Part shown: one piece after another, positions 1-47,512 of the stretch | How positions within the stretch are numbered: position 1 is the first letter of the stretch | Layout of the letters: every line of letters starts with the position of its first letter | NCBI GenBank assembly: GCA_003221005.1 | Contig: QHTZ01000072.1 | Coordinates: 1-47,512 of the forward strand | Direction of reading: 5' to 3' | Length of the DNA stretch: 47,512 bases | From: Gemmatimonadota bacterium | Lineage (GTDB): Bacteria > Gemmatimonadota > Gemmatimonadetes > Gemmatimonadales > GWC2-71-9 | Program-made: the position numbers and the translations under genes | The notes under the pieces: model-generated | The model's input: the letters and a program-made list of their open reading frames with translations, nothing else | Told to the model about the DNA's origin: nothing | The model's database searches: none

Positions 1-1
1 C

Positions 2-373
2 GCCGCGCTGCCGCCGTCGAACACCGCGGGCGTGCTCGAGGCGCTGCACATCATGCAGGGCGAGCCCTGGCGCCGGGACCGGTTGTGGACGAACACGCGG
101 ATGCTCCAGGAAGGTCTGCGCTCGCTCGGCTTCGATATCGGGCCGACCAAGACGCCGATCGTTCCCGTGCTCATCGGACCGCTCGAGAAGACGTTCCTGT
201 TCTGGCGCCAGCTGTTCGACGCGGGCGTGTTCACCAACCCCGTCGTGCCCCCGGCCGTCCCGCCGTCGCAGTGCCGGTTGCGGACCAGCCTCATGGCGAC
301 CCACACTTCCCAGCAGATCGAGCAGGCACTGGAGACGTTCGCCCGGCTCGGCAAAGAGCTGGGGGTCATCTGA
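2..373 (+). CDS. spt: C-terminal part of a PLP-dependent alpha-oxoamine synthase, probably serine palmitoyltransferase (5' truncated by window edge)
   Basis: Frame from position 2 reads AALPPSNTAGVLEAL...TPIVPV...GVFTNPVVPPAVP...RLRTSLMATHT, a typical class II aminotransferase/AOS C-terminus. Spt rather than BioF/Kbl is inferred from the coupled bCerS-like and CerR-like genes. Confidence 0.7.
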   Translation, partial: AALPPSNTAGVLEALHIMQGEPWRRDRLWTNTRMLQEGLRSLGFDIGPTKTPIVPVLIGPLEKTFLFWRQLFDAGVFTNPVVPPAVPPSQCRLRTSLMATHTSQQIEQALETFARLGKELGVI

Positions 374-378
374 GCGCA

Positions 379-1485
379 GTGGAGATCGTGCCCGTCACCG
401 ACGGGCGCGGTCTCGAGCGCTTCATCGCCTTTCCCTACGAGCACTACCGCGGCGACCCGCTGTGGGTCCCGCAACTGCGGATGGACGTCCGCACGCTTCT
501 CTCTCCCCGGAAGAACCCCTTCTTTCAGCACGCCGAGGTGCAGTGCTTCGTCGCACGCTCGGACGGCCGGACGGTCGGACGGATTGCCGCGATCAAGAAC
601 GACGCTCATAACCGGGAGCACAACGACCGGGTGGGCTTCTATGGGTTCTTCGAATCGGTGGACGACCAGGCGACGGCGAACGCATTGTTCGACGCCGCAG
701 CCGCCTGGCTGCGCAACAAGCGGTTCGACACGATGCGCGGGCCGATGAACCCGTCGATCAACGACGACTGCGGCCTGCTGGTGCAGGGCTTCGAGACCCC
801 CCCGGTGGTGATGATGCCGCACAACCTCCCGTCCTACGTGGCCCTGCACGAACGCTACGGACTCCGCAAGGCCAAGGACCTGATCGCGTTCGAGTCCACG
901 AGCGCGCAGATCCCCGAGCGCCTGGCGCGAGCCGGCCGCGTGCTCGCGGAGCGGAAGGGGATCACGCTGCGCCCCCTCGACATGAAACGGTTCGGCGCCG
1001 AGGTCGAGCTCGTGAAGGCGCTGTACAACGAGGCGTGGGAGAAGAACTGGGGGTTCGTGCCGCTCACGGACGCCGAGATCGAACACCTCGCGAAGCAGCT
1101 CAAGCCCGTGGTCGTCCCCGAGCTCGTCTGCTTCGCCGAGCGCGGCGGCAAGGTCATCGGCTTCGGCGTGGCGCTCCCGGACCTGAACGTCGCGTTGAAG
1201 CACAACCCGTCCGGACGCCTGTTCCCCGGGATCCTCAAGATCCTGTGGCACGCGCGGCGCATCTCGCGCATCCGCGTGCTGCTGCTTGGCGTGGTCAAGG
1301 AGTACCGTGGCAGCGGCGTGGATGCGCTCATGTACCACTGGATCTGGGAGAAGGGGGCCGCGAAGGGGTACCACTGGGCCGAGGGCGGGTGGATCCTCGA
1401 GGACAACGTCCCGATGGTCAACGCCGCGCTGCGGCTCGGCTTCAGTCCGTACAAGACCTACCGGATCTTCGACAAGGCCCTGTGA
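379..1485 (+). CDS. bcerS: GNAT-fold N-acyltransferase, bacterial ceramide synthase (bCerS/YghO-like family)
   Basis: Motifs DPLWVP, NPFFQH, GRIAA, GFYGFFE, RGPMN, MMPHN, YNEAWEKNWGFVP, LPDLN, LLGV..YRG.G, WILEDN. Start is GTG 379, or CTG 370 overlapping the upstream stop. The ORF-track start at 85 is shadow extension. Confidence 0.75.
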   Translation: MEIVPVTDGRGLERFIAFPYEHYRGDPLWVPQLRMDVRTLLSPRKNPFFQHAEVQCFVARSDGRTVGRIAAIKNDAHNREHNDRVGFYGFFESVDDQATANALFDAAAAWLRNKRFDTMRGPMNPSINDDCGLLVQGFETPPVVMMPHNLPSYVALHERYGLRKAKDLIAFESTSAQIPERLARAGRVLAERKGITLRPLDMKRFGAEVELVKALYNEAWEKNWGFVPLTDAEIEHLAKQLKPVVVPELVCFAERGGKVIGFGVALPDLNVALKHNPSGRLFPGILKILWHARRISRIRVLLLGVVKEYRGSGVDALMYHWIWEKGAAKGYHWAEGGWILEDNVPMVNAALRLGFSPYKTYRIFDKAL

Positions 1486-2453
1486 AGGCGTTCGTCACGG
1501 GCGGGACGGGGTTTCTCGGCACCCACCTCGTGAACGCGCTGCTCGCCCGCGGGGACGACGTGACGTGCCTGGTGCGATCGCCCTCCAAAGCGGCGAGCCT
1601 CGAGCGGCGCCGCGTCCGGCTGATCCGCGGCGATCTCGATGACGCCGGCGCGCTACGGCGGGGGTGCGCTGGCGCGGACGTCATCTTTCATCTCGCCGGC
1701 CGCATCGCCGCGCGTGACTTGAACGCCTTCATGCACGCGAACCGCGACGGGACCGCAAATCTCCTCGAGGCCGCCGCCGAGCGGCCGCCGCGACGCTTCG
1801 TGTACGTGTCCTCGCTCGCCGCCGCCGGCCCGACGGTGCCCGGCCAGCCAATCGACGAAACCCGCCCCCCCGCCCCCGTCACGCCTTACGGCCAGAGCAA
1901 GCTCGCCGGCGAGGTGCTGGTGCGCGCGGTGGCGTTTCCCTGGACTGTCGTGCGGCCGCCGCTCGTGTACGGCGAGTGGGACCGCGCGACGTTGGCGATT
2001 TTTCGTCTGGCGAACCGGGGGATCGTGCCGCTGTTCGGCGACGGGTCGCAGCAACTCTCTCTGATCTACGGGGCGGACGTGGCGGCGGCGCTCGTCGCCG
2101 TGATCGCAACGGAGCGCACGGTGGGCCGCGTATATTTTGCGGCGCACCCGGAGATCACGACGGCGCGAGAGCTCGCACTGGCGGTGGGCCGCGCGCTGGG
2201 GAAGAGGCCGCGCGTGCTCCCGGTCCCGGCGCCGGTCGCGCGCGCGGTGCTGTGGACGGTGGGCACGCTCGCGCGCGTCGCCGGTCGGGCCGCCCTGTTG
2301 TCGCCCGAGAAGGCACCAGACTTTCTCGCCCCCGCCTGGACGTGCCGCGCAGACGCGCTCCGGACCGACGCGGGATGGGAAGCGCGCACCGACCTCGTCA
2401 CGGGAGTGGCCCGCACGGCGGCGTGGTATCGCAAGGAGGGATGGCTCGGGTGA
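1482..2453 (+). CDS. Extended SDR NAD(P)-dependent epimerase/reductase, candidate ceramide/3-keto reductase
   Basis: GTGA overlap with the upstream stop; MKAFVTGGTGFLG Rossmann motif, HLAG, YVSS, YGQSK catalytic YxxxK, RPPLVYG. Confidence 0.8.
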   Translation: MKAFVTGGTGFLGTHLVNALLARGDDVTCLVRSPSKAASLERRRVRLIRGDLDDAGALRRGCAGADVIFHLAGRIAARDLNAFMHANRDGTANLLEAAAERPPRRFVYVSSLAAAGPTVPGQPIDETRPPAPVTPYGQSKLAGEVLVRAVAFPWTVVRPPLVYGEWDRATLAIFRLANRGIVPLFGDGSQQLSLIYGADVAAALVAVIATERTVGRVYFAAHPEITTARELALAVGRALGKRPRVLPVPAPVARAVLWTVGTLARVAGRAALLSPEKAPDFLAPAWTCRADALRTDAGWEARTDLVTGVARTAAWYRKEGWLG

Positions 2454-3340
2454 AAGACGGGAAGCTGGCCCTGGTCGACCTCGCGACGTTGATCTATGTC
2501 GCCGTGAGCACGGTGGCCGTCCTCGTCTTCACCGGGGGTGACCGCGTGGGATCGATCGCGCTCTTGAGCGCGCATATCCTCGCGGTGTGTCTCGTCCTGC
2601 TCGCGCCGCAGGCCCGCGCGGACGGTCCGACTGGGCGGTTCGCAGGTGACTGGTACCCGTTGCTGCTCCTGGGCGCGTTCTACGCCGAGGTCGGGGTCCT
2701 GAACGTCGACGTCGGCTATCACCACGACCTCGCGATCCAGCGCCTTGAACAGTGGGTCTTTGGCTCGCAGCTGTCGTATCGCTGGATCCGGGAGATGCCG
2801 AATCCGGGGCTGTCCTGGCTGCTGCACTGCTGCTACCTCGCGTACTACGTGATCCTGTACGCGTCGCCGCTGGGCCTTTGGATCTCCGGCCGGCGCGACG
2901 CGGCCCGATTCACGATCTTCGCGGTCGTGGCCACGTTCTACCTATGCTTCATGGTGTTTCTGTTCTTCCCAGTGACAGGCCCGCGTTACGCGCTCGCGCT
3001 CGCGGACAACGCGGCGACGCGGGTGTGGCCGGCACGCGCGGCGCAGTGGGTCCTCGATCAGGGCGACTCCTGGGGCGCGGCGTTCCCGTCGTCGCACGTC
3101 GCCGGCGCGGTCGTGGCGACGCTGTGCGCCGTGCGCTTCTGGCGGCCGCTGGGACTGATCCTGCTGCCGTTCACGGTCGGCATGACCTTCGCCGTGGTGT
3201 ACGGCCAGTTCCACTACGCTGTGGATGCCGTGGCAGGTCTGGTGGTGGCGGTCGCCGTGTTGACTTCGCTCAACGCAGGCGCGACCCGCGTGGCCGCGGT
3301 GGCGCTGCGACCGTCCGCGGCCGAGGAGGCCGTTTCCTAG
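2450..3340 (+). CDS. PAP2-superfamily membrane protein, AUR1/inositol-phosphoceramide-synthase-like
   Basis: Multiple TM helices; [24 protein letters not shown] motifs (AUR1 D3/D4-like); GTGA overlap and AAGGAGG upstream. Confidence 0.75.
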
Positions 3341-3942
3341 GCGCTCCTGAGTGCCGCCGCCCGCGACGCGACCGTGTCGAGATCGCCACCCAACGCGTCC
3401 ATCTCGCGCTGAAACCGGCAGTCCAGGACGAGGAGCCCCACGACGTACCCCACCAGGTTCACGAGAAAGATGATCGTGAAGAGCAACGGATACGGGAACC
3501 AGATCCCGAAGTACAGCGCGAACCGCTTGCAGCCGGGATCGAGCCCGGAGCGGTGCGCGACGGTCGTCAGCAGCAGGATCGCGAGCAGGGCGAGCAGGAC
3601 CAGTCCGAGGGGCGCGAGCTTCGCATAGGCGAACGCCAGGAAGATCACGGCCTCGGAGGCCCGGTCGAGCACGTCATCCAGTCGCTTGCCCGCCTCGGAG
3701 ACGAGGCCGAACTCGCGCGCGATGCCCCCGTCCACGCCGTCCAGCACCTGCCCCACCGCCATGAGCACGAGACCCGCGCCGACGCGGCCCGAGGCGATCG
3801 CCGCCGCAGCCGCCGCGCTCACCCAGAACGCGGCCCAGGTTACCTGCCGCGGCGTCGCCCCGAGCTTCAGGTGCAGGAACCGCAGCAGCGGCCCAAGCAC
3901 GCGATCCGAGACCCGGCCGAGCGCCGGAGCGAAGTCATACAT
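3337..3942 (-). CDS. CDP-alcohol phosphatidyltransferase family protein
   Basis: TPRQVT and DGVDGGIAR...[10 protein letters not shown] signature; hydrophobic. Confidence 0.9.
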
Positions 3943-4378
3943 GGAGCCAGCCCCAGTAGAGCGCCACGTTCAGCACCAGCAGCACCGTAAAGAGAATGCC
4001 TTCCTTTACCTTGTCAGGCACGCTCGCCAACCACCCCCGCGTGACGTACGCGGAGTACGGGTAGAACGGCATTTTCTCGAAGCGCACGCTGTAGTCCATG
4101 GCCACGTGGATCGCGAAGAACAAAATCGGGACGATCGTGCCGAGGAATAGGGACAGGGGAACAATCCATAACAGGGCTACGGGCTCCTGCAGCGACGAGC
4201 GCCAGTAGTAGCCCCGCTTGTCCCGCAGTCCCACAGCCCGCAGGTAGTAGGGCGCCTTGACCGCGTGGTCGATGTCGACCCCCATGCCGAAGGCGTACGC
4301 GAGCACCTTGTCGCGGCCCTCGAGCCCCAGGGCCTGCACGCCCAGCGTCGTCGCGAGGAAGTGCGTCACGATCGTCAC
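3935..4378 (-). CDS. Small membrane metal-dependent hydrolase (YdjM-like)
   Basis: GTG start overlapping the upstream TGA; VTH...GVDIDH...IHVAMD...PFYP pattern; about 4 TM segments. Confidence 0.6.
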
Positions 4379-5370
4379 GGCACCGACTCCACGGCGGTGC
4401 GGCGCCCCGCGCTCCACACGAGCAGCAGACCGACGCCGATCCAGACGAGATCGCGGATGCGGGTGACGATTGCCGTGTAGACACCGAGGCGTGGATCGAG
4501 CCCGAGCAGCTGGAACAGCAGGTAGAGCGACGCTTCCTTCGTCCCCACTTCGAAGGGCACGACGAACAGGACGTTCTGGATCAGCGACACGAGCCCGCCG
4601 ATGAGATACGCCCCGAGATAACCGATGGGCAACCCGATGGACAGCGCGACGAGGTAGTACTCGGCCATGTAGATACAGCGACTCAGGTATTCGAGGGCGA
4701 GCGCACGGGCGAAGCGACCGGGATGCCGCTGATAGAACTCCGCCATCTGCGCATCCATCTGGGCCAGGAGCTCGCGCCGCGGCTCGAACGCGCGGGCGAG
4801 CCGGCCGCACAGCGGCACGTGGTGGAGCGCGTCGAGCAGCTTCTCGAGCGCGCCCCGCCGGTGCCCGGAGAAGAGCACAGCCGTGAGCGCTCCGACCGTG
4901 AGCGTCGCCACGCTCAGGGCGATGAGCAGAGCTGCGTCATGCGGCAGCATCACGAACCCGAGCAGCAGCGCCGTGAGCCAGCTCAGGAGAAAGCTGAGGC
5001 CGCGCAGCACGTTGTGGATGAGCACGGAGCCGGCGGCGCGCCGCGTGGAGACCCAGGGTGCGACGGCCGCGATCTTGAACGGCTCGCCGCCCACGTTCAC
5101 CATCGGCGTGACGAAGTTGAGGGCGAACCCCGACGCCGTGACCGCATACAGGCGCCAGAACGAGGGCCGGCGTGGCTCGCCTGCGAGGATCAGCCGCCAT
5201 GCCGCGGCGTTGCACGCGTACACGAAGCCGTACAAGAGGAGGATCGGGAGGAACATCCAGCCGGTCTCGGCCGCGTCGGCGATCAGCGCCGCCAGGCCGA
5301 TGCGGGAAATCAGATATGCGAACAACGCCGACCCGCCGGCGAACAGCAGCAGCCGGGCGCGCCGGCTCAT
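4375..5370 (-). CDS. Lysylphosphatidylglycerol-synthase TM domain / UPF0104 flippase-like membrane protein
   Basis: W..IL, ALNFVTPMVNVGGEPFK, VPFEVGTKE, TRIRDLVW motifs; about 8 TM helices. Confidence 0.85.
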   Translation of the reverse strand: MSRRARLLLFAGGSALFAYLISRIGLAALIADAAETGWMFLPILLLYGFVYACNAAAWRLILAGEPRRPSFWRLYAVTASGFALNFVTPMVNVGGEPFKIAAVAPWVSTRRAAGSVLIHNVLRGLSFLLSWLTALLLGFVMLPHDAALLIALSVATLTVGALTAVLFSGHRRGALEKLLDALHHVPLCGRLARAFEPRRELLAQMDAQMAEFYQRHPGRFARALALEYLSRCIYMAEYYLVALSIGLPIGYLGAYLIGGLVSLIQNVLFVVPFEVGTKEASLYLLFQLLGLDPRLGVYTAIVTRIRDLVWIGVGLLLVWSAGRRTAVESVP

Positions 5371-6425
5371 AGGGTCGCGGCTGTGGGCACCTGGTCGGCT
5401 GTGCGCGAGGCCTCGTAGGCGAGCTCGAGCACCGCGGCGACCTGCGCGATGTCCTCGAGTTGCGCCGTTCCCTCACCCTCCTCCCGGTCGAGCGCTGCTA
5501 CGAACTCCCGAAACAGACCGGCGAACCAGCGCCAGTAGGAGGCCTTGTCGAGCTCGCGCGAGAAGTCGAGCCGCTCGGTCCGCCCGCTCCCGTCGAGCCG
5601 CAGCTCTCCACCCACCCACTCGATCGTCCCGGCGTCCCCGATGAAGCGCATCCGGTTCTCACGGTGGCGCGCGGCCCAGGTGAGGAACATGACCGCGAGC
5701 CGGTCGGGATAGGCGAGGACGAGGCTCGCCGTGTCCTCCACGTCGTACTGCCGGTGCAACAGCCGGCCGGTCCATGCGTGGACGACGGACGGCATGCCGG
5801 CGATGTCCAGCACCTGATAGAGTAGGTGCGTCCCGTGGTCCAGCAGCACGCCGCCGCGGCTCGCCCCGCTCGTCCCCCGCCAGGGACGGGCGTCCGGCCG
5901 CGCTCCCCCTCCGCCCCCTCCCCCGGGGTCGGCGAACTGGCGGTACACGGCGAACTCCGCGAGGTGCCAGCGCCCGATCAGCCCGGCCCCTAGCCACTCG
6001 CGCACCTTGAGCCAGCCGGGGTTGTGCCGGTACTGGTGGCACGGCATCACGATCCGCGAGTGCGCGCGGGCCGCGGCGGCCACTTGCGCAGCTTCCGCGC
6101 GGTTGAGCGCGACAGGCTTCTCGCAGATGACGTGGGAGCCACGCTCCAGCCCCCACAGCACGAGCTCGAGGTGGGACGCGGTGGGCGTGCACACGTCGAT
6201 GAAGTCGAGCGGACCGAATCGCTCCAGCTCGTCCAGGCGCCGCAGCAACGGGAGGCCATCGACCGGCGGCACGTCGGCGCTATCCACCACGGCGACGATC
6301 TCGACGCGGTCCCGCACGCCTGGGCCCTGGCGAAAGGCCGGGAGGTGGGCGCTGCGCGCGATTCCCCCCGACCCGATGACGGCACCCCGATAGACGCGTC
6401 GGGGAGCGGCGGCGTCAGTAGGCAC
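5367..6425 (-). CDS. Gfo/Idh/MocA family NAD(P) oxidoreductase
   Basis: IGSGGIA, VCTPTASH, HVICEKPVA, GGVLLDHGTH, VEDTA. Confidence 0.92.
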   Translation of the reverse strand: MPTDAAAPRRVYRGAVIGSGGIARSAHLPAFRQGPGVRDRVEIVAVVDSADVPPVDGLPLLRRLDELERFGPLDFIDVCTPTASHLELVLWGLERGSHVICEKPVALNRAEAAQVAAAARAHSRIVMPCHQYRHNPGWLKVREWLGAGLIGRWHLAEFAVYRQFADPGGGGGGGARPDARPWRGTSGASRGGVLLDHGTHLLYQVLDIAGMPSVVHAWTGRLLHRQYDVEDTASLVLAYPDRLAVMFLTWAARHRENRMRFIGDAGTIEWVGGELRLDGSGRTERLDFSRELDKASYWRWFAGLFREFVAALDREEGEGTAQLEDIAQVAAVLELAYEASRTADQVPTAATL

Positions 6426-7314
6426 TGGCCTCGCGCTCCAGGGCGGTGGACAGTGCCCCGGAGTTCGCCTCGTGGCTCGGCTGCAGGACCACGAAGAGCA
6501 GCAGGTTCATCGCCAGCACCTCGGTCCAGAGGTACGCCGACGGATGGCCGGCGATCCCGGCGAACCCGAGTAGCGCGAAGCGGATATTCTGGCCCAGCCA
6601 GCTGCACAGCGGCAGCAGTGGTTGCTGGCGCTCGCGATACGCGGCGCGGAACGACGGGGCGATGTGGACGCGCCGCAGCTGACGCAGCAAGTCCACCGTG
6701 CGCGGAAACAGCCACGTCTGGCGTAGCACATAGTTCGCATACACGGCTGCGGCAAAGCGCTGGAGCAGTGTCCCTTGTCCGGCGGCTGGCAGGTCCTCCG
6801 GGAGGTCCACCTCGCCCGTCGAGCCCTCGCCGATCGTCAGGTAGGCGTTGCGGATGAAATCCGCCGCCATGCTTTGAAGCGCGTGCGACAACCCCGCCAG
6901 GGCGGCCAGGAGCAGTCCGTACCAGTGCCAGCCCGCGAGCATGAGCCGGATGGCCAGATGGACGTAGAGGTTGACGAACCGCAGATGGTCGCCGATCCCG
7001 TCGAGCGAGCGCCCGAAGCGAGTGGAGGTGCCTCGCAGGCGTGCCAGCTGGCCGTCGGCCGAATCGAAGATGTCCGACACGATGAACAGGACGAAGCCGA
7101 TCGCGTTGACCCAGGGATCGCGATAGAGAAACAGGTGGCCCGCGACGAGGCCGATGAGGATGCACCACAGCGTGACCTGGTCGGCGGAGATCCCGGTTGG
7201 CTCGAGCGCGCGGGCGATGCGGATCCCGATCGGCCGGAAGAACCGGAGGTCGACCCACTCCTCGATCGCGACGCCCTTATGCGACAAGTCGTTCGGCGGC
7301 TTCACCGAGCACAT
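6415..7314 (-). CDS. CDP-alcohol phosphatidyltransferase family protein (long type)
   Basis: EEWVDLRFFRP, SADQVT, DSADGQLARLRGTSTRFGRSLDGIGD signature; start is ATG 7314 or GTG 7305. Confidence 0.9.
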   Translation of the reverse strand: MCSVKPPNDLSHKGVAIEEWVDLRFFRPIGIRIARALEPTGISADQVTLWCILIGLVAGHLFLYRDPWVNAIGFVLFIVSDIFDSADGQLARLRGTSTRFGRSLDGIGDHLRFVNLYVHLAIRLMLAGWHWYGLLLAALAGLSHALQSMAADFIRNAYLTIGEGSTGEVDLPEDLPAAGQGTLLQRFAAAVYANYVLRQTWLFPRTVDLLRQLRRVHIAPSFRAAYRERQQPLLPLCSWLGQNIRFALLGFAGIAGHPSAYLWTEVLAMNLLLFVVLQPSHEANSGALSTALEREASAY

Positions 7315-8611
7315 CCCTCATGGTGGCCAGCGCGGTCATCGCGTCGTCTTCCTGAATGACGAGCGGCGGGTTGATCCGGACTTCCGGATTGTAGATCATG
7401 GCGATCACGCCGCGCGCGAGCAACGTGTCGAAGATCCAGCGAGTCGTCTTCTTGTCGAGCAGGGTACGCGTCCCGGGCTTGACCAGGTCCATCCCGAGCA
7501 GCAGCCCGCGGCCGCGCACGTCGCTCACGATCGGCAGCTCGGTCTCCCACCGCTTCATCTCGGCCAGCATCTTCGCACCCAGGCGCCGCGCGTGCTCGAC
7601 GAGTCCCTCTTCCAGGATGGTCTCGAGCGTGATGCGCGCCGCCGCGGCCGCCAGGGGGTTGCCGCCGTACGACGACGAGCTCCCGCTCGGATTCGCGAAC
7701 GGCTTGGCGAACGCGACTTCCTCGCGCGCGATGATCCCGCTCATCGGGAAGCCGCCGCCGAACCCCTTGCCGATCGTCATCACGTCCGGGACGACTCCCT
7801 CGTGCTCGATCGCGAACATCTTCCCGGTGCGCCCGAATCCGGTGATCATCTCGTCGCAGATCAGGAGCGCCCCGAGCTCGTCCGCCAGACGCCGCAGCTG
7901 CTGCAGGTAGCCCGGCGGCGGCACCACGTTGCCCGCCGTCCCCTGAATCGGCTCCACGATGATCGCCGCCACATCACCCGTGGTTTCCACGTCGATCTTC
8001 TTCCGCAGAAAGTCCACGCAGTGCCATTCACACGACGGGAACGTCTTGTCGAACGCGCAGCGGGCGCACCCGGCGTACGGCGACAGGTAGCTTCCCGGCA
8101 TCAGGGGGCCGAGCTGGTGTTTGAAGCTCGCGCCGAGCAGCGGGAGCACCCCACCCGTCTTGCCGTGAAACCCGCCCCAGAACCCGATCAGCTCGCGGTG
8201 GCCGGTACGGGACTTGGCGAGGCGCACGGCCGCTTCGACCGCTTCCGCCCCGCTCGAATACAGCTGCGTGCGGTTGAGATCCCCCGGGGCGACCTCGGCC
8301 AGGAGCTTCACCAGCGCCGCCCGGTGCTCCGTGGTGAAGCTGCCCACGTGCACCCGCGCGATCTGGCGCTGGAGCCCCGCCACGTACTTAGGGTGGGCAT
8401 ACCCGAGGCTCGCCACGGCGACGCCGGCGAGCAGATCGATGTAGCGGTTCCCGTCGATGTCGTAGAGGATCGCGCCCTCGCCGCGGTCGATGCACAGCTG
8501 GCTGAAGAGCGCGACGCTTTGCGTGCCGGGGGCGAGGTAGCGCGCCTCCGCGTCGAACACCGACTTGGACTTGGCTCCGGGAACCCGAATCAGATGCTGC
8601 GCCTCGATCAC
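7277..8611 (-). CDS. Class III PLP aminotransferase
   Basis: DIDGNRYID, SSGAEAVEAA, GFHGKT, IVEPIQG, LICDEMITGFGRTG, DVMTIGKGFGGGFP, RGRGLL; GTG start overlapping the upstream TGA. Confidence 0.92.
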   Translation of the reverse strand: MIEAQHLIRVPGAKSKSVFDAEARYLAPGTQSVALFSQLCIDRGEGAILYDIDGNRYIDLLAGVAVASLGYAHPKYVAGLQRQIARVHVGSFTTEHRAALVKLLAEVAPGDLNRTQLYSSGAEAVEAAVRLAKSRTGHRELIGFWGGFHGKTGGVLPLLGASFKHQLGPLMPGSYLSPYAGCARCAFDKTFPSCEWHCVDFLRKKIDVETTGDVAAIIVEPIQGTAGNVVPPPGYLQQLRRLADELGALLICDEMITGFGRTGKMFAIEHEGVVPDVMTIGKGFGGGFPMSGIIAREEVAFAKPFANPSGSSSSYGGNPLAAAAARITLETILEEGLVEHARRLGAKMLAEMKRWETELPIVSDVRGRGLLLGMDLVKPGTRTLLDKKTTRWIFDTLLARGVIAMIYNPEVRINPPLVIQEDDAMTALATMRDVLGEAAERLVA

Positions 8612-9453
8612 GACAGTGTCCTGTTCTCTAGGCGGTCGTGGATGTACTCCGCGATAGCCCGCGCCGCCTCCTCGCGGAACGGCGCGAAGCTGGGCCAGTC
8701 GTTGATGTCGATGAGCACCGGGCGATCGCGCCGTGGGAAGGCCACGTCGCCCCCGAAAACCTCTAGTCCCAGCAGCGCCGCGGCGTCGAACGCGAGGGCC
8801 TTGAGCCGATCCTCGTCGATCGCGGGCCGCTCCCCACCGAACCCGGCGTCCGCCCCGTACCAGCGAAAGAACCGCCCGTCGGTGACCGCGTAGAACTTCA
8901 CCACGGGGCCAGGCACGTGCTGCTGCAGGGCGACCCACGGGATCCCGCGCCCTGCGAACGCCGCGAGCAGGGCCCCGAGGTCGTCCAGCGTCGTCGCCAC
9001 CACGTCCTCCCGCCGCTCGGCATGCACGTCGCCCCGTTTGATCCAGAGCTTCCGGTGATCCGAAGCCAGCTCCTGGAGTAGCTCGCGCGGCGGCGGGGGA
9101 GCGGAGCTGGGCTGAATCAGGGTGCGGGGGAAGGCGAGGTTGCTCCCCGCCATGTGCCGCACCAGCCGGTGGCGATGACAGTTGAGCACGCTCGTCGGCC
9201 GGTTCACGACCGCCGCTCCGTCCGCTTCGAGCGGCATCAACTGTTCCGACGCAAGCGACCCCTGGCACATGTTCAGATACAGCCGTGCCGCCGGCAGCCG
9301 CCCCTGTTCGACCTCTTCCTCGGTCGTGTTCGTCACCCGCCAGCCGCGCCGGTCGAGCTCCGCCGCCGTGGCCGCGAGAATCGCCGTGTCGTTGCTGCGA
9401 TGTTGCAACGGAGAATAGGACGGCCTGCGGTACACGGCGACCAGGTCTCGCAA
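8608..9453 (-). CDS. ATP-grasp fold protein (RimK/ITPK1-like C-terminal motifs), function unknown
   Basis: VVN.P.SV, FPRT, WIKRGD, LQQHVPGPVVKFYAV, LGLEVFGGD, LIDINDWPSF. Confidence 0.7.
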   Translation of the reverse strand: MRDLVAVYRRPSYSPLQHRSNDTAILAATAAELDRRGWRVTNTTEEEVEQGRLPAARLYLNMCQGSLASEQLMPLEADGAAVVNRPTSVLNCHRHRLVRHMAGSNLAFPRTLIQPSSAPPPPRELLQELASDHRKLWIKRGDVHAERREDVVATTLDDLGALLAAFAGRGIPWVALQQHVPGPVVKFYAVTDGRFFRWYGADAGFGGERPAIDEDRLKALAFDAAALLGLEVFGGDVAFPRRDRPVLIDINDWPSFAPFREEAARAIAEYIHDRLENRTLS

Positions 9454-9472
9454 GCGAACTCGCTCCCGGCTC

Positions 9473-10183
9473 TCAAGCCTTTGGCGAACCTAACCACGCG
9501 TTCGCGAGGCGCAAATCAGCCTCGTGGTCGATGTCGATGATGCGGGGAACGGTAACGCTTCCCACGCGGCCGCCACGCTCAATGAGCCAAGCGAGAAACC
9601 CACGCATGCGCTGCACCCCCAGCCCTACCGCTTCCGCCGCGGCTCGGCGGGCGGCGGGGGAGAAGCCGTAGGCGCCCCCCGTAACACACGGCGGCTCAAC
9701 GGGATCATCGGCTATTCCGAGAACGAGCCCGGCACTGTCCCGGCGCACGTAGACGGGAGACTCGTCGTCCACGAATGGCGTCACAACGAGCACGGCATCC
9801 CCACCCGCCGCGAGAGCCGCGGCCGTGGAACGGTACACGTCCCGCCAGTCCTGCGGCGGCATCACCGTATCCACCATCGTGCAGAATACCGGCCCGTCGG
9901 GAATCGTCTCGAGGCCGCTGGCGAGGGTGTGCAGCGACGACGGCGTGCGACACGGCCGGAGCGAGAATGGCCGTCCAAAGCCCCGACCTTCGAGCACCGT
10001 GAAGACGTCCGCGAAATCGCCTCGGACCATGCACGTGAGGGTCTCACAGCCGAGGTCCGCGAGCATGTCGAGCAGCCGCACCACGAGGGGCTCACCGCCC
10101 AACCGCACCAGCGGCTTCGGGACTGCCACGCCCTCGCCCGCCAGGCGCGACCCCTCTCCCCCAGCGAGGATCAGGCCGTGCAT
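9473..10183 (-). CDS. Nucleotidyltransferase (NTP_transferase/MobA-like)
   Basis: MHGLILAGGEGSRL..PKPLV; IIDIDH..DL. Confidence 0.9.
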   Translation of the reverse strand: MHGLILAGGEGSRLAGEGVAVPKPLVRLGGEPLVVRLLDMLADLGCETLTCMVRGDFADVFTVLEGRGFGRPFSLRPCRTPSSLHTLASGLETIPDGPVFCTMVDTVMPPQDWRDVYRSTAAALAAGGDAVLVVTPFVDDESPVYVRRDSAGLVLGIADDPVEPPCVTGGAYGFSPAARRAAAEAVGLGVQRMRGFLAWLIERGGRVGSVTVPRIIDIDHEADLRLANAWLGSPKA

Positions 10184-10890
10184 GCACCCGTGCCGCGGGG
10201 CGCGTCCGTCTCGCGCAGGGCGGCCTCCACCTCGGGGAGCCGCGCGATCCGCGCTGTGGGTGCGACGCCAGAAGGCGTCGGCCGGTCGGGCGGCGCAAGC
10301 CAGCAGGTCCGCATCCCAAGCGCGCCGGCGGGGCGGATGTCCGCTTCGACGTTGTCGCCCACCATCCAGGCTCGTTCGGGGGGCGTCTGCAGGCGCGCCA
10401 GCGTCTCTACGAAGATCCGGGGGTGGGGCTTCTCGACCCCAAGGATCGCGGAGTCGCTGACGACCGCGAAACACCGTCGCAGGTCCAGCTCCACGAGACA
10501 GGGATCCAGGTTGCCCGTGAAGTTCGAGACAACGCCCAGCGGATGGCGCAGCGCGAGCCGCTCGAGGACCGGCCGATTGCGATCCACGGTGGCGAGCGCG
10601 GCCGTGTGGAATCGCTCGGCGATCGCGCCCACCTCGACACGGCTGCCGTCGGGTACGAGCTGGCACAGCAGCTGAGCTTGTGCTTCGACCAACCCACGGA
10701 ATCCCAAGGTACGGATCCCCGACATGTGCTCGAGCGCCCGATCCGACGCCGTGAAGTGCGGCTCGAAGGCGGGATACTCGAGCGAGCCACCGGCCGCTCG
10801 ATACGCAGCGTGGAACCGTGGAGCCCAATGGATGCCATCGGCGTCCAACGTCCCGCCGAAGTCGAACAGCACGACTGTGGAATCGCTCAC
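10171..10890 (-). CDS. HAD-superfamily hydrolase
   Basis: LFDFGGTLD (motif I variant DxGGT), VVSNF, KPHPRIF, MVGDNVEADI. Confidence 0.9.
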   Translation of the reverse strand: MSDSTVVLFDFGGTLDADGIHWAPRFHAAYRAAGGSLEYPAFEPHFTASDRALEHMSGIRTLGFRGLVEAQAQLLCQLVPDGSRVEVGAIAERFHTAALATVDRNRPVLERLALRHPLGVVSNFTGNLDPCLVELDLRRCFAVVSDSAILGVEKPHPRIFVETLARLQTPPERAWMVGDNVEADIRPAGALGMRTCWLAPPDRPTPSGVAPTARIARLPEVEAALRETDAPRGTGACTA

Positions 10891-10923
10891 GCGAGGACAC
10901 CAGCGGTGACCGAGCGGCCAGTC

Positions 10924-12018
10924 TCAGCGAGGGTGATGCCCCCCTCCCCCTCCCCCTCCAGCCTCGTGGCCCGGCATGTGCATTTCGTGACCGGACATCA
11001 TCATCATGTCATGACTCCCACCGATTCGCATCGCGTGCCTGAGGTCGCGCTGGTAGAGTGAGTCGGCGGGGTCCGTAGCCGGCCAGGCCGAGCCGCGGTC
11101 GGGGATGAACAGTCCGCCGACCACCCCCATGCCGCCGTCGGGGATCAACTGACCCGTGGGGTTGTCGTAGTACACGGTCACGCGGTAGCGGTGCGTGGGC
11201 ACGATCTGGACACCGAGCCGGCTCCAGCGGTACAGGCGCGCAATCGGGACGCCGACGATTTCGCCGGTCGAGTCCGTGCGCGGAGTCGCCTGATAGATGA
11301 TTTGGCCCGTCGTCGCGTCGGCAAACTCGAGGCGCCGCGCGTAGCGGTGCACGTGGCCGCCGATGCCCACGATGACGCCGGGCACGGCGGGATTCCCCTC
11401 GTACGCGCGCGACGAGCGTCCGGGAGAAAGGTCGAACGACTTGTCGCCGACTGGAAAGGCGACGTCCATCTGGAACGGCTCGGCGCGGAACAGCGGCCAC
11501 GGCCGACCAGCCGGTGTGTAGCTCAGCACCAGCCTCACTCGCGCCTGGTGATAGGACGAGTCGGTGGGGTTGTCGAGCATCGCACTCGCCAGCACCCGCT
11601 CGCCCCGCGTCACCGGGAAGCCGAACAGCAGCCAGGGAATGCGCATGGCTCCGGTCTCGTGCCCAGCGGCGATCATGCGCCGCGAGATCGGAAGGAACAG
11701 CTCGCGGTGGTCGGGATCGATGAGGTTGAAATGATGGATCAGTATGGACGGCAACTCGCGTGCGGTGCTGTCCACCATCTCGACGCGGAAAGCGTACACC
11801 GAGCCGCTCGCCGGCAGTTCGAGGATCGCGACCGGGGGCTGCGTCAGCTCGTGATGCGAGGTGTGCGCGGGAAGGTCGACGGGGGCGAGATCGATGAACA
11901 TCTCCCCCTTTGCGGCATCGACCAGCACCCGGGCGCCGGCGGCATCGGAGCGCCCGGGACCGGGCCCGGCTCCAAAGGCCAACAGGAGAGTTGCCGAGAG
12001 AGCGATAGGGCGCCGCAC
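10924..12018 (-). CDS. Secreted protein resembling copper type II (PHM-like) monooxygenases, with a His/Met-rich tail
   Basis: N-terminal signal peptide; IHHFN, GGHVH, YDNPTG....GGMG; C-terminus HDMMMMSGHEMHMPGH. Confidence 0.55.
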   Translation of the reverse strand: MRRPIALSATLLLAFGAGPGPGRSDAAGARVLVDAAKGEMFIDLAPVDLPAHTSHHELTQPPVAILELPASGSVYAFRVEMVDSTARELPSILIHHFNLIDPDHRELFLPISRRMIAAGHETGAMRIPWLLFGFPVTRGERVLASAMLDNPTDSSYHQARVRLVLSYTPAGRPWPLFRAEPFQMDVAFPVGDKSFDLSPGRSSRAYEGNPAVPGVIVGIGGHVHRYARRLEFADATTGQIIYQATPRTDSTGEIVGVPIARLYRWSRLGVQIVPTHRYRVTVYYDNPTGQLIPDGGMGVVGGLFIPDRGSAWPATDPADSLYQRDLRHAMRIGGSHDMMMMSGHEMHMPGHEAGGGGGGGHHPR

Positions 12019-12024
12019 GCGACA

Positions 12025-12053
12025 ATTGTAACCGCCCCGTCAGGTCGCACCAA
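12025..12053 (-). promoter_or_regulatory. Putative sigma70-type leaderless promoter
   Basis: TTGGTG-17 nt-TACAAT ending 6 nt before the GTG start at 12018. Confidence 0.5.
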
Positions 12054-12078
12054 CCCCCGCGCGAACGGCGACGCAGCC

Positions 12079-13938
12079 TCAAGGCTCCGTCGCGGAGAGT
12101 ATCCGCTGCCGCTGCCCCGCCGTCACCATGTCCCGCTCCACTACGTCGCGCACGATGCGGGCGACGAAGGCGTAGCCGCGCGGCTCGGCGCCGAGCCAGC
12201 GGTGCCACTCGAGCTCGTCGAGGGCAGCCGCCAGCCGCGCGGACTCGAGCCCCGCCCCGCGGCCCAGCCGCTCCGCCGCGACGCGCCCACCGAGCACCGC
12301 GGCCACGGTGAGGACGCGCTGCGCCTCCGCGCTCAAGCGCCGGAACTGAATCCGGATCGCGGCGACGACGGCGTCGGGGAGGTCGCCCGGAAGGGTCTGG
12401 TCCAAGGTCCTACAGGGCTCGGGCCACGCGCCGGCCGACTCTCGCAGGTCGAGCCCTGAGGCGACCGCCTGGAACAGCTCGACCGCGAGCAGGGGAATGC
12501 CCGCTGAATCGGTGGCGACGCGGCGCGTGACCCGGTCGATCTGGATGTCGTCATACCTGGGCAGCGCCCAGCGGGCGAGGTCCTGCAGTGCCGCCGCCGG
12601 CACCGGCTCCAAATGCACCGTCGTGCCCGCCAGGTCGCGCCCCAGGCGGGCGCGGATCTCGTCCAGCTCCGCGCGGCCGGGGCGCGCGCTGGTCGTGATG
12701 AGGATCGCGAGCGGTGCGCGTGCGAGGTCCCGGATCGCGGCGACGACCGCGAGCAGCGATTCGCGATCGAGCCAATGCGCGTCGTCCAGCAGGAGCAGCA
12801 TCGGCTGCTCGTCGCACACTGCCCCGAGCACGTCGCTGAACGCGCGCCCCAAACCCGACGCGGGCGTCCCCTCGCGCAGCGCCGCGAGGGCCGCGGGCGC
12901 AGCCCCCGCGACCCCGGGCGCGTCGAGGACGCCGCCTCGCGCCAGACCGAGGATGCCGCTCCACTGGTCAGCCAGGTCCGCCTCGACCGCGCGGATCGCT
13001 GCCGTCGCGGCCCCGTCCAGCCTCGCCCGCGCGACGACCTCCTCCGCAAGGCGAGTCTTCCCGGTCCCGACATCTCCCTCGACGACGCTCACGATCGGGT
13101 GACGGTCGCGCCGGCACTCGGCCCAGACGTTCAGGAGCCGCTCCAACTCCGCGGCGCGCCCCACGAGGGGGGCGCGACGGGGCACTTCGCCCCGCTCGGG
13201 GGCCCCTTCGGGCCGCGGGAGGCGCCACGTTCGCTCGCGCCGCACCCGCTCCGCGAGCGCCCACGTCTCGGCGTCGGGAGCCGCTCCCATCTCGCCGAGC
13301 CGCGCTGCAAGCTCCTCGAAGCATGCGAGCGCGCCGGCCCGGTCGCCGGCCAGGGCCCGCGCGCGCATGGCCGTTCGCGCCGCCGGCTCGGAGAGCGGAT
13401 CAAGCAGCAACGCGCGTCGCGCCACGTCTAGCGCCGCCGCGCCGTAGCCCGCGCCCAGCAGCTCCTCCGTCAGCCCGGTGAGGACCTGGATCGAGCGCTG
13501 CCGCCACGCCGCCCGCTCCGCCGTGAGCCAATTCTCGAATTCCGAGGCTCCGCGGACGCCAAACCCTTCGAGGAACTCCCCCGCCACGAAGGCCGCCGCG
13601 CCCCGGAAATCCCGGGCAGCGGCGAGCGTCTCGAAGCGATCGAGATCGAGCTCCACGGCCTCCGGCGAGAGGCGCACCTGACCACCATCGGTATCGACGC
13701 CGCCGTCGCCGGCGAGACGACGCAGCACCCGGACCGCCTCGTTCAGGGAGTGGCGCGCCGCGGCTTCGGGCTTCTCGGCCCAGAGGAGGCCGATCAAGTG
13801 CTCGCGCGTCCGCGTGCGCTTGGGAGACCGTGCGAGGTAGACCAGGAGCGCGAGGTTCTTGCGCCACAGCAGCTCCGCGGGCGCGGCTGCGCCGTCCACG
13901 CTCACGTCCACCGGCCCCAGCGTCCGGCAATGGATCAT
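12079..13938 (-). CDS. SARP/BTAD transcriptional regulator with AAA (STAND-like) ATPase domain
   Basis: MIHCRTLG...LALLVYLA...LWAE...ARHSL; BTAD (GEFLEGF, FENWL, LDPLSE); Walker A GDVGTGKT; LLLDDAHWLD; ATGA overlap with the kinase stop. Confidence 0.88.
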   Translation of the reverse strand: MIHCRTLGPVDVSVDGAAAPAELLWRKNLALLVYLARSPKRTRTREHLIGLLWAEKPEAAARHSLNEAVRVLRRLAGDGGVDTDGGQVRLSPEAVELDLDRFETLAAARDFRGAAAFVAGEFLEGFGVRGASEFENWLTAERAAWRQRSIQVLTGLTEELLGAGYGAAALDVARRALLLDPLSEPAARTAMRARALAGDRAGALACFEELAARLGEMGAAPDAETWALAERVRRERTWRLPRPEGAPERGEVPRRAPLVGRAAELERLLNVWAECRRDRHPIVSVVEGDVGTGKTRLAEEVVARARLDGAATAAIRAVEADLADQWSGILGLARGGVLDAPGVAGAAPAALAALREGTPASGLGRAFSDVLGAVCDEQPMLLLLDDAHWLDRESLLAVVAAIRDLARAPLAILITTSARPGRAELDEIRARLGRDLAGTTVHLEPVPAAALQDLARWALPRYDDIQIDRVTRRVATDSAGIPLLAVELFQAVASGLDLRESAGAWPEPCRTLDQTLPGDLPDAVVAAIRIQFRRLSAEAQRVLTVAAVLGGRVAAERLGRGAGLESARLAAALDELEWHRWLGAEPRGYAFVARIVRDVVERDMVTAGQRQRILSATEP

Positions 13939-16775
13939 CGGGGGCACGCCGCGCTCAGGCGTTGGGCGCGGCCCGCGAGCTCCGCCAGCTCCGCGTCCGC
14001 GCCCGCCCACAGCTCCAGCACCCGCTTGAGGTACGCGCATCCGCGCCGCGTGTCGCCGCGCGACACCGCGAGCGCGCCGCGGCGCCACCGGGCATACACG
14101 CCGAACACCCAGTCGACTTCACCCGACTGAGACTCGGTCGTGGGGAACCCTTGGATGTCCGCGTTCTCGTACCAGAGCCACTCCCGGTCGGCCTCCGCGG
14201 CGCGACCTAGCGTCTCGTACCATGTTGCGCGTACGACGTGCAGCACCGCGCGGGCGAAGGGGTCACCGCCGCGACTCTCGGCGTACGCGGCGCGCAGCGA
14301 ATCGGAGATCGCGATCGCCCTGAGCCCGTCGCTCAGCGCCGCGGCGTGGAGCGCACGAAGCAGCTGATCAAGCCGGGCAGCTTCGCTGTCCGCGCTGGCG
14401 CGGTGCCGCACCACAGCCGCCCATCGCTCTACGCCGGACGCATCGTGACGGCCGAACGCGTCGAGCGCTAGCGCCCACGCGGCCCGCGCGCCGCGCGCCG
14501 GATCGCCCGTCCAGTCCCGCAGCGCGGCGCGCGCCTGTGCGATCTCCGCAGCAGGGGCGAGCGGAAGCCCGAGCGCGCTCGGGATCACCCGCCACTCGAG
14601 CGCCTGGAAACGCGCTTCCGGCGTGCGGTACAACACCGCCGCCGAGTCGAGCTGGGCAAGCCCCCGCGCCCCCTGACCGAGCGCGAGCAGAGCGAGTCCC
14701 TGCGCTTCGTGCCCATTGGCTCCGCTCAGCAGCCGGCCGATGGCGATCTGTGTCGCGGGGATGTCCAGGCTGAGCGCAAACCGGAACCATTCCACGAGCC
14801 CCTTGGGAGGCGCTGCGGGACCAGCAGCGCTGTCCGTCCCGCCGAAGCGCCCGGCGAAGGCGATCTCCCACAGCGCGGGCTGATCGATGTCCACGTCTCC
14901 ACGCCGCGCCGCGGTGACGTTGCGCAGGTCGCGGAGCGCGCGCGCCGCGGAATCGCGTTGCCCGAGGCGAATCCACACCCAGGCGAGGCCGCTGTAGATC
15001 TGGCCGAGCGACGGATTTCTGGTGGCCGCGAGGTTGAGCACCTTCGCAGCGCTGTCCAGAGGAACGCCGACCAACGCGCCACGATGCAGCAGCTCCCAGC
15101 CGTACAACATCGGAGCGGTGGCGCTCGACGGAAAGCGCTGCACCGCCCCGTCGAAGGCCGCGAACCGCGGCTCCCCGCTCGGTGCGATCATCGCCGCAAG
15201 CAGTTCCCGGTCGAGCTCGCTCAGCTCGCGCGCGTGCTCGTGGTACAGACGTCTGAGTGCCGGCTGCCCAGGCCCCACGCGACTCCAGTACTGGGCGAGG
15301 GTGAGCCGCCAACGCACATAGCCGAGTGTCGAGTCGAGCGCGAGCGCACGGCGATAGTGGTCCTCCGCGACGTGCCACGCGTCGCCCTGAAAGGCGTCTT
15401 CGCCACGTTGGAACTCCCGCAATGCCGCGACGGTGGCGTTCGAGAGACCTCCGACGGGACGAAGCTTGGGAAGCAAGTCGGGGCGCGTCGCGCGCACGAT
15501 CTCGGCCCCCACGGCGAAGCCCAGGGTCGCGGGGTCCGCCGTGGTGCCGTGGACCGGCGCGCCCTCCTGGGGGCGGCCGCCCGCGTCGAACACGGTGAGG
15601 CGCACTTCGACCTTGCCGGCGCGCTCCGAGACCACGCCCTGCACCCAGTGCCTGGTCTGCAGGCGGTGGGGGGCGGCGCGCGCGAGGGCCACAGGGTCTC
15701 CGCGGCTCGAATCCCACCAGGCGAACGCGCGCTCGCGAGGCGTGAGCGTCAAGCCGAACTCTTCCAGACCCTCCAAGTGCACTGCGGCGAGGCGTGCAAG
15801 GTCCTTGCCGAGGAAGCTGTCCGCCCCCTCCCGCACCGTGAAGGGCAAGATCGCGAGATCACTGGCGCGCGCCGCGGGTGCGCTGGGCGTCAGGGCGCCC
15901 TTGACCACGTAGCCCGCGACGAGCCCTAGGAGACTCAACGCGATGGTGCGACGCACGTACCGCCGCGTGCGGTCGCGCCACAGGGCGCGCCGGAACGCGG
16001 CCGCGTCGGGCCACCGCCGTTCGGGCGCCACCGCGAGCGCGCGGCGCAACACGCTCGCGATGCCGCGGGGCACACCCGACCAGTCGGCGCGCTCCGGACG
16101 ATCCCAGGACCAATGCCGGCCCGTCACTGCCTCGTACAGCACCATGCCAGCCGCATACAGGTCAGTGCGCGGCGTGACCTCGCCGCCGGCAGCCTGTTCG
16201 GGCGGCATATAGTCGAGCGTGCCCACCACGGCTCCCGGCGCGGTCAGGGCCGGGTCTTCCGGCGCTGTCGTCGCCGACTTTGCGATCCCGAAGTCCACGA
16301 GGACGGCCCGCCCGCCTACGACGAAGACGTTGCTCGGCTTCACGTCGCGATGCACCACGCCCTTCTCGTGCGCGGCACCCAGGGCGTCCAGCAGGTCGCG
16401 TCCCAGCTTGCGGGCCTCCTCCAGCGGCAGCGGGCCGTGCAGCAGCCGCGTGGCGACGGTCTCCCCCGAGAGGTACTCCATCTCGTAGTAGGGCATCCCA
16501 TCAGCCTCGGACGCGTCATGAATGGGCACGATGTTGGGATGGCTGAACGAGGCGAGGACCTTCGCTTCCTGGCGGAACCGTTCCGCCGCCAGCGCGGTGT
16601 GCAGCTCGGGGCGAATGATCTTGATGGCGACGAGCCGGCCGAGCTCCTGGTGCCGGGCGAGGAATACCGTGCCCATGCCGCCGGTCGCCAGCTCGCGCTC
16701 GACGTCGTAGCCCCGCGGCGCGAGGGCGGCCCGCACGCGCTCCACCCAGGAGGTCATGTGTGGAAGGTGACTCAC
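13935..16775 (-). CDS. Hanks-type Ser/Thr protein kinase with TM segment and TolB-N/TPR-like C-terminal region
   Basis: GGMGTVF, VAIK, HPNIV, HRDVKPSN, DFGIA, GTLDYMPPEQ, DLYAAG; TM after the kinase domain; helical repeats. Confidence 0.92.
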   Translation of the reverse strand: MSHLPHMTSWVERVRAALAPRGYDVERELATGGMGTVFLARHQELGRLVAIKIIRPELHTALAAERFRQEAKVLASFSHPNIVPIHDASEADGMPYYEMEYLSGETVATRLLHGPLPLEEARKLGRDLLDALGAAHEKGVVHRDVKPSNVFVVGGRAVLVDFGIAKSATTAPEDPALTAPGAVVGTLDYMPPEQAAGGEVTPRTDLYAAGMVLYEAVTGRHWSWDRPERADWSGVPRGIASVLRRALAVAPERRWPDAAAFRRALWRDRTRRYVRRTIALSLLGLVAGYVVKGALTPSAPAARASDLAILPFTVREGADSFLGKDLARLAAVHLEGLEEFGLTLTPRERAFAWWDSSRGDPVALARAAPHRLQTRHWVQGVVSERAGKVEVRLTVFDAGGRPQEGAPVHGTTADPATLGFAVGAEIVRATRPDLLPKLRPVGGLSNATVAALREFQRGEDAFQGDAWHVAEDHYRRALALDSTLGYVRWRLTLAQYWSRVGPGQPALRRLYHEHARELSELDRELLAAMIAPSGEPRFAAFDGAVQRFPSSATAPMLYGWELLHRGALVGVPLDSAAKVLNLAATRNPSLGQIYSGLAWVWIRLGQRDSAARALRDLRNVTAARRGDVDIDQPALWEIAFAGRFGGTDSAAGPAAPPKGLVEWFRFALSLDIPATQIAIGRLLSGANGHEAQGLALLALGQGARGLAQLDSAAVLYRTPEARFQALEWRVIPSALGLPLAPAAEIAQARAALRDWTGDPARGARAAWALALDAFGRHDASGVERWAAVVRHRASADSEAARLDQLLRALHAAALSDGLRAIAISDSLRAAYAESRGGDPFARAVLHVVRATWYETLGRAAEADREWLWYENADIQGFPTTESQSGEVDWVFGVYARWRRGALAVSRGDTRRGCAYLKRVLELWAGADAELAELAGRAQRLSAACPR

Positions 16776-16780
16776 GCCAG

Positions 16781-16809
16781 AACATCCGGGGCGTGCCCCG
16801 CTCTGTCAA
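16781..16809 (-). promoter_or_regulatory. Putative leaderless promoter of the kinase gene
   Basis: Perfect TTGACA-17 nt-GATGTT, 5 nt before GTG 16775. Confidence 0.5.
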
Positions 16810-16835
16810 ACGGCCACGCACGCGATCCGGATTGG

Positions 16836-16864
16836 TTGCATTTTCCCGGAGCCCGCACGACACT
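16836..16864 (+). promoter_or_regulatory. Putative leaderless promoter of the rhodanese-MBL gene
   Basis: TTGCAT-17 nt-GACACT, 7 nt before ATG 16872; no Shine-Dalgarno. Confidence 0.4.
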
Positions 16865-16871
16865 CCTAGGC

Positions 16872-18023
16872 ATGGCCGACCCGGCGACGATACCGGCCGA
16901 CGAGCTCGCCCGGCGACTCGATCGCGGCGAGCGCGTCCAGCTCCTCGACGTCCGCGCGACCGAGCGCGTGCGTCTCGGCCGCGCTGCCCTCGGACCCGCC
17001 CTCGAGTTTCACGCCCTCCCCGCCTCGCAGCTCTACAACCTGCAGTCGCTCGACTCGCTGGGACTCGATCGATCGCAGCCGGTGCTGGTGATCTGCGGGC
17101 ACGGCAACAGCAGCGCGCGGGCGGCCGACTTTCTGCAGGAGCGGGGCTTCGACGCCCGCTCGGTGGCGGGCGGAATGGCGGCGTGGGAAGGGGTCTACCT
17201 GCCGCGGCGGCTCGCACCGACGCGCGCACTCGAGCACGTGGTGCAGCTCGACCGCGTGGGGAAAGGCGCGCTGAGCTACGTGCTCGCGAGCGACCGGGAT
17301 GCCTTGATCGTTGACCCTGGCCGGCATCTCGAGCGCTATGAGGCGGTGCTCGAGGAGCTGCACGCCACGGCCACGGCCGTGATCGATACGCACATGCACG
17401 CCGACTATTTGAGCGGCGCGCGCACGGCCGCGCGCCGCTGGCGGGTCCCGTACTTCGTTCACCCCGACGACACCAGCTCGCCGTACGACGGCGCCGCTGG
17501 TCGCTTCCCTTACGAACCGCTCCGCGACGGCGACACGATCGCGTTCGGACGAGCGACGCTCCGGGTGGAGCACGTGCCCGGTCACACGCTGGGAAGCGTG
17601 ACGCTCATTGCGGACGAATCCATCGCCCTCACCGGGGACTTCCTATTCGTGCAGTCGCTCGGCCGGCCGGATCTGGGGGGGCAGGCAGAGGCATGGGGGC
17701 GCCTGCTGTGGCACAGTCTCGAGCGCACGCGACGCCGCTGGCCGGGCGACCTCCTCATCCTTCCCGCTCACTACGCCAGCGAGCTCGAGCGGCGCGCCGA
17801 CCGCAGCGTCGGCGCGCGGCTGGACGTCATCGCGGCGACGAACCCCGTAGCAGCCATCGCCGACGAAGCGAGCTTCCTGCGCTTCCTGGCCCAGCACGAC
17901 ACGGCGCCGCCGGAAAGCTACCGCACGATCAAGCTGGCCAACCTCGGGCTTGTCGAGCTGGCCGCAGCCGACGCGGAAGCCGTCGAGGTCGGCCCGAACC
18001 AGTGCGCGGTCGCCGCGGAGTGA
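16872..18023 (+). CDS. Rhodanese + metallo-beta-lactamase fold fusion (persulfide dioxygenase/sulfurtransferase-like, YrkH/CstB family)
   Basis: LLDVR, VICGHGNSS, GGMAAW; DTHMHADYLSG, PGHT, TGDFLF, GRPDL, LPAHY, GPNQCA. Confidence 0.88.
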   Translation: MADPATIPADELARRLDRGERVQLLDVRATERVRLGRAALGPALEFHALPASQLYNLQSLDSLGLDRSQPVLVICGHGNSSARAADFLQERGFDARSVAGGMAAWEGVYLPRRLAPTRALEHVVQLDRVGKGALSYVLASDRDALIVDPGRHLERYEAVLEELHATATAVIDTHMHADYLSGARTAARRWRVPYFVHPDDTSSPYDGAAGRFPYEPLRDGDTIAFGRATLRVEHVPGHTLGSVTLIADESIALTGDFLFVQSLGRPDLGGQAEAWGRLLWHSLERTRRRWPGDLLILPAHYASELERRADRSVGARLDVIAATNPVAAIADEASFLRFLAQHDTAPPESYRTIKLANLGLVELAAADAEAVEVGPNQCAVAAE

Positions 18024-18030
18024 CGCACCG

Positions 18031-18360
18031 TCATTCGCCCGACTGCACCAGCAGGTAGACCCAGTCCGTCCCCCCCAGCGTTTGCAGCCCGCAGGGACAC
18101 CGCGCCGGCACGAACACCACTTCGTTCGCCGAGACCTCGATGCGGTCACCGTCCAACAACATCACCCCTCGCCCCGACACGGTGAGGAACAGCTGGCCGA
18201 CGTCTTCGGTGGTGACGGGAATGTCGGCGCCCGGCCGCATGACCGTGTGCCGCACGCTTACACCGGGGAGCGCGTCGGGCATGGTGAGCTCGACGTAGCG
18301 CCGCAGCCCTTCCTCGGACAGGGGGAGCTTAGAGAGACGACGGTAGGTGTAGCGCGGCAC
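18031..18360 (-). CDS. Small cupin-domain protein
   Basis: MRPGA..., FLTVSGRG.MLLDG...V.ANEVVFVPA; canonical metal His residues absent. Confidence 0.7.
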   Translation of the reverse strand: MPRYTYRRLSKLPLSEEGLRRYVELTMPDALPGVSVRHTVMRPGADIPVTTEDVGQLFLTVSGRGVMLLDGDRIEVSANEVVFVPARCPCGLQTLGGTDWVYLLVQSGE

Positions 18361-18449
18361 GTTGGGGCGATCCCCGTCCTGGAGGGCGCGAAGCCTGCAG
18401 TGCCGGGGCGCTCCGGCCCGTCCAAGATGAGACCCCGCAAGGCGTTTGC

Positions 18450-18476
18450 GCAACCCTGTGCGCGTTTCCCTGACTC
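18450..18476 (+). promoter_or_regulatory. Possible ECF-sigma-type promoter upstream of the vWA-sigma-anti-sigma unit
   Basis: GCAACC-16 nt-GACTC, resembling AAC-containing ECF -35 elements; the operon encodes its own ECF sigma. Confidence 0.3.
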
Positions 18477-18514
18477 AGTCGTCTCTCTTCGCGTCTCGCA
18501 CAGGGGTGGATGTC

Positions 18515-20665
18515 ATGGTTTCGCGTTTCAGGACCTTCGCAACCGCCGGCGCCCTCGTGGTCGCCTGCGCCAGCGTGCTCGCAGGCCAGGGTTGGATCGA
18601 ACCGATCCATCCCCTTCCCACGGGCCGGGTGGAGAAAATCAGGAGCGCCGTGCAGGTCACGGTCACGGGGCGCGTCGCGCGCGTGACTGTGGAGGAATGG
18701 TTCCGCAACCGCGGCCCGATCATGGACGAAGGGTCGTACCTCTATCCCCTTCCCGGGGAGGCGGTCTTCAGCGACTTCTCGCTGTGGCAGGGGGACCGCG
18801 AGCTGAAGGGCGAGATGATGGACGCCACTCAGGCGCGCTCCGTGTACGAATCCATCGTCCGGCGCAAGCGTGATCCGGCGCTGATCGAGCTGGCGGGGCA
18901 CGGGCTATTGCGCGCTCGCGTCTTTCCCATCAATCCCGGCGAAACGCGCAAGATCACGCTGCGCTACACCCAGGTGCTCGACCACGTGGGCGACGCCTGG
19001 CGATTCCGGTTCGCGAGCGGCCCCGGCGCGGCGCCCCGCAGCTTCCACATGACGGTGGACAGCGCGGACCGCGTGAGCAGCCCCTATTCCCCCACGCACC
19101 ACGTCACCACGTCGCGGCAGGGAGACCGGCTGGACGTGACGCTCGCCGACTCGAGCTGGAGCGGCGACCTGGAGCTCCTGCTCCCTCTGACGCGGCGACT
19201 CGTGGGGGTGTCGCTGCTCGCGCACCAGCCAGCAGGTGAGGCGGACGGGTACTTCATGGCGCTGCTCGCGCCAGGGCAGGCCACCGACGCGTCACGCGTG
19301 CGGCGCGACCTCGTCGCCGTGCTCGACATCTCGGGCTCGATGTCCGGCGAGAAGATGGAGCAGGCCAGGGCGGCGCTGCTGCAACTGCTTCACACGCTGC
19401 ACGCGGGCGACCGGTTCCGCCTCGTCGCGTTCTCGAGTGCCGTGCGCCGCGAGGCGCCGGACTGGAGCGATGCGACGCCTGAAAGCCTGCACCGAGCGGA
19501 GGACTGGGTGCGCTCGCTCAGCGCCGAAGGCGGAACGAACATCGCCGGTGCGCTGAGCGAGGCGTTCGCCGCCCGGCCCGCGGAAGGCGCGCTGGGCGTG
19601 GTCGTCTTCCTCACCGACGGGCTCCCGACCGTCGGCGACACCGATCCGGAACGGATCGCCGATGAGGCCGAGCGGCAGCGCGGGCCGTTCCGCGTCTTTT
19701 CCTTCGGGATCGGGTACGACGTGAATACGTATCTGCTCGACCGCCTCACCGAGCGTGCGCGGGGCACGAGCGAGTACATCCAGCCGGGGGCCGACATCGA
19801 GCGCGCGGTCGGGTCGCTGGCGGCGAAGATCGCGAGCCCCGTGATGACGGACCTCGCGTTGTCAGGGGACGGCGCGGAGCTGTACGATCTCCAGCCCGCG
19901 AGCCTCCCGGACCTGTTCTCAGGGGACGAGATCGTGCTGTTCGGCAGATATCGGGGCAGCGCGCGCGGGGGGTGGAGCATCACGCTCACCGGGCGCCGCA
20001 ACGGACACGAAGAGCGGTTTACGGCGAGCGCGCCGACGGGCGAGACCAACTTCGCCAATGCCTACGTGCGGCAGCTGTGGGCGGCGCGCAAAGCAGGCGC
20101 GCTGGCGCGAGACATCCGGCTCCACGGGCAGACGCCCGAGCTCATGGCCGCGCTGAAAGACCTCGCGCTCCGGTACGGGATCCTCACTGACTACACGGCC
20201 TACCTCGTGCAAGAGCCGAATCAGGTGGTGGTGCGGCAGTTCGAGCGGTCACCGCTTCCGCCGGCTCCGCAGGAGCAGTTCGGCGCGCCATCCGTGGCGC
20301 GGGCGCGCCGCGAGGCGATGTCGGCGAGCGCGAGCGTCGCCGCCGATGCGGCGCGCCTCGACGCCGCCGCGCGCACGAGCATGGCAGCCCCCACCGAGCG
20401 GGCCGGCGATCGGCTGTTCGTGTGGCGCGACAGCACCTGGACGGATCTGCGGCACACCAATTCGCTCCGGGTCGTGACGGTGGAGCCGTTCAGCGACGCG
20501 TACTTCGAGCTGCTGCGCGCCCTGCCCGAGCTGGCGCGCCCGGCCGCCCTCCAGCCCGCCGTGCTCGTGGCGGGACGGCGCGTCAGCATCAAGATTGGGG
20601 CGGGCGGGAGGTCGGCGTGGGGGGAGGGCGAGCTCGAGGCGGTAATCAGGGAGTTTCGGAGCTGA
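18515..20665 (+). CDS. Secreted VIT + vWA domain protein (inter-alpha-trypsin inhibitor heavy chain-like)
   Basis: Signal peptide; VIT (EGSYLYPLP, YESIVRRKRDPALIE); MIDAS DISGSMSG, GGTNI, FLTDG; FGIGYDVN. Confidence 0.9.
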   Translation: MVSRFRTFATAGALVVACASVLAGQGWIEPIHPLPTGRVEKIRSAVQVTVTGRVARVTVEEWFRNRGPIMDEGSYLYPLPGEAVFSDFSLWQGDRELKGEMMDATQARSVYESIVRRKRDPALIELAGHGLLRARVFPINPGETRKITLRYTQVLDHVGDAWRFRFASGPGAAPRSFHMTVDSADRVSSPYSPTHHVTTSRQGDRLDVTLADSSWSGDLELLLPLTRRLVGVSLLAHQPAGEADGYFMALLAPGQATDASRVRRDLVAVLDISGSMSGEKMEQARAALLQLLHTLHAGDRFRLVAFSSAVRREAPDWSDATPESLHRAEDWVRSLSAEGGTNIAGALSEAFAARPAEGALGVVVFLTDGLPTVGDTDPERIADEAERQRGPFRVFSFGIGYDVNTYLLDRLTERARGTSEYIQPGADIERAVGSLAAKIASPVMTDLALSGDGAELYDLQPASLPDLFSGDEIVLFGRYRGSARGGWSITLTGRRNGHEERFTASAPTGETNFANAYVRQLWAARKAGALARDIRLHGQTPELMAALKDLALRYGILTDYTAYLVQEPNQVVVRQFERSPLPPAPQEQFGAPSVARARREAMSASASVAADAARLDAAARTSMAAPTERAGDRLFVWRDSTWTDLRHTNSLRVVTVEPFSDAYFELLRALPELARPAALQPAVLVAGRRVSIKIGAGGRSAWGEGELEAVIREFRS

Positions 20666-20676
20666 CACCAAGTCGC

Positions 20677-21180
20677 ATGCCCGACGACCTAGCCGAGGTT
20701 TATCGGACCACCTACCGCGCGCTCGTGCGGTTCCTGTACCGCAAGGTGTGGGACGCCGATCGCGCGGAGGACCTCGCGCAGGAGGCGTTCACTCGGGCAC
20801 TCGAGCGTCGACCGGAGAACCCGCGGGGATGGCTGTTCGTGGTAGCGGCAAACATGGCACGCGATGAAGCCCGGCGCGCTGCTCGCGAGCGACGTCACCT
20901 GACCCTGCTGTCGGGAGAGCAGCCCGCCGCCGCGCCGCCGTCCGATGAAACGCTCCATGCGGAGCTGCAGCGGTCGCGCGTGCGTGCTGCCCTCGAGCAG
21001 CTCACGCCGCGGGATCGCGAGGTGCTGCTGCTTTGGGACTCCGGGCTGTCTTATGACGAGATTGCCGAGCAGACCGGCTTGGCGCGGGGCGCCGTGAGCA
21101 CCACCCTTGCGCGCGCCCGTCGCCGGTTGGTCGAAGCGTACGAAGCGGGAAGTGAGAGGTCACATGTCGCACGTGGATGA
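20677..21180 (+). CDS. ECF RNA polymerase sigma factor
   Basis: AEDLAQEAF, WLFVVAANMARD, LEQLTPRDREVLLL, SYDEIA...V.TTLARAR. Confidence 0.92.
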   Translation: MPDDLAEVYRTTYRALVRFLYRKVWDADRAEDLAQEAFTRALERRPENPRGWLFVVAANMARDEARRAARERRHLTLLSGEQPAAAPPSDETLHAELQRSRVRAALEQLTPRDREVLLLWDSGLSYDEIAEQTGLARGAVSTTLARARRRLVEAYEAGSERSHVARG

Positions 21181-22015
21181 GGGAACGCTGCACGCCTACC
21201 TGGACGGCGAGCTGCCCGGGGCTGAGATGTCGCGCTTCACGGCCCACCTGGCGGAATGCGTCGACTGCCGCGCCCGCCTCGAGGAGGAGCGGGCGTTGGT
21301 GCAGCGCGCCCGCGACCTGCTCGCCCTCGTCGCGCCCCCGTCGTCCCGGGCCCGCAAGCGGGCGCATCCCTGGCGCAGGTTGCGCCTGCCTCTCGCCTGG
21401 GCGGCGACCGTGGCGCTCGCCTTCGCGATCGGGCGATACGAAGAGAGCGCACGCCCGGGGCGCGAGGTCAAAAGCGACCGCGTCGAGCCGCCGATCGTCG
21501 CCCCGCCGGTGGTGGCGACGCGGCCCGCTGCACCGCACCCCGGCCCGCGCGCCTCGATTCCCAGCAGCGGCACCGCGGCGCAACGTGAGGTCGCCGCGAC
21601 GCCGACGGCGGTGATGGCGCAGGAGGCGGTCGCGCCTCCCCCTCCCCCTCCCCCGGCGCCGGCCGTGGACCTCGACTCGGTCCGACACTTCCTCGCTCAG
21701 GCTCCCGTGCTGCTGCCGGGGGCCCCAGTCCGGCGCGTCACTCGGGCCCCGGACGGGATCGTGGTCGAGCAGCAGCTCGAGTCAGGAGAGATTATTCGTC
21801 TGTACGAGCGACAGGCGCTGGCAGTCCAGCCGCCGGCAGCTGCGAAGGCCGCGCCACAACCCTCCGCACGCCGCACCGCCGCCCTCGACAACGCCGCGGC
21901 GGGGGCGCCGCCCGGTGGGGAGCGGCTCGCCCGGTACGTGGGATCGCTGCGGGTCGAGATCACAGGGCCCCTGCCCGCGGATTCGCTCTCGAAGCTCTTG
22001 GACCTGGTGAAGTGA
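21164..22015 (+). CDS. Zinc-finger (zf-HC2) transmembrane anti-sigma factor
   Basis: LHAYLDGEL...HLAECVDC (HxxxCxxC); single TM (LAWAATVALAFAIG); Pro/Ala linker. Confidence 0.88.
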   Translation: MSHVDEGTLHAYLDGELPGAEMSRFTAHLAECVDCRARLEEERALVQRARDLLALVAPPSSRARKRAHPWRRLRLPLAWAATVALAFAIGRYEESARPGREVKSDRVEPPIVAPPVVATRPAAPHPGPRASIPSSGTAAQREVAATPTAVMAQEAVAPPPPPPPAPAVDLDSVRHFLAQAPVLLPGAPVRRVTRAPDGIVVEQQLESGEIIRLYERQALAVQPPAAAKAAPQPSARRTAALDNAAAGAPPGGERLARYVGSLRVEITGPLPADSLSKLLDLVK

Positions 22016-22072
22016 CGCGAAACGGAGTGCAGCCGCGCTCGCGCGCCGCGAGCAGGGTCCCCGCCCTGCGTC

Positions 22073-22465
22073 CTACGGCGCGCGCGGCAAGACGACGATC
22101 GTCCCGCTCATACGCTCAACGACATCCATCTGGACCGTGGAGTGATATGTATAGGTTCCGGTCGCAAGCATCACTGTATACATGCCGGCGAGCTGCGTCG
22201 GGGAGTTCGGGGGGAGCCCCCCCCCCGGCCCCGTATCCCACGTGACGTTGTGGTATTGGTTCCCAATTCCCCATATGAAGGTCACGGTGGCTAAGTCGTT
22301 AGTTCCAGCCGTCAGGGTGTCGGGCGACGGGGCGAAATAGTAGTTCCCCACGCTGATCGTATCATTGTTGGCTGCGGCCACCGGCGAGGCAAGGGTGTCG
22401 CACGACGCTTGCAGCACCGAGCCCAGCGCGAGTGGCAACAAGAGGGTCAGCAGCTGCGACCGCAT
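22073..22465 (-). CDS. Exported plastocyanin/cupredoxin-like protein with degenerate copper site
   Basis: Signal peptide ending in Cys; FAPS..T, VTF.W, HNVTW, GTYTYHSTVQ....MSGTIVV. Confidence 0.7.
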   Translation of the reverse strand: MRSQLLTLLLPLALGSVLQASCDTLASPVAAANNDTISVGNYYFAPSPDTLTAGTNDLATVTFIWGIGNQYHNVTWDTGPGGGLPPNSPTQLAGMYTVMLATGTYTYHSTVQMDVVERMSGTIVVLPRAP

Positions 22466-22538
22466 AGAAGCTCCGCGTGAGTGGGTGGACCCTAGGAGCA
22501 GGTGTGGTACCCCTGGCACCGGCGGAAGAGCCCTCAAC

Positions 22539-23756
22539 CTAGTGCGCCTCGCGCTCCAGGGTGTCGGCGGCCAGTCGGGGGGAGAGCATGGGGTAGCGCG
22601 CGGCGAACCACCCGAACGCCAGGAGAAACAGCCCGACGTACAATATTGTGACGCCGATCTCGGGGACGCCGATCGCCGGCCCAGCGCCGTTGTTGATGGA
22701 AGGAACGACCTCGAGATAGCGCTCCAGCCATAGTCCGACGAGACTCACGGACACGAACCCGAGGAACGTGGGCGGGTACTTCTTCGGCCTGACGCCCAGC
22801 AGCCCGAGAAACGGCACCACGAAAACCAAGATGAACACCGTTGCGCCGACCGGCCGCCAGGGACCCCACAGGCGGTACCAGACGAAGTACGTCTCCTCGG
22901 GGATGTTGCCGTACCAGATCACCAGAAATTGCGCCCACATGAGGTAGCCCCAGAACACGGTAAAGCCGAACACCAGCTTCCCGAGATCGTGCAGCTGCCG
23001 GGGCGAGATCAGCGCTTGGAGACCCATCGCGCGGCGCAGGGCGAGCGACAGGACCGCGAGCGCGCCCAGCGCTCCCAGGAAGCCTCCCATGAAGTAAAAG
23101 GCGCCGTACAGGTTGCTCATCCACTTGTGGTTGAGCGACATGACGAAATCGAACCCGAGGAGCGAGTAGCCGAACGCGAATGCCATCGTCATGATGGCCG
23201 CATCCCGCATGATGCGGCCCTTCTCCTCCGGATCCGGGTCGACCGGGCGGCCGTCCGCCAACTCCTGAATGTCCGGGGCGAGATCACGACGCACGAAGCG
23301 CCACGAGAGCCAGGCGAGCAGCGCGAGGATGAGCCCGTTGCGGACGAAGAAGACCTTGGTCGTGAACCACGCGCCGATGTCGGGCCGCGGCGCGCCGCGC
23401 AGCCAGCCGAACAGGTGGAACCGCCCCAGATACAGGCCGGCGAAGAGCACCAAGGCCACGAACAGAAACGGAACGGCCGCCTCGGCGAACCGGATCATGA
23501 GTCCCGACCAGTGGCCCTTTGCGAGCTTCTGCGTGGCGGCGAAGACGACCAGCGCCTGCGCCACGACGATGAAGAAGACGAAGTTGAAGTGATACGCCTG
23601 CCAGGCACGGTCAGCCCGGCCGCTCGCGAGCGCCCACAGGAACACCGCTCCTCCTGCGATCGCCGCGAGCGTGCCGTACGCGACGATGGCTCGGACCGGT
23701 GCCCTCCGCGCCCTCGCGGCAAGGTCTTTCCGCGTGACGTGAGTCGCCGCGGTCAT
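22539..23756 (-). CDS. actF: Alternative complex III membrane subunit ActF
   Basis: About 10 TM; DFVMSL..KW.S.LYG, HDLGKLVFGF.VFWGYLMWAQFLVIWYGNIPEET. Confidence 0.9.
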   Translation of the reverse strand: MTAATHVTRKDLAARARRAPVRAIVAYGTLAAIAGGAVFLWALASGRADRAWQAYHFNFVFFIVVAQALVVFAATQKLAKGHWSGLMIRFAEAAVPFLFVALVLFAGLYLGRFHLFGWLRGAPRPDIGAWFTTKVFFVRNGLILALLAWLSWRFVRRDLAPDIQELADGRPVDPDPEEKGRIMRDAAIMTMAFAFGYSLLGFDFVMSLNHKWMSNLYGAFYFMGGFLGALGALAVLSLALRRAMGLQALISPRQLHDLGKLVFGFTVFWGYLMWAQFLVIWYGNIPEETYFVWYRLWGPWRPVGATVFILVFVVPFLGLLGVRPKKYPPTFLGFVSVSLVGLWLERYLEVVPSINNGAGPAIGVPEIGVTILYVGLFLLAFGWFAARYPMLSPRLAADTLEREAH

Positions 23757-24292
23757 CGGCCTACGCCGCTGCGCGCGAGGGCCTGCAGGGTGCGGACGTA
23801 GTTCACGAGGTCCCAGCGATCCACGCCCCGCACCTTGTCCCCGTAGCGCGGCATCAGCGGGCGGCCCACCGTCTGGGCGTTGGCAATTACGCCGTAGAGG
23901 TAGCCGTCGGAGCGCCGGGCCACCGTATCGGTGACGACGGACCGCACACCGAAGAACGGTCCGCCTGCGGCGGACGAGATGGGCCCGTCGCCATGCCCCG
24001 CCTCACCGTGGCAGACCAGACAATAGGTCTCATAGACGAATTTGCCGCGGTTGATCGACTCCGAGGTGCGGGTCCGCGGATTCACGAGGCGATCGGCGGT
24101 GCTCAAGTCCACGACGGGCTCGAGACCCGTGACCGGCACGGTGCCTTCGACCGGATCGCGCGGCATGGCGTAGGGCTTGATGCTTCGCTGGGTGACCATC
24201 GCCGAGAACCAGCTGAAGCTGTGGATCACGTCTTCGGGCCGGCAGCCGGCGGCGACCAGGAGCGTTACCGCAACGAGAGCGCGGCTAGCCAT
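23753..24292 (-). CDS. actE: Alternative complex III monoheme cytochrome c lipoprotein ActE
   Basis: Lipobox AAGC; PVEGTVP; CLVCH; MPRY axial Met; RWDLVNYVRTLQ. Confidence 0.88.
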   Translation of the reverse strand: MASRALVAVTLLVAAGCRPEDVIHSFSWFSAMVTQRSIKPYAMPRDPVEGTVPVTGLEPVVDLSTADRLVNPRTRTSESINRGKFVYETYCLVCHGEAGHGDGPISSAAGGPFFGVRSVVTDTVARRSDGYLYGVIANAQTVGRPLMPRYGDKVRGVDRWDLVNYVRTLQALARSGVGR

Positions 24293-24830
24293 GCCGCACC
24301 TCCTCGGCCCCGCAGCGCTTGAGCAGCGCTTCGACGGGCGCGGCCTGCGCCCGGCTCGCGGGGACGAAGATGCCGAACTTGTCGTTGGTAAAGCGCGGAT
24401 CGTACGCGATGGTGCCCTGATGCCGGGTCGCGAGCAGGACGTTGAACGCGATCCCGAGCAGCGTGGTGAGCGCGCCGAACAGCACCGTCATCTCGAACAT
24501 GATGACGACGTACGGAGGGATCGAGCCGATGGTCTTGCCGCCCACCTGCACTGGCCAGTCGTACGACATGTACAGCGTGATCCACGTGCCGATAGCACAC
24601 CCCGAGATCCCGCCGATCAGCGTGTACATGCGCACCGGGCTCACCGGCTGGGCGAGCGCGTCTTCCAGCTCGTGGCGCGGGAGCGGTGAGTACACCGTGA
24701 AATCCTTGTGGCCGTCGCGCTTCAGCTGGTGGATCGCGTCCACCGCGGCGTCCAGGTGCCCGAACACCGCGAGCACGCCGGGTGTCGGCGGCGGGTGGAA
24801 GATCGCGGCCAGCGGGTTGCCGAGCTTCAC
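24285..24830 (-). CDS. actD: Alternative complex III subunit ActD (DUF3341)
   Basis: YSPLP.H, DWP..VGGK, FEMTVLFG, YDPRFT.DKF; GTG overlapping the actC stop. Confidence 0.88.
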   Translation of the reverse strand: MKLGNPLAAIFHPPPTPGVLAVFGHLDAAVDAIHQLKRDGHKDFTVYSPLPRHELEDALAQPVSPVRMYTLIGGISGCAIGTWITLYMSYDWPVQVGGKTIGSIPPYVVIMFEMTVLFGALTTLLGIAFNVLLATRHQGTIAYDPRFTNDKFGIFVPASRAQAAPVEALLKRCGAEEVRHG

Positions 24831-26191
24831 GCGTGTCTCGCTGCCGCGCGCCGCGGCGCCGGGAGCTCTTCTTTGACTTCGGCCACGGAGACGGCGGGGA
24901 AGTTCTTCACGAACAGGAGAAACCACATGAAGAACCAGCCGAAGCTGCCGGCCATGATGCCCCAGTCCGCCCAGGTGGCGTTGTAGCCGGCCCGCACGTA
25001 GGGCTCGAACGGCTCGCCCGCGAGGTGAACCGCGATGATCACGAACCGCTCCATCCACATCCCCACGTTCACGAAGATCGAGATGACGAAGAGCGCCGTA
25101 ATGTTCGTGCGGACTTTCTTGAACCACAGGAGCCACGGCAGGAACGCGTTGCAGATGTTCATCGTCCAGCCCGCCCACCAGAAACGGCCGAACGCGCGGT
25201 ACCAGAACGCGTCACGCTCGGGCGTCGGGCCGCCGTACCACGCCACGTAGTTCTCGATCACGTAGGCGTAGCACACGATCATCCCGGTGAGCAGGCACAG
25301 CTTCGAGAGATTCTCGAAGTGGTGCACCGTGACGATCTTCTCGAGCTGAAACAGCTTGCGCATCGGGACGAGCAGCGTGATGACCATCGCGCAGCCGGAG
25401 TAGATGGCGCCGGCGACGAAGTAGGGCGCGAACAGCGTCTCGTGCCACGCGGGCACCTGCGCCATGGCGAAATCCCACGACACCACGCTGTGCACGGAGA
25501 GCACGAGCGGCGTGGCCAGCGCCGCGAGATAGAGGTACGCCGGCCGGTAATGCCGCCATTGCTCGTTGGTGCCGCGCCAGCCGAGGGACGTGATCGCGTA
25601 CAGCTTGCGCCGCCAGCCGGTCGCCACGTCCCGTACCGCCGCGATGTCGGGGATCAGTCCCATGATCAGGAAGCAGGCCGACACGGTGAAGTACGTCCCG
25701 ACCGCGAACTCGTCCCAGATCAGCGGTGACTTGAAGTTCGGCCACAGCCCCCGCTCGTTGGGGTACGGCAGCAGCCAGTAGAAGAACCACTGGCGCCCGA
25801 TGTGGATCAATGGAAACAGACCGGCGGTCATGACCGCGAACACCGTCATCACCTCGGCGACGCGATACACCGCGGTGCGCCAACCAGACCGAAACAGATA
25901 CAGGATCGCCGAGATCAGGGTCCCCGAGTGCGCGATGCCGACCCAGAACACGAAGCAGGTGATGTAAATCGCCCAGTACGTCGGCATCGAGTAGCCGGCC
26001 ATGCCCATGCCGTAGCGCAGCAGGAACAGCAGGCAGACGATCCCGATCCCGAGCAGCGTGACCGCGCTGCCCAGGAGCACGTAGTAGCCCCGCCCCGGGT
26101 TGCCCAGCGTCCGCGCGATGGCGCGCGTGACGTAGTCGTAGGTCAGCGGGCCGGTCGCCCGCTCAGGCGGTGCGGTCGTGGGCTGGGCCAT
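24827..26191 (-). CDS. actC: Alternative complex III quinol-binding NrfD-family subunit ActC
   Basis: FVFWVGIAHSGTLISAIL, AE.MT.FA, HIGR.W, NFKSPL.WD, LATPLVLSVHSVVSWDFA, GMWMERFVII. Confidence 0.95.
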   Translation of the reverse strand: MAQPTTAPPERATGPLTYDYVTRAIARTLGNPGRGYYVLLGSAVTLLGIGIVCLLFLLRYGMGMAGYSMPTYWAIYITCFVFWVGIAHSGTLISAILYLFRSGWRTAVYRVAEVMTVFAVMTAGLFPLIHIGRQWFFYWLLPYPNERGLWPNFKSPLIWDEFAVGTYFTVSACFLIMGLIPDIAAVRDVATGWRRKLYAITSLGWRGTNEQWRHYRPAYLYLAALATPLVLSVHSVVSWDFAMAQVPAWHETLFAPYFVAGAIYSGCAMVITLLVPMRKLFQLEKIVTVHHFENLSKLCLLTGMIVCYAYVIENYVAWYGGPTPERDAFWYRAFGRFWWAGWTMNICNAFLPWLLWFKKVRTNITALFVISIFVNVGMWMERFVIIAVHLAGEPFEPYVRAGYNATWADWGIMAGSFGWFFMWFLLFVKNFPAVSVAEVKEELPAPRRAAARHA

Positions 26192-26197
26192 CGTCGC

Positions 26198-29100
26198 TCA
26201 GGCCTCCTCGCCGTGGAGGACGCGCGCGAGATACGTGATCCCGGGTTTCGTGTTGAGAGTCTCGAAGACGTGGTAGCCGCGCGGGTCTTCCGACAGCTGG
26301 GCCACGCGCGATGTCTTGTCGTGCAGGTCCCCGAACACGATCGCCTCTGAGGGGCAGGACTGCGCGCACGCCGGGACGATCTCACCGTCCAGGACCGTGC
26401 GGTCCTCGAGCCGCGCCTGGTTCTGCGCCCCGCGGATGCGCTGCACGCAGAAGGTGCACTTCTCCATCACGCCCTTCTCGCGCACGGTGACGTCGGGGTT
26501 GAGCTGCCAGTCGAGCGGCGACGGCCACGCCTCCCAGGCTCCGCCCGGCTCGGCGAAGTTGTGCCAGTTGAAGTAGCGCACCTTGTACGGGCAGTTATTG
26601 GCGCAGTAGCGGGTGCCGACGCAGCGGTTGTAGACCTGGCCGTTCAGCCCATCGGGCGTGTGGTAGGCGGCGAACACCGGGCAGACCGGCTCGCATGGCG
26701 CGAGCTCACACTGCTGGCACAGCATCGGCGTCACGACGCCGCGCACCGGGGCGCCACCTTCCCCGCCGCGCCAATAGCGCTCGATCCGCATCCAGCTCAT
26801 CTGGCGGTGGCGCAGCATCTGCTCTTCGCCGACTGTTGCCAAATTGTTCTCGGCGTAGCACGCCGTGACGCACGCCGAGCAGCCCGTGCACTTGGTCAGG
26901 TCGATCGCCATCGCCCAGCGCGGCTGCCGGCCGGCGTAGTTGCCGAGCGACGCCTTGGCGCGCTGCGCCTCGGCCCAGCCGGCGAGGGCGCCCTCCGCGT
27001 ACGCCGGCGCCTCGCGCTCCGCGAAGGGATGCGCGCCCGGGGTCAGCTTCGCGGCCTGCGCCAGCGGCAACACGCGGATGATTTCCTCCCCTGGCCCGAG
27101 GTCGCGTGAGTCGCCCGCGCTCGTCGCGAGGAAACGGTGCTCGCCCGTTTTCCTGGGGGACACGCGCACCACGAACGTGCGGCCGCCGTACGCGTTGGCG
27201 GCGCCGGAGAGCAGGTCGAAGGCGTTGCACGAGCGGTCCCGCGCGTAACGCCCGTAGGCTTTGTGCCCCTGGCCTGTGGGGAGGGCAAGCACGTCGGGCC
27301 GCACGGCGGGCGTGATCCAGACCGGCGCCCGCACCGCGCCGAACGGCGACTGCAGCACCAGGAAGTCGCCATCCACCACCGACCACTTCGCCGCGGTCTC
27401 AGGATGCAGCTCCACCCACGCGTGCCAGGTGAGCTTGGAGACCGGGTCAGGCAGCTCCTGGAGCCATGGCTTGTTCGCGCCCCGGCCATCGTGCAGCACC
27501 GGCGACGGAAACACGATGAGCACGGGATCGCCGGCGCCGCCGTCGAACGCGGGCGCGGCTGGCGCGCCCCGCATCAGGTCTCCGGCCTGCGGCCCAAGGC
27601 GCACCGCCTGTGCTGGAGCGTCGGTGTAGACGCCGCCATGCTGCAGCGCTTCGGCCCAGAATTCGTCGAACGTCTTACCGTGTGCGTACCGCGCGTGCAG
27701 CGGGCGCCAACGCGCCTGGAGGTAGTCCTTGAAGGTCTGCGACTTCCCGGCCAGGTCCAGTAGTACGTCACCCGCGTGCCGCGCGTTCGGGAAGACGGGC
27801 TGCATGACCGGCTGCTGCAGCGCCCAGACGCCGGCGCGCGGACGGCTGTCGCTCCACTGCTCGAGGGGGTGCAGGTCAGGGAGCACGAGATCGGCGGCAC
27901 TCGCCGTTTCGTCGAGGTAGGGGGAGAAGCTCACCTTGTACCCCACCTTGGCCCACCCCTCCCAGAAGGCGCCGCTGAGCGAATGGCCAGGATTCGCGCC
28001 GTGCACGAACAGCAGCGCCAGCTTGCCGCGCTGCATGTCGGCCGCCAGATCCGCCATCTGCTTGAAGGAGCCCGAGCCCTCGAGTCCCTCATTTGGGCCG
28101 AACCGCACCAGCTTCCCGACTGTGCCCGCGACATAATTGAGGATGTTCACGGCCGCCACGACCTCGGCGCCGTTCGGGTAGTGGGCCGCCATCCCACCAG
28201 CCACCGCCACCCCGCCGCGCGCACCGGCGAACTCACGCGCCAGCCGCTCGATCGCCGCCGCGTCGACCCCCGCGACTGCCGCAACGGCTTCAGCAGTGTG
28301 TCGGGCGAGCAGGTCCCTGAGCCGTCCCGCGTCGGCGGGGACGGGGGCGAGCCGCTCGCGCACGATCACCCCGGCCAGCGCGAGGGCGAGCAGTCCCTCC
28401 GTTCCCGGAGCCGCCGCGACCCACTCGTCGGCGTTCATTCCGGTGAGGAACATGCGCGGCCCGACAAACACGGCCTTCGCCATCGGGACGGCTCGTCCCG
28501 CCGCGAAGGCGTGCGCGCGCGTGAACGCGCTCTGATAGGCGACCGGGGAGAGCCACGTGTCGAGGAAGTCGGCGCCGAAGGACAGGATGTACTTGGCGTT
28601 CGCGAGATCGTACCAGGGGACCGCGCTGGTGCCGAAAGCGAGGCGGTTACCTTCGCGCAGCGCTTCGAAGGCGAACGGCTCGTAACTCACGTGCGCCCCA
28701 CCGACCGCCCGGGTCCATTCGCCCACTAAGTCCCCAAAGGCGCCGGACTCGTTCCCCGTGACGAACGCGATCCCCTTCCCCCGCGCGGCTTTGACCTGGG
28801 CTTTCACGCGCGCGAGCGCGTCGTCCCACGTGATCTTTTCGAGCTCTCCCCCAGCATTGCGCGCGAGCGGATCGGTGACGCGATCGGGGTTGTACACGCC
28901 CTCGAGCGCGGCCTGGCCCCGGGCGCACAGGCGCCCCGCGTTGATCGGCGACTCGGGGTTCCCTTCGAGCTTGATCACGCGGCCCTCGCGCACCTTAGCA
29001 TGCAGACCGCATCCGGCGGTGCACTCGCGACACGTCGTCGCGTACCAGGTCGCCGTGCCGGGGACCTGTTCCTCCGGTTGAATGAGGTACGGGATGAGCT

Positions 29101-29206
29101 TTTGCGTCCGCTGGGCATCGCTGCCGCAGGCGGAGACCGCGGCGGCGCCGCCCCCGGTCACGCCGAGGACCGTGAGAAACCGCCGGCGATTCATCTGCTC
29201 GCTCAT
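26198..29206 (-). CDS. actB: Alternative complex III subunit ActB (molybdopterin-oxidoreductase-like domain fused to Fe-S domain)
   Basis: Tat motif MNRRRFL; [13 protein letters not shown]; [48 protein letters not shown]...ACAQSCP. Confidence 0.93.
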
Positions 29207-29225
29207 GGGGTCTCCCCCGCCCCGC

Positions 29226-29795
29226 TCAGTAGTGGCATACCAGGCAGTCGCGCGTGACCTGTTTCTGCATGTGACAGTTGGTGCACCACCCCATGGTGAG
29301 GGGTGCCGCCTGATACACCTGCGGCATGCGGGCGACGTCGCCGTGGCACGTACCGCAACTCCCGCTCCCGAGCGCCTTGATGTGGCGCAGGTGCGGAAAG
29401 TGGACGAATCCGGGAAGGGTGTGGATCCGGACCCATTCCGGAGGTTTGCTGTTGCTCCACGCGTCGCGGACTTTCTGGATCTCGGCTTCGTGGGAGGGGG
29501 TCGAGCCGCCGATCATCAGGTGGCAGCCGAAGCAGGTCTGCAGCGCCGGGATGCCCGGCTCGCTCGAGATCGCGGCGGAATAGTGGCAATACATACAGGG
29601 GACGCGGTCCTGGCCGGCGTGCACGTCGTGCCGAAAAAAAATCGGCTGCCGGGGGCCTGGGAGCGACCCGGTGTCGCTGATCACGGGAGCTTTGAACGCG
29701 GGCACAGGCTGCCCGCTTTGGGCTGCGGCAGGAAGGGCCGTGCAGGCGGCCAGGGCGATCCCTACCGCGACCCGACCACTACTCCTTTTCGTCAT
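29226..29795 (-). CDS. actA: Alternative complex III pentaheme cytochrome c ActA
   Basis: Five CxxCH motifs (CMYCH, CFGCH, CGTCH, CTNCH, CLVCH); QPIFF.H..HAG; HFPH..H; LTMGWC. Confidence 0.92.
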   Translation of the reverse strand: MTKRSSGRVAVGIALAACTALPAAAQSGQPVPAFKAPVISDTGSLPGPRQPIFFRHDVHAGQDRVPCMYCHYSAAISSEPGIPALQTCFGCHLMIGGSTPSHEAEIQKVRDAWSNSKPPEWVRIHTLPGFVHFPHLRHIKALGSGSCGTCHGDVARMPQVYQAAPLTMGWCTNCHMQKQVTRDCLVCHY

Positions 29796-29849
29796 CCGGG
29801 CGCGCTCGATGGCGAACGGTGCGTCGTGTGGAACAGCCGCGGGCGGCAG

Positions 29850-29877
29850 AATGTACCGCCACCCGCCGCAGGCGCAA
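29850..29877 (-). promoter_or_regulatory. Possible sigma70 promoter of the act operon
   Basis: TTGCGC-16 nt-TACATT, about 55 nt upstream of actA. Confidence 0.3.
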
Positions 29878-29891
29878 GTAGGAGTTGCGCC

Positions 29892-30362
29892 CTACTCCGG
29901 CCGCGACAGGATCAGGTGCTTCAGTCTGATGACGTGAACGAACGCGGCGGCTGCGTCCAGGTCCGGGAATTCCATCCAGCACCAGCGCACGCCGCCCGAC
30001 ACCGGACCGTTGCGCATCGCCTGGCGGAGCCGGGGCGGCAGGCCGTCGGCGCCCGCGAGCTCCCGCTCTTCGGTCTCCGTGAGGATGAACGTCGCGCTCA
30101 CGCTCGACTCCATCGGGTGCAGGTAGCCGAGCTTGCGGCCCCCGACCTCGTACATCCACACCCACTTCCACGCGGTCCCCATAAACACGACCTGCTCGGT
30201 CACGTGCTTCAGGGCGCGCACGCCCTCGCGCGCCGCCTTGAAGCGCTGCGCGGCTCGTGGGGGGAGATCCCTGAGCGGCGAATCCGACTTCGGCCGCTTG
30301 CGCGGATCTCGGTAGAGGGTGGTCGCCCAGTACCCCGGCTGCTGATTGTCCAACGGTATCAT
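29892..30362 (-). CDS. DUF3788-like small protein
   Basis: FMG.AWKW.W.Y..GGRKL.YLHP and G.RW...D.......IRLK pattern. Confidence 0.55.
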   Translation of the reverse strand: MIPLDNQQPGYWATTLYRDPRKRPKSDSPLRDLPPRAAQRFKAAREGVRALKHVTEQVVFMGTAWKWVWMYEVGGRKLGYLHPMESSVSATFILTETEERELAGADGLPPRLRQAMRNGPVSGGVRWCWMEFPDLDAAAAFVHVIRLKHLILSRPE

Positions 30363-30512
30363 GTCACGGCCGCTTGACGTCAGGAACGCCCGGTAAGGTA
30401 GCGACCGGGCTAGCGAATCGAAACGGTCTGGGTCACCAACCGGCCCAGCCCGGAGGAGGGAGGGCGCACGCGCCATCGGGTGGGGCCAAGAGTCCGCCGC
30501 CTGCGGCTGTGT

Positions 30513-31646
30513 TCACGGCGAAACGGCGCGGCTCGCGGCCCGGAACCGTCCGCGATCGAGCAACCGCGCGACGCACTGGCCCGGGACCGCCATGCGGCCG
30601 TCCTTCCCCATCGTCAGCTTGATGACGTCGGCGTTGCGCCCGTACCAGCGCTCGCTCGGCTCGAGGTCCGACGGGTAGACGAATCCCGGGAGGGCCGCGA
30701 CCGCGAGCGCTGCCTGGGAGCCGATCCCCGTTTCGGGCATGGTCCCCGCCCACAACCCCGCCCCGTACTGCTGCGCAACGCGATAGATGCGGCACACCTC
30801 CGCGAAGCCGCCCACGCGGTGCACCTTGATATTCCAGATCTTCGGCCCTTCGAGGTGGACCACCTGGCGGGCGTGGCTCGCGTCACGCAGCGTCTCGTCG
30901 AGACAGATCGGCGTGCGGAGTGTGTGGGCGAGCTGCGCGTGACCCACGAGCTCGTCGGGCGCCAGCGGCTGCTCGATGTACAGCAATCCCGCGTCGTCCA
31001 GCGCGCGCAGCTCGCGCTCGTGCTCCGGCCAAGCATACGCGCCGTTCGCATCCACCGTCAGCGGCAGGTCGACGTTCGCCATGGCGTCGCGCGCGGCTCG
31101 CACTGCGACGCTATCCCACCCGGGGGCGACCTTGATCTTGACGCGACGGTAGCCGCGCTTCAGCGCTTCGGCCACACGCCGCGCCAGGGTTCTCGCATCG
31201 CGGTCCGCGGGAATCCCGAGCGCCACCCCGCACACGACACTGCCGGCGGGCGCGACGCCAAGACGCTCCGCCACGAGCTGCGCGAGTCCGAGGCCGCGCG
31301 CATTGGCCTCGAGGTCCCACGCCGCAGTCTCCACGCCGGCCCGCGCGAACTGGTTGCCGCGCACGTTCTCGCGCAGCGCGTCGTCTACAGCCTCGGGTGA
31401 CTCGAACGCGCGCCCCTGGACCCGCGGAAGCAGGACGCGTGCGATGACGTCCCGGGCGCTTGCGAGTGTTTCCTCGGAATAGAAGGGCAGGTCGAACGGC
31501 GGTGACTCGCCGTAGCCGGTGTGTCCCCGATCGTCCGAGAGCGCCACTACGAGCGAGCGCCGCTCGGTGACGGCGCCCCCCGAGATGATGAACGGCTCGA
31601 CGAGGGGCAGGGTCAGCTCGTAGAGCTCCGCGCGCTCAATCTTCAT
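30513..31646 (-). CDS. Enolase-superfamily o-succinylbenzoate synthase / N-acylamino acid racemase
   Basis: PFYSEET, RVKIKV.PGWD, VDANGAY, IEQPL, ICLDE, NIK..RVGG, MPETGIG, PSDL. Confidence 0.85.
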   Translation of the reverse strand: MKIERAELYELTLPLVEPFIISGGAVTERRSLVVALSDDRGHTGYGESPPFDLPFYSEETLASARDVIARVLLPRVQGRAFESPEAVDDALRENVRGNQFARAGVETAAWDLEANARGLGLAQLVAERLGVAPAGSVVCGVALGIPADRDARTLARRVAEALKRGYRRVKIKVAPGWDSVAVRAARDAMANVDLPLTVDANGAYAWPEHERELRALDDAGLLYIEQPLAPDELVGHAQLAHTLRTPICLDETLRDASHARQVVHLEGPKIWNIKVHRVGGFAEVCRIYRVAQQYGAGLWAGTMPETGIGSQAALAVAALPGFVYPSDLEPSERWYGRNADVIKLTMGKDGRMAVPGQCVARLLDRGRFRAASRAVSP

Positions 31647-32787
31647 GGTGCGAGAGATCGAGGAAGCGCAGCATCCCGTCCCGCCGTTCGAGACGCCCCG
31701 CTGTCTCAAGCTCCAGCATTCCCGCGATCAGGCCGTCGCGCGGGTCGAACACCAGCGCGTGCAGGGCGCGCTGGGTGCGCGTGCCATGGTCGGCCGGATA
31801 CTGGGAGAGTGGCAGCTGGAAGAAGCTGTGCAGCTGAACGCTCTCGCAGCCGCGCCGGGCGTACTCGAGCACCATGCGCCCCGAGCCGATGTTGCCGGTG
31901 CCGGTCAGTGGGACGGTCGGGCGGTCGGACGGTCGAACGGCGAGCGCGTCCAGGATTCGCAGGTTGCGGTCGCTCAGGTCCCAGCCGCCGTAGGCCACGC
32001 CGCGCTCCGGGTCGAACAGGCGGTTGAAGCAGACCAGGGCGTCGGCGCCCCCGGAGGCGTTCAGCATCTCCACCTGGAATGCGTCGTCGAAGCGGGCATT
32101 CATCACCTTCACCGCGAGTCGTACCGGACCGGGCGTGGCCGCACGGACGCGCGCCGGCACCTCGCGTAGCCAGCGCAGCACCTGGGCCCGGTCGTCGGCG
32201 AGGGCGTCGCCCGCGAGCGTGGGCGAAAAGTCGATCTCCACGAGCAGGGGCGGCTCTCCCCAGGCCTCTGCAAGCTGGCGCGTGGTGTAGCAATACTCAG
32301 CATCGCGGAACGACTCTCCGAGTCGCGGCAGGTGATATTTGACCGAAGGAACGACCGGCATCCCGCTCGCGCGCGCGAGGTCGCGGCCCGCGCGCACCAG
32401 GGCGAGATATTCCGCGAGCGAGCGATCCCATCCCCGCCCCTTCCAGGTCACGGTCCAGCCCAGCCGGCCGTCGCGCGCCGCGCAGCGCTCCACCCTCATT
32501 TTCGTTTCGTGGATTGCCCACGCGGCCATAGACTGCGTGCCGGACTCGTCCTGGGCGATCACGGTCTTGAGCACGACAAACGCGAGTCCCGCGGCCGCAT
32601 CCTCGGCGAGCTGCCCCGCATTCAGGGAGAGCTGGCCCGAGCCCTTGCCGATCGGGTGCGCAAGCGGGCAGCCGAGGTAGCGTGCCGCGAGGTCGATGCG
32701 ATAGGCATCGCGGACGTGGTCGCTGAAGTCGCGGGGCAGCTCCCGCTTGAACCGCTCGAAGTCCCGCTCGAGCTGGTCGCGCGTCAC
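31636..32787 (-). CDS. Dihydroorotate/dihydropyrimidine dehydrogenase-like FMN TIM-barrel protein
   Basis: YLG..L.HPIGKGSG, FVVLKTV, DFSPT, VKV, FNR, GTGNI.SG...GC.SVQL; GTG overlapping the upstream stop. Confidence 0.65.
   Translation of the reverse strand: MTRDQLERDFERFKRELPRDFSDHVRDAYRIDLAARYLGCPLAHPIGKGSGQLSLNAGQLAEDAAAGLAFVVLKTVIAQDESGTQSMAAWAIHETKMRVERCAARDGRLGWTVTWKGRGWDRSLAEYLALVRAGRDLARASGMPVVPSVKYHLPRLGESFRDAEYCYTTRQLAEAWGEPPLLVEIDFSPTLAGDALADDRAQVLRWLREVPARVRAATPGPVRLAVKVMNARFDDAFQVEMLNASGGADALVCFNRLFDPERGVAYGGWDLSDRNLRILDALAVRPSDRPTVPLTGTGNIGSGRMVLEYARRGCESVQLHSFFQLPLSQYPADHGTRTQRALHALVFDPRDGLIAGMLELETAGRLERRDGMLRFLDLSHHED
31911..31942. repeat. Octamer tandem array (GGACGGTC)x~4 inside the CDS
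   Basis: ggacggtc gggcggtc ggacggtc gaacggcg; encodes AVRPSDRPTVP on the minus strand. Confidence 0.7.
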
Positions 32788-33707
32788 ACGCCGGCGCGCG
32801 CCTCCCGCACGGCCCGCCTCACGGCCTCCCGCTCCCCCGCGCCGAACGTCGGCCCCCAGGGATCGTCGCAGGCGTCCGCGGGGAGCACGCCGTCCGCGTC
32901 CAGCGCCCACAGCATCCGCCGCACGTAGCCTTCCATCGGCCGAACGAACGTCGCCGCCGCGAAACCGTCGAGGAGGGCTGAGAGTCGCAGAAACGTGGGG
33001 TGATCCGCTGCCGCATACGCCGCGAGCAGCTGCACCTGGAGGTCGGTGAGGGCGGCCCCCATGCCGACGAGCGCGGCGCGGGCGCCCAACATCAAGGAGT
33101 ACCCGAGGAAACGATCCTCCCCCGTCACGAGCAACTTCTCCGGGTACGCGGCCGCGAGCCTGGCGATGCGCTGGAACGTCATCACCGAGTCGAGCGTGGC
33201 GACCTTGATCCCGATGACCTCGGGGAGATCGAGCAACGCGCGCAGCGTGTCGTCGTCGTACGGGACGCCGCCCGCCGCCTCGTACAGGTAGAACGCGATC
33301 ACGGGCAGCTCGCGGCCGAGCGCCCTGTGATAGTCGACCGGATCCTCGCGCCGCGGGAAGGCGAGCAGTGCGTCCGCCCCGCCTGCGCGCGCGTCACTCG
33401 CCATCTCGAGCGAGCCGGCGCCTGCCACCAGAACCTTGTCGCGGAGCGCGCTGCGCCAGGTCGCAAGCACGCAGCGTCGTTGCTCGGCCGAGAGGTGCAG
33501 CCCCCGCCCGGTGTGGGCCCACACCGCCACGCCTGCGACGTTCTGTCGCGCCATCCAGCTCGCGTACGCGCGCTGCGCGTCCTCGGCGAGGGTGCCGGCA
33601 CGGAACGGAACCGGCACAGCGGGGACGAGGCCCCACTCGAGACGACGGCGGACCGGCGGACCGGCGGACGGACCGACGGAGCTAGCCAGCGTGGACTTCA
33701 CGGGCAT
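32784..33707 (-). CDS. DapA/NAL (dihydrodipicolinate synthase) family class I aldolase/lyase
   Basis: GLVPAVPVPF, AHTGRG..LS.EQR, GGADALLAFP, FYLY, IGIKVA (Schiff-base Lys), TGED. Confidence 0.85.
   Translation of the reverse strand: MPVKSTLASSVGPSAGPPVRRRLEWGLVPAVPVPFRAGTLAEDAQRAYASWMARQNVAGVAVWAHTGRGLHLSAEQRRCVLATWRSALRDKVLVAGAGSLEMASDARAGGADALLAFPRREDPVDYHRALGRELPVIAFYLYEAAGGVPYDDDTLRALLDLPEVIGIKVATLDSVMTFQRIARLAAAYPEKLLVTGEDRFLGYSLMLGARAALVGMGAALTDLQVQLLAAYAAADHPTFLRLSALLDGFAAATFVRPMEGYVRRMLWALDADGVLPADACDDPWGPTFGAGEREAVRRAVREARAGV
33645..33680. repeat. Octamer tandem array (CCGGCGGA)x~4 at the gene junction
   Basis: acggcgga ccggcgga ccggcgga cggaccga cgga. Confidence 0.65.
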
Positions 33708-34455
33708 TCGCGGATTCGATGGCCGCCCGCTGCTCGGGCGTCAGCTCCAGCAGATCCAGCTTGGCCACGCTCGCCTCCGGCAGCCGCAGGGGCTGCCCGG
33801 TTCCGAACACGAACCGCTGGACGCCCACCGTCTGCAGCAACGTCTCGAGGTGGTCCTCGGGCGGGCCCCAGATCCAGCTGATGTCCCACCAGACGCGCGC
33901 CGCTTCCTCCGGCGTCGAGCCGAAGTGCACTTCCTCGATGAACGCGCGGTCGGCGTGCGTCACGATCAGGCGCGCATCCTCGTCGCTCCGGAGCAGCGCG
34001 CGGACCGCGGCTGCCGGGAGCTCGGACGCACGATCGTGGGGATGCCGCTGGCGCGCGTCCTCGAGTCGCACCGCGAGGAGCAGGGGCACTCGCGCCGCGC
34101 CGCAGGCCGCCGTGAGCACCCGCATCTCAGCTCCGGCAGGGTCGAGCCCGTAGTAGGTCGGATCGCAGCGCACCGCCGGCGCGCCATGATCTGCCGCCTC
34201 GCCCAGCGCATCCTCCCACCCCCCGAGGCCCGGGTGGACCGCGGGCACCGGCTGGAACCGCCGCTCAGCCGACGCGGTCTCGTAGAGCCACGCGTTCCCC
34301 TCGCCGGGGGCGCGCCAGAACAGGCTCGGCAGGTGGCTCACCCAGGCCGCGTCGATCCTGACGCGATCCATCGCCTCGCGCAGCGCGTCGGGCGAGGTTC
34401 CTGGCACTCGCCGGTACGGATAGGCCCCAAGGAACGCGCTGACGTCGATCCGCAT
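33682..34455 (-). CDS. Amidohydrolase-fold protein lacking the HxH metal motif
   Basis: MRIDVSAFLG.YP; LIVTH; RFVFGTG.P. Confidence 0.75.
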   Translation of the reverse strand: MRIDVSAFLGAYPYRRVPGTSPDALREAMDRVRIDAAWVSHLPSLFWRAPGEGNAWLYETASAERRFQPVPAVHPGLGGWEDALGEAADHGAPAVRCDPTYYGLDPAGAEMRVLTAACGAARVPLLLAVRLEDARQRHPHDRASELPAAAVRALLRSDEDARLIVTHADRAFIEEVHFGSTPEEAARVWWDISWIWGPPEDHLETLLQTVGVQRFVFGTGQPLRLPEASVAKLDLLELTPEQRAAIESANAREVHAG

Positions 34456-35255
34456 CAGTCAGCCGGAAACGCACCGCGCGGGAAGATGCGCGCGGCGTTC
34501 TTCCACTTCACGCGCTCCAGATCCTCCGGAGCGAGCAGGCGCTCGAGGTAACGCAGCTTGGCCCACGCGGTGTCGAGGGTGAGGTCGGCGCCCCACAGGA
34601 GGCGCTCCACGCCGACCGCCTCCAGGCAGCTCTCGAGCATCCCTCCATCCACCCCGCTCCCCGAGAGATCGACGTAGACGTTTGCGACATCGCGCAGCGC
34701 CGCGAGCGAGTGCTCCCAGTCGCCGCCGCCGCCGATGTGAGCGAGCAGGAACGACGCTTCGGGGTGACGCCGGGCGAGGGCGGCGAGCTCGACCGCGTCG
34801 GAGGCTTCCTGCCCCGGCCAGTCCCGCCGGCGGTGCTGCCACACGTGGTGCAGCACGGGGACGCCGCGCTCCCGTGCCAGCTGGCACACCGGGTCGAGCA
34901 GCGGATCGCTCGCGCGACGGCTGGCGGCGAGCTTGATCCCGATCATCCCGGCGGCGAGACAGCGGCCGATCTCGGCGAGCGCGTGCGCGATGTAATTGGG
35001 ATTGACTGTCACGTAACCGCGGATGCGCGTGGGAGCGTCGCGTTGCAGAGCCAGCAAGGCGTCGTTCCCGTACTCCAGGTCGGCGGGCGACGGGAAGTAG
35101 ATCGGCGACGTGCGTCCCCAGCTCCCCAGGATCGACCCGACGTGCACGGTAATCCCGATCTTCTCCCCGGCTCGCAGCCGGCTGGCGTTACGCTCGCGCC
35201 AGTCGGCGCGCGGGGTGCGATCGTGGTAGAAGTGCGCGTGCACGTCGATGAGCAT
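34455..35255 (-). CDS. Amidohydrolase_2 family metallo-hydrolase/decarboxylase
   Basis: IDVHAH, GIKL, PVLHH, LLAHIGGGG, YVDLSGS, RLLWGAD, NAARIF. Confidence 0.88.
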   Translation of the reverse strand: MLIDVHAHFYHDRTPRADWRERNASRLRAGEKIGITVHVGSILGSWGRTSPIYFPSPADLEYGNDALLALQRDAPTRIRGYVTVNPNYIAHALAEIGRCLAAGMIGIKLAASRRASDPLLDPVCQLARERGVPVLHHVWQHRRRDWPGQEASDAVELAALARRHPEASFLLAHIGGGGDWEHSLAALRDVANVYVDLSGSGVDGGMLESCLEAVGVERLLWGADLTLDTAWAKLRYLERLLAPEDLERVKWKNAARIFPRGAFPAD

Positions 35256-35277
35256 GGGTAGAATCTGGGTCCTATGC

Positions 35278-35353
35278 CGCTACGTCGCTACGTCGCTGCG
35301 GTTTACGAGGCCGACGGGGGGCCTTTCGTACACCGTAGCGACGTAGCGTCGTA
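35278..35353. repeat. Intergenic imperfect inverted repeat built from CGCTACGT octamers
   Basis: Left cgctacgtcgctgcggtttacgaggcc (35286-35312) pairs with right ggcctttcgtacaccgtagcgacgtagcg (35320-35348). Confidence 0.75.
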
Positions 35354-35379
35354 CAACGATTCTTGTATCTTGGACCCCC

Positions 35380-36126
35380 ATGCGGATGCCACCACCGCCG
35401 CCCCGCGGCCCAACCCCCCCGACCCCGCCTCGAGGACCGACGCCACCTCGGGGACCGACTCCGCCGCCGCGGGGCCCCACGCCGCCACGCGGGCCCGCGC
35501 CGGCGAGGCCGGTCGTCAAGGTCAGTGTGCAGAGAGCGAAGCCGCGCGGCCCCGCGTGGCTCGCGCGCGCGCAGCGCGTGATCCTGCACCCGCGCCAGGA
35601 GTGGGCGGCGATCGCCGGCGAGTTCACCAGCGCCGGACCGATCTACCGGGGCTTCTTGCTGCCGGTTGCGGCGATCGGCCCCCTCGCGGCGACGGTGGGA
35701 ACCATCATCTCGGGCGGCGAGCGCAGCAGTCTCGTGGGGACGTTTAGGATCTCGATGACGGACGCGATCACGCGCGGCGTGCTCGAGTACGCCTTGAACC
35801 TGATCGCGGTGTACGCGTTCGCCCTGGTGATCGACCTGCTGGCGGGGATTCTCGGCGGCCAGCGCAACCAGGTGCAGGCGCTCAAGGTGGCGGCCTACGG
35901 AAGCTCGCCGTACTGGCTCGGCGGCGCGCTCGCCGTCCTGCCCAAGCTCGCCCCGATCGGCTTGCTCCTCGGACTGTACAGCGTGCGGGTGTACGCGGCC
36001 GGTCTGTCGCCAGTGATGAAGACACCACCTGACAAGACGCTGCCCTATACGCTGCTCACCAGCGCGGCGGGCGCGATGGTCGTCCTGGTGGTGGCGACCG
36101 TGCTGCAGCTGTTCGTCAGCCCGTAG
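35380..36126 (+). CDS. Yip1-domain membrane protein with N-terminal (PPRGPT)n repeat
   Basis: ILHPRQEW..I..E; LAGILGG..N.VQALKVAAY..SP.WL; GL..VMKTP.DK...Y. Confidence 0.85.
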   Translation: MRMPPPPPRGPTPPTPPRGPTPPRGPTPPPRGPTPPRGPAPARPVVKVSVQRAKPRGPAWLARAQRVILHPRQEWAAIAGEFTSAGPIYRGFLLPVAAIGPLAATVGTIISGGERSSLVGTFRISMTDAITRGVLEYALNLIAVYAFALVIDLLAGILGGQRNQVQALKVAAYGSSPYWLGGALAVLPKLAPIGLLLGLYSVRVYAAGLSPVMKTPPDKTLPYTLLTSAAGAMVVLVVATVLQLFVSP

Positions 36127-37311
36127 TCAGCCGACCACCCCTCCCAACACTTCCTCCAGCACAGCGAGCGTGCGGTCGACCGTGCTCTCGTCGTGTGCGA
36201 GGGAGACGAAGTTGTACGCGGTGCGCTTGAAGAGCAGCCCGCGCGCGGCGCAGCCGCGCGCCACGGAGCGGGAGACTTCTTCGCTCGCGTAGTTGAGGAA
36301 GCACATCTCCGCCACGCCCGCGACGCCCGTGACGGCGTGGGGGTAACGGTGCTGCAGGCGGTGCAGTCCGTGCAGCAGCTGGGTCCCGACCTGGTGGAGG
36401 TGCGCGCACACTCCTTCCGCGACCGTCACCTGCAGCGTGGCTCGGGCGGCGGCGAGGGCTACGCTCTCGGTGGCGAGCGTTGAGGAGATCCACGTGTGCG
36501 CCACGCCGCTCATGAGGTCGGCCCGCCCGCCGACCGCGGCGAGCGGGAAGCCGTTCGCCATGGCCTTGCCCAGTACGACCAGATCGGGACGGACCCCGTA
36601 CCGTTCCGCGGCGCCGCCGAGAGCGAGACGAAACGCGGTCTTGATCTCGTCGAACACCAACACCGCCCCGACCCGCGCAGTCTCCCCCCGGAGCGCGTCG
36701 AGCCACTCCCGCCTCGGCTCCTCCACGACGACCGGCTCGACCACGACGACCGCGAGCCGGTCGCCCACGGCGCGGATCTCCGCGCGGGTGCGCTCCACGT
36801 CGTTGAACGGCAGCTCCGCGTACAGCTCGCGCGTGGCGGCGGGCACACCCTGGACGGCACCCCCCTGGCACCAGTCGAGCCACCCGTGATACCCGCACCC
36901 GAGTACCCGGTCGCGCCCAGTGGCGACGCGCCCCAGGCGGACGGCGGCGGCCACCGCCTCCGCCCCGGTTTTCAGGAATCGTACCCGCTCGATCCAGGGA
37001 ATCGCGCCGCACAGCGCCACGGCGAGCTCCTCCTCGAGGACCGGGGCGAGCGGCCCGACCACGCCGCTCGCGATCGCCTCCTGCGCCGCGCCATTCACCG
37101 CGGGGTGTCCGTACCCCAGCGCGACCGCGCCGAGCGCCATGATGTAATCCACGTACTCCCGGCCCGCTTCGTCCCACACGCGGCACCCGGCGGCGCGCGC
37201 CATCCGCTCCGGGGGGGGTGGGGAAGGACCGTCGCCCGCCGCGCCGAACAGCGCGTCTGGCCGCTTGCTAGCGGTCGACGTGAATCCCGGAACGCGCCAA
37301 TCGCTCGCCAT
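36127..37311 (-). CDS. Class III aminotransferase, glutamate-1-semialdehyde aminomutase-like
   Basis: GCRVWD..GREYVDY.M.LG...LGY, VRFLKTGAEA, GYHGW, LVFDEIKTAFR, PDL..LGKAMANGFP. Confidence 0.85.
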   Translation of the reverse strand: MASDWRVPGFTSTASKRPDALFGAAGDGPSPPPPERMARAAGCRVWDEAGREYVDYIMALGAVALGYGHPAVNGAAQEAIASGVVGPLAPVLEEELAVALCGAIPWIERVRFLKTGAEAVAAAVRLGRVATGRDRVLGCGYHGWLDWCQGGAVQGVPAATRELYAELPFNDVERTRAEIRAVGDRLAVVVVEPVVVEEPRREWLDALRGETARVGAVLVFDEIKTAFRLALGGAAERYGVRPDLVVLGKAMANGFPLAAVGGRADLMSGVAHTWISSTLATESVALAAARATLQVTVAEGVCAHLHQVGTQLLHGLHRLQHRYPHAVTGVAGVAEMCFLNYASEEVSRSVARGCAARGLLFKRTAYNFVSLAHDESTVDRTLAVLEEVLGGVVG

Positions 37312-38014
37312 ATTTCACCACCTCGATCGCCATCGCCCGCAGCAATTTCACCTCCCGCTCGTCGAGCGGCACGCGGTGCACCACTTCGCGCACCGTGCGG
37401 AGGACGTGCTCGGCGTCTCGCGTCTTGAAGAACTCGATGACCGTGAGTGCGCGCTCGATGTCGGCAAAAAGGCGCTCGAGGTCCGCCGCAGGCGCGGGCC
37501 CGGCGCGCCGCCGCGGCGGTTTGAACCCCGGCGCGCTTTCCGATCGGGCGAGCGCCAGCTCGTACAGCATCACCACCACAGCATGCGCCAAGTTCAGCGA
37601 CGCATACGCCGCGTCGGACGGAATCGTGACGACGCGGTGGCAGCGGTCGAGCGCCTCGTTCGTGAGACCCTTGTCCTCCCGGCCGAAGAGCAGGGCCACC
37701 GGCCCGCTCTCAGCCAGCGTCGTGATCTCCCTCGCAGCCTCCCGGGGACGCTGCAGGTTGCGTTTGGCAGTGCGCCCCCGGGCCGTGAAGCCGACGACAT
37801 GAACGCAGTCCGCGAGCGCGCCCGCGAGATCGTTGAAGAGCTGCACCCGCGCAAGGACATCCTGGGTCTGGTGCGCGATGCCCTCGATCCGGTGCGCGTC
37901 GTACTCCCGCGGCGACACGAGGCGCAAATCCGGGAGACCGAAATTCTTCATGGCCCGCACCACGTGCGCGACGTTGACGAGCTCCTGGGGCTCGTGCAGC
38001 ACGACGGCGATCAT
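37268..38014 (-). CDS. trmJ: TrmJ/LasT family SPOUT RNA methyltransferase
   Basis: VVL.EP....N.....RAMKNFG, GFTAR, ALLFGREDKGLTNE, SLNLAHAV...YE. Confidence 0.85.
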   Translation of the reverse strand: MIAVVLHEPQELVNVAHVVRAMKNFGLPDLRLVSPREYDAHRIEGIAHQTQDVLARVQLFNDLAGALADCVHVVGFTARGRTAKRNLQRPREAAREITTLAESGPVALLFGREDKGLTNEALDRCHRVVTIPSDAAYASLNLAHAVVVMLYELALARSESAPGFKPPRRRAGPAPAADLERLFADIERALTVIEFFKTRDAEHVLRTVREVVHRVPLDEREVKLLRAMAIEVVKYGERLARSGIHVDR

Positions 38015-40763
38015 CCGAGCAGGTCCAGCACGCCGAACCGCTCCGGGTCCTGCCGGTCTCCCCGCAGCCACACCCATCCGTTCCCCCCGCTCCACACGAG
38101 CTGCCCTGCCCGCCGCACACGGCCCGGGAGCATCTCGTTGACCAGCAGGTCGAATCCCAGCCTGCCGCCGACGTGGGCGCGCGCTCCCGCGGTCAGCGTG
38201 ATCTCGACCGTCACGCGGTAGCCCTGAGCGGTGCGCTCCCACGCGCCCCGCACGGCCGCGGCGTGGGGCGCGGTGCCGTCTACCGCCCGCACGCGCACGG
38301 GTCCTCGCGTTTCACCCTCCGGCACGATCAGGAAACCCAGGACCTCGCCTGTCTCCCCTTCCTGGACGTAGACCTGCACGCCGTCCGAGTGCACGTCGTC
38401 GGGCTCGTTGTCGAACCGCAACGGCGGCGCATCGGCCGCGCGGAAGCACAGATCCGGCTTCGTCACCTCAACGGCCACGTAGAGCGCATCGTCGCTCCAG
38501 TTCACGTAGGCGGTCGCGGAGCACTCCTCCGGACCTGGGTACGGCTCCTCGCTGCGTCGGTACTGGTCCTCGACATCGAGGGTAAGCGGCTCGCCGGTAT
38601 CGAAGCCCGCGAGCGTCCCGTCGAGGGCCGGCGCCCCGTCAATGCGTAGGGCGCTCGCGCGGGCCTTGGTCGGCGCGTCGATCTGGACCAACGGTTGGAA
38701 CGGAGACTCGGGCTGGCGCCGCCCGCCGAGCCGGATGCTGCCCGACGGCCCGTCGACGCTCCAGCCCGCTCCGAGGACCGCGTGCCGGTCGGTCCCGCGG
38801 GGCGTGTCCACCTCGATGACGTCGCCCTTCACGCGCACTGCCCGCACCTGGGGGGCCTCGGTCACGCTCTCGAGCACGGCGACGAGGCGCGCGCCGCGTC
38901 CGCGCACCCGAACGACGTAGAACATCTCACGCTTGGCACTGCCTGGTCTTCCCGGACCCTCACCCCGAAGCAGCTCGCCGCCGAAAGCGAGATGGACACG
39001 CAACCGCCGCTCGCCGAGCGTGCCCTCCAGGACCACGGGCCCAACGTCCTCAGGGACGAACCGCTCCACACCCGTCACGAATTCGTCGGGCAGCTCTCCG
39101 CTTTCCCACTCCCCTGACGCTTCCACTACGACCTCCCCGGTGAAATGCCACGGCAACTCGAGTAAGTGCTCCTCCCGGCTCGCAAGATCGACGACATCGA
39201 CGAGATATCCGGGACCTGCCACGACGGCGCGCGTGACCTCGCCGTAGCGCCCTCGCGCCCACGCCCAGCCGTCGCGCGTGTCGAACGCCTCGCACACCGC
39301 GTCACCCGCGGGCTGGGAGCGCCCGTCCAGGCGCGGCGCGTTGTGGGCAAGGGTGCCCCGATACCAGAACAGCTCTCGCGACACGTATGACCCTGTCCCC
39401 ACGTCGGGAAGCCAGTAAACGCCGTCGGCGTGCACGGTGAGGCTCAGGCGGTCGCGGTGACCGTGCCCGCCCCCCGACGGGCCGCACTCGAGGCTCGCGT
39501 AGCGACGCGGCGCGCGCAGCAGCGCCAAGCCCTGCGCCGGGAGCAGCTCGCTCGCGGGCGTCCAGGCGGGGACATCCGCCGGGAGCTCGGGGAGGATCTC
39601 GAGAAGCGACCACCAGGAGAGCGTGACGCGGGACGGGGGACGGGGGACGGGTGGGATCGGCGCGTCATGGAGGTACGATTCCATGAGGTCCGCGGGCGCG
39701 GCAGGTGCGTCATAGAGCGCCTTCAGCCAGCCGAGCAGCTCGCTCGTCCCTCGTCCCCCGTCCCGCGTCCCCAGCCTCGCGATCCCGATCTCCCACAGCT
39801 CGAGATACGCCGGTTGCGCGAGCGAGACGCCGAAGCGCGAGTCCTTGCGCGCCGGATACGTGAAATCGGGAAGCGCGCTCACGGCGGGAGCGCGCAGCGC
39901 GGCCGCGAGGCGCGCCGCAACTCCCGGCTCGGCAAAGAGGTCGACGCCGGCGTGGCGGGCCCAACCCGTCCCGGCGAGAACGCCGCGCAGCGCGAACAGG
40001 TGATAGTTCTCGCCCTCGTACCACATGCCGTCCCGCCCGAAGCCCCGCAGCAGGTGGGCCAGGAGCCCGGTTTGGCCTTCGATGGCGCGCCGTGCCAGCT
40101 CCTCATCCTCGAACCACACCGCGATGGCGAGCAGCGCCGCGTTGTTCCAGCTCTGGCGGTTCGAAAACCACTCATCGAACTCGCCGATGAGATTGGCCGC
40201 CTCCTCGACGACTTGCGCGACCCCCGCGGCGGTAGCCTGGTCGAGCTGTCCCGCTTCGCGCAGCAGGAACGCCGCGGCGACGTAGTTGCAGATCCACAGA
40301 GACTCGAGGTAGGTCGAGAAGAAGAGCCGGCTCGGCCCGAGCACGTTGTCGCGGTTCGGGTAGCGCAATAGCTGCGCGCGTAAGCGCGCAGCACCTCTAC
40401 GGCACGCCCTGCAGCGGCCGCGTTCTCCCCGAGCGCCGCGAGCGTCGCGAGGTGCGCCGCGCGCTCGGCGAGCCAGAGATGCTGATAGTGCGCCCAGTGG
40501 CGATCGTGCCGCTCGCCCGAATAGCTCCTGCCGCACTCGGGGCAGCGATGGACGCGGGGACTCCACGGATCGAAGACGAGCCGTGAGTGGTCTTCGGGAC
40601 ACACGCCGCCGTCCATCGACAGCAAGGCCTTCTCCTCGGGAATGTGCGGCAGCCGCGCGAGCACCGGCTGGGCGCGCTCCGTCAGGCCGGCGAGCAGCCG
40701 TTGAAGATCGCCCGACGCTGCCAGGGCTTCCCGTCGGGCCGCAAGCTGCGCGGCTGTCACCAT
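38011..40763 (-). pseudogene. Heparinase II/III-like polysaccharide lyase with C-terminal CBM9/DOMON-like domain; single-base frameshift near 40367 (real or sequencing error)
   Basis: The N-terminal frame (from ATG 40763, ...LRAYARSY) must shift to the frame of ORF 38011..40602 (RYPNRDNVLGPSRLF...). Later motifs DGMWYEG..YH, GGHGH.D.L, PDVGTGSY, TLAHN. Confidence 0.75.
39625..39769. repeat. Inverted pair of GGGACGG heptamer arrays within the heparinase-like CDS
   Basis: 39625-39649 gacgcgggacgggggacgggggacg matches the reverse complement of 39745-39769 at 24/25 positions; 95 nt spacer. Confidence 0.8.
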
Positions 40764-41782
40764 GCCCTCACGCCCTCCCGCGCCCAGGCCACCGGGAGCA
40801 CCGTCGCCTGGGCGCTCCGGGCCGCTGCCGCGCCGGCGCTCGGATCGCGCACCAGGAAGAACATGCAGCCGCCGGCCCCCGATCCCGCGGCCTTCCCGCC
40901 CAGCGCGCCCGCGTCCGCCATCGCCCGTTCCAGCAGCGCCATCTCGGGAGCGCGCATCTCGGGATCGAGCGCCTGCTGGTGCCGCCAGTTTTCGGCGAGC
41001 AGGACGCCCACGCGAGCGAGGTCGGCGGCGCGCAGGGCGTCGGTCATGCGCTCAGCCGTCTCCTTGAGACCACGCAGCGCATCCACGACCCGCGTCTCCC
41101 CACGCTCGTAGGCCGCGAGCACGCGGGCGATGGTCGCGCCGGAGAGCCGGGACTTCCCCGTGTAGCACAGGATCGTCTGCCGCTCGAGCGCGGTCCGGAA
41201 CGCGGGGTCGAGCGTGATCGGCTCCACGCCGACATCGGGGTCGCGGAAGCTCAAGCGGTGGACCCCGCCCAGCGCCGCCGCGAACTGATCCTGCTTGCCC
41301 CCCGCGATCCGCGCCTCGACCGTCTCGAGGTACCAGGCATGCTCGGCGATCTCCCGCTCGCTGAAGCGTTCGCCGCGGGCCAGCGCCAGCGCCGCAACCA
41401 GCGCGACGTCGAGCGCGCCCGAGCTGCCCAGCCCCGAGCCCGCCGGCGCGTCCGAGCGCGTCGCTAACGTGCAGGCGCTCTGCACCGGAAACATGCGCAA
41501 CGCGGCCTTGTGGAGATCGAGCCGCCCGTCGATCACGAGTCCGCCCGCGTTGGCACACTCAAGCTCCTCGCCCAAATCGAGCGCCGCCAGCTTGATGCGC
41601 GGGCCGCCGAGCGTCAGCTCGACGTGCGCGGACAGCGCGATGGCGGCGTTCACGACCACGCCTCCCTCGCGCGCCGAGAATGGCGGTACATCGGTCCAGC
41701 CGCCGGCGAAATCCAACCGCACCGGCGCACGCGCATGGAACGCGCTCGGCAGGTCACGGCGCCTCACGGGGTCACGCGCCAC
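40757..41782 (-). CDS. GHMP sugar kinase (HddA/fucokinase-like)
   Basis: APVRLDFAGGWTD, PAGSGLGSSG, GGKQDQ, GGK..GSGAGGC. Confidence 0.9.
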   Translation of the reverse strand: MARDPVRRRDLPSAFHARAPVRLDFAGGWTDVPPFSAREGGVVVNAAIALSAHVELTLGGPRIKLAALDLGEELECANAGGLVIDGRLDLHKAALRMFPVQSACTLATRSDAPAGSGLGSSGALDVALVAALALARGERFSEREIAEHAWYLETVEARIAGGKQDQFAAALGGVHRLSFRDPDVGVEPITLDPAFRTALERQTILCYTGKSRLSGATIARVLAAYERGETRVVDALRGLKETAERMTDALRAADLARVGVLLAENWRHQQALDPEMRAPEMALLERAMADAGALGGKAAGSGAGGCMFFLVRDPSAGAAAARSAQATVLPVAWAREGVRAW

Positions 41783-43140
41783 TGCGTCACCGTCGGGAGC
41801 TCGCCTCGCACGTCCATCCGCACGCCGCGGACGCGCCGGTTGATGCCCTGCACGCCGCGGGCATAATAAAGGAATGCGACCGGCATGGAGTCGCGGAACA
41901 TCCGTTGGGCTGCCGCGGGGTCGGCAGGCGCACTCGCCCCGGCCACGCGGGCGAGCGTCCTCAGATAGCCAAGACCTGGATCGCCCTGGAGCCCGAGCAC
42001 GGCCGCTTGGAGGTCGTGGGCGGAGCCGTACACACGGTCCAGGTACGCCGAAAGCTCGACCTGGCGGATCGTCACGTCGAAGCCGGCCCGGGCGAGTTGC
42101 GCCTGGAGCAGCTGCTCGAGCGCCGCTTCGCCGGACCCGACTGTGAGCAGCTCGAAGGCAACCCGCTCACCCCCGAGCAGCCGCCGCGCGGAGTCGGGGT
42201 CCGTGGGGATCGGTCGCGACGCAACGAATCCGGGGACTGATGATGGAACCGGGCCGTCGGCCGCGGTCCCGAAGCCGTAAAGATAGCCGCTCACGATCTC
42301 GGCCCGGTCGATCGCCAGGGCGGCGGCGAGGCGCACGCGCCGCTCCCTGAACGGTGCACGCCGCTCGTTGAAGACGATGCCGTAGGGGAAGAGCATCGGA
42401 TAGTCGAGCACGGTGAGCGCCGCGTCTCGCCGGACGAACGCCACGTGCGCGGGTTGGATCCCGGCTACGTCGAGCTCCCCGCCGACCAGAGCCGCGAGCT
42501 TGGTCGTGGGCTCGTCGACGACGACCACGGTGAACCGATCCACCAGCGGCGGGCCGCCCAGCTCGGCGGGGAATTCCGGGTTGGCCGCGAACACCCACCG
42601 CCGATTCGGCTCGTGCAGCACGAAGCGGAACGGCCCGTTCCCCACCGGGTGCTCGTTCCACGCCGCCTGCCGCAGCCGCTCGTGCGGCACGGTGTCCAGC
42701 AGGTGGGCGGGAAGAACCGTCGAGTCGTCCGGGTCGCTCGCGAACGCGATCGGCGCCAAGTCTTCGAGGCGCGGATATCCGGTCGCGGGGTCTCGGGCCG
42801 TATTCAGGGTCCACGCGACGTCGCGCGCGCTGGTGGACCGCCCGTCGCCCCACCGCAATCCCCGGAACAACCGAAACCTCAGCGTGCGGCCGTCGGGAGC
42901 CCAGCGCCACGCGCGCGCCAAGTAGGGTTGCGGGGTGAGCGCGGTGTCGTAGCGAGCGAGCGTCGTGAGCAGCACGTACTTCTGAACCTGCTTCGCCAGG
43001 GGATGCACCGTGACCAGCGGGTTCATGCTCTGGAGGTCGGCGCCCGAGGCGAACACGACGGAGCGACCGTGGCGAGCGGGCTCTCCCCCCACCACGCACG
43101 CCCCGACCGTCGCCAGGCCCCACAGCGTGCGTCGCCACAC
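41764..43140 (-). CDS. Family 5 (peptide/nickel/oligosaccharide) ABC substrate-binding lipoprotein
   Basis: Lipobox VGAC; PYLA..W, WGDG...SARDV..T, PVGNGPF, LAIDR..I. Confidence 0.85.
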   Translation of the reverse strand: MWRRTLWGLATVGACVVGGEPARHGRSVVFASGADLQSMNPLVTVHPLAKQVQKYVLLTTLARYDTALTPQPYLARAWRWAPDGRTLRFRLFRGLRWGDGRSTSARDVAWTLNTARDPATGYPRLEDLAPIAFASDPDDSTVLPAHLLDTVPHERLRQAAWNEHPVGNGPFRFVLHEPNRRWVFAANPEFPAELGGPPLVDRFTVVVVDEPTTKLAALVGGELDVAGIQPAHVAFVRRDAALTVLDYPMLFPYGIVFNERRAPFRERRVRLAAALAIDRAEIVSGYLYGFGTAADGPVPSSVPGFVASRPIPTDPDSARRLLGGERVAFELLTVGSGEAALEQLLQAQLARAGFDVTIRQVELSAYLDRVYGSAHDLQAAVLGLQGDPGLGYLRTLARVAGASAPADPAAAQRMFRDSMPVAFLYYARGVQGINRRVRGVRMDVRGELPTVTQWRVTP

Positions 43141-43146
43141 GCGTGG

Positions 43147-43152
43147 ATTCTA
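43147..43152 (-). promoter_or_regulatory. Putative -10 element for a leaderless transcript of the SBP operon
   Basis: TAGAAT 6 nt before GTG 43140, within a 45 nt divergent intergenic gap. Confidence 0.45.
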
Positions 43153-43185
43153 GCGGCGTCTCCAAACCCGCGCGAGATTGCCGCC

Positions 43186-44163
43186 ATGTTCGCGGCACTC
43201 GGGCGCCGCGCGGTCACGGGCATCGCCGTGCTCGTGGGCGTCGTCACCCTCACGTTCGTGCTGCTGCGCCTCTCGCCCGGCGACCCAGCAGCGCGCCTGC
43301 TCGGGCCCAGCGCTACGGCTGCTCAGCTCACGGCCCAGCGCCATGCGCTCGGGCTCGACCAACCGCTCGCGGCCCAGTACGCGGCGTGGCTCGGCCGGTT
43401 CGTCCGCGGCGATTGGGGGACGAGTGTGGCCACCGGCCGACCGGTGCGTGCCTTGCTCGGCGACGCCTGGCCCGCGACCGTCTGCCTAGTAGGGCTATCG
43501 CTGCTCGTGAGCTATCTCCTGGGCCTGGCCGTCGGAGCGCTTCAGGCCGCGCGCCGCGGCTCCCGGCTCGACACCGCGCTCTCGGTGGCGAGCGTGACGC
43601 TGTTCGCGATCCCGGGATACTGGCTGGGGCTCATGCTGGTGATGGTGTTCACCTATTGGGCTCGCGCCCTGCCCGCGTTCGGCGCCGCAGGGCTGGACGC
43701 CGAGCTCCTCGTGGGAAGCGCGCGCCTGGCCGACCGGCTGCGGCACCTCGCCCTCCCGCTCGCCACCCTGACCTTGATCGGCATCGGCGGGGTCGCCCGC
43801 TACGTGCGTGGCGCGCTGCTCGACGTCGTCGCGCAGCCGTTCGTCACCACAGCTCGGGCGAAGGGCCTGCCCCCGGCAGTGGTCCTGCTGCGCCACGCGC
43901 TCCGCAACGCACTCATCCCCGTGCTGACACTCCTCGGCCTCTCCCTCCCCGCCCTCTTCTCGGGCGCGGTGTTCGTGGAGGCGGTGTTCGCTTGGCCCGG
44001 CGTAGGCCGCGTGCTGGTCGAGGGGGTGCAGGCCCGCGACTATCCGCTCGTCATGGCGGCGACGACGGTGAGCGCCGCCCTCGTCGTGGTGGGAAACCTG
44101 CTCGCTGATGCCGCGGCGACGTGGGCGGACCCGCGGACGCGGCGGGGGAGACGCGCGGCATGA
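43186..44163 (+). CDS. ABC transporter permease (DppB/OppB type)
   Basis: PGDP, GLDQPL..QY..WL....GDWG.S, TARAKGL....LRHALRNALIP, VEAVFAWPG.G, RDYP. Confidence 0.93.
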   Translation: MFAALGRRAVTGIAVLVGVVTLTFVLLRLSPGDPAARLLGPSATAAQLTAQRHALGLDQPLAAQYAAWLGRFVRGDWGTSVATGRPVRALLGDAWPATVCLVGLSLLVSYLLGLAVGALQAARRGSRLDTALSVASVTLFAIPGYWLGLMLVMVFTYWARALPAFGAAGLDAELLVGSARLADRLRHLALPLATLTLIGIGGVARYVRGALLDVVAQPFVTTARAKGLPPAVVLLRHALRNALIPVLTLLGLSLPALFSGAVFVEAVFAWPGVGRVLVEGVQARDYPLVMAATTVSAALVVVGNLLADAAATWADPRTRRGRRAA

Positions 44164-45017
44164 GGCGCCTGCTGAGCGACCGGCGTGGCAGCTTCGGCGC
44201 TGTCGTGCTCTGCCTGACGCTGTTCGTCGCGGCTGCCGCACCGGTCGTCACCACCGGCACTCCGGCGGCGCAGCCGGACGTTGTGGGCGCCCGGTTCCTG
44301 CCGCCGCTCGCGACCGATCGCCACGGCGGGTTTCATCCCCTGGGCACGGACCGCTTCGGCCGCGACGTCTGGACCCGCCTCGCCTACGGGGGGCGGGTGT
44401 CCCTGTCGGTGAGCCTGCTCGCGGTGCTGCTGTCGGTGGTCGTGGGAGTCGCGGTTGGCGCGGCAGCGGGGTACGCGACCGGCGGGCTGACGCTGTTGCT
44501 GCTCGGCATCACGGACTTCGCGCTGGCGCTGCCGCGCGTGGTGCTGCTCCTGCTGCTCGCGTCTCTGTGGCCGCCGAGCGCCGCGTTGGTGGTGCTGGTC
44601 TTGGGCGCCACAGGATGGATGACCATCGCACGGCTGGTGCACGGCGAAGTGCGCACGCTCGCAGCCCGGCCGTTCGTCGAAAGCGCGACCGCGCTCGGCG
44701 CGGGCCGGGCGCGGGTGCTGTGGCGGCACATCCTTCCTAACGCGCTGACGCCCGTGATCGTAGCGACCGCGCTCGCCGTGGGGAACGCAATCATGCTCGA
44801 GGCGGGCCTGTCGTTCCTCGGGCTGGGCGTGCAGCCACCGACGCCGTCATGGGGCAACATGATCGCATCCGGCCGCGACACCCTCGTCAACGCCCCCTGG
44901 GTCGCCGCAGCGCCGGGGCTTGCGCTCGCGCTCGTGGTGGTCGCCTGTACGCTGCTCGGCGACGCGATACGCGACGTCTACCACGGAGAAACGGGAGACG
45001 GGAAACGGGAAACGTAA
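44160..45017 (+). CDS. ABC transporter permease (DppC/OppC type)
   Basis: HPLGTDRFGRDV..RL.YG.RVSL, FVESA.ALGA...RHILPN, EAGLSFLGLGVQPPTPSWG. Confidence 0.93.
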   Translation: MRRLLSDRRGSFGAVVLCLTLFVAAAAPVVTTGTPAAQPDVVGARFLPPLATDRHGGFHPLGTDRFGRDVWTRLAYGGRVSLSVSLLAVLLSVVVGVAVGAAAGYATGGLTLLLLGITDFALALPRVVLLLLLASLWPPSAALVVLVLGATGWMTIARLVHGEVRTLAARPFVESATALGAGRARVLWRHILPNALTPVIVATALAVGNAIMLEAGLSFLGLGVQPPTPSWGNMIASGRDTLVNAPWVAAAPGLALALVVVACTLLGDAIRDVYHGETGDGKRET

Positions 45018-45055
45018 CCGCTCCTACGTCTCCCGTTTCTCGTTTCCCGTTTCGC
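44986..45055. repeat. Inverted pair of GGGAAAC heptamer arrays spanning two convergent stop codons (possible bidirectional terminator/REP-like hairpin)
   Basis: Arms 44986-45016 and 45025-45055 match at 27/31 positions; 8 nt loop. Confidence 0.8.
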
Positions 45056-45716
45056 GGAGCTCCCCAAGCTCGCGCAACACCCGCTCGTCGATCTCATGCC
45101 CCCCATCGAATTCCACGACGCGGAACGAGATCCCGTGCGTGGTCAGTCGCTCCCGCTCGCGCGCGAGGATCTTGGGGGTGATGAACTCGTCGCGGCGCCC
45201 CGCCACGAGCGTGAGATCCACGCCGGCGAGTCGCTCACGCGCAGCCACCAGGTCGAGGTCGGGCGGGATCTCGCCTCCCCAGAGAATCAGCCGCTCCGCG
45301 TGCGCGACGCCCTGCGCCAGCCAGCGGCATGCCGTCGCCGTCCCTTGTGAGAACCCGAGCACCGTCACGCGGGCGCGCGAGCGCTCGCGACCGGTGCGCA
45401 CGGTCGCGTATACCGCGTCGAGATACCGCACGTAGTCCGCGATCTCCGCCAGCCGATCCTCGCGTGTCATCCAGCTCGCGCCCACCTTGCGAGCGGCCGC
45501 TCCCTCACTCATCTCACCCACGTAGAACCGCGACAGCCCCTCCGGGGCGACCACGAGCCTCCCCTTTCCGGCGAGTGACTCGAAATGCCGCAGCAAGCGC
45601 CCGGCCAGCTGGCCGTACCCATGCAAGACGAACCAGACGTCCGCCACCTCACGCGAGCCATCACCCGACGTGTAATAGCGCGCGGAGCGCGTCACTGAGA
45701 TCCGATGCTCTTGCAA
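45024..45716 (-). CDS. Phospholipase/carboxylesterase (alpha/beta hydrolase)
   Basis: LHGYGQ, APEGLSRFY, GASWMTREDR, GFSQG nucleophile, D and FDGGH triad. Confidence 0.88.
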   Translation of the reverse strand: MQEHRISVTRSARYYTSGDGSREVADVWFVLHGYGQLAGRLLRHFESLAGKGRLVVAPEGLSRFYVGEMSEGAAARKVGASWMTREDRLAEIADYVRYLDAVYATVRTGRERSRARVTVLGFSQGTATACRWLAQGVAHAERLILWGGEIPPDLDLVAARERLAGVDLTLVAGRRDEFITPKILARERERLTTHGISFRVVEFDGGHEIDERVLRELGELRETGNEKRET

Positions 45717-45723
45717 GCGCCCC

Positions 45724-47511
45724 TCAGGTCACCAGGATCGTCACGATCTCGTGCGGCTCGGCGACGAACCGCACCGTCTTCCCTCGGGCCTCGAGCACGA
45801 GCGGCGCCGATTCGCGCTCGTCCGCCCGCACCCGATGCGCGCTCCGCACTCCTTCGCCGAAGCGCCACGCCCCGGCGGCTCTCCGCCCCGTCGCGTTGTA
45901 GCAACGCAGCACGAGCGGCGAGCCCGCCTGCGCCGGCTTGACCGCGGACAGCACGAGCCCCGTCCCCTCGAGCGCGATGTCGGGGGCCGCGGGCGCGAGG
46001 TCCACGGCATCGCGCAGCCAGAAGCCGCGCAGCGGAACGAAACAGTCTTCCCACAGCTCCGGGAGCACGTCACCCCGCTCGAGGTCGGTCGCGGAGACCG
46101 GAGCGAGCGCCAGCTCGACCCGGGTGGCGCCGAGGCACTGTGCCTGTGGCGTAGCGCTGGGCCAGGCGGCGTGGCCCGGTCGGGTCGGCAGGTCCCCTCG
46201 CGAGAGCTGCCCGACCGCGCGCAACAGCGTCAGCACGACGTCGCCGCCGGTGGTCCACTCGTACTCGAAGAAGCCCGGTGCGAGGAGCGCGAGCCCGCGG
46301 CTGCCGCTCGCGGCCGCCACGAAACGCTGCGCGGGAGCGGTCGGGACCGGCGTCTCGAGCGGGTAGTCCCGGGCCGGGGCAGCGACCGGTGAGCGGGTCA
46401 CGGCGCCGAACGCTGCCCCCGCCACCACAACCGCTCCGCCCAGCCCCGTCGGCAGCCGCGCGCGCAGCCGGTGGCTCGTCGCCTGGTTGTCGACCTCGAG
46501 CACGCACCGCACGACCGGGCTGTCGGCATGGAGTGAAACGACCAGGCGCAGCGCGACGCGTCCGCGCCGCCCGCCGCCCCCTACTCCACTCCCCGCCGCC
46601 ATTTCCAGTCGCGCTTCCAGGGCGGCGACCAGGGGCCCGGACGCGAGCCGTCGCACCGCCACCGGCCCCGCTGCGCGGAGGAGGCGATCGCGGGCCACAG
46701 GGCAGAACGTGTACGTATCGCCGGCGTCCCCCTCGTCCTCGAGTCGCAGCAGGTCGCCATAACGCTCTCCCGCGCGGCGGTCATGCACCGCCAGGGCGCC
46801 CGTGCCCTCGAACGCCACCTCGACCCAGCGGTTCGCGAGCGCGCGCCCCCGCACTCCCACACCATCGCCAGAGGGGAGGGGGAGGGGCTGCGGATCGCCG
46901 AGCGACAACGTAGCCAGGCCGAGTCCAGGCACGGCCGGCATGCGGAAAGCGACGCGCACGCGCTCCACTTCGTCTTGGTCGGGATAGTGACGCGCCGCCT
47001 CAAGGCGTTCGAGAGCGACAGCGCGACCGAGCACTTGGACCGGGACGGTGCGACCAGCCCCCACCAGCGCGAACGGCCGGTGCCCCGCGGCCTCGTGCAC
47101 CCTGCGTCCGGAGGGCGGACCCACCGGCACGTCGCGCCGGAACAGCGTGAGGTCCGCGATCACGACTCCACCCCGAGGCCGCGCCGCGCCATTCCACATC
47201 ACCAGAGACGGCTTCACGGCGTCGGGCCGTTCGCGCGCGACGTCAGGGTCGTGTCGCACCAGGTCGTGCACGCTGCCCCGCACGATTTCCCGTGCGAAGG
47301 CCTCGACCTCGACGTAGCGCGCCGCGAGCGACTGGGCCACCGGGTCGCTTACGCAGCCGGCGACGGCATCGTGGAACTGGCAGCGGACGAGGGCGCGCCA
47401 TGCGAGGTCGAGCACAGGCCGCCGGTCACGGCCGCCCGCGCGCCGCGCCAGCGCCGCGAGCGGTTCGGCAAACCTCTCGAGCCACAGCTCGAGCTCCGAA
47501 TTGCGACGCTT
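45724..47511 (-). CDS. GH38 alpha-mannosidase/MngB-like glycoside hydrolase, C-terminal part (5' truncated by window edge)
   Basis: KRRN..LE..L...AEPL, AW......QFHDAVAGC.SD.V, D.GD.GDTY, HRLR, LTLLRAVG.LSRGDL.TRPG.A, LSAVK, LRCYN. Confidence 0.88.
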   Translation of the reverse strand, partial: KRRNSELELWLERFAEPLAALARRAGGRDRRPVLDLAWRALVRCQFHDAVAGCVSDPVAQSLAARYVEVEAFAREIVRGSVHDLVRHDPDVARERPDAVKPSLVMWNGAARPRGGVVIADLTLFRRDVPVGPPSGRRVHEAAGHRPFALVGAGRTVPVQVLGRAVALERLEAARHYPDQDEVERVRVAFRMPAVPGLGLATLSLGDPQPLPLPSGDGVGVRGRALANRWVEVAFEGTGALAVHDRRAGERYGDLLRLEDEGDAGDTYTFCPVARDRLLRAAGPVAVRRLASGPLVAALEARLEMAAGSGVGGGGRRGRVALRLVVSLHADSPVVRCVLEVDNQATSHRLRARLPTGLGGAVVVAGAAFGAVTRSPVAAPARDYPLETPVPTAPAQRFVAAASGSRGLALLAPGFFEYEWTTGGDVVLTLLRAVGQLSRGDLPTRPGHAAWPSATPQAQCLGATRVELALAPVSATDLERGDVLPELWEDCFVPLRGFWLRDAVDLAPAAPDIALEGTGLVLSAVKPAQAGSPLVLRCYNATGRRAAGAWRFGEGVRSAHRVRADERESAPLVLEARGKTVRFVAEPHEIVTILVT

Positions 47512-47512
47512 G

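Follow-up and report, generated by a model that had tools for sequence, protein, structure and literature searches.

Does the start of a Gemmatimonadota contig, where two gene sets run toward each other, encode one dedicated phosphosphingolipid pathway, or two lipid modules placed side by side? The window analyzed here is a 47,512-nt stretch of DNA in which a putative ceramide operon on the plus strand converges on nine closely packed genes of the minus strand (Table 1); the host is a Gemmatimonadota bacterium of soil type. The window opens inside an spt-like gene, of which the last 123 codons are present, and continues on the same strand with GNAT, SDR, and PAP2_3 genes. The terminal stop codons of both operons overlap at 3337-3340, as the first-pass annotation of this DNA had noticed, and share the palindrome CTAG there; each of the 12 gene-to-gene spacings in the set of 13 lies between -38 and +19 nt. 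Because the GC3 frame signals agree exactly with the called reading frames and the gene order is kept in relatives, this layout is beyond chance. Gene classes were assigned with Pfam and NCBIfam profile searches, which confirmed most of the classes read from the sequence earlier; that gene content and the two convergent operons stand, with four corrections.

Table 1. Genes of the two convergent operons and their neighbors in the window
Feature	Position	Strand	Basis
spt C-terminal piece, serine-palmitoyltransferase-like alpha-oxoamine synthase (AOS), 123 aa	2..373	+	Pfam Aminotran_1_2
GNAT-family acyltransferase, 368 aa, candidate ceramide synthase (bCerS-like)	379..1485	+	Pfam Acetyltransf_1
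Extended SDR / NAD-dependent epimerase-family reductase, 323 aa, candidate ceramide reductase (CerR-like)	1482..2453	+	
PAP2_3 integral membrane protein, 299 aa, candidate sphingomyelin/IPC-synthase-type phospho-head-group transferase	2441..3340	+	
Second, short CDP-alcohol phosphotransferase, 201 aa, optional cassette tail	3337..3942	-	Pfam CDP-OH_P_transf, 49.1 bits
Small membrane protein, 147 aa, possibly YdjM-like metal-dependent hydrolase	3935..4378	-	
LPG_synthase_TM / flippase-like membrane protein, 331 aa	4375..5370	-	Pfam PF03706
Gfo/Idh/MocA NAD(P)-dependent oxidoreductase, 352 aa	5367..6425	-	Pfam GFO_IDH_MocA and C-terminal domains
Main CDP-alcohol phosphotransferase, 299 aa, DIPPS/AF2299/PIPS type	6415..7314	-	Pfam PF01066
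Class III (GabT/ArgD-like) PLP aminotransferase, 444 aa	7277..8611	-	Pfam Aminotran_3, 314.4 bits
ATP-grasp enzyme, 281 aa, ligase or kinase	8608..9453	-	Predicted fold
MobA-like/sugar-phosphate-type nucleotidyltransferase, 236 aa, candidate CTP:inositol-phosphate cytidylyltransferase	9473..10183	-	
HAD-superfamily hydrolase, 239 aa	10171..10890	-	Pfam Hydrolase, 59.2 bits; HAD_2
Conserved neighbor, 364 aa (or 325 aa), hydrophobic N-terminus, His/Met-rich C-terminal tail	10924..12018	-	
SARP/BTAD-AAA transcriptional regulator, 669 aa	12079..14088	-	Pfam BTAD, AAA_16, Trans_reg_C

The plus-strand set depends on the identity of its AOS. The class had been read correctly, but the window carries only the C-terminal piece; the N-terminal 317 aa are encoded on the minus strand of another contig (C72:1-951), with a gap of about 20 residues separating the two pieces. 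The C-terminal piece finds its best NCBIfam match in SPT (NF047600, 129.6 bits, profile positions 273-393), and the N-terminal piece scores 352 bits against the SPT profile at positions 4-252. A full-length orthologue (76-83% identity) reaches 530.8 bits for SPT, below the equivalog cut-off of 640, versus 411 for BioF and 399 for Kbl. We therefore rejected the alternative that the AOS is a BioF or a Kbl, in line with the original reading as Spt; the other AOS of the same genome is a distinct and clear Kbl (497.7 bits, above the cut-off of 460).

The remaining plus-strand genes follow in a conserved unit, as had been proposed. The order spt-GNAT-SDR, with the GNAT directly after spt and the SDR after the GNAT, is kept in 18/18 related loci from three families, and PAP2_3 adjoins it in 15 of them. 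The GNAT matches Acetyltransf_1 with 25.3 bits (cut-off 20.7), and the SDR, which shares 4 nt with the end of the GNAT gene, matches Epimerase (144.6 bits), NAD_binding_10, and 3Beta_HSD. The PAP2_3 protein scores 74.1 bits against its Pfam family (cut-off 27) and only weakly matches PI-dihydroceramide synthase (NF052609, 20.1 bits versus a cut-off of 480); across 18 sequences, conservation of its PSSH and HYxVD motifs is 95% or higher, and the protein carries a His-His-Asp motif set like that of sphingomyelin/IPC synthases. GNAT homologues occur in 245/401 genomes of the phylum and, at full length, in 21/151 Alphaproteobacteria, and the spt-GNAT pair with a convergent PAP2_3 was also found in one Methylomirabilales and one Acidobacteriota MAG. 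On sequence grounds, the plus-strand set best fits a bacterial Spt/bCerS/CerR pathway with a sphingomyelin/IPC-synthase-like transferase. In the Spt/bCerS/CerR scheme outlined in PMC11087976, CerR is an NDUFA9-like reductase. By analogy, serine and an acyl thioester would be condensed by the serine palmitoyltransferase; N-acylation by the GNAT, in the role of bCerS, and reduction of the 3-keto group by the SDR, in the role of CerR, would follow, and PAP2_3 would add the first phospho-head group by transfer from a glycerophospholipid to the finished ceramide.

What, then, does the minus-strand cassette make? Its nucleotidyltransferase (Pfam NTP_transf_3, 52.8 bits) has as its only full-length matches in profile searches against the PDB IPCT (2xme, 42.7 bits) and IPCT-DIPPS (4mnd, 40.6 bits), and higher scores (44-52 bits) come from ManC and RmlA, which align only in part. 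Likewise, the main CDP-alcohol phosphotransferase, whose translation contains the full signature motif, matches AF2299 (106.5 bits), IPCT-DIPPS (63.7), PIPS (44-50), and CEPT1 (25). Its predicted structure (pLDDT 90.8) resembles IPCT-DIPPS (Z 17.0) and PIPS (15.1 and 13.8) more than CHPT1 (about 10), and in this model it has the six-helix architecture of enzymes with soluble inositol-phosphate-type acceptors. PMC4634129 assigns extra C-terminal helices to lipid-acceptor enzymes, and the modeled protein is without these helices; of the protein's nearest solved relatives, AF2299 and DIPPS, the paper says that they 'do not process lipids'. This argues against a lipid acceptor and makes direct Kennedy-type transfer to ceramide less likely than the first-pass annotation had assumed.

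The other cassette enzymes bear on how the head group may be modified. The aminotransferase is the most conserved cassette gene (51-58% identity with its counterparts in almost every locus outside Gemmatimonadota); its best NCBIfam match is PRK05769 (368.5 bits versus a cut-off of 552) and its top PDB matches are GABA and putrescine aminotransferases. Members of the GabT/ArgD group usually use terminal amines and aldehydes rather than ring ketones, which counts against the proposed amination. Named-enzyme matches of the Gfo/Idh/MocA protein are weak, for example 43 bits for inositol 2-dehydrogenase (IolG; cut-off 355), and its PDB matches are unspecific. Motif I of the HAD protein is atypical: DFGGTLD, within an [FIV]DFGGTLD stretch in 19/19 sequences from six phyla, places Gly where canonical phosphatases carry the second catalytic Asp, a point against the proposed scheme. 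The ATP-grasp class given earlier had no significant Pfam match (best E 0.038), but the confident model (pLDDT 90.5) has this fold, with RimK at Z 21.2 (254 aligned residues, rmsd 3.4), followed by ArgX 20.5, LysX 19.9, Ddl 19.2, PPIP5K2 17.8, and ITPK1 17.6. The RimK/LysX ligases are thus the nearer group (Z 20-21), with the inositol-phosphate kinases behind them (Z ~17.6-17.8), and the enzyme may be either a ligase or a kinase. The membrane protein matches PF03706 (104 bits, cut-off 33.4) and the TIGR00374 flippase-like domain (51.1 versus 43.2).

We compared 20 Gemmatimonadota cassette loci, chosen from the 47 other carriers in a phylum sample of 401 genomes, with 80 loci of other phyla. 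The order HAD-NTPt-ATPgrasp-AT3 is kept in all 20, CDP-OH and GFO come next in 19 (the remaining locus ends at a contig edge), and LPG_synthase_TM is present in 17. The last two genes of the supposed nine-gene head-group operon are an optional tail, present in 9/20 Gemmatimonadota and 0/80 other loci, while the seven others form the conserved core. The first tail gene, called a metallohydrolase before, gave zero Pfam or NCBIfam matches, but its language-model look-alikes are named metal-dependent hydrolase (YdjM in 27% of one near cluster) and His and Asp residues are conserved in 12 sequences; by this sequence evidence it is possibly YdjM-like. It always occurs together with the second CDP-alcohol phosphotransferase, which has a complete DxxDGxxAR..G..D..D signature and best matches archaetidylinositol-phosphate synthase (55.4 bits, cut-off 180).

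A new finding is that the same cassette extends beyond Gemmatimonadota to five or more phyla, with carriers in Acidobacteriota, Nitrospirota, Methylomirabilota, Chloroflexota, and Alphaproteobacteria. In the 80 loci, the genes in operon order were CDP-OH (79), ATP-grasp (58), AT3 (54), GFO (54), LPG_TM (50), NTPt (49), and HAD (47). The ATP-grasp enzyme is naturally fused to its partners (NTPt::ATPgrasp, HAD::NTPt::ATPgrasp, ATPgrasp::CDP-OH, and ATPgrasp::HAD), and domain lists also show HAD and CDP-OH each with LPG_TM. Furthermore, myo-inositol-1-phosphate synthase (MIPS) lies directly downstream in 42/80 of these loci, so the cyclitol origin suggested earlier for the head group has direct genomic support. 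The window's own genome encodes MIPS outside the operon, adjoining a PIP-synthase-like gene; since 378/401 genomes of the phylum have MIPS, its presence here is uninformative. Taken together, the probable product of the cassette is a polar head group that derives from inositol and bears nitrogen, made by an uncharacterized pathway.

How closely is the cassette tied to ceramide? The synteny and co-occurrence check called for by the first-pass annotation came out in its favor within the phylum: the GNAT is also present in 47/48 cassette carriers, and in one family (f2) it is rare (14/94), yet occurs in 5/5 carriers. At least 18/48 carriers have the two modules side by side, either convergent with PAP2_3 (genera g1, g33, and g59), convergent without it (g71), or as a co-directional single string spt-GNAT-SDR-HAD-...-LPG_TM (g77). 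The idea that the cassette replaces PAP2_3 was rejected, because PAP2_3 homologues are present in 5/5 f2 carriers. The conserved neighbor beyond the HAD gene, which has no family match in Pfam or NCBIfam, adjoins PAP2_3 in G016 and spt in the f2 loci G136, G295, and G349, and is absent from unlinked cassette loci; it accompanies the ceramide operon rather than the cassette. The SARP/BTAD-AAA protein, which G001, G280, and G368 carry in the same place, possibly regulates the locus.

Outside the phylum, searches found neither a bCerS-like GNAT nor an Spt-like gene in 6/10 cassette-bearing genomes of unstated completeness (for the GNAT, five with no match, one with a weak partial match). Within the window's own family, G015, a 90% complete cassette carrier, yielded neither the GNAT nor an orthologue of Spt, so the cassette can do without ceramide. 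These cases argue against a ceramide requirement, and with the free-standing loci the earlier view of a ceramide-specific head-group operon falls. Because it occurs in other phyla with MIPS, where ceramide genes were not found in 6/10 genomes, the cassette is an independent inositol-based module, and probably an aminating one; it is coupled to sphingolipids only in Gemmatimonadota.

We consider the chances about even that the locus holds two back-to-back lipid modules, ceramide synthesis and a self-contained seven-gene inositol head-group pathway to which this lineage adds two genes, and that the modules meet on ceramide here. The substrates that we infer start with myo-inositol-1-phosphate, supplied by MIPS from elsewhere in the genome or, in other phyla, from inside the operon. 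The nucleotidyltransferase would form a CDP-activated cyclitol, the six-helix phosphotransferase a phosphodiester, and the HAD enzyme may remove or shift a phosphate. The Gfo/Idh/MocA enzyme and the aminotransferase would convert a ring hydroxyl via a ketone to an amine, so that the head group would be of the inosamine type. The ATP-grasp enzyme may phosphorylate the cyclitol or ligate a carboxylate, and the LPG_synthase_TM protein would flip the completed lipid. Against such specific enzymes, every equivalog cut-off failed (SPT, PIPS at 34.8 and 42.2 versus 170, DIPPS at 33.7 versus 580, IolG, and PI-DHC synthase). As the anchor, we expect a glycerolipid in most phyla and, most likely, ceramide in this lineage, where the likeliest route is the adjacent PAP2_3 transferase, acting as BT_1522/AUR1 do on phosphatidylinositol.

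Among known systems, CpgD of Caulobacter supplies CDP-glycerate for the head group of a sphingolipid (PMC12275187). The cassette described here has a relative in Bacteroidetes, the unconfirmed "alternative inositol-lipid cluster". In Bacteroidetes that make PI-dihydroceramide, PMC9246714 places an NTP transferase, a CDP-alcohol phosphatidyltransferase, and a HAD protein beside MIPS and an LPG-synthase homologue, and shows that BT_1522 functions as a PI-DHC synthase.

The window spans the whole of contig C70 in an assembly of 2.79 Mb (141 contigs, 94% complete), and its G+C content is approximately 69% throughout. Genes were called by GC3 frame analysis, ORF listing, and start-codon inspection, which gave two convergent operons: a putative ceramide operon on the plus strand and a head-group cassette on the minus strand. 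Gene junctions in both operons range from -38 to +19 nt, and the convergent stop codons of the PAP2_3 gene and the second CDP-alcohol phosphotransferase gene overlap, having a CTAG at 3337-3340 in common. The convergent, near-abutting arrangement with overlapping stops described in the first-pass annotation was therefore confirmed. As for its gene classes, Pfam and NCBIfam models supported 11 of 13 and a fold model supported the ATP-grasp protein, but the proposed metallohydrolase, a 147-aa membrane protein, had no family match; it resembles metal-dependent hydrolases by language-model look-alikes only, and YdjM appears in 27% of one near cluster.

Genes of the two convergent operons and selected flanking genes in the window
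Feature	Coordinates	Strand	Basis
spt C-terminus	2-373	+	frame/ORF calls
GNAT	379-1485	+	frame/ORF calls; Pfam
SDR	1482-2453	+	frame/ORF calls; Pfam
PAP2_3	2441-3340	+	frame/ORF calls; Pfam
HAD	10890-10171	-	frame/ORF calls; Pfam
Nucleotidyltransferase	10183-9473	-	frame/ORF calls; Pfam
ATP-grasp	9453-8608	-	frame/ORF calls; predicted fold
Class III aminotransferase	8611-7277	-	frame/ORF calls; Pfam
Main CDP-alcohol phosphotransferase, 299 aa	7314-6415	-	frame/ORF calls; Pfam
Gfo/Idh/MocA	6425-5367	-	frame/ORF calls; Pfam
LPG_synthase_TM	5370-4375	-	frame/ORF calls; Pfam
147-aa membrane protein	4378-3935	-	frame/ORF calls; language-model look-alikes
Second CDP-alcohol phosphotransferase, 201 aa	3942-3337	-	frame/ORF calls; Pfam
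364-aa (or 325-aa) protein	10924-12018	-	
SARP/BTAD-AAA regulator and 946-aa Ser/Thr protein kinase	12079-16775	-	
NrfD-like membrane protein and 1104-aa molybdopterin-oxidoreductase/4Fe-4S dicluster fusion	24827-29512	-	

The alpha-oxoamine synthase (AOS) gene, spt, is truncated at the contig end. The first 317 residues of its product are encoded on another contig of the genome, C72, and approximately 20 residues between the two contigs are missing; the PLP-binding lysine of serine palmitoyltransferase (SPT) presumably lies at about this region. SPT was the best family for both fragments (352 + 129 bits). A full-length orthologue from a related genome (L070:2295-3500) scored 530.8 bits against SPT, 411 against BioF, 398.9 against Kbl, and 267.4 against ALAS; SPT is thus the top AOS subfamily, about 120 bits ahead of BioF and Kbl, and the question raised earlier, whether the AOS groups with BioF/Kbl, was answered by family scores in favor of SPT. 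The second AOS of the genome is a Kbl, scoring above the Kbl cut-off. The GNAT protein matched PF00583 (25.3 bits, cut-off 20.7) and no NCBIfam model, and an Atlas search with it returned nothing beyond 'N-acetyltransferase family' clusters. In all 18 loci collected around its homologues in relatives of three families, the GNAT gene has spt immediately before it and the SDR gene immediately after it, and in 15 of these loci PAP2_3 comes next; the synteny expected of this operon was found. The SDR is of the epimerase-type extended class (PF01370, 144.6 bits; NAD_binding_10, 89.6 bits). PAP2_3 matched PF14378 with 74.1 bits (cut-off 27), and its PSSH and HYxVD motifs, at least 95% conserved in 18 sequences, are what we take to be the His/His/Asp catalytic set of sphingomyelin and IPC synthases. 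Against the phosphoinositol dihydroceramide synthase model NF052609, it scored 20.1 bits over profile positions 217-289 only (cut-off 480).

The closest homologues of the window GNAT protein (74-78% identity) come from sources named Gemmatimonadales or Gemmatimonadota. On this ground the organism is placed in that phylum, and an actinomycete origin, considered in view of 70% GC, a SARP regulator, and a Ser/Thr kinase, was rejected. GNAT was found in 245 of the 401 sampled Gemmatimonadota genomes, with family counts of 161/165 (f1), 14/94 (f2), 28/30 (f6), and 20/70 (f7), and matches were also obtained in 21 of 151 sampled Alphaproteobacteria, 19 of them full-length at 33-42% identity and two weaker. 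An spt-GNAT pair with a convergent PAP2_3 gene occurs in one Methylomirabilales MAG and one Acidobacteriota MAG. Several Gemmatimonadota genomes have second and third full-length GNAT paralogues (31-40% identity) away from spt, for example at G026:C1:359463-360548 and G034:C11:5995-7101.

Taking the operon as a whole, we conclude that it very probably makes ceramide. The AOS, GNAT, and SDR could instead make another N-acylated amino-alcohol or amino-ketone lipid, such as a sulfonolipid-like or other alpha-oxoamine product. In line with this alternative, the L070 orthologue stays below the SPT equivalog cut-offs (NF047600, 530.8/640; NF047599, 433.9/500; NF047603, 369.8/670), the GNAT protein lacks an NCBIfam match, and spt has neither an acyl carrier protein gene nor an acyl-ACP synthetase gene as a neighbor; its divergent neighbors on C72 (920-3054; locus L004) encode a PAP2 phosphatase (PF01569, 65.9 bits) and an amino-acid permease. 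The margin of SPT over BioF and Kbl, the attached PAP2_3 of the sphingomyelin/IPC-synthase type, and the agreement of the trio in enzyme class with the Caulobacter pathway, as outlined in PMC11087976, make it very improbable. The PAP2 phosphatase and permease could serve in serine supply or lipid dephosphorylation; the permease gene holds the same position beside spt in six genomes (G003, G001, G005, G016, G280, and G368), and the phosphatase gene does so in more.

The enzymes encoded by the cassette were analyzed by profile and structure comparison. Both CDP-alcohol phosphotransferases contain PF01066 (45.4 bits for the 299-aa and 49.1 bits for the 201-aa protein, cut-off 22), and the DxxDGxxAR-x8-G-xxx-D-xxx-D signature is complete in both translations and invariant in alignment A3. 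This alignment and A2 are subsets picked for spread; A3 excludes the sequence of locus L013, which has a stop in the reading frame, and A1 excludes that of L053 (330 aa). The best-scoring named families for both proteins were PIP synthase (PIPS), archaetidylinositol-phosphate synthase, and IPCT-DIPPS, with 34.8, 50.0, and 33.7 bits for the 299-aa protein and 42.2, 55.4, and 37.4 bits for the 201-aa protein, all below the respective cut-offs of 170, 180, and 580. In a profile search of the PDB, the main enzyme matched AF2299 (106.5 bits), IPCT-DIPPS (63.7), PIP synthases (44-50), CEPT1 (25), and PssA (21). Its structure model (pLDDT 90.8), on which we counted the membrane helices, a crude hydropathy count being unreliable, has a six-helix core into which a helical segment of some 60 residues is inserted, with no additional helices at the C-terminus, and the fold ranking was led by IPCT-DIPPS (Z 17.0), followed by PIPS (15.1 and 13.8) and CHPT1 (about 10). 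In the sections of PMC4634129 on these enzymes, the six-helix form is associated with acceptors that are soluble, inositol phosphate among them, lipid-acceptor enzymes have three to four additional helices, and AF2299 and DIPPS process no lipids. The nucleotidyltransferase profile aligned over its full length with IPCT alone (42.7 and 40.6 bits), and partial matches to ManC and RmlA scored slightly higher.

The aminotransferase is GabT/ArgD-like (PF00202, 314.4 bits versus 30.5) and reached no equivalog cut-off, the best being PRK05769 (368.5 versus 552), and the oxidoreductase is a Gfo/Idh/MocA member whose match to IolG (TIGR04380) covers 83 residues with 43 bits, below the cut-off of 355. 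Single-sequence PDB searches with these two proteins and the nucleotidyltransferase returned generic relatives only. The HAD protein matched PF00702 (59.2 bits versus 26.4), and the canonical DxDx(T/V) motif with both aspartates is absent; in the window protein and 18 homologues, 19 sequences drawn from six phyla, motif I is invariably DFGGTLD. The Asp at position +2 of this motif is the general acid/base; phosphatases seldom have Gly in its place, and the enzyme may carry out other chemistry. LPG_synthase_TM matched PF03706 only (104 bits, residues 10-308 of 331), and Pfam detected no MprF-type C-terminal synthase domain, so that it does not qualify as MprF.

The ATP-grasp protein gave no significant Pfam match (best E 0.038 for the window protein and 0.0012 for 22 members) and no PDB match by sequence at E<=10. 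Its model (pLDDT 90.5) clearly predicts an ATP-grasp fold: the Foldseek probability was 1.00, RimK aligned with Z 21.2 (rmsd 3.4, 254 aligned residues), and the RimK/ArgX/LysX ligases were nearest (Z 19.9-21.2) among many ATP-grasp enzymes matching at Z >15. Inositol-phosphate kinases also matched this model (ITPK1, Z 17.6; PPIP5K2, Z 17.8), and the Pfam model Ins134_P3_kin gave E 0.22.

With the ATP-grasp protein as the marker, the cassette was detected in 48 of the 401 Gemmatimonadota genomes (42/165 in f1, 5/94 in f2, and 0/141 in other families). Phylum tallies such as those of GNAT and MIPS include genomes marked unpublished (G020; G083, G121, G201; G176), which enter the counts only and on which no single claim depends. 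Twenty cassette loci, picked for spread among the 47 other carriers, were read. All 20 have the order HAD, nucleotidyltransferase, ATP-grasp, aminotransferase, as the proposal of a conserved operon would have it; the CDP-alcohol phosphotransferase and Gfo/Idh/MocA genes come next in 19, the other locus ending at a contig edge, and LPG_synthase_TM is present in 17. The tail, i.e. the 147-aa protein and the second CDP-alcohol phosphotransferase, occurs in nine. In G001, a genome of the same genus as ours, an HAD gene (61% identity) lies between the 364-aa neighbor and PAP2_3 (L014, G001:C37 9261-11907), and the eight genes from the nucleotidyltransferase to the second CDP-alcohol phosphotransferase are absent, which looks like a secondary, recent deletion. 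In another genome of the genus, the main CDP-alcohol phosphotransferase orthologue (L013, G003:C102, 7131-8030) has one in-frame stop codon, which could be a sequencing error or mark a pseudogene.

The proposed co-occurrence of the two operons was supported in the phylum sample. GNAT is present in 47 of the 48 cassette carriers, the exception being G015 (90% complete), in which neither a GNAT nor an Spt orthologue was found. Because nearly all f1 genomes carry GNAT, co-occurrence in that family is trivial; in f2, all five carriers fall among the 14 GNAT-bearing genomes out of 94 (hypergeometric chance approximately 4e-5, calculated by hand), and since these carriers belong to two genera only, they amount to about two independent events. 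Taking adjacency as ATP-grasp and GNAT within approximately 8.5 kb, the cassette adjoins GNAT in at least 18 of 48 carriers, in three arrangements, five genera, and two families: convergent with PAP2_3 in between (genera g1, g33, and g59), convergent without PAP2_3 (g71), and as a co-directional string running from spt-GNAT-SDR through HAD to LPG_synthase_TM (g77). On the other hand, 12 of the 20 loci read show no linkage between the cassette and the ceramide genes; in one of these, the two are on the same contig but 146 kb apart. The idea that the cassette substitutes for PAP2_3 in f2, where PAP2_3 does not adjoin the SDR gene, was rejected, as PAP2_3 homologues (36-39% identity) are encoded elsewhere in all five such genomes.

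Several genes flank the two operons in the window. The 364-aa protein, encoded upstream of HAD, has a hydrophobic N-terminus, a His/Met-rich C-terminal tail, and no family match. Its gene constantly accompanies the ceramide operon: it adjoins PAP2_3 in G016, a genome of another genus, and spt in the f2 loci of G136, G295, and G349, and was not found in cassette loci unlinked from ceramide genes. The protein may assist the sphingolipid system as an accessory factor, or it may bind metal in the periplasm. Directly upstream of the locus are the SARP/BTAD-AAA regulator, whose position is kept in G001, G280, and G368, and the Ser/Thr protein kinase. The rest of the window, with VIT-VWA, anti-sigma-like, molybdopterin oxidoreductase, NrfD, enolase-superfamily, and DHDPS-like genes, a second class III aminotransferase, a heparinase-like protein, and a solute-binding protein, is unrelated to the ceramide genes and the cassette. 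There, the NrfD-like gene adjoins that for the 1104-aa fusion protein, a pair that, we assume, resembles ActC/ActB of alternative complex III.

Outside Gemmatimonadota, a profile search with the ATP-grasp protein yielded 1279 cluster representatives at E<=0.001, 447 of them at E<=1e-30. Natural fusions were among them (NTP transferase::ATP-grasp, HAD::NTP transferase::ATP-grasp, ATP-grasp::CDP-alcohol phosphotransferase, and ATP-grasp::HAD), and precomputed domain lists showed LPG_synthase_TM together with HAD or with a CDP-alcohol phosphotransferase domain in single proteins. Using one fusion protein as the query, we retrieved 80 loci from Acidobacteriota (including Thermoanaerobaculia), Nitrospirota, Methylomirabilota/Rokubacteria, Chloroflexia, and Alphaproteobacteria. 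Matches of the window's proteins typically follow the order LPG_synthase_TM, HAD, nucleotidyltransferase, ATP-grasp, aminotransferase, Gfo/Idh/MocA, CDP-alcohol phosphotransferase; among the 80 loci, the last was found in 79, ATP-grasp in 58, the aminotransferase and Gfo/Idh/MocA in 54 each, LPG_synthase_TM in 50, the nucleotidyltransferase in 49, and HAD in 47. DXP synthase (30/80) and MacB/HlyD/OEP efflux genes (14-16/80) are further neighbors and look lineage-specific. In three Acidobacteriota MAG records (L072, L073, and L101), the cassette genes form two divergent units, LPG_synthase_TM-HAD-(ATP-grasp fused to CDP-alcohol phosphotransferase) and nucleotidyltransferase-ATP-grasp-aminotransferase-Gfo/Idh/MocA; from the two ATP-grasp paralogues, ATP-grasp may act at two steps. 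By analogy with LysX/LysJ, ATP-grasp, oxidoreductase, and aminotransferase were also considered as a route from carboxylate to amine. This is disfavored, because four loci (L074, L088, L097, and L121) retain ATP-grasp and lack the other two enzymes, and because ATP-grasp is found fused to the NTP transferase, HAD, and CDP-alcohol phosphotransferase but never to the aminotransferase.

None of the 80 loci contains Spt, GNAT, PAP2_3, or the two tail genes, and no Spt or GNAT lies within 10 kb. In ten of the carrier genomes, a bCerS-like (bacterial ceramide synthase-like) GNAT was strong in four (39-47% identity), weak and partial in one, and not detected in five; four GNAT-less carriers, of genome completeness not known, have AOS paralogues at the BioF/Kbl level only. 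A reading of the cassette as a ceramide-specific head-group operon was thus not upheld, since all 80 loci stand alone and no strong GNAT was found in six of ten genomes. One may go further and suppose that the cassette yields nothing but an (amino)inositol glycerophospholipid, with ceramide never the anchor, that PAP2_3 makes ordinary ceramide phosphoethanolamine, phosphoglycerol, or phosphoinositol, and that the operons came together through co-regulation or rearrangement of envelope-lipid genes. Such a separation agrees with the solitary loci of other phyla, with carriers having no detectable bCerS-like gene, and with the 12 of 20 unlinked Gemmatimonadota loci. It also agrees with the presence of PAP2_3 and ceramide genes in many cassette-free genomes (13 of 18 loci; cassette in 48 versus GNAT in 245 of 401 genomes). 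Against it, adjacency recurs in three arrangements, once as a co-directional string, and the f2 carriers all fall among the few GNAT-bearing genomes, albeit as about two events. On balance, we consider this explanation unlikely.

After all neighbors in the other-phyla loci had been clustered, the commonest extra gene was that of myo-inositol-1-phosphate synthase (MIPS, by Pfam), which lies directly downstream of the CDP-alcohol phosphotransferase gene in 42 of 80. It was found in none of the 20 Gemmatimonadota cassette loci and none of the 18 spt loci; in this phylum, MIPS is encoded elsewhere in the genome (378 of 401 genomes and 45 of 48 cassette carriers), and its co-occurrence there is too general to be informative on the involvement of inositol. 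The window's genome, of 2.8 Mb, has seven CDP-alcohol phosphotransferase genes; one of them, PIP-synthase-like (159.6 bits versus the cut-off of 170), lies beside MIPS on contig C44 (12424-14400; L051), and this pair makes up an ordinary bacterial route to phosphatidylinositol, distinct from the cassette. An inositol-phosphate-based pathway best accounts for the linkage to MIPS, the presence of IPCT-like and DIPPS/PIPS-like enzymes, and the resemblance in gene class to an alternative cluster in Bacteroidetes; the cassette product is probably inositol-derived.

An NTP transferase, a six-helix CDP-alcohol phosphotransferase, a phosphatase-class enzyme, and MIPS also constitute the set of the IPCT/DIPPS pathway, and the cassette could accordingly make a soluble compatible solute of the di-myo-inositol-phosphate type, perhaps aminated, by joining CDP-inositol to inositol phosphate with subsequent dephosphorylation; its position beside lipid genes would then be meaningless. 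The linkage of MIPS and the closest solved relatives of the main transferase, AF2299 and IPCT-DIPPS, both of them described in the relevant sections of PMC4634129 as processing no lipids, suit this explanation. Several observations speak for a membrane lipid instead: the flippase-like LPG_synthase_TM belongs to the operon (17/20 and 50/80 loci), its domain is co-listed with CDP-alcohol phosphotransferase or HAD domains in some proteins, and the cassette repeatedly adjoins ceramide genes. In addition, the fold of PIP synthases, which make lipids, is almost as similar (Z 15.1 and 13.8), and the analogous Bacteroidetes cluster is found in inositol-lipid-making species, according to the passages on it in PMC9246714. 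We therefore regard a solute as improbable and a lipid as the likely product.

The oxidoreductase/aminotransferase pair is present in most versions of the operon and absent from some, which fits an optional hydroxyl-to-amine step on the head group, and we lean slightly toward an aminated product. Because the cassette occurs without ceramide genes elsewhere and its transferase resembles soluble-acceptor enzymes, a route to sphingolipids is likeliest to be indirect. An (amino)inositol glycerophospholipid would be formed first, and the adjoining PAP2_3 would then transfer the head group to ceramide; PMC9246714, in its account of Bacteroides, describes such a transfer to ceramide by BT_1522, a parallel for PAP2_3. 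That ceramide is the anchor in this organism has an even chance at best. As a tentative proposal, possible though on balance doubtful, the seven-gene cassette, or eight with MIPS, may represent an undescribed lipid class of at least six phyla (soil/groundwater), in which an inosamine-type phosphate head group would be made by oxidation and transamination with an ATP-grasp finish. In Gemmatimonadota, it would be placed onto ceramide to give the first aminocyclitol phosphosphingolipid.

Bacterial sphingolipids have been characterized in few lineages only. Their head groups include sugars, phosphoglycerol, phosphoglycerate, and phosphoethanolamine, as listed in the part of PMC12275187 on this subject, and phosphoinositol is added in that of PMC9246714. 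Our literature search, which covered papers other than the 2022 Caulobacter study and paper supplements, found none tying Gemmatimonadota to sphingolipid genes, and the phylum is unmentioned in PMC11334938; likewise, no paper on a cluster with these cassette gene classes (supplements aside) and no inosamine lipid were found. The ceramide operon is therefore a known kind of pathway in a phylum for which we found no report. The cassette, which is compact and keeps a strict gene order in at least six phyla, builds on known CDP-alcohol head-group pathways and adds three conserved enzymes. With GNAT in 245 of 401 Gemmatimonadota genomes and look-alike spt-GNAT-PAP2_3 sets in Methylomirabilota and Acidobacteriota MAGs, sphingolipids would be common in abundant, poorly cultured soil phyla. 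An aminated inositol lipid, if true, would introduce a new head-group chemistry, zwitterionic or cationic, with possible relevance to desiccation tolerance, antimicrobial-peptide resistance, and lipid biomarkers. It would also explain what the unconfirmed 'alternative' inositol-lipid genes of gut Bacteroidetes do.

The nearest counterpart of the ceramide operon is the Spt/bCerS/CerR pathway of Caulobacter crescentus, reportedly established by Stankeviciute et al. in 2022. By class, the same three enzymes are encoded here, namely an AOS, a GNAT-type acyltransferase, and an NDUFA9/epimerase-type SDR, the ceramide reductase CerR being described as NDUFA9-like in the passage on it in PMC11087976. 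Unlike in Caulobacter, the three genes are contiguous in a tight operon of another phylum, with no acyl carrier protein or acyl-ACP synthetase gene nearby and with scores below the SPT cut-offs. Caulobacter CpgD (CCNA_01210), a phosphoglycerate cytidylyltransferase for ceramide diphosphoglycerate as presented in PMC12275187, resembles the cassette nucleotidyltransferase, again by class, as a soluble cytidylyltransferase near sphingolipid genes that provides a CDP-activated head-group donor; its substrate is phosphoglycerate, not a cyclitol, and the account of it there proposes no CDP-alcohol phosphotransferase.

In Bacteroides thetaiotaomicron, BT_1522-BT_1526 encode MIPS, PIP synthase, PIP phosphatase, and an AUR1-like PI-dihydroceramide synthase, according to the description of this cluster in PMC9246714. 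The pathway proposed here likewise combines an inositol-phosphate-type CDP-alcohol phosphotransferase and a phosphatase-class enzyme with subsequent transfer to ceramide by a PAP2-family protein, and the window's genome has MIPS and a PIPS-like gene, though outside the locus. It differs in that PAP2_3 scores 20.1 bits against the 480 of the synthase model, the phosphatase-class enzyme is HAD instead of PgpA, and there are four extra enzymes, i.e. the nucleotidyltransferase, ATP-grasp, oxidoreductase, and aminotransferase. A further counterpart is the putative 'alternative inositol-lipid cluster' of Bacteroides vulgatus and Prevotella, in which, as set out in the passages of PMC9246714 devoted to it, an NTP transferase, a CDP-alcohol phosphatidyltransferase, and HAD lie near MIPS and an LPG-synthase homologue in PI-dihydroceramide-making species, with functions termed unconfirmed. 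Five gene classes are common to both, compared by class and counting MIPS, which is linked in 42 of 80 other-phyla loci but in none of the 20 Gemmatimonadota cassette loci, and the cassette conserves beyond them Gfo/Idh/MocA, ATP-grasp, and the class III aminotransferase.

Among proteins of solved structure, archaeal IPCT/DIPPS and Archaeoglobus fulgidus AF2299 are closest to the main CDP-alcohol phosphotransferase and have the same six-helix core. Their products are soluble solutes. In the cassette the two activities are encoded by separate genes, a flippase-like protein and putative amine-forming enzymes are attached, and the score against the bifunctional equivalog is 33.7 bits, far from its cut-off of 580. 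For the amination, the counterparts are the amino-sugar and aminocyclitol systems (NtdC/NtdA/NtdB for kanosamine, RifL/RifK/RifM, and those for inosamine), in which a Gfo/Idh/MocA oxidoreductase, a PLP aminotransferase, and HAD convert a ring hydroxyl to an amine. Their aminotransferases are mostly of the DegT/AHBA-synthase type, whereas that of the cassette is a class III, GabT/ArgD-like enzyme.
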